Source: Paraspadella gotoi
Taxonomy: Eukaryota > Animalia > Chaetognatha
Assembly (NCBI GenBank): GCA_051294375.1
Contig: CM119263.1
Coordinates: 16,641,661-16,705,660, forward strand
DNA length: 64,000 nucleotides
Direction: 5' to 3'
Shown: positions 1 to 64,000 of the stretch, piece by piece
Layout of the letters: each line of letters begins with the position of its first letter
How positions within the stretch are numbered: position 1 is the stretch's first letter
Program-made: the position numbers and the translations under genes
Notes under the pieces: generated by a model
Told to the model about the DNA's origin: nothing
Seen by the model: the letters and a program-made list of their open reading frames with translations, nothing else
Database searches by the model: none

Positions 1-163
1 CTTTCTTGAATCGATTCGAGACGACTGTCTTCGCGCAAGTTTGATCGTAATATAAAACTTCGTGGCAGAGTGTTAGATCGCCGTAAAGCTCCGCCGATTG
101 CTTGCGTCAAATCATTGTATGGCGATTGCATTATTCTCGCATACGCGCCCGCGCTGAGGGTAA
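1..163 (-). pseudogene. Probable 3' remainder (cytoplasmic tail) of the mucin-like gene, beyond retro copy 1
   Basis: Continues from the TSD; the direct frame stops after LPSARARMRE, while an alternative frame reads YARIMQSPYNDLTQAIGGALRRSNTLPRSF to the window edge. Confidence 0.5.
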
Positions 164-167
164 TGTT

Positions 168-516
168 TGTAGCGTCTCTAGCTACTGAACTCTGACTGAG
201 GCTGTCCAAGATGAATAAAAAGGTTTGAATAAATTTATTTCTATTTACAAAACAAAAGTTAAGCAATTTGGTGCGGAGAGGAACTGAACTTCTCTCTCTC
301 TTGCCTTCCCCTTTTATATCTTCTGAGACTCCTTGAAGATATTGCGCAACCGGATCTTTGGATTTCACTGGGATTGTGAAATCCAAAGCCGGCCTTTCTC
401 TAAGTGGGTGGGAAAACCGCAATCATCTTTTCTTGGGTTCTATTTTTTACTTTTATACCCCCACGATTTTCCCTTCGACCATTTAGTTATTAATAGAACA
501 AAGATCGTGATGCTAA
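168..516 (-). repeat. 3' LTR of copy 1
   Basis: Matches the other three LTRs; TGTAGC...GCTA(C)A termini; adjacent polypurine tract at 517-529 (minus strand TGAGGGGGAGGGT). Confidence 0.95.
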
Positions 517-1092
517 ACCCTCCCCCTCAGGAAAAATGGGCGAAGGGGTCTTTTGTACTGAAAGAGTACATCTTTCGATCGGTAGAGGTTGTAAATCACA
601 AGTGATAACATCCCGTGAAATTTTCCAGCTCATAAACAACATCTTCTAGACAAGTATCTCGTAAATTGTCTGGACACCCAGGTGTTTATAATATTATAAA
701 AAACACATCAAAGAAATACAGTGATCGAAAATGGGAATCGATCCTTTCACCGGGTCGTTATATGTCAAGGAAAATAATTTATTATTTTGTATCACTACTT
801 AAGCAACAGGGACTTTAATTCGTTTCTCTACGGCCAACAGATTTTACGAATTTCTGATAGTTTTTTCCCCAGTTCTTTTTCAAGCAAAAAGGTACGTAAT
901 GAATAAGTAATAAAATCAAAGCAATAAAATCAAAGCACAATAGCACTAAGCAATGATAAGCGTAATAATTTGTTTAGACCAAACTCAAACTGTGTTAATT
1001 CATGGAATGTCCTGTTTTCGAAAGTTTAGGAATCGGTATGTATATGTTTACTAGGTATATTTATATTTTCAAATTTTAGTAACTCATCTATC

Positions 1093-2263
1093 ATGGCTGT
1101 GGCTCCTTCCGCATCAACCTCTTCTATTCAAGGATTGTCACAAGAGCCAGTGGCTCTGGTGACTTCCGATTTTTCGGATGTCCGAAAATTCTAGATTACC
1201 TAGGCCAGTTCGTTGGAGCTGCGGAAATGATGCAGCTTGACTGCCGCATCTTGCGGCGTCACGCTCGCTTAGGCTTGGTCGCCTTGCGCGGAGGAAAAAC
1301 CCATTTCCTCCTGTAGGAATGCACCCACGATTTCGGCCTGGTTCTTACATACTTCGTCGTGCGGAAAAGACCCCGAACTCCGCTGGATCTCATCCAGCCT
1401 CGCAGGAATAAGGGTATTTCATTATTTCTTATATTTTATTTTTTTATATATATTTTATTCCTTTATATTAAGTGCGCTTGTCATCCGAGGAAACGCAAAC
1501 CCTGCGTGGCCTACGTAACGGGACGATCCGTTACGGAGATAGAGGCCACATCGGGGTCCGGGTGGGTATTATTAACCGGAACAATATCTTGCTCCTGAGG
1601 ATGAACATTCACCGTATACTGCGGGGGATTTTAATAAGGATCTCTGATCTTCTCAAGACCAACCCGAAATGTCAAGGATCCGAAATGAGCAGGAGGAAAA
1701 GATCTTTGGGTCTTTTTCCTCCTCTTAAGGGTTATCTCTCCGAGGAGGTAACTCCATTATTCCAAACACGGAAGAATATCGTTACGAAGGAAACGCCCCC
1801 GTCATCGGACGAGAACCGTCCGATGACAGCATTCCTTCCTCATCTTTTATGTTCCTCTTTGCCAGTTACCTCTTCTGTTGTTACTTTCTTCTTCTGTTTA
1901 CTTCTTCTGTAACTGTCCCTATTATAAAACTTTCTTTCCGTAGCTTCGTTCATTCTCATTTTCCCCCTCCTCCTTACCTATACCCCTCCTTTTGTCCTTA
2001 CCCTTATATTCCAACCATTTTAACTACTTCCTCTTCAACTTGTCCTACGATTACTGCCACTTCACTAATCCTACTTACAGAGTTTCTTTTTCCTTCTCCG
2101 TATCATCTTGGAACGCTTTTAACCCTTCCTTTCATTATCCTTTACACCTTTGTTACAGGAATTAATCCTTTCAATCCCATTCTAGACCTCCTCCTAGGCC
2201 TTTTATTTCTTTTTCTCATGCGACTCGACTACTTCTTCTTCAGTACTTCTACTAACCTTGTAA
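1093..2263 (+). pseudogene. Antisense cargo gene A of retro copy 1 (2 coding exons, intron 1414-1472), frameshifted here
   Basis: Colinear with 47477-48671 of copy 2; GT..AG intron at the same position; starts MAVAPSAST. Confidence 0.75.
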
Positions 2264-2349
2264 ATCCTTTTGTAAATAACATTTCTGTTAGAATTTGTTT
2301 TTACTGTTAAAATTAGGTGAACCGATCATCAATTTCTTCTCGTAAAAAA

Positions 2350-3110
2350 GTGTTTTTTCTTTCTTTTGATTTTTATACCGAAGCGTTGCCGATTACATCT
2401 ATGATTTTTTGTGGATCCTGGGCAAACTTTACGACTATGAAGCCGCTCCTAGACTTTAAAATTCGCCCGTCAGCTATTCCGACCCAAAGACTTTGTCAGC
2501 TTCGCCTTCTACTACGCCATTAATGTCAAATCTCCTGACGTCAACCATTTCGTCCTCGCAGAAGCATTTGTCCAGACTTTTTAATTCTCTTCGAACAAAC
2601 ATTCCTTTGTTCTCGGATTCAACCAGACCCTTACTACTTTTCCGTCTTCTACAAATACGTCATTTCCGTATTATCTGTTTCGGCTTCTCCTTCTATCTTC
2701 TTGGTTTCAACTGGGTCCGTCTCAGGTTAAACAGAATTAAATAAATGATTATATATATTGAGAAAACAAAATTCTTTTTATTTCTTACAGATCGTTCTTG
2801 CTTTATTAATCACGGCTATCTTACTTATTGCCGTTCTTCTGTTAAAGAAATTTAGTTATTTTCGTCCCTCTACTCGTCATCCTTTGGAAACACCTCGACC
2901 GTTATTGAGATGGGGGAACTCGATCTTTTAAAGAGGAAGAAACAACTTTGGACGAGATATTTCCAGATACTATTCCAAAAATCCCTTATTCAAGTCCATG
3001 TATTCAAGTTGACCTTCCGTCTCAACTCCTTCGACTAATCTCAATTCCAGTCAACCTCCTCGGCGGAGCGCAAGAACTACCAAAGGATTACTTCTAAAAG
3101 ATTCAGATAA
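2350..3110 (+). pseudogene. Antisense cargo gene B of retro copy 1 (mucin-like type-I membrane protein, intron 2726-2790), frameshifted here
   Basis: Colinear with 46616-47393 of copy 2; CAG|GTTAAA...TTACAG|ATC splice joins stalk exon to TM exon; start codon reads GTG in this copy. Confidence 0.75.
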
Positions 3111-3669
3111 GGAACAAATAGGTTCTCAACCTTCTTTCGAATATCAGACATTTTGATTGAGTTAATCAACAATTCATGATTTCATTTAATTGACACTTTC
3201 TTAATAAAATTTTTTATATATTCAAACAAGATTTTTCTTTCCCCTAAATTTGTAAACGACAAGATTTTAGCCATCTTCAGAAATAAGAATGTCTGGGAAA
3301 TCCTTTCCCTAAATCTCTTCAACGACAAAATCTTTGCCTCTTTACTGTTTTAGTTTAGTAGAAAAATCAGGTAATGACTAGTATAATACTTGGCACAAAT
3401 TCCTTTGCGATTTCAACAAAATGAAAGAAAACGAGAAGCAACACACGAAAATCTCATCATCTCAAAATTTTTTATTACAAACCACCACCCTTCCCCCAGG
3501 AAAAGGTGACAAATTAAATCCGTGAAAACACATAGAATACATAAGTAAAGATTAAACAAAAAGGTCAACTGTTGAGTGCTTCACCCTGACAAATGACCAA
3601 ATCGCGTGAGATCATATGAATAAATGAATAATTACATTTGATTTCCTCAGTCCTTTCTGACATTAAATC

Positions 3670-6600
3670 ATAATCTTTTAATCTTTTAGGTATTTTCTTT
3701 TCGAACGGGTCTTTTGTTTTCTCCCTTCGTTTCATTTCTTTTGCAGCGACACCTGTGGAGTCAGCACTAATCGCAATTGATTTGCGTGGACTACTTTTGC
3801 TTCTTTCTGCGAGGAGCATTTGTTTTTTGTCTCATCTTCGTCCAACTGGCTCTAGAACATAATTACATCACTCAACTTTTTTTTTATAATAAAGTGAGTT
3901 TTAAAAACTGAGCGCTGAATGATTTAGTTTCACTTGTGTTGTATCATTATATTTCGGTATAAAACTATATCGTCTTTATTAAAAGTGGGAATACTGGCTC
4001 TTAAGCGTAGTACATTTTTTGTTTTCCATTTCTACTTCAGTATGCTTTGCCACTGCTTGAAAGAATTTCGACTGACGAACTTGCAATCCTCTCTCTAATT
4101 GCGTTAGGCAATTCTTCTTGAACTTGTCGAGCATCTTCCAATGGATATCTTAATGATAGAGGAGTGAACATTTCTCCTCCACCTGTCATTACTTTGAATG
4201 GAGAAACCAGTGGCTTTGAAGGTAAAGCATTTAATGCAATTGTACTTTCTTAGTTAATCCATGAGAGTTATTTTTCTAAAAGCATTGAATTATAAACTTC
4301 GCATCTGTTTTCCACATCCATCAGATTGTGGATGAAAACTGGACGATGAGTTTATTTAATCTCCATAATGTCATAAAAATCCTGCTACTTTGGCTTTAAA
4401 AACAACGGCATTATCCGTCATGTGTCTTAGGTACGCCAAATAAACTGACATATTGATTATAAAAATTCGTCCAGATTTCAATGCTGTTCTGATTTTAATT
4501 GCATAAAACGTATATTTTGACCAATAGTCAATACATACTAAAATAGCACGATACCCATCCCTGGATGGTTTATGTAATATTTTTTAAATCTAATGCTACT
4601 CTTTCATTAAAGAATTTTGCAGATCTTGAACAAGTGGGGCTTTAAGATTAGTTTTTCTTCGTCTTAAACATATTTGACAGGACGAAACATATTCATTAAT
4701 AGCTGTACTTCGGGAATAAAAGTAATATTTTCTTTTATCAGGTCTCGCATCCTTTGGATTCCCGGATGGGCCATCATATCGTGCGCAAGAAAAGAATATC
4801 AAGAATCTTTTTTCTGGCACGACGGTAAATTTTTTACTTCTTCAGTATTTGATGCATCAGTCCATTTTCTCACTATGACATTTCATGAATGCCAATTGTT
4901 CCAAAGATGCATAGTAAGACCTTAAGGCTGGGCTAAACCTTCTGGCGATCTTTTTATCCGGAGCTCCCTTTTCTATCCATTCTTTTAATTTCATTAAGTC
5001 GCCGTCTTCTTCTTGCCAGGTGCGCCAATCTTGCCATGCAGCTGGTTCTTGAATTGATCAGGGTCAAGGTTGCTTCAGGGTCAACAGATCCAGCTTTACC
5101 CTGCAGGTTTTTGTTATTACTGGCGCTACCAACTGATCTGTCAAATCCCCTCGACAGATCTCCTCCCAAGTTCCCGTGGGAGTTTCTTCAATTCGGATAC
5201 GAGATAACGTATCCGCCGCAATATTGCGGTGCCCGCCACGTGTTTCAATTTCCACGTGACCCGAAAACAGCTAATCGTCCTAAGCAACGCACAACAAATG
5301 GGGTCGGCTCTTTAGATGATGATGTCCTAAAAGGTAAACAAGAGACTTACAGTCGGTATATACTGTTAAAATTATTGTTTGATAGCAGATAAGCCTTACA
5401 AGCTTCCATGGAATTTACAAGGGCCTTTAATTCCCCTACATAACTACTATCTGTATCATTTTCTCCTTTCAAGGCTTTAGTCGTAATCTTATGAGCCTAG
5501 ATCCGTATAAAATAGGTCTCATTTTTCCGGTAGAATCATCTATTTGCCTAATACATATCCAACTCCGATTTTTGAGAAATCCACTGCCAAATGGAATTCT
5601 TTTTCAAAATTCGGAGGTGCCAGACAAGTATCAGCACAGAGTAATTCTTTTAATTTTTCAAATGCCTTCTGACAATCCTCTGTCCAATCAAATTTAATTT
5701 CTTTTTGCGTCAACCGATAGAGAGGTCTTGCTATGACAGAAAATCCGGAACAAAACGGCGATAAAAGTTGCAAATGCAACGAAAGATTGAACCTCTTTTA
5801 CCGTTGTAGGTACTGGCCATCCTTCTACCGCTCGCAATTTTCCTACATCTGCCTTCACGCCATCCCCTGTGATTACATGACCCAGAAGATTTATGGTGTT
5901 TCTAAAAAGAAACATTTTGGGCTTTGGCTTTCAATCCCGTAACTTCTAAACGACATAGGACCTTCTCAACATGCTCAAGGTGAGAATCAAAATCTGATGA
6001 AAAAACAATTATGTCGTCAAGGTAAGCCAAAGCACTCTGCCATGAAATTCCAGCCAGCATTTTTGTAGCCATAGCCGAAAAAGTAGCTGGTGCTGAAACC
6101 AAACCAAAGGGTAAGCGATTGTAAGAATAAGTAGAACCCATTAGGCACCTGAAAAGCAGTATATTGCATTGATCCCGGTGCATGGTATTCCTAAAATGCA
6201 GATTTAAATCTAAGTAGAAAACCATTTATTTTTTTCCCTTTGATACAGCGTCTAAAAAGACATCTAGATCTAGTGGGTTAGTTAGTTTTCTTGTTGTCAA
6301 TTCCAGACAGATGGTCAACAACAGAATCTATGGGCGCTGACACATTTTTCTATTATTCCTATTGATTCCAATTTATCAACATGTTCTTGGATTGCCTTTT
6401 GTTTTTCGATAGGATAACGACGTGGAGGATCAACTATCGCCTTATGCCCAGGCTTACTTTCATCAATGTCAATCCTATGTTTGCCAGGTGAGTTTTTCCA
6501 ATATCAAGGCTTCCTCTAGAAACAGCCTTATATCGCCTTTTGAGCATTTCCTCTACTCTTTCCCTTTGTTCTCCTTTAAGGTGAGTGAGATCGATCTTAT

Positions 6601-7340
6601 CGACGGGATGCTCATCAGGACTCACATCATCTCCACCGTCCTTCCTATCAGGCTTCATATCTAAGAGGTTTTGTCCCTCTTCTGGTTCCATCAGAATTTC
6701 ACATTCTGATGCCACTCCCATTGTTGTGTTTCTGTACAATTTTATTGGTTGTGTATAACCAATTATTAATTACAACTGGAACTATATTATTTTCTTGTTT
6801 CTTTATAACTGATCGAGATATCACAATGCCATATCTTCTGCAGGCAAACCCACAATCTATCTCCCAGTATTCACCTGGTATTTGATCAGTTACTTTTAGA
6901 TGAGTAATTAATTGTCTTCCAGCAGGAATAACAATAGTCTCGCCTAATTTTAAATTACACTCGTCTCGAGTTAATACAGTTTGTATTTTAGCCATATCTC
7001 CCATTTTAATATTTTCCACTTTATACTTTATAGCAATATTGTTACATTTAATAATTCCTTGATCCGTACATATCTGTACACGGAATTTTTTTCATACCAT
7101 TTAAACCTAGCAAACAAATACCTGATTCCTTTACAATGTAGAATTTAACGTTCTGGACAATTTATTTATGGTACAAGTTATATTCCCATCCCAACAGTAC
7201 TCATTTTCCTCCCCCTACCCCACTTAACGAAATATCACGGTCTGATTTCTACTGGACATTTAGTCTTTCCTAATATCTCATCTGAGATAACATTATATTA
7301 CTTCCCGTGTCCAACAAAATATGAATACTATCATTTTGTT
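3670..7340 (-). pseudogene. pol: pol of copy 1 (protease, RT, RNase H, integrase), many frameshifts; boundaries approximate
   Basis: LLDTGS protease motif near 7300; RLPFGL..APATF and AYLDDII (ORF 5902-6225); LAVDFSKIGVGYVL RNase H (5540-5779); HHCC and core integrase remnants near 4200-4800. Confidence 0.9.
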
Positions 7341-7699
7341 TTGGCCTATTTATATAGGAATATGGGGCCCAGGGTGGAGATATTAATCGTACAGATTGAT
7401 TCATCCCCGTTACCGATTATATTTTCATTTGGTGAAGACTCTGTCCTGGTGGCGTTACTCTCCTTCTCCGGGATCAAGACATCGGTTTCTTCGTCTTTAA
7501 AGTTGCCAAACGACAGGACAGTGATGAATCACCATCGTGACTCTGGCCGGGATCAACGAAGGTCGATGTAAGTTTCCATCGGCGGAATTGAAGTGGAGCG
7601 TCACTAAGAGTTTTGTCTTCACTGAGCACTGTTGTTGTTGTGTGAGGAATGAATCATTTTCGTCCCGAGATTCACTCCTCATGGATTCGCTACGACGAG

Positions 7700-9180
7700 G
7701 ATGGAGGATTAGAAGGTGGCGGCGGCGGATTTGATGGTCTTCCGCCGGGCGTTGGTTTCCCACCTCCCTTTTGCCTTTGAACGGCCGCTTGAAGTTTTGT
7801 CCTTTTCCCGTTCCTTTGTTCTTCGGTTTCTTTTCTCGGGATGTAACTTCCAACAGTCTGCTTTCACGTGACCTTGACGATCACATCCCCAGCAGGTGAC
7901 GTCGGACGATTTGGACGCCGTTCCTTGTCGTACCGGTTTTGTTCCCACGACGGCCACTACAGCTGCCGCTCCTTCCGAGATTCCCAAAGTTTCCATGGAT
8001 CTGGCCTTTTCTATGGCCTCGTCAAGCGTTTTGGGGAATAGAAGTCGCAACTTTTCCCCTAGCTCACCTTGGAGATTTTGGGTAAATACCTCAAAGCTTT
8101 TTGTTCAATTTGTTTATTTGTGTATTCATGCCCATAGGCTCGTACGGCCAGATTTCTCAGCCTGACACCATAGGCCCTCAGATCTTCACCTTGAGTTTTC
8201 CGGGCCGTCAGGAGCTGATATCGAGATGCCAAATCCAGGTCTTTCTCCATCACCTTGACAAGATAGTCGCGCAGTTCCTCGTAGGTGACGTCTGTTGTTG
8301 TCGGCGATATAGTTTGTCGCCAAAATTGAGGCATTTCCGACGAGTAGTGATAAAAATTTGGAACGCCAGTTTTTTGTTGGTATTTCACAATCTCGTGCCT
8401 CGTTTTCGAAAGTGATGGCGAGAGCCCTAATAGACTGGCCATCCGAATACCTCGGGAAATTAGGCTTCACCGGTACCGACATCCTCATTATGCGAGGCGG
8501 AGGGACTCCTCGGCGAGCTCCAGAGGCAGGAAGCTCGACGACTTCATCTTCTTCGTCGTCGGATCGTCGCCTCTCCTCTCTCCTGCTGCCGCTCCTCCGG
8601 TTGCTCCTCCGGTGGCTCCTCCCAATCCTCCTCCACCACCACCTGATCCTCCACCACCTGATCCTCCACCACCACCTGATCCTCCTCCACCACCTGTAGT
8701 CCTCGGCGCCGGCATGTCGACGACGTCCTCTCCTCTGTCGACTTGATCTTCTTCTGCTTCATTTTTTTCAGAAGTTCTTTGACGCCGATCGACCTCATCA
8801 AGCCGCGCCTCCAAGTGTTGGAAGCGCAACGCCAATCCGTTGATGGCTGCCAATAGGTGTGTTGCCGTTACCTCTCGTCCCGGCGCTTCCATCGGTGTTG
8901 GTGGTCGTTGGATTGGTTGTGGCGGCCCGGTAGGATGGGGGTGGAGAGGGTTCCGGACGCGAGGGGGCGTCGCAGCGAGTGGGTGGCGGTAATTGAAACA
9001 GTTCGTCGGCCGAGAGTTGCGGAGAGAGGCCATCGGTCTCGCGCCTCTCTCTCCTCCGTGACGACTGTTGGGCTTCGTCGGCCGGGCTCTCGAATCTCGG
9101 AGCGTAATTCGAGAAGGATACTGCGGCGTCGGCCGATGGATTGTCCCCGGTGGAGTCGGTTCCTGTTCGTCGCCTTCCAT
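7700..9180 (-). pseudogene. gag: gag of copy 1 with Gly-rich linker and CCHC zinc knuckle
   Basis: CWGCDRQGHVKADC knuckle in ORF 7709-8050; capsid-like QGEDLRAYGVRLRNLAVRAY in ORF 8059-8442; begins just downstream of the PBS. Confidence 0.85.
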
Positions 9181-9299
9181 CCCGAATGCAAAGCGAGGAG
9201 AAGAATACTATTGATTCAAGAAGGACGGCGATGACTCCCGTTGTGATGAAAGCGGTGGTAGCAAATTTTCTGGACAGACGCAATCAGAGTTGTTCATTG

Positions 9300-9316
9300 A
9301 TCCTGGCAAGTCGCCA
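9300..9316 (-). other. Primer binding site of copy 1 (possibly tRNA-Arg type)
   Basis: TGGCGACTTGCCAGGA, 3 nt inside the 5' LTR; complementary to a tRNA 3' end (...TCCTGGCAAGGTCGCCA by copy 2); tRNA identity is inferred. Confidence 0.8.
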
Positions 9317-9319
9317 ATT

Positions 9320-9671
9320 TGTAGCGTCTCTAGCTACTGAACTCTGACTGAGGCTGTCCAAGATGAATAAAAAGGTTTGAATAAGTTTATTTCTATTTAC
9401 AACAAAAAGTTAAGCAATTTGGTGCGGAGAGGAACTGAACTCCTCTCTTCTCTTGCCTTCCCCTTTTATATCTTTCTGAGACCTCCTTGAAGATATTGCG
9501 CAACCGGATCTTTGGATTTCACTGGGATTGTGAAATCCAAAGCCGGCCTTTCTCTAAGTGGGTGGGAAAACCGCAATCATCTTTTCTTGGGTTCTATTTT
9601 TACTTTTATACCCCCCACGATTTTCCCTTCGACCATTTAGTTATTAATAGAACAAAGATCGTGATGCTACA
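9320..9671 (-). repeat. 5' LTR of copy 1
   Basis: TGTAGC...GCTACA ends; TATAAAAG and AATAAA in element sense; followed by PBS. Confidence 0.95.
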
Positions 9672-10596
9672 TGTTGTTGGAGTATTAGATTGAGTTAAGG
9701 TTGACATTTCGAGTTCTTCTCGAGACGGCGGAGGATGAGGATTACGACGCCTTCGTCTTTGAACGTCTCAGATGAATTTTTTCCCAACGTAAATAAAACT
9801 AATGAGCGCGAGACCCATCGCTGCTGCTCCTAAATATGCCGTCCAATCAACAGAGCCAATTAAAAGGGCATCATTTTCGGTGTTTTTATCAAGCTAGAGG
9901 AATTAAAAACTAATCAATTATAAGTAAAAAAAATTATCATTATGGAATACCTCTGTGTTATTGGCAGGCCACTCTCGCCCCTCATTAGTCATAGTCCCGG
10001 TGTTCACAATCTAAATATTTAAAATTTTTTTGTATTATAATGAGAAAAATTTTTGAAAAAAAATAGTAATTTTTTACCGTAATGCTCGTTGTCATATTTA
10101 TTTTCCAGTCGGTTATCGGAATTTGAGTCGTTGGAGCCGGCGAAGAATTATTTCGAATAAAGTCTCTAAACCAATCGCGCCATGCTTTGATTAACTCCGG
10201 CGATAAAGTGGCAGAAATTGTTTTTTGAGTTTCTTGAGATGTTGGCGCCTGAGTTGAAGACGACAAGTTAAAAGGAACTGTCGTGTTGAGAATGGATTGA
10301 GGAGTCGTTTGAGGATCCGTTAGAATAGGTAGTGTCCAAGGAGTCGTTGAAACTGTTGGAGCCGGAGGAGCTGATGGAGCCGTCGGAGTAGGTGCCGTTT
10401 GAGCTATCGGAACTGTTAGAGTAGAAGTTTGAGGAGCTGTCGGAGCCGTTAGAGTAGACGTTTGAGGAGTCAACAAAGGTGAAAGAGCAGGAGTTGAAAG
10501 ATAAAGATCATAGTCATAGAATACTTTATTAATGACGCAAGTTCCATCAGAAATAATAGAAAAGAGGAAAATTGTGGAAAAAAATTTAAACGCCAT
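9672..10596 (-). pseudogene. Spliced mucin-like type-I membrane protein gene of the DNA element, interrupted by retro copy 1
   Basis: Signal peptide MAFKFFSTIFLFSII; FYDYD; T/P-rich stalk; GT-AG introns 10011-10077 and 9894-9950 join in frame to TM segment YLGAAAMGLALISFIYVG; in-frame TGA at 9768-9770 followed by basic RRRRR. Confidence 0.75.
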
Positions 10597-10747
10597 GATT
10601 TTCGGTTGAGTCAAGGAGAGGGAAATGAAAGAATGATTCGAAAACAATGGAAAAAAAAGAACTTATCAGTTTAACCGAGGGAAAAACTTTTGAACTTCAA
10701 GTTATTAGTCATTTTTTAAAGATAAGTGACAAAAAAACTACAAGGGG

Positions 10748-10952
10748 GAGAGAGAGAGAGAGAGAGAAAAATTGCTGATAATGGAATGTTGGGAGGGGAA
10801 TGGGGAAAATTGATTTATTAAAAGAAAAAATCATATATATATATATATATATATATATCTATCTATCTATCTGTATGTGCATGCACATGCACACATATAT
10901 GTGCGCGCAAGCGCATGAGCGTGTGCACGTGCGAGAGAGAGAGAGAGAGAGA
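10748..10952. repeat. (AG)n and (TA)n microsatellites in the divergent intergenic region
   Basis: Direct reading; lies between divergent starts at 10596 and 11090. Confidence 0.85.
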
Positions 10953-11089
10953 GTGCGCGCTGAAATTATGTAAATTAAGCAAAACCTGATTGCACGCGCG
11001 TCTTTCCGCTCAATGATTTCGCGCGACCGCGTAAAGTTTGCGCGAGAGGCACGCGGGAACAACTTTTTTTCATTTTCGCTCGAGACGCC

Positions 11090-12139
11090 ATGGCCTCTAA
11101 TCCTCACTATTCGGATATTTCAGAGGACGAGGAGAAAAAAAATGACGGCGACCAAGTTGAGAGAAATCAGCAATCTGATGATAAACCTGTCTTCATTGAT
11201 CAATCTTTAACGATTTATCGAGCGGATAAAGACACAGAATTACCTCAATTAATTAAAGAAAAAATTGTCACTGTCTGTAAAGAGGAAATTGGAAAGCACT
11301 GCGAAATTTGCCACGAGATAAAAGCTCATAAAGATCAACTAAACTTTTTTTTAAAAACTTTTTATGATCAACTCAAAATAAACGAAACGGATTCTAATTG
11401 TAAAAAACATCAACAAAAACAACAACAACAAAAATCTTTAGGCCCTTTACGTATTATCATCGACGACGAACCGCCCCTGGATTTATCTCTTTCTTCAAAT
11501 TCTTCTGCGAGGCCGAGCGCCGAAAGAGTGGATTCTTTTTTTCGCGACTTAAATCCTTTTGCCAATATCTCGGACTTATCTTCTTCTTCCGACTCATTGC
11601 CCCAAAGCGCTCCTTTTCACGAGGCTGTTTTAGCAACCACCGATAGCAATAGAACGGACTTGAATGCAGCAGAGCGCGACTTTCTCGAAGATTACATTGA
11701 AGACTTTTTTAAAAAAAAAACAAACAAAATGGCTTCTGGATTGTTTTGTCAACTAGAAGACGACGCCGACTGTCCATGCTTTGGCTGCTTTAAGCTAAGA
11801 ATGGAAATGGAAGCTTATAACACTTTTACAGAATTTCCTCAACCCTTCGAAGACGAGTTAATTAATTTGGACGATCCCCAAAGAGGATTAAATGATAGTG
11901 ACGTTTTTATGGGTTGTAAAGCGCCTCCTAATTCACCCATGAATTTAGGTTGTAGCCCTCCCCCAAATTCACCCCCCCTTTTTAGTCTAGAAGAAGACTA
12001 TTCAATGAAATCAGTTACTCCAACCACCGACGAAGACGCTGTCATGGATGTCTCAGAAAAAGAAGAAGAAAAAGAAAAACTTGATGCCGTTGCTTCGCCC
12101 GATGTCAAGCTTATCCCTCCGACTCATTCTCTTGAGTAG
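11090..12139 (+). CDS. 349-aa acidic/disordered protein with PLDLS motif and Cys clusters (putative viral regulator)
   Basis: Intact ORF; GCCATGG start context; EPPLDLSLS; CEIC and CPCFGC; stop lies 3 nt before the next ORF. Confidence 0.75.
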   Translation: MASNPHYSDISEDEEKKNDGDQVERNQQSDDKPVFIDQSLTIYRADKDTELPQLIKEKIVTVCKEEIGKHCEICHEIKAHKDQLNFFLKTFYDQLKINETDSNCKKHQQKQQQQKSLGPLRIIIDDEPPLDLSLSSNSSARPSAERVDSFFRDLNPFANISDLSSSSDSLPQSAPFHEAVLATTDSNRTDLNAAERDFLEDYIEDFFKKKTNKMASGLFCQLEDDADCPCFGCFKLRMEMEAYNTFTEFPQPFEDELINLDDPQRGLNDSDVFMGCKAPPNSPMNLGCSPPPNSPPLFSLEEDYSMKSVTPTTDEDAVMDVSEKEEEKEKLDAVASPDVKLIPPTHSLE

Positions 12140-12142
12140 GAT

Positions 12143-25187: not shown

Positions 25188-26489
25188 TCAGAGAGGAATC
25201 CTTTCGTATGAAGTCGGGTTTTTTTTCGTCGTCGTCGTCGTCGAAGATGAGGTAGGAGGCGTTGGTTTTTCCGAAGCGGGATGGGGTTTGAGAGATTGAG
25301 GATAGGGAGGGAGAGGGGGAATGGGTGGGGGGAGATTATGAGGGGCTTCGTAAATGATGCCGGGGCGGCGTTTAGGGGCGCTGGAGTCGAAGCATCTTTT
25401 TCTTCCGATAATCTGCAAGTTCATGTCGCCGATAAAGTCTTGCCTGGCGTAGGTCAGAACTTGCTGGTGTATGAGAGTCATGATGGCGCGGATAGAGAAA
25501 GATCCTTCCCGTTCGTTGAGATTAAGCACGCGCCTAATGCAGATGGGTTCTTCGGCACCTCCGTCATACTGAGAACAAATGTCGCAAAATGACCTCGTCT
25601 GTCTGTCCACGTGTCGATGACCTTTCGCCTCCGACTCCAAAAATTGATCCACTTTCCAAGCGACGCCTTCCTGGAGCTCTTTAAGCTCAAAACCTTTGAG
25701 AGAAAATGAAGGAGATTTAGGATTTATATAACAATCTCTGCCGTCGCCAAATTCGTCTTCGCCTCTAGGCATGAGTATCCCGGGGCAGTTTTCTCCTTGA
25801 ACTCTGGTGTAATGAGCTATTTTAATCGAAGGAAATACTCTCCGAGATGGATCGTTTCTTCCATACTCCACACTCACGAAGACCCCTCTGACGTGGGATA
25901 AAGGGTAAAAGCTCCCCTCTTTTAGATACAATGCGTTGGCATAGCCGATCTCCGCTTGAGTGGCATCAACGGGCAGATCGGTCATGCTTTGAGATTCTCC
26001 ATTTTCATTTAACTCGTTTAATTCAGCCGCTTGCTTAGTTTTAGCGGCGAAGGCAGCTCCTATGCTCCCGAAATTGCTGACGAAAACGCACCATTCTTTA
26101 AAGCTGATACCGAGATTTTGTTTGAATAAAACTCGATCCACTTCCAGATTGGACATAACCTTTTTTTCCCACAAAAGTCCAGAATTACGGATTTTAATGG
26201 TTATGTTTTCGCCTAGAGAAAATTCCACGTTGGCTCTGCTCAGCCCAAATTCTCCAACCGCGCCATTTGCTTTTTTCTCAGAAAGGATCCGAGGAGTAAC
26301 ACGGACGTGGCCCCCACCCGTCAACGTACCAGGGTTCGCCTTCCTCGTCGCCGTCTTCGTCGGCGTCTCCTTCGGCGTCGTCAGCGTCGCCTTCGACGTC
26401 GGCGTCTTTCTCGTCGTCGTCTTGGACGGCGTCGCCTTCGTTGTCGTGGTCGTGGTCGTCGTCGTCGTTTTCTTCGACGGGCGCGACAT
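25188..26489 (-). CDS. Protein with two PC4-like (ssDNA-binding) domains and a Thr/Lys-rich N-terminus
   Basis: 433-aa ORF; FSLGENITIKI..LGISFKEWCVFVSNFGSI and YPLSHVRGVFVSV..IKIAHY..PSFSLKGFELKEL both resemble the PC4 pattern; CDIC follows. Fold call made by eye. Confidence 0.6.
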   Translation of the reverse strand: MSRPSKKTTTTTTTTTTKATPSKTTTRKTPTSKATLTTPKETPTKTATRKANPGTLTGGGHVRVTPRILSEKKANGAVGEFGLSRANVEFSLGENITIKIRNSGLLWEKKVMSNLEVDRVLFKQNLGISFKEWCVFVSNFGSIGAAFAAKTKQAAELNELNENGESQSMTDLPVDATQAEIGYANALYLKEGSFYPLSHVRGVFVSVEYGRNDPSRRVFPSIKIAHYTRVQGENCPGILMPRGEDEFGDGRDCYINPKSPSFSLKGFELKELQEGVAWKVDQFLESEAKGHRHVDRQTRSFCDICSQYDGGAEEPICIRRVLNLNEREGSFSIRAIMTLIHQQVLTYARQDFIGDMNLQIIGRKRCFDSSAPKRRPGIIYEAPHNLPPPIPPLPPYPQSLKPHPASEKPTPPTSSSTTTTTKKNPTSYERIPL

Positions 26490-27995
26490 GGGGCGACCCG
26501 ATAGAGCCTTACCGGTTAGCGCTAAACTGATGCTAATCTATCGCAAAATTTTCTTAAAATCTCATTTTTATTATTATTAACAGAAACGCTATTTATTGTC
26601 TGTCGGTCGCGACGGCGGTGGCGGTGGCGGTGGCAACAGCGCGATGGCGCTGCTGGCGTCGCGGGCGGGCTGCGGTGGCAGTGCAGTTGCGTCGGCGGCG
26701 CGAGGCGGCAGCAGCGCGGGGGAGAGAGGAAGGAGAAGAAGACGACGACGAGGACGACGTCTTATTTGACGCCGAGCGACGATGTCAACGATGATGTCGA
26801 CGATGGAAGGGGGGAGGGAGGTGGGGATTCGGGGAGGGAGAGGAAAACGAAGAAGAGTTTTAAAAAGAGAGAGAGAAGGAATGGGGGAGGGAGGGGAGGG
26901 AGAGGGAAAAACGATTTTTTATTGTCCGCGGTTTTTTTAATAAATTTTTTCCGCATGAACCTTTTGTTTTGATAACTAGCTAAATTTAATAAATTCTAAT
27001 TGAGTTGAGTTGAGTAAACAAAAATAGAGTCGACGAGTTTGTTTTATTAATGGAACGATAAATAAAGCGCGAATAAACTAAAAAGTTAACAATCTGTTAC
27101 CCATTTTTCAGATATTTAAATTTAATTAATTTGACTTAGCGAGCGACAAAGTCTGTCCCGCGCAATTTTATTTGTTATTGAATAAAAAAAATTTTATACC
27201 GCGATTTAAATAAGCGGTTGCCAGACGACGATGTCTGTCGTGCTCGAAAGTTGAGATGCCTTATTTGCATATTGCCGACGCCAAACGAAAATGTCTGTTT
27301 TACTCCATCATGAGTTCAGCGATGCAAACGTGGTCTTGCGTGCAACATCCATAGATTGCCTTAGGTCACACGTTGCTCGCACTCCATTGTGCATCTACTG
27401 AGAGGTATAATAGGAGTCAACGGAAATTAATTCAATTGCACTAAATTTGTATAGCAGCCATGGAACTAAAGTATTAGCCTTTCAAAACGGTTTTTTTGGA
27501 AATCAAACTCATAAGTGGTAAGGCAAAGGTGGAGTATGGAATCAATGATATCCTTGGTCCTGTACCATTAAGGCCACAATGTATTTCTGACCATGTCTAT
27601 CCGTTTATGTTAAATGAGACCGCCCCTTCTTTAAGATTGCGCAATGCCAACCTAACGATTTCGTCGGGATGGTTAAATCGTGAAGCCCGCTTTTTCCTGG
27701 GATCCCGAATCCGAAACCGTTTTTAAAGCGATGTTATTTTTCAACATTTATTCATTTATTTATTAACCTGTTCTTTGATTTCTTCATTTATTCATTTAGT
27801 TATCCCTTATTCTCATTTCATTACATTTCAAAAGTGTTAATTTTTTTTGCATTTCTTGATTTTGGACCTATTATAAAACCGAGAGAACGGAAAAATTAGG
27901 CGAGCGGAAAACGGTTTTTTACATTTTTTCCGGTAGATATAGATATAAGTCGAAAAAATAGGAGGGCTCGAGATAAGGTTATTCACTTTTTGTAA

Positions 27996-29675
27996 TTATA
28001 CTCCCGCTAATGTCCATATCTCTGTCAACCACACGTAAGCAAATTGAGAACCATACTCACGTTGCTCACCAGTCGAAAACCAAGACGTAGTAGGTGCATC
28101 CTTCTTAACAAAGTATTCATATGCTTGTTCCCTTTTCTTGTTATAATAATCCTCTGGAGGATCAAAATAGTACCAGTGGCAAGGCCAACCTGTGACCTTA
28201 CCAATGAACCTCATCGATCGATCCATAAGATAATCTGAGTTAAAAGACAATCCTGCTGTGCCCAGTGAAAGACTTACTAAAACACCAATTAACATCATAA
28301 CTCGCACTATTTCTGTTATTGAATGATGAGAAAATCTAGGTATAAATATTGTAAAAATCCCTATAAAAAAAACAAAAATACAAATAATAGCTGTGCTAAA
28401 ACCAACAATTTTAAATTTTAGTCCTAGTCCAATACTAACCCAAAAAATACCATCAACAATTTCGTCAATGGAGCGAAAAAGTCTGGGATGCGACAAAACA
28501 CACCGAATATACGCAGAGCCCCTGAGCCAATACAGACGTATCCTGACCACGAGAATACTGAAAGAAGAGCTCCAAGGGACAATCTTGCATACCACGGTAG
28601 AAAGTACAAAAGCCAAAACAAGACCATGCCTCCCAATCCATACACGCACACAAAAACTACACTCGGCTGTGCCTTTGTCTCATCACAGATCCAACGCACC
28701 AAATTGGAAACCCTGACGATATCCTCCTCTAGACCTTTAGGAAAACGGGCTAATTGATCCTGTATCAAATACAAGATCGTCTCAGCTGTATCATTGCCCA
28801 AATGTTCAGTAGAAATTATCAGTCTCACCATAAGCTTTCGCCTCTGATTCAATCTGCGACAACAAGGCTGAAAACATATCCCCCTCCGTTTGGGCGGGAT
28901 GTCAGTTTCCCTGAATCGCCTCTCTTCTAACTTCGACATAAACGCTGTGCTCTTGCCTACCATGTCGAATTAGACCCTTTCTTAAAGCCAAAAACCATGC
29001 ATCCTGTCTGCGAACCATTTCTCGTGGACAACACGCATTAGAAGGCAGCAAAACCAGTTCTTTCTGTTCAAGTGAAGATTCCGAGAATGTAATTCGGAAA
29101 ATTTTGTACATTGAGACTCAGAGTTGACTGATGTTGTTCGATCTACATCTTGGCCATCCACTGAAAAAACCCGCTGAAATCCGGGAATTCCAAAATATGT
29201 GTAATGCCTAAGAGTAGTTAAAGGCATAACATCAACCTGATTCTCACCAGCTATGCAACGCATACCCGGTCATGTGCCCTCCTCTTAGCTTTAAATGTGG
29301 TGACTCCAGTGTTTCTCTGAACAAATTGAGCTTGAAAAACCCGGAATCAATTAAGTAGTGTCGCAAGACACCAACAAACCATCCATGGGTTTCTCCAAAT
29401 TGATAACCCATATCAATGAGATATGACTTGACATCCTCCATCTTGAAGGCTTGCCTAACCAACTCCTTAACCAAATCCGGGTTTTTCTTTTCTACAGCTG
29501 ACTGTAACTTCGAAACTATTTCAGCTATCTTTTTTAAATAATCTTGATCTTCATTCTCAGGCCTATGCTTGTGTTCATTCTTTAAAAACTTCTCAAAGTT
29601 CTTTAATCCGTCGTCATGAACCTCACTGCATAATTATTTAACTGCTTCCTAAAGATTATCATTATCAGAGATAGT
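27996..29675 (-). pseudogene. Disrupted unknown gene with C-terminal multi-pass membrane region
   Basis: Chained ORFs 29244-29474, 28982-29263, 28424-28963 and 27996-28649; several hydrophobic segments; in-frame stops; no family recognised. Confidence 0.5.
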
Positions 29676-29841
29676 AAAAGGTCTGTTCTATTGCGAAAAA
29701 TGCCAAGAATGCGGATGTACATTCCTTTCTGATGACGTCATCACTTCCGGCCACACCCACTACTTCCGGTATGACATGACGTCATCGGAAAGGAATGTAC
29801 ATCCGCATTCTCGGCATTTTTCGCAATAGTACAGACCTTTT
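29676..29841. repeat. Long inverted repeat (66-bp arms, 34-nt loop) with TGACGTCA and ACTTCCGG motifs
   Basis: Arms 29676-29741 and 29776-29841 are complementary with 3 mismatches. Confidence 0.9.
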
Positions 29842-30580
29842 TTTATTCTAACAATTTCTTTTTTATAAAACATTTTTACTTTTGGTAATAACATGACGTC
29901 ATCACTTCTGGTCGCACCAACTTTTTCTGGTATGACGTCATCACACGCCTATCGACTCTTTAGCCACGCCTATGACTTGCCTTGTATGACGGAGTAATAG
30001 GTCTCATGTATGACATGACGTCATCTTGAAAGAGCACAACAATTTTTAATGTTGATCAGCAAGAGTATAGTATAGTATAGACTCAGACATTTCAACTCTA
30101 TAAGTCACTTGAATAATACAACTAGTTATTGTCTATACAATTTTATAAATCATAACTGACAACCCTATAAGTCACATATCTAAGCAATCTAATAACTCTT
30201 AATCGCCAACTCTATAAGTCACCATTTTAATTCCTTATAGCTGATGCAATTTATTATAAATAATCACAATCATATTTCAAAATAAAAACGGAATGATTTT
30301 TCATGAATTTTTCTTTCTTTATTAATTAAAAAACAAACAATCTTTAATTTCTAAATTTACTACGACTCCGGTCTAGTCTGCCACTCCCACTTTGCGCTTG
30401 TCCCCTTGTCATCTTCGCCATCTTGATTTGCTCTAGAAAAAAAAGAGGCACAATTATAAGTATTGAAATTGTATAAATATNNNNNNNNNNNNNNNNNNNN
30501 NNNNNNNNNNNNNNNNNNNNNNNNNNNNNNNNNNNNNNNNNNNNNNNNNNNNNNNNNNNNNNNNNNNNNNNNNNNNNNNN

Positions 30581-31100
30581 ACGCCTCAACCCGTAAAAGA
30601 GCAGGGAGTCCTTACCCCACCGCTCTTCCAGGCGGAGACCACCAAGCTCACGCCTCAACCCGTAAAAGAGCAGGGAGTCCTTACCCCATCGCTCTTCAAG
30701 ACGGAGACCACCATGCTCATGCCTCGACATCTACAGGGACAGGCGGAGACCACCCTACCCACGCCTCGACTTCTGCAGAAACAGAAAATCCAGTCAATCA
30801 AGCCGGAAGCCCCCAAGCTCTTCAAGGTCCCGTCAAGGGTGCAAGTATGTTTAAAGCTTCTCCCCACACCCATCCAAAGGACCTTACCTAGTTTTTATTT
30901 CTCAACTACGTTCGGGACCCCTTCTCTCCCTTTACGATGAACACGCCAATAATAGAGAAGGTACTGTTGCAACAATTTTAATTGATAAGTTCATAAAGAA
31001 AATACTCACTGAAGGTCATGCCTACCAACGTGAAGTCAATCGATTTCAACAAGTTCCCCTCACCCTCGAAGAGGAATGGCGTATCGCCCATTTAATTAAT
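30581..31100 (+). pseudogene. 5' part of an unknown ORF interrupted by retro copy 2; starts with a 69-bp tandem repeat
   Basis: Frame ...LEEEWRIAHLIN continues in frame as IKEFPDWPTYK at 49614 once the element and one TAAT are removed; repeat units 30581-30649 and 30650-30718. Confidence 0.6.
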
Positions 31101-31429
31101 TGTAGCATCACGATCTTTGTTCTATTAATAACTAAATGGTCGAAGGGAAAATCGTGGGGGTATAAAAGTAAAAATAGAACCCAAGAAAAGATGATTGCGG
31201 TTTTCCCACCCTCTTAGAGAAAGGCCAGTGAAATCCAAAGATCCGGTTGCGCAATATCTTCAAGGAGGTCTCAGAAAGATATAAAAGGGGAAAGCAAGAG
31301 AGAGAGCAGTTCAGTTCCTCTCCACACCAAATTGCTTAAATTTTTGTTGTAAATAGGAATAAAACTTATTCAAACCTTTTATTCATCTTGGACAGCCTCA
31401 GTCAGAGTTCAGTAGCTAGAGATGCTACA
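31101..31429 (+). repeat. 5' LTR of copy 2 (with ~20-bp internal deletion)
   Basis: TGTAGCA...TGCTACA; lacks one arm of the internal hairpin near 31226. Confidence 0.95.
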
Positions 31430-31432
31430 AAT

Positions 31433-31450
31433 TGGCGACCTTGCCAGGAT
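31433..31450 (+). other. Primer binding site of copy 2
   Basis: TGGCGACCTTGCCAGGAT directly after the LTR. Confidence 0.85.
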
Positions 31451-31570
31451 TAATGAACAACTCTGATTGCGTCTGTCCAGAAAATTTTGCTACCACCGCT
31501 TTCACCAAAACGGGAGTCATCGCCGTCCTTCTTGAATCAGTTGTAATTCTTCTCTTGCTTTGCATTCGGG

Positions 31571-34500
31571 ATGGAAGGCGACGAACAGGAACCGACTCCA
31601 CCGGGGACAATCCATCGACCGACCCCGCAGTATCCTTCTTGGAATTATGCTCCGAGATTCGAGCGGCCGGCCGACGAAGCCCAACAGTCGTCACGAGCGG
31701 CAGAGAGAGGCCGAGACCGATGGCCTACTCTCCCGCGCAACATCGGCCGGACGAACTGTTTCAATTACCGCCACCCCGCCACCCGCCTACGTGGAACCCT
31801 CTCCACCCCCATCCTACCGGGCCGCCACAACCAATCCAACGACCACCAACACCGATTGGAAGCGCCGGGACGAGAAGGTAACGGCAACACACCTATTGGC
31901 GGCCATCAACGGATTGGCGTTGCGCTTCCAACACTTGGAGGCGCGCTTGATGAGGTCGATCGCGCGTCAAAGAACTTCTGAAAAAAATGAAGCAGAAGAA
32001 GATCAAGTCGACAGAGGGAGAGGACGTCGTCGACATGCCGGCGCCGAGGACTACAGGTGGTGGAGAGGATCAGGTTGGTGGTGGGAGGATCATGGTGGTG
32101 CTGGAGGATCAGTGGTTGGTGGAGGAGGATCGGGAGGACGCGAACCGGAAGGACGCGGAAGAGGAGGAGGAGGAGGGGCGACGATCCTGACGACGAAGAG
32201 ATGAACGTCTCGAGCTTCCTGCCTCTGGAGCTCGCCGAGGAGTCCCTCCGCCTCGCATAATGAGGAGTCGGTACCGTGGACCGGTGAAGCCTAATTTCCC
32301 GAGGTATTCGGATGGCCAGTCTATTAGGGCTCTCGCCATCACTTTCGAAAATGAGGCACGAGATTGTGAAATACCAACAAAAACTGGCGTTCCAAATTTT
32401 TATCACTACTCGTCGGAAATCCTCTATTTTGGCGAACAAACTATATCGCGAACAACAAGACGTCACCTACGAGGAACTGCGCGACTATCTTGTCAAGGTG
32501 ATGGAGAAAGACCTGGATTGGCATCTCGATATCAGTCCTGACGGCCCGGAAAACTCAGGTGAAGATCTGAGGGCCTATATGGTGTCAGGCTGAGAAATCT
32601 GGCCGTACGAGCCTATGGGCATGAATACACAAATAAACAAATTGAACAAAAGCTTTGGAGGTTATTTACCCAAAATCTCCAAGGTGAGCTAGGGGAAAAG
32701 TTGCGACTTTATTCCCCAAACGCTTGACGAGGCCATAGAAAAGCCAGATCCATGGAAACTTTTGGAATCTCCGAAGGAGCGGCAGCTTGTAGTGGCCGTC
32801 GTGGAACAAACCGGTACGACAAGGAACGGCGTCCAAAAATCGTCCGACGCACTGCTGGGATGTGATCGTCGATCCTGAAGCAGACTGTTGGAGTTACATC
32901 CGAGAAACGGAGGAGCGACGACAATTCACCACTACCACCCCGGCGGAAGGGACCATCACACCACCACCACCTGTCATAAATCATCCAGCCATCGTCGTAA
33001 AGCGATCCAAAATGAAGGAATAGGTGAAAAATCTCGGAACGAAAGTGATTCATTCCTCACAACAACAACAACAGTGTTCAGTGAAGACAAAACTCTTAGT
33101 GACGCCTCCACTTCAATTCCGCCGATGGGAAACTTCACATCGACCTTCGTTGATCCCGGCCAGAGTCACAACGGTGATTCATCACTGTCCTCGTCGTTTG
33201 GCAACTTTAAAGGCGAAGAAACCGATGTCTTGATCCCGGATAAGAAGGAGAGTAACGCCACCAGGACAGAGTCTTCACCAANNNNNNNNNNNNNNNNNNN
33301 NNNNNNNNNNNNNNNNNNNNNNNNNNNNNNNNNNNNNNNNNNNNNNNNNNNNNNNNNNNNNNNNNNNNNNNNNNNNNNNNNNNNNNNNNNNNNNNNNNNN
33401 NNNNNNNNNNNNNNNNNNNNNNNNNNNNNNNNNNNNNNNNNNCTGGGCCCCATATTCCTATATTAATAGGCCAAAATCAAAACGATAGTATTCATATTAT
33501 GTTGGATACGGGAAGTAATATAAATGTTATCTCAGATGAGATATTAGAGAGACTAAATTGTCCAGTAGAAATCAGACCCAGTGATATTTCGTTAAGTGGG
33601 GTAGGGGGAGGAAAAATGAGCACTGTTGGGATGGGAATTATAACTTGTACAATAAATAAATATGTCCAGAATATTAAATTTTATATTGTAAAGGAATCAG
33701 GTATTTGTTTACTAGGTTTAACTGGTATGAAAAAATTCCGTATACAAATATGTACGGATCAAGGAATTATTAAATGTAACAATATTGNNNNNNNNNNNNN
33801 NNNNNNNNNNNNNNNNNNNNNNNNNNNNNNNNNNNNNNNNNNNNNNNNNNNNNNNNNNNNNNNNNNNNNNNNNNNNNNNNNNNNNNNNNNNNNNNNNNNN
33901 NNNNNNNNNNNNNNNNNNNNNNNNNNNNNNNNNNNNNNNNNNNNNNNNNNNNNNNNNNNNNNNNNNNNNNNNNNNNNNNNNNNNNNNNNNNNNNNNNNNN
34001 NNNNNNNNNNNNNNNNNNNNNNNNNNNNNNNNNNNNNNNNNNNNNNNNNNNNNNNNNNNNNNNNNNNNNNNNNNNNNNNNNNNNNNNNNNNNNNNNNNNN
34101 NNNNNNNNNNNNNNNNNNNNNNNNNNNNNNNNAGTAATAAAGAAACAAGAAAATAATATAGTTCCAGTTATAATTAACAATTGGTACACACAACCAATAA
34201 AATTGTATAAAAACACAACAATGGGAGTGGCATCAGAATGTGAAATTCTGATGGAACCAGAAGAGGGAGAAAACCTCTTGGATATGAAGCCTGATAGGAA
34301 GGACGGTGGAAATGATNNNNNNNNNNNNNNNNNNNNNNNNNNNNNNNNNNNNNNNNNNNNNNNNNNNNNNNNNNNNNNNNNNNNNNNNNNNNNNNNNNNN
34401 NNNNNNNNNNNNNNNNNNNNNNNNNNNNNNNNNNNNNNNNNNNNNNNNNNNNNNNNNNNNNNNNNNNNNNNNNNNNNNNNNNNNNNNNNNNNNNNNNNNN

Positions 34501-37208
34501 NNNNNNNNNNNNNNNNNNNNNNNNNNNNNNNNNNNNNNNNNNNNNNNNNNNNNNNNNNNNNNNNNNNNNNNNNNNNNNNNNNNNNNNNNNNNNNNNNNNN
34601 NNNNNNNNNNNNNNNNNNNNNNNNNNNNNNNNNNGCATAAGGCGATAGTTGATCCTCCCCGTCGTTATCCTATCAAAAAACAAAAGGCAATCCAAGAACA
34701 TGTTGATAAATTAGAATCAATAGGAATAATAGAAAATAAGAAAAAGCACAGATGCCTCAATAATCTTTCCTTGTCTGTGTGACAAGAAAAAGACCGATGG
34801 ACCTTATAGAGAAAAAATGCAAGAATGGGCAATAGACATATAGAAAAATAAATTCTATATACTTATACCCATAGTAGTTTAATCCCTAGAATGTCTTGAT
34901 GTTTTAGACGTCGTATATCAAAGGGAAAAAATAAATGGTTTTCTACTATAGATTTAAATTCTGCATTTTATAGAATACCCATGGCACGCGACAATCAATG
35001 CAATATACTGCTTTTCAGGTGCCTAATGGGTCTACTTATTCTTACAATCGCTTACCCTTTGGTTTGTTTAGCACCAGCTACTTTTTTATGCTATGGCGAC
35101 AAAAATGCTGGCTGGAATTTTCATGGCAGAGTGCTTTGGCTTACCTTGACGACATAATTGTTTTCATCCGTAATGATTTCAACTTGAGCATGTTGAGGAG
35201 GGTCCTATGTCGTTTAGAAGATCGGATGAAAGTAAAGCATCAAAATGTTTCTTTTTAGAAACACCATTAAATCTTCTAGGCAATCTTAATCAGGGATGGC
35301 GTGAAGGCAAGATGTTAGGAGAATCACACCACAATTGACCGATCAGCGAGCGGTTAGAATGGATGACACATCCTACAATGGTAAAAGAGGTTCAATCTTT
35401 CGTTGCATTTGCAAATTTTTATCGCCGTTTTGTTTCCGGGTTTTCTGTCATAGCAAGACCTCTCTATCGGTTGACGCAAAAAGAAATTAAATTTGATTGG
35501 ACAGAGGATTGCCAGAAGGCATTTGAAAAATTAAAAGAATTACTCTGTGCTGATACTTGTTTGGCACCTCCAAATTTTGAAAAAGAATTCCATTTGGCAG
35601 TGGACTTCTCAAAAATCGGAGTTGGATATGTATTAGCGCAAATAGATGATTCAACGGGAAAAATGAGACCTATTTTATACGGATCTCAGGCTCATAAGAT
35701 TACGACTAAAGCCTTTAAAGGAGAAAATGATACAGAAAGTAGTTATGTAGGAGAATTAAAGGCCCTTGTAAATTCGATGGAAGCTTGGAAGGCTTATCTG
35801 TTATCAAATAATAATTTTACAGTATATACAGACTGCAAGTCTCTTGTTTACCTTTTAAGGACATCGTCATCTAAAGAGCAATCACCATTTGTTGTGCGTT
35901 GCTTTAGGACGATTAGCTGTTTTCGGGTCCACGTGGAAATTGAAACACGTGGCGGGCACCCGCAATATTGCGGCGGATACGTTATCTCGTATCCGAATTG
36001 AAGAGACTCCCACGGGAACTTGGGAGGAGATCTGTCGAGGGATTTGACAGATCAGTTGGTAGCGCCGGTAATAACAAAAACCCTGCAGGGAAAGCTGGAT
36101 CTGTTGACCCTGAGCAACCTTGGACCCTGATCAAGTTCAAGAACCAGCTGCATGGCAAGATTGGCGCACCTGGCAAGAAAAAGACGGCGACTTAATGAAA
36201 TTAAAAGAATGGATAGAAAAGGAGCTCCGGATAAAAAGATCGCCAGAAGGTTTAGCCCAGCCTTAAGGTCTTACTATGCATCTTTGGAACAATTTGGCAT
36301 TCATGATAATGTCATAGTGAGAAAATGGACTGATGCATCAAATACTGAAGAAGTAAAAAATTTACCCGTCGTGCCAGAAAAAAGGATTCTTGATATTCTT
36401 TTTCTTGCGCACGATATGATGGCCCATCCGGGAATCCAAAGGATGCGAGACCTGATAAAAGATAAATATTATTTTTATTCCCGAAGTACAGCTATTATGA
36501 ATATGTTTCGTCCTGTCAAATATGTTTAAGACGAAAAAAAAACTAATCTTAAAGCCCCACTTGTTCAAGATTCTGCAAAATTCTTTAATGAAAGAGTAGC
36601 ATTAGATTTAAAAATATTACATAAACCATCCAGGGATGGGTATCGTGCTATTTTAGTATGTATTGACTATTGGTCAAAATATACGGTTTTATGCAATTTA
36701 AAATCAGAAACAGCATCTGAAATCTGGACAAATTTTTATAATCAATATGTCAGTTTATTGGCGTACCTAAGACACTAATGACAGATAATGCCGTTGTCTT
36801 TAAAAGCCAAAGTAGCAAGGATTTTTATGACATTATGGGAATTAATAAAACTCATACGTCCAGTTTTCATCCACAATCTGATGGATTAGTGGAAAGACAG
36901 ATGCGAAGTTTAAATTCAATGCTTTCAAAAATCCTCATGGAAGTTGAGGAAGAACAAGTAAAGCTTGGAATTGTAGACCAAGCTGATTGGGGAGATTTAA
37001 CTAAGAAAGTACAATTTGCATTAAATGCTTTACCTTCAAAAGCCACTGGATTTTCTCCATTCAAAGTAATGACAGGTGGAGGAGAAATGTTCACTCCTCT
37101 ATCATTAAGATATCCATTGGAAGATGCTCGACAAGTTCAAGAAGAATTGCCTAACGCAATTAGAGGATTGCAAGTTCGTCAGTCGAAAATCTTTCAAGCA
37201 GTGGCCAA
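31571..37208 (+). pseudogene. gag-pol of copy 2 (frameshifts, N gaps), up to the nested insertion
   Basis: LDTGS (33499), AYLDD (34998-35258), RNase H (35363-36001), AHDMMAHPG, TDNA..HPQSDGLVER (36778 onward). Confidence 0.92.
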
Positions 37209-40200
37209 CAAGTATTCATCCTCAGATTCTTCTTCCCGGGGCGATAGTGTTAGGGGCGGCCCTCGGGTGGCCCGCGGGGCGGCCCCGAGGGGCAGCAATC
37301 CCTACCGCCTGGGGTGCGGCCCTGGGGCCCATTTTTTTGGGCCCCAAGGGGCCGCCAGGGAATCCCCAGGGCTATAAAAATCTTTTCCCGCGGCCCCCTC
37401 GCCCGCCCCCCCGCCTCGCCCCCCCCCCCCCGATGGTAATGGTGATGAATTTATTTGCCTGCCCCCCGAACGGGCTCTCTCCTCTCTCTCCCTCTCTCTC
37501 CTCTCTCTTCCTCTCTCCCTCTCTCTCTCTTTCTCTTACTTTACATTCTATACTACGTATATATTTTTTTTCTTTATCATTTCTTCTTCCATTACTTTGT
37601 TGGTATTTTCTAATCAGCTTACAACTTCAACTGTAATATTTTTTATTTTATTCAATTCATTCATTCATTTGCTTTTTTTCTCTGTACTCTCTCTTTGCAA
37701 TGAAAAAACTGAATTGCATATAACCTCCCGAATAGTACTGAAGTTTCAGACCTTTTAAAAAATTAAATATTCTGTTTTAAAAAAACATTTTTTTATATTT
37801 TTACATAAAATATGAATACAAAATAACAAGTTAACAATGAATGGAAACAAACAAATATTGTAATAGTTGGCTTGCATTTTCTTTTTTAATGACGTGAACC
37901 AAGTCGTGGGTCGAAGGGATCTTTGGTTGCTTGATCGTCAGAACGAAGACGCATTGATTCCACGTCGTGGCGAACATCAACGACGTTTGGTGCCCACTTT
38001 CGAAAAACTTGCCGTTCCGGGTTGCGCCTCTTCCTCGTCCTTTGGCACGTCTACGGTCGTTTCATGGGCGTAGCCACAAAATTTTTTCTCTGGCTTTCGA
38101 GAGAATACTGAGATCGTCTGTACCTAAAAAAAAATCACGACTTTCGTCTGCGTTGCAAAGCAAAGACCATCCTAGGTATAAGCGCAAGGTTGGAAAACCC
38201 AATAGTGAACAGTGAGATGCCTCATCCGCAATGGATCACAGCCAACCCGGCTGGTTGCCCATACAACTCTCGGAAAAGAAAGCCAGAAATCGTAAAGATT
38301 AAGTTTTAATAAATTACAAATATTGTCTTTGCTTATCTTTCGTTGCGTTTGAAATAGTAGAATATTAAATAAAATTTTTGTTTCGTTGACAGACAAAAAA
38401 AAAAAATATTTAATTCAACACTCACCAAGTTTTAAAGCGATCGCTCGATACCCGGTCTGGTCCTGAAGAGCAGCAAGCACCAACCACCGCACCGCATCCA
38501 ATTATGGGATGCGCTCTGTTGGCGGCCATCCTCTTCAGGTCCATTAGTTCTTCGAGATGTTGTTGCTGATATAAATAAATAACGGATCGGTCGGTATGCT
38601 TCGGGGCGGTACCAGTTGGCTGGCGGCATTGTTAGGTACATGTCGCAAGTAGTTTCGAGTTGCGGTTGACGACAAATGAATTGATTATGCCTCTTGATCT
38701 ATGTCCTTTTCTGTTTGTTCCGTGTCCTGTATGTATGTTGTTCTGCTCTGATGTTTGTTTTCCGCGATGTTGTTGTTCCTGCCAACGTATGTGTCTGCCG
38801 ACGTTGATTTGTTGTTCCTGCTGACGTTGTGGTCCTGCTGACGTTTGGTTCTGTGGATAAGAGCGCAGTGGGCTGAAGAGACTGATCCGTAACTTCTATA
38901 ACCCCCTTTAGTAAGCCATGGAACCGCGGGTCTGCTGCGGCTTGGAACCAGCTTTGCAGGGGTTGCCACGACGCCCCAGAGCGGCTTACGGCCGTCTCAC
39001 GCTCCCACAGGTTCAGGTCCCGTTGGGGATTGTAACCCAGGTTACCTAGTGGCAGATAGTCTGATGGCTTCCTTACTAATGACCCACCGGCCGTAGGAGC
39101 TAAGGCTCATCTTATAGGCGGGGTGAACCTAGGCATACATGCCCGACTACATGCCCCCCAGACTGTACACCACCGCTGGCACTGCTTCCAGTGGGAGGCG
39201 AGGGAGCAATCTTCAGCACTGTCAGTGGGCCTGAATTCAGGAAGAGTCTGGAATACGCTCGACAGGATGGGCTCACCCAGTGGTATAAGTCGGCTAAAGA
39301 TGGCGACTGAAAGAATGACTATCCGTTAACTTCTATAAACCCTCCTTTAGTAGCCATGGAAACGTTGGTCCTGGTGGCTCAGGCTGAGAGGTGCGTTGTT
39401 TAGTGCTGTTATGTGTGGGTGCTTGCCACGACCCCCCAAGGCGGGCTTACGCCGTCGCTCACCGCTTCCCCACAGGGTAGGCGTACCCGGAGTTGGATCT
39501 GAACTCAGGTACCTAGTGGTCCATGAGCTGATGGCTTTACTCCAAGAGAGCCAGCGGGTTCAGGACCTGAAGGTCTGCTTGATGCTTATAGGCGGGGTGA
39601 CTAGCAGATGCACGACTACAGTTCCTGCTACGTTGTGGTTAGCGCCGTGCGCCTGAGTTGTTCTCTTCGTTGCGTCTCTCTTGCCTCTAGCGTTGTGGTT
39701 CCTGCTGACGTTCTGGTTCCTTGCTGACGTTTGTGGTTCCTGCTGACGTTGTGGTTCCTGCTGGACGGTGTCTCTGGTGTGTCTTGCAACGTTGTCCTGC
39801 ACGTGTTCTGTGAGTCGTCCTGCTGACGTTGTGGTTCCTGCTGATCGTTTGTGTTCCTTGCCTGACGTATTGTTCCTGCTGACGTTGTTGTTGTTGTTTG
39901 CACAGTTGATTTCTTGGCATTCAGCTTGTTGCCTTGTTCTTGTTGCTTGCTTCTCCAACAGAATACTGATCCGCAGTCTTCCGCTAGGAATAACGAACGC
40001 TCTCCAACCCGTAAGTGTCGCTAGGAAGAACCCTTTGAAATCGAAATCAACAAATATTATTTACTCCTTTTATCGAGGAAGGAAAATGATGTTAAGTAAA
40101 ATACAAAAGCAGAGTGATAATAAAAGAACGGAGAGGAGAGAATAAAAGGGGAAAAAAGCAGTAAGGACATTAGAGAAAGAGAGACCGAGTCGAATGAGTT

Positions 40201-43200
40201 GAGAAAACAGGAGGAAACGAGCAAAAAGAGGAAAGGAAAAGAGAGCCAAAAGGAAAAGAGAAAGAAATAAAATATCTAAAACAAGAAAAAAAGAAAAAAA
40301 AAAAGAGAAAAAGAGAGGATGACAAAAGAGAAAAGAGAAGAGAAAGATACCAAACCGGATGTAAGAAGAGCTGAGAGACCGACAAAGAAAGAGAGAGAAA
40401 GAGAGAGAGAAAGAAAAAGAGAAAGAAAGAAGAACGAGAACAAAGAGAGAACAGACAACAGACGAGAAATCAGATGCGCCATGAAAGAGAGAAGAAAGAG
40501 TGAGAGAGAGAAAGAAAGAAAGAAAGAAAGGACACAGAAAAAAAAAAGTTCACTTTCATTTGTCTTCTAAAACAAAGCTTACTTATGCGCGACGTATCAT
40601 TTCAAGTGAATAAATTGCTTGGAGTTTGATCCATGGAAGAAAAATCTGGTAAAATTCCGGCCTTTCTCTGAGGTTGCCCCCAACCACAGATTGTTTGCTG
40701 CGTCGACTTTCCCCAATACATAGCGACAAACTAAACGGCGCCAAATACGTCCTATAAAAAAGACATGTATAATATAGAATGTTATGCTAAATTATAAGAG
40801 GAAAACCAAAAAGCATTTTCAGGTACGAACTCCGCCTACATTAATAAACTTAATCGAGGTCAATGCAAGGTCAATGAAAGCTCATTTAACAACACTTATC
40901 GAAAACTTACCCTCCCATCAGTAGTATGCTAAAATGTCGATAGGATTAGGGAACGAGGCGCGGGGCAATGATCGTCTCGAGAGGTTCAACTCGGCATAGC
41001 ATTTTGTTGACGCAAAAAACATAATGCTTATATTGATAAAAAAATTCTTGCCGAATGAGCTTCCAAATGCATTTTTCCAGTTCGTTGGTGCCCGGATTGC
41101 GCGTTTTAGAAATATGACCAGAACATTGATTTAAAATGATTTAGTTTTTTTTTTAAAAAACTATTACCTTAAATGTTGAGTGATCGAGGATCCGCCGATA
41201 GATGAGAAGAAATTCATCGTAGAAAACTTATTGTCAAGGCGCTTCTGTTTTTAAAGATTGGCAGATTTTTATGAGTTTTAAAAACTTTTTATTCATGATG
41301 CTGATGGAAGAAAAATTACGGGCATATTGTGAAAGATCCGTATGGAATAAACCTTCTTAAATCTTTTATCTTGAGGTGAGAATATTATGCTAAATAACAA
41401 CAACAGGGTAACAAGCAAAGAGGGTAGAGAGAACGAGAGCAAAAAAATAGGAGAGAAAAGAAGAAAGAAAAAAAAAGAAAATGAGAGAGAGAGTGAGAGA
41501 GAGAGAGAGAGAAGATGAGAAGAGAGAGAAGAGAGCAGAGAAATGCAATCGAAAGTTTTCGCGCTTGTTGAAGATAAGAGTATTTCCAAAAAAGACAGGA
41601 AATTTAAGTTCAAGATTTTGTCCTTCCCGTAGGAGGAACGAGGTTAAAGAAAGCTGCCCAAATTCCACGAAATATTGACCATATTGGCGATGAACGACTG
41701 ATGGATCGTTCGCAAAAAGGAAATTTTTTTTTGTGTTAAAACAGAGGCCCAAGAGACAGAGAAAAAAAAAGAAAGAGGGAATGACAACAACAATATCAAA
41801 CTGACGAAAGCTGACCTACCTCCTGACCTGACCTGACCTTGATACTAACCGTTTTATTATTTTTTTAAGTTCTGCCAATGCCTTTTTCCTCATTTTAGAT
41901 TTATGCTTTTCACCTTCAAAAACGTTTCTTCTTCTTAAAGTGCTACAACAAGAAGCCAAAAAAACTGAGAATAATTTTCTGATATTTCAACTGCTGTCGC
42001 AAAATGTGCCTTCCCAAATTCAAACCATCCTCAATTCAAGGCTTTCGAAAAAGCATTCTCGGTTCTTCCCCGCACACAAGCCTTAGTTGCTACGGCAGTT
42101 AGACAAAAAACTGTCGATTATTAAAATATTCTTTATATCATCTAACCAAAACCAGACGTTCATGGGACATTGGTTTTAATCTGTCATGCCCAGTCAGCCA
42201 AAAATTTCAAACGACGATCATTAAAGATTCTTTGTCAACTTGGTTTCTCAGATGAAGAGATACGAAATATTGCATGATTAACAACAAAAATTCATGAGCT
42301 GCATCATGCAAAGAATACGGTCCAGATTTGCATGTTGTTTTCAAATATATTCATTTTGGATTATAGTACACACGAAAACCACCGACAGTCGCAATTGTAG
42401 CAAGCTTGAATTCAGAAGTTATCCAACTTCTGACAGTTCCAGACCCTGATTCAGTTTTTTCTGAAGGCACATACGGTTCTACTGACGACAGGTGGAGCAA
42501 AATAATTTATTAATCTGTCAAAAGCAGGACTGCCAGTTCATAATAACTAATCTTGCAAGCATTGCGGAATATTTTACAAGAAACTTGGTGTAGAACCAGA
42601 AAACGCATTTCCTTACCATCTGAATCCAAGATGAATTACAAACTTTTCAAATTTCTTCTAAAAAAAAAAATATCACATATGCCTCTAAAACCAGAAGTTG
42701 CGCGTTAAAAATAGAGAAAAATGATTCACCGTGGTTGAGATCGATACCCCACTTCCATTTAATTCCACATGATGAAGGTGTTTTGAAACACGGCTTTCAG
42801 TTTCGCCGACGATGGACAACAACCACGCTAGAGATTTCCACTAATGCAAAAATAATACAGCAATCTACAATTATCCAACAAAACATTTGCGTATAGTGCT
42901 TTAGGCAACAAGTGGACCAATGCCGATTGTCTGGCAAGCAGCTATGATGGCCTCGATTACCGCTTCTATTAAAACGTCAACAATGAATTTTGGTTACCAC
43001 CACTCTTTTTTAACTTTTCTGCTCAATTTTTGGAAGGCCCTACATCTATATGCTTTTTCTAAGCAAATTCGATGTTAAACAAAATGCTACTTCTTATCCA
43101 GAAAATAGCCTTTGGATGTGATAAACATATACAGAATTACAAAAAATGCCATGGCAAGATATTAAATCTCCTTGAAATCTCCTTTTTTCGAATTTGATGA

Positions 43201-45650
43201 AAATTGTCCTGACAGTAACTGCAATGTTTCTACAGGCGCAGGACAACTTTATCTCACAAATAAGTATCAGTTTGTAGCAAATAACTACATGACCCTGTTA
43301 CCTGAAAAATGAGAAGGTTGAAAAAAACTCAGTGTGTCATCCCGTCTATATCAACGCCAGTTATAACTTCTAAAGATCTTCGTTGTTCTTCTTTGAAAAG
43401 TATTCTGAGAGTCGAGAGAAAAAAGAATGGAGAGTTAATTTTAAAAACAACCATCTTTAACGCCACCAGAATTATACACTTAGATAAATTCTCTCAACGT
43501 GCAGTGCGCCATCGAAACTCTGAGTAAGTTTATAGCAATGCACCAATTTAATGGAAGAAGAATTTTGCTTTCCTTCTTCCAGCGCCTCGCCTTATTTTTT
43601 TTATGCAGCTTCTCGCGCCTGATCCGTTGGCATCAGTTATTCAGACCGATACAGATTTTTCGCAATTTATTAATCAATAATTGCTACATGGTGAGAAAGG
43701 TTTGATACGACAGGATTTTCGAATTTTAGAAGAATTAAAAAAATAAACGTACCCCATCATCTACCACGCCTTATCAAGAATTATCAGTGCATGAACAAGA
43801 AATTGTTTTACAGAGCTCTTGTTGACATTATGAGTTGCTTCGTTAGCTTCTTTCCATTTTAAATGACCTCATGCATCCTTACTGAACCATTAGATATTAC
43901 CCAAAACGAGGATACATATTCCCTTGCTTCCCAGTTTCCCCTCGAATTCGTCCTCCCTCGAATTACGGCGGTGATCCATCTCAGATTGAAAAACCACGTG
44001 CAGGAATTTTGTCGTAAAAAATAGTTACGGACATCCTCCTTACATCCCGGCAATATTTCTACTTAAGTTGTCAACACAAATATCTCTTAGGCTTCAATTC
44101 ATGTAAAGCCGAGGTCCTCGGTTTATCATCATCTTCCTATATACAAGGTTCAAATCGTGCGCCAAAAAACATTATTCAATGATGACAATGCGTGAAACTT
44201 ATTTAAATTTTTCACAACAGAGAGCCAATCTTTTATTCTGATTCCATTTTTTTTGATCGACCGTTTTCATATTTTAAAAACCATACTCATTGCAGTTGTC
44301 ATCATTTAATATTGAATTCCGATCACTTCTTTTTCAACAATAAACTGCTCAAGGAACGGAACAAACCTAAACAGAATTTTTAAAACGATTAGTTTTCTTC
44401 AGTTTCATACATGAAACCAAAAAACTTCAAAACCTCTATGCTTTGCTCTTATGGCTTTTCATAATTATTGCGCCAAAAGCATTAATTATATCTAATCTTT
44501 ATTTTAATTTATTAAAATATTTTTTGTTAACGATTTTAAATTTGTCATACATTTTAAATGTATTGATGTCTGAAATTATAATATTCAACTGTTGTTGAAC
44601 TCATTTTTTTACTCTCACTTGCCTATAACAATTACAGAATATTCATAAAATTAATACGCGCCAAGCATCAATCATTATCTTTTGACCAAAAAAAGCAGAT
44701 ATGAGAGATGTAGGAATTAAAAACAAAAGCAAAAGTTCTTAAGTCTCATCGACCTTAAAAAAGAATAACTAATAATACTATCAAACGTGAAAAGAAAATT
44801 CGGTTGCAGTGGTCGCGTTGGCTTATAATTAAATAAAAGCCTATTGAAATATGTGTTGAATAACGATGAAGAGCAGGAAGCCGAACCCGTATTATTAAGA
44901 ACGGAATCTACCACCAAGGCCAGGAGAAGAGATGATTAGTAAAGTTATGATTACATTGACTTAGTGCCTCATACCAAGTTGACGAATAATTTTTTTTATA
45001 ATTTAAACGAACAACTAAACGTAATGAAGAATAATATATCGCATTGAGCTCCTGCATTTTTGATTAGACTAGGAGATTACATAATTTTATGTATCTTTTT
45101 AATATTTCAACAAAAACTATGAGAGAGAAATTGAATTGAATTAAGAACATATAATGTGAGCTTTAAGCTCCGTTTCACAATAACTGCCTTTAAAAGATGA
45201 ATAGTTCTAAGCGACTTTCTGATAACTACACTCAATAAGTAGGGCTTGTAATCGTCTTCTTAATTCATTCAAAAATACAGTATGGTGAACCTCTTTCGAA
45301 CTGCCGCAATTCGATGACAGTTGTTTCTATTATGGATCACCCGATCCCACACTGAGCTCTCTCTCTTTAACTCGCCCCCGGGCGCAGCATTATTTTGCTC
45401 CCCGACGGGCTACCCCCAGGAGCAGGCGTCTGTTTGGGCCCCGGGCGGGCTTAGCATTAGGGGCGCCCCTAATTAGACGCCAAAATGTTTGCCCCAGGCG
45501 AAACCCCGGGGGCCGGCCCCGGCGGCAATCAAGAGGGGCGCGCCCCTCAATGACCATTTTTCTGCTCCCCCCCGGAATAGTTCCGCCCCGGGCCGCCGCC
45601 CCTAGAGCCGCGCCCACGGGCGGCGATTTCCTGGGATGATGACATATCTC
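37209..45650. mobile_element. ~8.4 kb insertion in the copy 2 integrase C-terminus, with GC-rich loosely inverted ends (probable DNA transposon)
   Basis: CAGTGGCCAA at both 37199-37208 and 45651-45660; copy 1 is uninterrupted here; both ends GC-rich and share TAGGGGCGGC in inverted orientation; interior is noisy and no transposase could be confirmed. Confidence 0.65.
38765..39900 (-). repeat. Two diverged ~270-bp SINE-like copies (about 38885-39150 and 39322-39620) embedded in an 18-bp minisatellite
   Basis: Duplicated segment with B-box-like GGGTTACAATCCC on the minus strand; repeated GTTCCTGCTGACGTTGTG units. Confidence 0.5.
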
Positions 45651-46049
45651 CAGTGGCCAAAGCCATACTGAAGTAGAAATGGAAAAACAAAAATGTACTA
45701 CACCCCCCCCCCCCCACTTAAGAGCCAGTATTTCCCACTTTTAAAAAAGACTATTTAGTTTTTATACCGAACAATATTATGCTACAACCCAAGTGAAACT
45801 AAATCATTCAGCGCTCAGTTTTTTAAAACTCACTTTATCGTAAAAGAATAGTTGAGTGACGTAAATTATGTCATAGAGCCAGTTGAGACGAATGATGAGA
45901 CAAAGACAAATGCCCCTCGCAGAAAAGAAGCAAAAGTAGTCCACGCAAATCAATTGCGATTAGTGGCTAACTCCACAGGTGTCGCTGCAAAAGTAATAGA
46001 AACGAAGGGAGAAAACAAAAGACCCGTTCGAAAAAGAAAAAGATTATGA
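45651..46049 (+). pseudogene. 3' end of copy 2 pol (integrase C-terminal region)
   Basis: Matches about 3670-4055 of copy 1; SDVNYVI...VVHANQLR typical of gypsy integrase C-termini. Confidence 0.8.
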
Positions 46050-46615
46050 TTTAATGTCAGAAAGGACTGAGGGAAATCAAATATAATTATTCATTTATTC
46101 ATTTGATCTCACGCGACTTGGTCATTTGTCAGGGTGAAGCACTCAACAGTTGACCTTTTTGTTTAATTTTTACTTATGTTCTCTATGTGTTTTAACGGAT
46201 TTAATTTGTCACCTTTTCCTGGGGGAAGGGTGGTTTTGTTGTAATAAAAAATTTTTGAGTTGTTGAGATTTTCGTGTGTTGCTTCTCGTTTTCTTTCATT
46301 TTGTTGAAAATTCGCAAAGGAATTTGTGCCAAGTATTAAACTAGTCCTTACCTGATTTTTCTACTAAACTCTAAACAGTAAAGAGGCAAAGATTTTGTCG
46401 TTGAAGAGATTTAGGGAAAGGATTTCCCAAGACATTCTATTTCTGAAGATGGCTAAAATCTTGTCGTTATACAAATTTAGGGGAAAGAAAAATCTGTTTG
46501 AATATATAAAATTTTTATTGAAAAGTGTCAAATTAAATGAAATCATGAATTGTTGATTAACTCAATTCAAAAATGTCTGATATTTGTAAGAAGGTTGAGA
46601 ACGTATTTGATTTCC

Positions 46616-47393
46616 TTATCTGAATCTTTTAGGAAGTGATCCTTTGGTAGTTCTTGTGCTCCGCCGAGGAGGTTGACTGGAACTGAGATTAGACGAAGGA
46701 GTTGAGACGGAAGGATCAACTTGAATACATGGACTTGAATAAGGGATTTTCGGAATAGTATCTGGAAATATCTTGTCTAAAGTTGTTTCTTCCTCTTTAA
46801 GATCGAGTTCCTCCATCTCAATAACGGTTGAGGTGTTTTCCAAAGGATGACGAGTAGAAGGACGAAATAAACTAAACTTCTTTAATAGAAGAACGGCAAT
46901 AAGTAAAACAGCAACGATTAATAAGGCAAGGACGATCTGTAAGTAATAAAAGAATTTTGTTTTCTCAAAATATATAATCATTTATTTAATTCTGTTTAAC
47001 CTGAGACGGACCCAGTTGAAACCAAGAAGATGAAGGGAATGCCGTAATAGATAAAACGGGAATTGACGTGTTTGTAGAAGACGGAAAAGCAGTAGTAAGG
47101 GTCGTGGTTGAATCCGAGAACAAAGGAATGTTTGTTCGAAGAGAATTAAAAAGCTTGGACAAATGCTTCTGCAAGGATGAAATAGTTGACGTCACTATGG
47201 ATGTTGACGTTAATGGAATAGTAGAAGGCGAAGCTGATGAAGTCTTTTGAATTGGAACAGCTGACGGGCGAATGTTTAAAGTCTTAGGAGCGGCTTCATA
47301 GTCGTAATAGTTTGCCCCAGGATCCACAAAAAACTCATAAATATAATCGGCAAAGCTAATCGGTATAAAAATCAAAAAGAAAAGAAAAAACAT
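46616..47393 (-). CDS. Antisense cargo gene B: spliced mucin-like type-I membrane protein (intron 46937-47000)
   Basis: Signal peptide MFFLFFLIFIPISFA; YYDYE; S/T-rich stalk; in-frame splice to TM IVLALLIVAVLLIAVLLL-KK; tail ends RRSTRTTKGSLPKRFR; downstream AATAAA. Confidence 0.85.
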
Positions 47394-47476
47394 TTTTTAC
47401 AAGAAAATTGGTGATCGGTTCACCTAATTTTAATGATAAAAGCAAATTCTAATACAAATGTTTATTTACAAAGGAT

Positions 47477-48671
47477 TTACAAAGTAGTAGAAGGGACTGA
47501 AGAAGAAATAGTCGTAGTCGCAGAAGAAAAGGAAATAAAAGGCCTAGGAGGAGGTCTAGAAATGGAACTGAAAGGATTAATTCCCTGTAATAAAGGTGTA
47601 AAGGGATAATGAAAGGAAGGATTAAAAGTATTCCAAGAGTATGAATAAGGAGAAGGAAAAGAAACTCTATAACTAGGATTAGTTGAAGTGGCAGTAATCG
47701 TAGGATAAGTTGTAGAGGAAGTATTTACAATGGTTGGAATATAAGGGTAAGGAACAAAAGGAGGGGGAATAGGTAAAGGAGGAGGGGGAAAATGAGAAAT
47801 AAAAGAAGCTACAGAAGAAGAAGTTATAATAGGGACTGTTACAGAAGAAGTAACAGAAGAAAAAGTAACAGAAGAAGAGGTAATTGGCAAAGAGGAAACA
47901 ATAGAGGAGGAAGGAATGCTGTCATCGGAAGGTTCTCTTCCGATGGACAGGGGGCGTTTCCTCGTAACGATATTCTTCCTTGGTTTTGGAACAATGGAGT
48001 TACCTCCTCGGGAGAGATAACCCATAAGAGGAGGAAAAGACCCGAAGATCTTTTCCTCCTGCTCATTCTGGATCCTTGCCATTTCTGGAGTGGGTCGTCG
48101 AGAGGGATCGGAGATCCTTATTAGAAATCCCCCGCAGTAACTGTGAATATCATCCTCGGGAGCTAGATATTGTTCCGGGTTAATAATACCGCCCGGAACC
48201 CCAATGTGGCCCTCTATTTCCGTACGGGATCTTCCCGTAACATTGGCCACAGCGGGGTTTTGCGTTTCACGAGGATGACAAGCGCACTTAAGATAAAAGA
48301 AATAAATATATATATATATAAAGAAATATAAGAAATAATGGAATTACCCTTATTCCTGCGAGGCTGGATGAGATCCAGCGAAGTTCGGGGTCTTTTCCGC
48401 ATGACGAAGTATGTAAAAACCAGGCCGAGATCGTGGGTGCATTTCTACAGGAGGAAATGGGTTTTTCCTCCCTTGCAAAGGCGACCAGGCCTAAGCGAGC
48501 ATGACGCCGCAGGATGCGGCAGTCAAGCTGCATCATCTCGGCGGCCCCTACAAACTGGCCGAGATAATCTAGAATTTTTCGGACATCCGAAAAATCGGAA
48601 GTCACAAGAGCCACTGGCTCCTGTGACAATCCTTTTACAGAAGAGCTCGATGCGGAAGGAGCCACAGCCAT
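47477..48671 (-). CDS. Antisense cargo gene A: spliced unknown protein, globular Cys/His-containing N-half and S/T/P-rich C-half (intron 48287-48347)
   Basis: AGG|GTAATT...CTTAAG|TGC joins exon 48348-48671 in frame to ORF 47477-48250; AATAAA just after the stop; probable 5'UTR intron 48685-48727. Confidence 0.85.
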
Positions 48672-49245
48672 GATAGATGAGTTACTAAAATTTGAAATAT
48701 AAATATACCTAGTAAACATATACATACCATTCCTAAACTTTCGAAAACAGGACATTCCATGAATTAACACGGTTTGAGTTTGATCTAACAAATTATTACG
48801 CTTATCATTGCTTAGTGCTATTGTGCTATTGTGCTTTGATTTTATTGCTTTGATTTTATTACTTATTCATTACGTACCTTTTTGCTTGAAAAAGAACTGG
48901 GAAAAAACTATCAGAAATTCGTAAAATCTGTTGGCCGTAGAGAAACGGATTAAAGTCCCTGTCGCTTAAGTAGTGAAACAAAAGTAATAAATTATTTTCC
49001 TTGACATATTAACGACCCGGTGAAAGGATCGATTCCCCATTTTCGATCATTGTATTTCTTTGATGTGTTTTTTATAATTTTTACAAACACCTGGGTGTCC
49101 AGACAAATTTACGAGATATGTGTCTAGAAGATGTTGTTTATGAGCTGGAAAATTTCACGGGATGTTAACACTTGTGATTTACAATCGTCTACCGATCGAA
49201 AGATGTACTCTTTCAGTACAAAAAGACCCCTTCGCCCATTTTTCC

Positions 49246-49257
49246 TGAGGGGAGGGT
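49246..49257 (+). other. Polypurine tract of copy 2
   Basis: TGAGGGGAGGGT abutting the 3' LTR. Confidence 0.85.
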
Positions 49258-49609
49258 TGTAGCATCACGATCTTTGTTCTATTAATAACTAAATGGTCGA
49301 AGGGAAAATCGTGGGGGGTATAAAAATAAAAATAGAACCCAAGAAAAGATGATTGCGGTTTTCCCACCCACTTAGAGAAAGGCCGGCTTTGGATTTCACA
49401 ATCCCAGTGAAATCCAAAGATCCGGTTGCGCAATATCTTCAAGGGGGTCTCAGAAAGATATAAAAGGGGAAGGCAAGAGAGAGAGGAGTTCAGTTCCTCT
49501 CCACACCAAATTGCTTAACTTTTTGTTGTAAATAGAAATAAAACTTATTCAAACCTTTTTATTCTTCTTGGACAGCCTCAGTCAGAGTTCAGTAGCTAGA
49601 GACGCTACA
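49258..49609 (+). repeat. 3' LTR of copy 2
   Basis: TGTAGCA...CGCTACA; matches the other LTRs. Confidence 0.95.
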
Positions 49610-49613
49610 TAAT

Positions 49614-49880
49614 ATAAAGGAATTTCCCGATTGGCCTACCTACAAATCCACGTTTATTGAGAGATATCGTCAAGAAATGAAAGATTTAGAAGCTCAAAAA
49701 TGCAAAAAAATCCAAGAGGAGGCCTCACTAGTAACTAGAATTGCTTCTCCGCAAATACATACAATATCATTTACAGCTGGCCCCCCCCCGGAGCAGCGAT
49801 TCAAACCAGCACGATTACAACTCCAAACGAGGCCACCACGCTTTCAGTCCCGACGGAGGAAATCCTACAAATTGGCCTAA
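49614..49880 (+). pseudogene. 3' part of the ORF interrupted by retro copy 2
   Basis: In frame with the 31100 side and with ORF 49677-49880. Confidence 0.6.
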
Positions 49881-50371
49881 ACACTGATGACGAAGTAATG
49901 GAAGAATTAACGAGATCCCAAGAAGAGAAACTCCTTNNNNNNNNNNNNNNNNNNNNNNNNNNNNNNNNNNNNNNNNNNNNNNNNNNNNNNNNNNNNNNNN
50001 NNNNNNNNNNNNNNNNNNNNNNNNNNNNNNNNNNNNNNNNNNNNNNNNNNNNNNNNNNNNNNNNNNNNNNNNNNNNNNNNNNNNNNNNNNNNNNNNNNNN
50101 NNNNNNNNNNNNNNNNNNNNNNNNNNNNNNNNNNNNNNNNNNNNNNNNNTAGACTTTTGCATCAACTTGCTCCTAACAAAAGAAAAAAAGAAAAAAATTA
50201 AAACAAAAAAAACACACAAAAAGCTGTAGTTAGAAACTCTTAAAACGTTTTAGTCTCGCGAAATTAATACTTTATGTGGAGCAATTTTTATTCAATAATT
50301 TTCTTGATATTCTTCGCCTTCAATACTTAGACCAAGACACAAATTAATTTTAATTTTAATTATCTCTACGT

Positions 50372-50722
50372 TCAGGAAGAACTGTTCGCATAACCCTTGT
50401 CCAAAGAATTTCCAATGTCGCCCAGGAAATTTCTTTTATTCCACCAGCGGGGATTTTTAGCAAATGAATATTTAACCCCAGCTGGAGTTTTTTTGGATGA
50501 ATTTGATATTTTTTGTCTTTGGCACCATGATTTTAAAATAGGAGCAGAATTTTTAAAAATTATAGCTTTTATATTAGGATCGCCTTCAAATAAAGTGACT
50601 TTTTCGTGGTCGTCTATCACAATTATACCTATGTACAGATTTTCGTGAGTATAAGCCAGACGATTAAATTCTTGAATAAATTTTGGACATTGTGAGGCGA
50701 CTAACTTGGCAAGATTATTCAT
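50372..50722 (-). CDS. Hypothetical 116-aa protein
   Basis: ATG start and normal globular composition in an AT-rich context; no family recognised. Confidence 0.4.
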   Translation of the reverse strand: MNNLAKLVASQCPKFIQEFNRLAYTHENLYIGIIVIDDHEKVTLFEGDPNIKAIIFKNSAPILKSWCQRQKISNSSKKTPAGVKYSFAKNPRWWNKRNFLGDIGNSLDKGYANSSS

Positions 50723-53004
50723 TTGAAAATAGAGACAAGTTTTCCGTATTTTTTATCAAGGTGTAATGATTCGAAAATCATGAGCCTAAATAGAGTAAAA
50801 GTCAAAACAATGGTAAAACTATTCATGGTCAAAACTAACTAAAGGTGAGAAAACAATTGTATTGGTTTAGTGGCTCAAATAGGTTGACCCACTTAACGGT
50901 CAAGTGGTGGATTCGTATTGAAACAATTTGGTCGTTGTCGTCGTCGTTGTTTTTGTTAGCAGATGAGCTTCTACAATTTTTAGTTCTTTAGATCACAATC
51001 ATTAAAAAAATGGGGAAGAAAAAGAGAGAATGAGCAGCAAAGAAAAAAAAAGGAGTAAGATAGTGATATTCCTGACCTACTTTACTGACCGACGAAGACG
51101 ATAAAGAGAAATAAAGGAGAGAGAGAGAGAGAGAGAGAGGAGAAAGAGAGAGAGAGAGAAAATCCGGGCCCGATCCACTCGGACTTCGACCGGAAGAAAG
51201 CCCGACTCACCACGGAGAGAGAGAAAATCTCCCCGATCCGAGCGGAAAAAGCCCGGAAGGAGAAGTGAGTCGAGTCGGGCAGCCGCACGCCGCGCTCCGG
51301 TCTACGCTGCGTCGGGAGAGCTGAGTATATGAACTCAGAGAGAGAGAGAGAAAAGAGAGAGAAGAAGAGAGAGAGAAGAGAGAGGAGAGAGGAGAGAGAA
51401 AAAAGAAGAGAAGAGAGAGAGAGAACTTCTACATGGAGATCGCAGTATCAAAGTATATTTTTGTCGCTTCTAATATCATTCAACCTTTCCCTCTTAACCC
51501 CCTTTAACCCCACTCCTCCACCCCCACCCCCTTGCCTCCCCCCCAAGGGGCGAGAGTTTCCCCACATAAGCCGGCTGACGAGGCCGAACGGCGCATCGTC
51601 ACACAACCCCGGCGAAAAGAACGCGGCTCCGGCGCGGCTGGGCGGGGAATGCTCTGATCGACCTCTGGCGGTCGTACAAGCGACGGACGAACGGACGTCA
51701 CGCGGACTTTTCACTTTGGAGAAACCTGTACGGGAGTTTTGAGAAGAGCGTACACGAGGGTGCTCATGGGTTGCGAAGACGGTTTGGGTAGCGGTGGGGA
51801 GGTTGGGGCCGTTCGGTTTTGCGGAGATAAAGTCATTAGTTAAAATTAATGTATTAATTTGGTATAAGAAAAATAGGTCAGAGCAGAGAAAGACGAAAAT
51901 GAGGTATGATCATCTAAACTAAAGTTAGTAATTATTGAAGATTTCTCTTAGTAAATTTTTTTTTATAAATGGTCGGTTATATTGTTATTTCACTCGTAAT
52001 TTATTGATTAAAAAAATTAATTTTTGGTAACAAATCTTACCAAAAAGATGTTTGCGAATACAAGATCATCCATTAAGGTTCAGAAGTCGATCTGGTCTTT
52101 AGCCATTCCCGACGGACCACTGTCACGGGTCAAGAACTTCAACAAACTCTCGCCCGCTGCGCCGCTCTGGCGTCTCGGCATGGAATACAACCACGAACGG
52201 GACACGGCGTCGCTCATATCTCGGCGTCACAGAACGTCCCGGCCCTCACGAGGACAAGATGCGCGAGGGCATGTCTTTTTCCGACGAGCCCGGCTACTAC
52301 GTGCCCGACAAATTCCGGCATTCCGAATCGAAAACGTCTGCTTCGCCAAGAGGGTCCGCTTCCGCGCGCCCGAAGACGACCGCGTTTTTGGGCGTGGAAT
52401 TGCGTCACGGGCTGGTTCCTTACGAGCCCCAAGTTGAATCCAAATAAGAGGCTTTGGACAATCGAGATGCGGAGATGGATAACGAGTATCACCGTCGAGC
52501 TGGAACGCGCGTCGGGAAAGAGTGAAAAAGCGGGAGGTTAACGGAGGCGGCGGCGTGGCTGCGTCTGCGGAACGGCCCGCTGCCGCTGATGAATCAGGAG
52601 GGCGAAGGAGCGGAGGAAGCGAGGAAAGAGGGCTGCTGAGTGGAGTAGCGGATTGTAATGGCGTTGAAGCGTTGTAATATTAACTTTGGCGGTTTCGTCG
52701 GCTTTTGGTCGGTTTCGATAAAGGATTTGTTTGGTGGCACATTAGAGCTGACGGATAAACGACTATGTTAAACAGTCCGTGCTGGACTTAACGTAATTAG
52801 GATTTTTACTTTAAAAGTAGTAACAACTACCCGTTATTTCAATGCGTCACGAAGCAAACCCCCATATAATTTTTTCATAATCAATTTTGGTACTAAGATT
52901 TTTGCGTGAGTGAAAAATCGTAGTCGAAAATTCCTTGGGATCAAATGAATTCATTCCTTTTTCCCAGGATGTCAATCTTTTCGGAAAAGTTTAAAAAAAA
53001 CCTC

Positions 53005-53190
53005 GAAATTGAAGACTTAAAGTTAAAGATTGTGAAGTTAAGAAATTAAAGTTAAACATCGGAAGTTGAAAGTATGAACTTAAAGAACTCAAGTTATAAG
53101 GACCTTATGCTAAAAATTCGAAGTTGGAGAATTAAAGTTAAAACCGAAAGTTAAAGAACTGAAGTAAAAACTTGTAAGTAAAACTAAAGG
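53005..53190. repeat. Degenerate AAAGTT/GAAGTT-rich tandem repeat
   Basis: Direct reading. Confidence 0.6.
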
Positions 53191-56100
53191 TTTATTTGCT
53201 CCTTAGAAATTTGAACAAGACAGGAAATAAATCGGCGGCGAGCCTCGCGGAAAGAAATAGGCGAAGATTAAATTTAGATCTTTAAATATTAATTAAAATG
53301 AAAATAAACTACGCGTTATTTGATATTTTTTTCTTAATTTGTTCTCGATCGTAAAATTCTCGCTTTTTTTTTTAGCAATGAAATCTGTACGATTTTGTGA
53401 CCGGTTCCGGTCAAGTTAATCCTCTTTACTTGCCGTAAATAAATTTTGAAGATGAAATGTAGATTCAAAACTCCAAATACTGTTAAATTTTTTATGCTTC
53501 TTTTATTTTATTTAAACAAAGAAACTTACCAAAGGATTTTGTCGGTTGACGAGACTCATGAAAGTTCCGGCGATGGAACCGAACCGAGAGATGAACAACA
53601 AGGTAGACTGGAACGATTTGCGTACGCGATGTTGGAATAATTCCTGATGGACATAAGCAAAATTATCAAATAGTAAGTTACATAAACCACCAAAGACTGT
53701 CGCAAATCACGGGAAAAATAGCTTTGTTTATTAGAGTTTCCCCAAGCCTTCAAAAAACCCCATACAATTCTCACGCGGTCCGGTTTTCCATTATTTTCTT
53801 AACTAAATTCATTTTAAAAGCCTGTTTAAGCAAAAAATGTGTTTTGCTAGTAACCCAACGAGCGTGCAAAAGTAAACAAGTATTGATGCAAAAAAAATAT
53901 AGGCAAAATTATAATATTTTTAAAGAAAGAAGGTTAATAATGCTAAACAATAAGGATTTTTTACCAAATATTATTAAAAAATACCGAGCTAGTTCTTCTC
54001 CCTATTTGCTTTTATAAAAATTTCAAAATATCTTGTTATTAATGGGGGGCCTTAACGCGGAAGTAAGTCTTTTCAGCCTATATGTGTTTTTATAGTTTCA
54101 ATTTTAATGAAATTATTTTAAATGTAAAAAAGTTAGATTTTTATTATAATTTTATTGTTTTATCTTTGTTTTTTTCAAGCAATGGGCAATGAGTTTTGGG
54201 CAAGCTTAGTCATATCCTCAATGCAATTCAAATATAGGTAATATTTTTTACCTCGTTAAAAAAATTACTTGTATAAGGAAATTTATAGAAATGCCACAAC
54301 ATTTTTTCCTCACCTTTTTGCTAGATTAAGAGCCAATTAAACTGAAATATAATATTAAATTCTCAATAATTTTTAAAAATTTATTTTTTCCTTGACTCAA
54401 AAGACGAACTTACAATCTTCCATCCTTCTATTTTTGTTCCTTTAAAAAATAATAATTAAAAAAATTGAAAATAAATAATAATATTAATTCTACTTAATGG
54501 TAATAATATAATTAAAAAATTTGAAATAATAATAAAAATAATGGGAATTAAGTTTGAAATTGACATAATCACTGAGAAGCTGTCTGTCTTAGAGTAGAGC
54601 GAGAGAGGTTTTTAACAAAGAACAGAGAATGTGAGAGTGGGATTGGGAAAAAGTAGAGAAAGAGACCGAGTTAAGGGATGCAAAATAACGGTCAACCCTA
54701 CTGAAGCAACTTAGTTCGTCCTCTCCACGAACACGGGCAATCCCTTCATAAAGAATACTTTGGATAGAGGAAGGGGGTCCGTCACTCCTGTATGCAAAAG
54801 AAGCAATAACTGGATGACTGCTGCACCTTACCATCAGGTGAGAAGAAGGGCTCTCGATCAGGTGAGCGGGCTCAAATGAACATTTGAGTAGTATTAAGCA
54901 TTATCCCCAAAGGATTTATCCCTGATCCAAACAGCAATCAACTCGATATCACTGTCTGGCATTGCCTCAACTTTTAACCAAGATTTTGTTTATTTTCGCT
55001 TGTTTACAACAAATCAAATGCTTTACTCCTTGTTGGCTATTTTAAACTGTAATAAACGATTTTTTTGAATCCTTCTTTGTCGTCATTTTTAAAATCAATC
55101 AGAAAGTGAGCAACTCACCTATTCACAATTTTGATAATTTCAATTTTCACCATTTTGGCTTTCAAATTTTACTTTATTGTTCTTAGTTCTTTTGTTGACA
55201 ACCATTATCTCTCTTCTCTCATCTCTCTCTCTCTCTCATTGGCAACCACAGAGTTTGAAACATGTCTATGGATGGATTAACCGTCACGGTGGTGAGCCGT
55301 GAACGAGCTAGTATTTTCTGCTTTGCTATTTTTTATAGAAATTTGGAAGAAATACAATTTAGTAATATTTATTGTAGTAGATATAAAATGGGCGTGAGCG
55401 CGTGAATCATGTAGCAAGTCTATTCTCAACATAAAAAAGAAGAAACTTATTAAAAAAATTATTATAGTCAACTTTTAAACTTAATCATAAAATTGAAATA
55501 TAACATTTTAAATTTTTTACTACCTGTCATGAATCATTGGTAATTTATCCGTCACGCTTTAGGTAAGTTACGTCTCTTTTAAATAACTTTGGGTAAGAAC
55601 ATGGAAAAAAGGACTGACCCAATCCGCGATCTACATTTAAAATACTTAATCAGATACTCCGAAGCGGCAAAATTACGAAATTTAATGAATAAACAACCGA
55701 GAGTCCTATCTCGTACAAATCAAAATTTCAACCATGTCCATTTTTAAACAAAAAAATTGTTGTTTGTAAACAATAAAAAACTTGTTTTTTCTCTAACATA
55801 ATTCTTATGTTATAATTACACTTATATATATTGATATATATTTATATTATATTAATATTTATTATATATATTGTAATAATATATAAAAATTAACTGTACT
55901 GTATCCCACTTCTGTATTGTAGCATAAGCTCTTCAAATGTTAAGTTTTATGTTCTTTAATTGCCTGTCTAAAACTATACCTTTTTCTAAGGAAAGGTTTA
56001 TTTTTAATACTACTTCCGGTTATTTTCTTTACTCCATTATTTTTACCTTACATCCGGTTTATACAGATGTCCTGGGTTTTAAAAAATATACTTTTTTTAA

Positions 56101-56785
56101 TAATTATTTAGTTTTTAATCATTGGTAGCAATTATTTAATAAAAATTAACAATAATGAAAAATTATTAGATTTTTTTAGAAAAAAAAATTACAACACGAG
56201 GATTGCGCCTAATTGACTTGGAACGCTTCATTGGGTTGAATACGCGTCAACATTTTTTTTTTCCAGATTTTGAGTTAAAAATTATTTTAATAATTGATAA
56301 ATAATCGGGGAAACCGAACGCGAAGTGAGAACTTGGGGACAATTTTTTGATACTGGGGAGGTCTATTGTTTATTAAATGAATGGATAATTTTTTATATTT
56401 GTTGTAAGAAATTTTAAAACAACTTTTAAAAGTTTTAAAACCTTTTAAAAGTTTTTACGATTTTTTCCAAGCCTTGGATTAAAGCCTACTCATTTAAGGA
56501 GGAGAGAGAGAGAGAGGTNNNNNNNNNNNNNNNNNNNNNNNNNGACTACGTCTCCCAAATGCCAGATCTCCATCTGGTGGAACAGACGTTGGGTGCCAAA
56601 CTGCTGACAAAAAGCGTTGGAGGATTCTCCCTCGTAAACAAATCGAAAATGATACTTTGCTGCTCCGACTAACATTTTTTTCAGCCACGGACCGCGGCGT
56701 GGCATGGCATGGCATGGCTTATCGTGTTTTAGTGATGCCACAGAATCTTTCATTCATCTCTCTCACGCAGTGAACGCGGTTGTTC

Positions 56786-56786
<1 letters not shown>

Positions 56787-56832
<46 letters not shown>

Positions 56833-57115
56833 GGGGAAACAATGGCGTCGGTCGTCATAGAAACGAAGCTTTATCTCTTAAAGAAGTTCGAGCCGGTTTG
56901 GTAGAGTGGAGGAAAGAAGGAAGGAAGGAAAGAAAGGAGGAAGGCAGGAAGGAAAGAAAGGGGAGGAAGAAAGAAAGGAAGGAAGAAATGAAGGAAGGAA
57001 GGCAGGAAGGTAAGAAAGGGAGGAAGGCAGGAAGGAAGGAAAGAAAGAAAAAATAAAGGAAGGAAGGCAGGAAGGAAGGAAAAAATGGAAAAGGAAGAAG
57101 ACAAGAAGGAAAGAA
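56787..57115. repeat. (CT)n and (GGAA)n microsatellites
   Basis: Direct reading. Confidence 0.9.
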
Positions 57116-59686
57116 ACGAGATTTTATTAATCGAATAATTAATTTGTTGTTTAATAAATGATTTCACGAATCAATTAATCGATCAATAAAATTAATTAAT
57201 CGATAATTTAAGGAATCGATCAATGACTTTAACTATACTTTCTAGCAACTTTTTTCCAAAAAATTCCTCCCCTCTTTGATCGGCGGAGGAGTCTGGGTGG
57301 ACCGGGGAGAAAACGGGAAAGTATTTGAGAGGAAGGGGATGATTTACTAAGAGTAGAGTCAAACTTTGTCAATAGGGTGGGTCAGAAGCTTGATTTGGGA
57401 ACCTTCCCAAATGAAACTTTATACAAGAGAGATCGGTATATTTGATGTTATATTTTTATTTCACTAATTCTTCGTAGTCTGTATCATCGTTGTGTGTTTT
57501 GCTTGGCGGGGCATTGGTGCCGGAGGCTATTAGTGGTCGATTTGTTCCTCCCAACCCTAGATAGTGTCCGGCGGTTGCTTGCTCCGGTTGGTCTTGCTGC
57601 TATGCAGTTAAGAGGTGACGGTGTTCGCTTCAACCCGCCGTGTTATTGTAATCGGGTGGTGTACAATGTCTGATCGACGAAGTTCATAGGACGCTGGTTT
57701 GCCTATTTTGGAACTTGGGTTCTGTTCATCTTAAATGTCTGTAATATAGCACTTATTTATTTACGTCGTCTTTCGTCTGCACTCGTTTGAGCTCAAGCCG
57801 TACAAAGGTGTCATTTGAAGCCTGTTAGGTTTCTAATGTCTTATTTCGGCTGGTAGTCTCTCGGTCTGGGTTCTGGGTTCTAGTGGCTCTTTTTTGCCAG
57901 GCGTATAAGTTATGGCACGTGGCCTCGTATACTGTTTGTAGTTCCTTTCTGTTCAGTGAGGGATTGTTGAGCTCGATTCTTATACTGGGGCTGCGATTAG
58001 TATCAGTTTAAGAAACAGAACTAATGTCGTTAGATTCATTATTGTTCTTCTGTCTATTTCCATTGGTTTTTATTAGAAGAAAAGAAAGAAGAGAAAGAGA
58101 ACCAGTGGCCAGCGGAAGAGAGAGTGCAAGATTGATCGGAGGCGCAGCGAGAAATTGCAACCACAGGGAGTAAATGGAGGACCGGTGTAATAGTGCATTA
58201 ATTTTGAAAAAGAGGGAAAAGAATTCGCCCAATATGGGGGGGGGTAGTAAGAGGAGGAGTAGGATAAAGAGGTGAGGGGGAAAGAGGAAGGGTAAAGGAA
58301 AGGTAGAGGGTTTTGGGCTACGGTTGCTTGGTTGCTTTGTTAACTTTCGCAGAGATTTGGAAACGACGCGACTGTATTCCTGGCCAAAAAATTAATAGGT
58401 CGATGGTCAAATTTAGGTCAAAAAAGGATTGCAAAATTGGGTCCCAGTTATTTGAAGTGAAAAGGTCGAAGAAGATGAGAAAGAGAATTCTGCGCTTGAG
58501 CTTGCTTTTCGCTATGCACGGATGATGCGTAGAAAATGGTAGAAGTGATTGATATTGTGGTTAGAAACAGCTGTAAAAACATTAGACTACAAGCATTTCC
58601 CCCTGACCATTGCGCAAATGCCCGATGCCTCTCGGTCGGCCTCATGTGGATCAATCTGCGAAAGCAAATCAATCAAAATCAAAAATAACAGAATAATTTT
58701 CTAACAAAAAACTGGGCGTCGCAAAAAAATTGTCTACAGAGATTTATGGACAGAAAAGAAAGGCAATAGAGAAAAAGTAGAATATTAAATTATATTTGAG
58801 AAAATTCGCATAACATTTTTTGAGAGTTAATTTTGGGCAAATTTTGTTCTGGGCGATTTTGCAATTCATACCGCTTTTAGATGGAAAAAGGGCGGAGGAA
58901 CGGGTAAAGGGGAGCCTGAAAATAGAGGAAGAAAAAGCAAAAGAAAAGTTAGAAAGCAAATATAAAGTGGACGACTGAAAAAAAAAATCTGGTTGGGGTT
59001 TGTGCCCGCCCCGCGAGACGATCTTGTCTGAGTCTTGGGTGCATTTAAAAAAAAAGGAGCGAAGGACGAATTGGGTCGTAAAAAGGAATGAAAAAGGGAA
59101 AGAAAAAAAAAAGAAAAGAGGGAGAAATATACGTAAATGAGAAGAGAAAGGAAAATCCAGGATTGACTGAGGAACGAAAGGAACGAAAAAAAAAACGCTA
59201 TTAATTAGTATTGCAGCTGAAAAAAAAATGTAAAAAAAAAAAAAAATAGCTAGTATTTCGATTTTTATCTTAAATATGGTAAAACTTTCAAAATACTATC
59301 GAATTTATAGGCCTAGACTTATGCATATGTATTTATGTATGATTATGTGGAGAAATTCGAGACCGCGCAAGCGTGCAATAAAGTGCTAGTCAGTACCAAC
59401 GACCCTAAACGTCATTGTGTTCGGTAACGCGTTATATTCGATCTTTCGCCACGACGGAGAAAGAAAAAAATGTAGCGACGACCGACGGCGACGAAGAAGG
59501 ACGACGACGCGGAACGAGCGCACAGTAGTTGCTTAGTAAATATAAAGACTTTGATAAAAGGTGGAAAATCGTGTAGCTTAGTAATTAACAAGGTTTATGT
59601 TTCAGAATTAGAGTTCTTTGTGGCCCCTATCTCTGGATGAAACGTTGTTTCAACTTCTATTTGGTCCTGATGCCTTTATTGTTGCA

Positions 59687-59766
59687 AATTCAATTCAATT
59701 CCAATTCAATCAATTCAATTCCCAATTCAATTCCAATTCGCAATTCAATTCATTCATCAATTCATT
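59687..59766. repeat. (CAATT)n-like microsatellite
   Basis: Direct reading. Confidence 0.85.
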
Positions 59767-62700
59767 GGTCGTCGATTGTGATCTATCGCTTTTTCGCTCT
59801 CAGTCTGAGACGCGTCATCACGTGGTCCGCCGTCTGACTTTCCGCGCTGGTGAGACGTTTTGGACAAGTTGATGCGGAGTCGTGTTGTTGTGCATTTTGG
59901 CGGCCGACTTCGTCAGTTTAATAAATGATGCTTCGGTCTAGAGAATTTTTGTGACGCGGATAACTTATTAGTTTATTTCTAACTAATAATTCGGTGCGAA
60001 TGCTAATTAGATATTAGCTAGTAGTAGTACTACTAGTATTTCTAATTTCGGGCATGATTGTGCAACCTTCAATAAGATTGAGTAAAAGAAGAATAATTAA
60101 GAAAATTACATGAGTGAAGCTTTTTTTTACTCCCAATTAATGAGGGCGCGCATACTAAATTTTTTACGAATAATTTTAACGGGCAATAATTAAAGAAACA
60201 TAATTCGATTTGAAGTGAAAATCGGCGGCGATAAAAGCGATGGCGTCTAATCATTTTTTTCGTGTGCCTCGTTTCATTTCTTTGATGCATCATTTAATTT
60301 GCTTTGTGCATCATTTCCATTTGGCTGTTGGTCATCGCAGTTCGCCGGTTAGTCTTTTTTTTTTTCACTTTTTGCCTTCGCGTTCGTCTTCGAAATAAAC
60401 AATTTTCTACCAAGTTAATTTTTTTTGGTAAAAAAAGAAAACTTTTGAAATCGGGAAAGACTGTTTGTTTTCGTCGTCTCTCTCTCTCTCTCTCTCTGTC
60501 TGCTCGTCTCTCGTCTCTCTCCTCCTTCATCTCTCTCGTCTGCTCTCTCGTCTGCTCTCATCTGGCTCTCTCGCGTCTCGGATGCTCTCGTGCTCTCTCT
60601 GCGTCTTTCTCTATTCCCTTTCTGCTAAATCACTTTTCCTCTCTCTCTCTCCCGGCCTGCTTTTTTTTCTTTGTCGCCGGCTGTGCCTCACGGAAAAAAT
60701 TTTTCCGCTAATGTTTATGGAGAGAAAAAATTCTTTTTTTCAAGAACCCGGAGAAAGGGAGAGAGATGGAGATAGAGAGGAAGGAAAAGAATTTAATACT
60801 AAGAGAGAGAGAGAGGAGAGAGAGAGAGAGAAAGAGAGAAGAGAGAGAGAGTGAGGAGAGAGAGCGTGTGCGTTAGTTAAGCTTGTAGGGCGCGGCGTAG
60901 GACTACTACCGGCGCGCGCGCGAATAAATTTTAAATTCGATGCTGCAAATTTTTTTGTGCTTTTCTTGTCTTCGAGTTGGTCTGCATTTTCTGTTTTCCT
61001 CGGATTAAAAAGAGAGAATTTCTGCTTTTGGGTATGGCAAATTAGACTAAGTGCGGGACTGGCGCTGCTCTCACTCTGGCCAGTGTCTCAATCTCTCTCC
61101 TTGGTTCAATTTTCTCTGTCGTATTCCCTGCTTTCTGTCCCTATGTTTTTTCTGCATTGTCTTCTCTTTCTGTTTTATTGGCTTTTGTATTTCAGCTTAA
61201 TATGCTTGCTGTCTCCCCCCATACCTCTCTCTGGCTCGTCTCTCTCTCGTCGTCGTCTCTCTCTCTCTCTCTCTCTCCTGCCTCTCTCTGCTCTCGTGCT
61301 CTCTTCTCGTTTGCTCTGTAGCAGTATCTGTTCTTTTTCGCGCTCACAGAGAATTTGCTTTGTCCTGCTCAAATTTGAAGACATCTACAAAATGTTTGCT
61401 CGTTTTTCTGTCGCTTTTTGTAAAAGTTTAAAAAGCATTTTTTGGTTTTGGCAGTCGTAATATAGGAAGAAACTTATGAGCCGGGGTAAGTTTGTTGATA
61501 TTTTATTTGGCGAATATATTGTTATTCCTTTCTTTGTCTCTCTCTGCTCGTCGTTCCCGTTCTCGGTCTCTCTCCTCGTCGGCTCCTCTCCTCTCTCTCT
61601 CTCTTCATCGTCCTCTGCTCTGCATCTCTCTCTTTCTCGTCGTCATCTCTGCTCTCCGCTCTTCTTCGTTTCTCTCTCTCTGTGGCACCTCGCCTCTTCC
61701 CATGCCGAGTGATTCATTTTATTGCCCCCAAAGCCGTTTGTCCTGTTTTTTCGGCGTCAAAACAACGGAAAATAACGGTTACGGGCGCGTTTTTCCCCTC
61801 TAGAGGCAGTACACGAAGCAGCCATTTACTTACCCGTCGCATCGTCCGGCTGTGGCACCCCCCGCTCTTTTACCCGGCCGGCCGCGTTGCTCGTCGCTGA
61901 CGCGCCGAGCCGGAGTTCGAGCAGACTTTTTGCTTTCTCGTCTACGTTCGCTTCTATACTTTCCTCTCATTTTTTTTTCTCTTGTCGCCTTTAATTCACC
62001 CGACTTACCTTCGCGGTCTCATCCCACTTTTCATTCTCCTATTTCGCTGTATTCGCCTCTTTCTCCACCGTTCTTCTTGCCTCTTAGTAGGGTAGCCTGC
62101 CAAAGTTCAAAATTTTAAACGGGAACAGCATTTAAACTAATCTCATATTGATATTAATGATTTATGTTAAAATATTTTTTTGCACAAAATGTTCCAGAAC
62201 GCTTGAGTAATGTGGCTAATTAATATTATTATATTACTATATAATGTTATAAATTTTTTATAATATCTTTAAATTTAGTAATATTAATATAGAGCTCAAT
62301 AAAGTTAAGGCAAAAGAACTATTTACAAACCTTTTTAAATTATCATATAAAGAACTACTAAGATCAATCGGATGCAATGATGATATCATTGATGATTTTT
62401 TTAAAGAGATTTTTACCAGAATTTTAACGGCACTTATCAGAAAAAAAGAATTATACTTTGGTGTAGACAAACTTTTTCATAAGCTATCTGAAATGGCTGC
62501 TTGGTTAAAAGTACAATATTCATGTATAGAGACTTTCGATTTTTGCCGTTGTTTTTCGGTCGAAAGCATGTCCTGTCAAAATAACTGTGCAATAAAATTC
62601 GTTGTGCGCAAAACAAATAAAATTGTTTTTCTCCTTAAGTGTAATGCAAAATTTTTTAAAAAATCTTTGACATTTCCTATCCATAAATAAATATTAAAAA

Positions 62701-63586
62701 AAAATTACTAGGTGCTTCTAGCGCTTTTAAGAAAATTTTGTCAGTGAAAGTTTTCGTCAGAAATGTATGNNNNNNNNNNNNNNNNNNNNNNNNNNNNNNN
62801 NNNNNNNNNNNNNNNNNNNNNNNNNNNNNNNNNNNNNNNNNNNNNNNNNNNNNNNNNNNNNNNNNNNNNCCGGCGCGCTAAGCACTCGGCCAAATGATTT
62901 TCCTAAAAAGGTTGTACAAATTATATAAAGCTGTAGGTTCGCTTTTAATTTTTTTTGGGAAACAAAAAATTCAACGTTCGAAGGCAGAGATTTCGACATC
63001 CGAGTCCCAAGTTTCCCGATTCGTGACGGAACGTCGCGACGATGATTATTACGAAGAAAGCGAATATCTGGCTTATTTTTAATGTTTGAAATTGAGGAAA
63101 AGTCAGAGGCCACGAAGTCGAACATTTTCACATTGCTTTTAAGGTGTTTTATTAAGTGTTTTTAACCAGTTGCTTATTGTGAAACTGAAACTGTTTTTAT
63201 ACCTCGTCGCCTATTGTATCAATATTAATAAATAGGCTAATGATTGAGAGAATGAAAGAATGAAATCGTTTTGTAAAAACAAGTTTGAGCAAACAATGTC
63301 TGATCTGCCTACAATAATTAAGCGGTAATAAGCTAATATGATGATAATTCTTGGAAATGTTTTCTGACTTTCAATTTGTGATCTTAACAGATCATAACAC
63401 GTTGTAACATAAACAAGTTTGAGCAAACAATCATTATTGGTAATCAATTAATAATTAATTCAAGATAAGTAATTATTTTATTTTGATTGATTGACTGATT
63501 AATTAATTATTGATTAATTAATTAACTTAAAAAGGAAAAAAAGCATAATCAATTAGTGAAACACGTTTTTTTGTTTTTTTCTATTT

Positions 63587-63885
63587 AAACTCATTTCCAC
63601 TCAAACGATTCCATCGAAACTTGATTTCCAGCTTAATCACACACTTTTCTACCCACATACAAAATTTCAAGTCAATCGCCCATCCACTCACGAGTAATTG
63701 GTGTTCAAATAGTAAATTTTTTTTTCCATTAAAACTCATTTCTACTCGGACGATTCTATCGAAACTTCATATCCAGCTTAATTACAAACTTCCCTACCCA
63801 CACACAAAATTTCATTCCAATCCATCCATCCAATCACGAGTAATTAGTATTTTTTGCTAAGGTGGGAGGGACAGATGGACATCAT
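63587..63885 (+). mobile_element. Possible Helentron/DINE-1-like non-autonomous element fragment
   Basis: Two ~115-bp direct repeats (63587-63700 and 63732-63845) containing CAAAATTTCA..CACGAGTAATT, followed by GGACAGATGGAC. Confidence 0.4.
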
Positions 63886-64000
63886 TTTTTTGCATAATTT
63901 ATTATAATTCGATGTTCTGACAAAATATAAGTGAATGCGCAACAAGACTGAGGGACTGAAAAAGTGAATTATAGAGTCAGAATCTGCTGAAAGCAGATCT

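Follow-up and report, generated by a model that had tools for sequence, protein, structure and literature searches.

We identify in the 64-kb window (the whole stretch of DNA analysed here) a Ty3/gypsy-type LTR retrotransposon whose two copies both carry, between pol and the 3' LTR, a cassette of two genes antisense to gag-pol. The cassette is real, under selection and at least partly spliced. It is a variant of the arrangement termed aORF-3R, and its architecture is not new in kind; an earlier sequence-only reading of this DNA, which presented it as an undescribed system, went too far, antisense ORFs in this slot being a described class (PMC7264820; the available part of PMC11963269). What is unusual is that it comprises two orphan, intron-bearing genes, one of them with a product predicted at the cell surface. 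We consider it fairly probable that the two conserved antisense genes of this gypsy family, a putative nuclear regulator and a putative surface mucin-like protein, serve the element. That the cassette is a selected, element-borne accessory module we regard as very likely, and the specific roles—nuclear helper and surface coat—are tentative assignments that may well be wrong.

The LTRs with their target-site duplications (TSDs), the primer-binding site and polypurine tract, and the domain order identify the host as a Ty3/gypsy-type LTR retrotransposon (Table 1). Self-alignment within the window matches the two copies across their LTRs, gag, pol and cassette, and as each has its own 4-bp TSD (AACA in copy 1, TAAT in copy 2), they are separate insertions. 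The LTRs are about 350 bp long, begin with TG and end with CA, and are 97-99% alike at aligned letters, with 3 to 9 letter differences between pairs. Pfam recovers RVT_1 (in copy 1), RT_RNaseH, Integrase_H2C2 and a weak zf-CCHC, and together with tblastn gives the order RT-RNase H-integrase. The primer-binding site may match an arginine tRNA; a tRNA gene scan of the window finds no tRNA gene there. The closest RNase H relatives share at most 43% identity and bear no family names. In a tree of RT/RNase H, for which copy 1 was read through frame breaks with X at the breaks, copy 1 sits next to P0001 (91/92) on a long branch; this position is separate from the main cluster of chromodomain-bearing elements and in no clade that could be named. 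One-base indels are frequent in copy 1 and in the 5' part of copy 2, with 61 gaps against a single 2232-nt contig of sequencing run X7. These are likely for the most part assembly errors, and hence the frameshifts there say little about decay.

Table 1. Features of the retrotransposon copies and of the antisense cassette, in window positions
Feature	Positions	Strand	Remarks
Copy 1 of element	168..9671 (about)	-	~9.5 kb; TSD AACA; from self-alignment
Cassette in copy 1	1093..3110	+	many one-base indels, like copy 1 gag and pol
Copy 2 of element	31101..49609	+	TSD TAAT; from self-alignment
5' LTR, copy 2	31101..31429	+	TG...CA; TSD TAAT just before
Primer-binding site, copy 2	31433..31450	+	begins TGG; after 5' LTR
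gag and pol, copy 2	31570..37208 (approximate)	+	protease, RT, RNase H, integrase order; N gaps, many one-base indels
Insertion in copy 2 integrase	37209..45650	.	8.4 kb; target duplication of 8-9 bp; copy 1 lacks it
Integrase C-terminus (pol 3' end), copy 2	45651..46049	+	PF22938, E 0.0017
Second polypurine-tract-like copy	46214..46234	+	18/21 identical to 49240-49260
AATAAA after gene 2	46514..46519	-	copy 2
Gene 2 exon 2	46616..46936	-	18-residue hydrophobic segment, basic residues, 88-residue tail, stop
Intron 2	46937..47000	-	64 nt, GT..AG, 83% AT, phase 0; skipped exactly in X7/X8
Gene 2 exon 1	47001..47393	-	hydrophobic N-terminus (predicted signal peptide), Ser/Thr/Pro-rich region
AATAAA after gene 1	47461..47466	-	copy 2; 68 nt ahead of gene 2 ATG
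Gene 1 exon 2	47477..48286	-	Cys/His-bearing N-part, KPRK-x5-RKRP basic patch, Ser/Thr/Pro-rich tail, stop
Predicted intron 1	48287..48347	-	61 nt, GT..AG, 87% AT, phase 0
Gene 1 exon 1	48348..48671	-	108 codons from best-context ATG; frame open from 48755
Upstream region of gene 1	48672..49239	-	non-coding; TATA-like hexamer at 49076
Polypurine tract	49240..49257	+	before 3' LTR of copy 2
3' LTR, copy 2	49258..49609	+	TSD TAAT just after

Gene 1 has 377 codons counted from the ATG at 48671, one of four in-frame ATGs (48755, 48725, 48719 and 48671), and gene 2 has 237. All four exons stay open across both phase 0 joins, and exon AT content is 47-61%, against the far higher values of the two introns (Table 1). 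When the best two-gene spliced model is sought without bias, introns 1 and 2 are exactly the ones chosen, with 1926 coding bases of 2201; none of 1500 block shuffles reached 1842 coding bases, the largest having 1095. The plus strand of the cassette region yields no two-gene spliced model, and no sense ATG ORF between pol and the LTR exceeds 111 codons. The cassette is seen in both of the element copies in the 64-kb window (2/2), and in copy 1 the introns lie at the same positions as in copy 2 (1414-1472, 59 nt, and 2726-2790, 65 nt) with GT..AG retained, although the first AATAAA, that of gene 1, lies where the sequence is gapped and is incomplete. The alignment of the copies thus upholds the structural core of the sequence-only reading: two genes antisense to gag-pol in about 3 kb between pol and the 3' LTR of both copies, GT-AG introns that join the exons in frame in copy 2 and recur at the same positions in copy 1, and an AATAAA after each gene in copy 2. 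Its end point for gene 1, 48730, is abandoned, as the ATG there is out of frame. The second polypurine-tract-like copy, for which chance would give 0.01 matches, is identical in copy 1 (3484-3504) and brackets the cassette. Further candidate genes were rejected: the antisense ORF 46364-46561, which contains a 38-nt repeat, is for now set aside as a third gene for its lack of codon constraint (pN/pS 0.85), and the sense ORFs 48332-48673 and 47777-48124 were discarded, the first with 0 synonymous and 23 non-synonymous differences.

The gene 2 protein has a hydrophobic N-terminus, a region with 39% Ser/Thr/Pro and no cysteine, an 18-residue segment with a hydropathy of 3.27, basic residues and a tail. 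From this hydropathy and composition we predict a signal-peptide-bearing, mucin-like, type I membrane protein at the cell surface. The gene 1 protein lacks a clear membrane segment; its N-terminal half contains six cysteines and its tail is of low complexity. Its KPRK-x5-RKRP patch resembles what we take to be a nuclear signal, and a nuclear location appears likely. Exon 1 of gene 1 is a strongly conserved orphan domain: none of 753 candidates among longer proteins proved homologous to it, and a search against 1.84 billion representatives returned nothing at E 0.001. The unspliced ORF likewise had no homologue among 72 proteins of near length. The ESM Atlas gave no usable match, PDB sequences, viral contigs and metagenome contigs no homologue, and Pfam no match for any cargo exon at E 0.05, with PHROGs and NCBIfam equally blank. 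AlphaFold models made from single sequences were of poor quality (pLDDT 42 and 53), and the fold search found nothing under E 1.8. The HMM and structure searches proposed in the sequence-only reading have therefore come back blank, with the exons queried singly rather than as joined proteins, and hence at lower sensitivity; the large protein collections were queried with gene 1 exon 1 only. A SAM-like pattern noticed by eye in this exon has no Pfam support at E 10. Among 80 distant gypsy loci (32-42% identity) there is no tblastn match to the cargo, and a comparable AT-rich antisense intron model is absent from all 18 (among 34 hand-picked of the 80) for which 2.5 kb or more of downstream sequence was available; these loci are too diverged to speak for the family of copies 1 and 2. 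A gene that flanks copy 1 on its outer side (minus strand, 10596 to about 9672) has the same layout of signal peptide, mucin region, intron and membrane segment.

Selection was estimated from copy 1 against copy 2 only, at sites away from the indels in which the assembly is rich. In the antisense frame of gene 1 exon 1 there are 20 synonymous versus 3 non-synonymous differences (pN 0.014, pS 0.29, pN/pS 0.05, p 7.5e-11), and the mirrored plus frame contains 2 stops; the pN about equals that of the RNase H control (pN 0.015, pS 0.16). The first half of gene 1 exon 2 gives a pN/pS of 0.30 (p 0.005), and the Ser/Thr/Pro tail one of 0.73, a non-significant constraint (p 0.26). For gene 2, pN/pS is 0.32-0.41 (p 0.002-0.03, depending on padding) with a pN of 0.04-0.06, a weaker constraint than in gene 1 exon 1; in its exon 2 the mirrored plus frame matches the minus frame in score (0.29), yet has 4 stops. 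As 9 of the 15 gene 2 variants listed for X7/X1 are non-synonymous, albeit mostly conservative, against 6 synonymous, gene 2 is only moderately constrained. On these estimates purifying selection acts on the antisense frame of both genes, the tail of gene 1 excepted. Upstream of gene 1, 48672-48990 shows 3 differences in 216 usable bases. Divergence between the copies is about 5-11% in most coding 200-nt bins of the cassette, 1-3% in the LTRs and mostly below 5% in gag-pol, and synonymous divergence descends from the gene 1 exon 1 value through that of RNase H to near 0 in part of the integrase. This mosaic suggests recombination among copies.

An alternative, which we regard as unlikely though not negligible, is that the element captured the cassette from a host or a DNA virus and carries it as a passive rider, whose codon constraint predates the capture and which brings the element no benefit. 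Its introns are indeed short, AT-rich and host-style, the gene flanking copy 1 shares the layout of gene 2, the two polypurine tracts bracket the cassette as a capture might leave them, and capture of different alleles could explain why it is more diverged between the copies than pol. However, the differences between copies are mostly synonymous and gene 1 exon 1 is constrained like RNase H, the flanking gene has no detectable homology to the cargo gene (E 0.11), further cassette variants occur at high depth in runs X1 and X6, and gene 2 is spliced in element-type sequence. We prefer to view the cassette as an accessory module selected within the element.

Eleven sequencing runs are listed, none recorded as RNA, and seven of these (X1, X5, X6, X7, X8, X10 and X11) were compared through their unstranded contigs. 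A contig of X7, at depth 26.6, skips intron 2 exactly, with the joint 46936/47001, and the same joint is found on copy 1 in X7 and X8; as the tables of these two runs are identical, they are one dataset filed twice. In the deep DNA run X1 intron 2 is present at a depth over 70 and the joint is absent. The skipped piece is canonical GT..AG on the minus strand only, at every allowed shift, and hence points to an antisense precursor if X7 is RNA. That X7 is RNA is no more than a guess: when filed again as X8 it is labelled DNA, and it holds the intron-bearing flanking gene (9733-10737) unspliced. We conclude that intron 2 is likely spliced from a minus-strand precursor, as observed in one RNA-like dataset. 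The joint of intron 1 occurs in none of the seven runs compared, of which X7/X8 do not cover gene 1, and X10 and X11 are of other organisms and give low-complexity matches only. Record 20 of X6 is unbroken over 48273-49286, and records 9 and 10 of X5 reach 14 nt into intron 1; both runs cover mainly 47645-49620, leave gene 2 uncovered and hold the copy 2 flank junction. Their "DNA?" label is doubtful because the study they come from also filed X8, a duplicate of X7. If X5 and X6 are DNA, their reads into intron 1 are uninformative; if they are RNA, these reads weigh seriously against splicing of intron 1, which would then be retained unless the RNA is sense. Coverage holes in the runs prove nothing, and differential expression of genes 1 and 2 cannot be read from them. 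Of the two junctions singled out in the sequence-only reading, 46937-47000 is therefore found (X7/X8, one RNA-like dataset) and 48287-48347 is not (0/7 runs). Its broader claim, that the family transports spliced genes in antisense, gains from the two insertions with TSDs, the selection and the skip of intron 2, and falls short at the joint of intron 1.

A further reading, to our minds distinctly unlikely, has gene 2 spliced and gene 1 mostly not, so that intron 1 is retained to give a 127-residue protein with a hydrophobic tail and exon 2 becomes a separate or minor product. It would account for the absence of the joint and for the X5/X6 contigs that enter the intron within an RNA-like pattern of coverage; the acceptor is AAG rather than C/TAG, and read-through adds 19 mostly hydrophobic residues before a stop. 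This is countered by the first half of exon 2, which is constrained in the splice-joined frame and whose first 68 codons lack an ATG, and by copy 1, which keeps GT and AG while the intron interior differs in length by 2 nt; moreover, X5 and X6 carry a DNA label and the flank junction, and their holes in coverage have no weight. For gene 1, too, we keep the spliced model.

The cassette lies where env would be expected, and "in place of env", as the sequence-only reading put it, stands as a statement of position and of nothing further. With one membrane segment followed by basic residues, gene 2 could be an Env substitute passing particles between cells, like sORF2/FAST of Drosophila MDG1 elements, and an sORF2 lies downstream of pol in 7/22 lepidopteran consensus sequences (10.1101/2025.03.14.642691, in its available part). 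More generally, gene 2 shares with these sORF2/FAST-like proteins of the MDG1 group and with the ORF3 of bdelloid LTR elements the property of being a non-Env membrane protein from an animal gypsy element (available parts of 10.1101/2025.03.14.642691 and PMC5408684). Such a role is nonetheless very improbable: in the part of 10.1101/2025.03.14.642691 available, the sORF2/FAST-like candidates are all forward, short and often myristoylated, whereas gene 2 is antisense, has 237 residues with a hydrophobic leader, lacks an MG start and the MGxxxS/T motif, and has a Ser/Thr/Pro-rich outer part with 0 cysteines. The bdelloid elements have TM-bearing ORF3s, and the available part of PMC5408684 mentions no antisense ORF3. 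An Env glycoprotein would be a sense ORF3 with a large, cysteine-bearing ectodomain and a fusion peptide; here the longest sense ORF has 111 codons and gene 2 exon 1 is cysteine-free. Finally, it is hardly credible that AT-skewed filler DNA produced the ORFs and introns by chance and that the X7 skip is an assembly artefact. Homologues are lacking, much of both proteins is of low complexity and there is a single dataset, yet this reading is largely refuted already by the shuffles (0/1500), the codon constraint (pN/pS 0.05) and a skip whose ends, on copy 1 as on copy 2, fall at the predicted GT..AG.

In the sense genomic RNA the two introns have CT..AC ends; by the rules of splicing this RNA would hence keep them and reverse transcription would copy them, in agreement with the sequence-only reading, which held antisense introns to be invisible to splicing of the genomic RNA. 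Splicing acts on transcript-sense introns only, and in engineered antisense-intron retrotransposition reporters the intron lies in the sense of the element RNA and so is lost; the cassette shares this strand logic, but its introns lie in the cargo sense and so are kept. The cassette hence survives each transposition, and it needs minus-strand transcription of its own. Between the 3' LTR and 48671, where gene 1 starts, there are eleven ATGs, and hence an internal promoter fits better than a start in the 3' LTR. Together with the TATA-like hexamer and the 3/216 differences, these ATGs suggest that an antisense promoter likely lies within the upstream region of gene 1 rather than, as the sequence-only reading suggested on the model of HBZ, in the LTR. 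We propose that minus-strand transcription would begin at promoters inside the cassette, one upstream of gene 1 and one for gene 2 within the end of gene 1; the latter would overlap gene 1 because the genes are only 83 nt apart. The second polypurine tract may be a capture scar left by a template switch, or may serve as a plus-strand primer across the added 3 kb. Least certain are the roles of the products: gene 1, with an ordered N-domain, a basic patch and a low-complexity tail, might support transcription of the element or counter its silencing, and gene 2 might coat the surface of expressing cells or of particle-carrying membranes. Taken furthest, the cassette could be a swappable, host-style antisense module, evolved in an animal gypsy lineage, that pairs a nuclear counter-silencing factor with a surface mucin shielding cells or moving particles without Env, that recombines faster than pol and that a second plus-strand primer helps to copy—a speculation we consider unlikely in this complete form.

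ORFs that run antisense in the space from pol to the 3' LTR are described from maize Grande (gene23), rice RIRE2, Silene Retand, bean PvRetro13 and Botrytis Boty (brtn), with functions unknown (PMC7264820; the available part of PMC11963269). The Grande gene23 product is nuclear and its gene has its own promoter (PMC7264820), a precedent for the internal promoter and the nuclear location proposed here. All Retand clusters have antisense ORFs, mostly with TRP28, and the word "intron" has 0 occurrences in the available part of the source (PMC11963269); PMC7264820 urges that spliced antisense transcripts be examined. The cassette is like these in belonging to a gypsy element with a pol-to-LTR region of about 3 kb, in having antisense ORFs in the copies seen and in its pol-like conservation. 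It differs in its two tandem orphan genes with short internal introns, one encoding a predicted type I membrane mucin, and, from Retand, in that the cargo has neither PF04195 (TRP28) nor any other Pfam domain (E 0.05). Its host organism, moreover, is a plant by no evidence here and, to judge by the short AT-rich introns and mucin-like genes, is likely an invertebrate. For Boty brtn, antisense cargo with introns may have been published before. In the open literature we came across no gypsy element of an animal that bears two spliced antisense genes as a cassette, nor one with a mucin gene in antisense; Repbase/Dfam, supplements and subscription journals lie outside this scope and may hold the family. 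The antisense extra genes so far described are mostly single, nuclear or function-unknown ORFs of plants and fungi, and what they do for LTR retrotransposons has yet to be settled (PMC7264820; the available part of PMC11963269). If the cassette benefits the element, retrotransposons could keep ordinary multi-exon genes by holding them backwards, and could act at the cell surface without Env; its two junctions and two small proteins make it directly testable.

Retroviruses offer the closest likeness in splicing. HBZ of HTLV-1 is spliced and starts in the 3' LTR, HTLV-2/3/4 have the APH antisense genes, and HIV-1 ASP is membrane-associated (PMC10186651, in its available part). HBZ, APH and ASP overlap sense genes, with HBZ and APH-2 starting in the 3' LTR, whereas the cassette genes occupy their own space and have short internal introns. 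Common to both are spliced antisense protein-coding transcripts inside an LTR element, observed here for gene 2 in one dataset, and the nuclear HBZ and membrane-associated ASP parallel the locations predicted for the products of genes 1 and 2 (available part of PMC10186651).

The two insertions of the Ty3/gypsy-type LTR retrotransposon, copy 1 and copy 2, are separated by DNA that encodes a protein-primed-type DNA polymerase B in pieces, which suggests, from the domain match, that a Polinton-like or DNA-virus-like element lies between them. The ORF at 25188-26537 (minus strand) had no match in the family search. The left flank of copy 2 carries a 69-nt tandem duplication at 30581-30718. The insertion in the copy 2 integrase has GC-rich ends and a target duplication of 8-9 bp, and resembles, and may be, a hAT-type DNA transposon.

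Features in and around the two element copies
Feature	Position	Strand	Remarks
Protein-primed-type DNA polymerase B, in pieces	13247-14659, 17578-19452, 21593-22198	plus	PF03175, E 4.9e-17
8.4-kb insertion	37209-45650		interrupts integrase of copy 2
Flanking gene	10596 to about 9672	minus	adjoins copy 1
Candidate third intron, GT..AG, 68 nt, 81% AT	46561-46494	minus	beyond gene 2 stop

Copy 1 is inserted near the 3' end of a gene whose product has a hydrophobic leader, a Thr/Pro-rich region and a membrane segment, and whose two introns (10077-10011 and 9950-9894) are short, AT-rich and GT..AG. This layout is like that of gene 2, the predicted mucin gene of the antisense cassette; a sequence comparison of the two gave no similarity of significance (E 0.11). 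One contig of the sequencing run X7 spans 9733-10737 of the flanking gene, unspliced. Runs X7 and X8 are a single dataset filed twice, because their contigs are identical in length and depth; their labels differ (RNA? 2018 versus DNA? 2025).

Shortly past pol lies a polypurine-tract-like second copy (46214-46234 in copy 2, 3484-3504 in copy 1), identical in both insertions. Downstream of gene 2, a 38-nt direct repeat (46385-46422 and 46451-46488, 76%) has short matches in further contigs of runs X1, X5, X6 and X7, where the flanks are unrelated. The spliced form of the candidate third intron was not seen in the aligned run contigs.

A contig of X6 (record 19) matches 48190-48289 with 2 differences and then continues for ~840 letters unlike exon 2 of gene 1, the other cassette gene, hinting at a variant element with a different exon 2 tail, or at an insertion. 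In X1, X5 and X6, joints at 49116-49207 and 49243-49391, with short sides (24-25 letters), skip 90 and 147 nt; these are possible deletion variants close to the 3' LTR.
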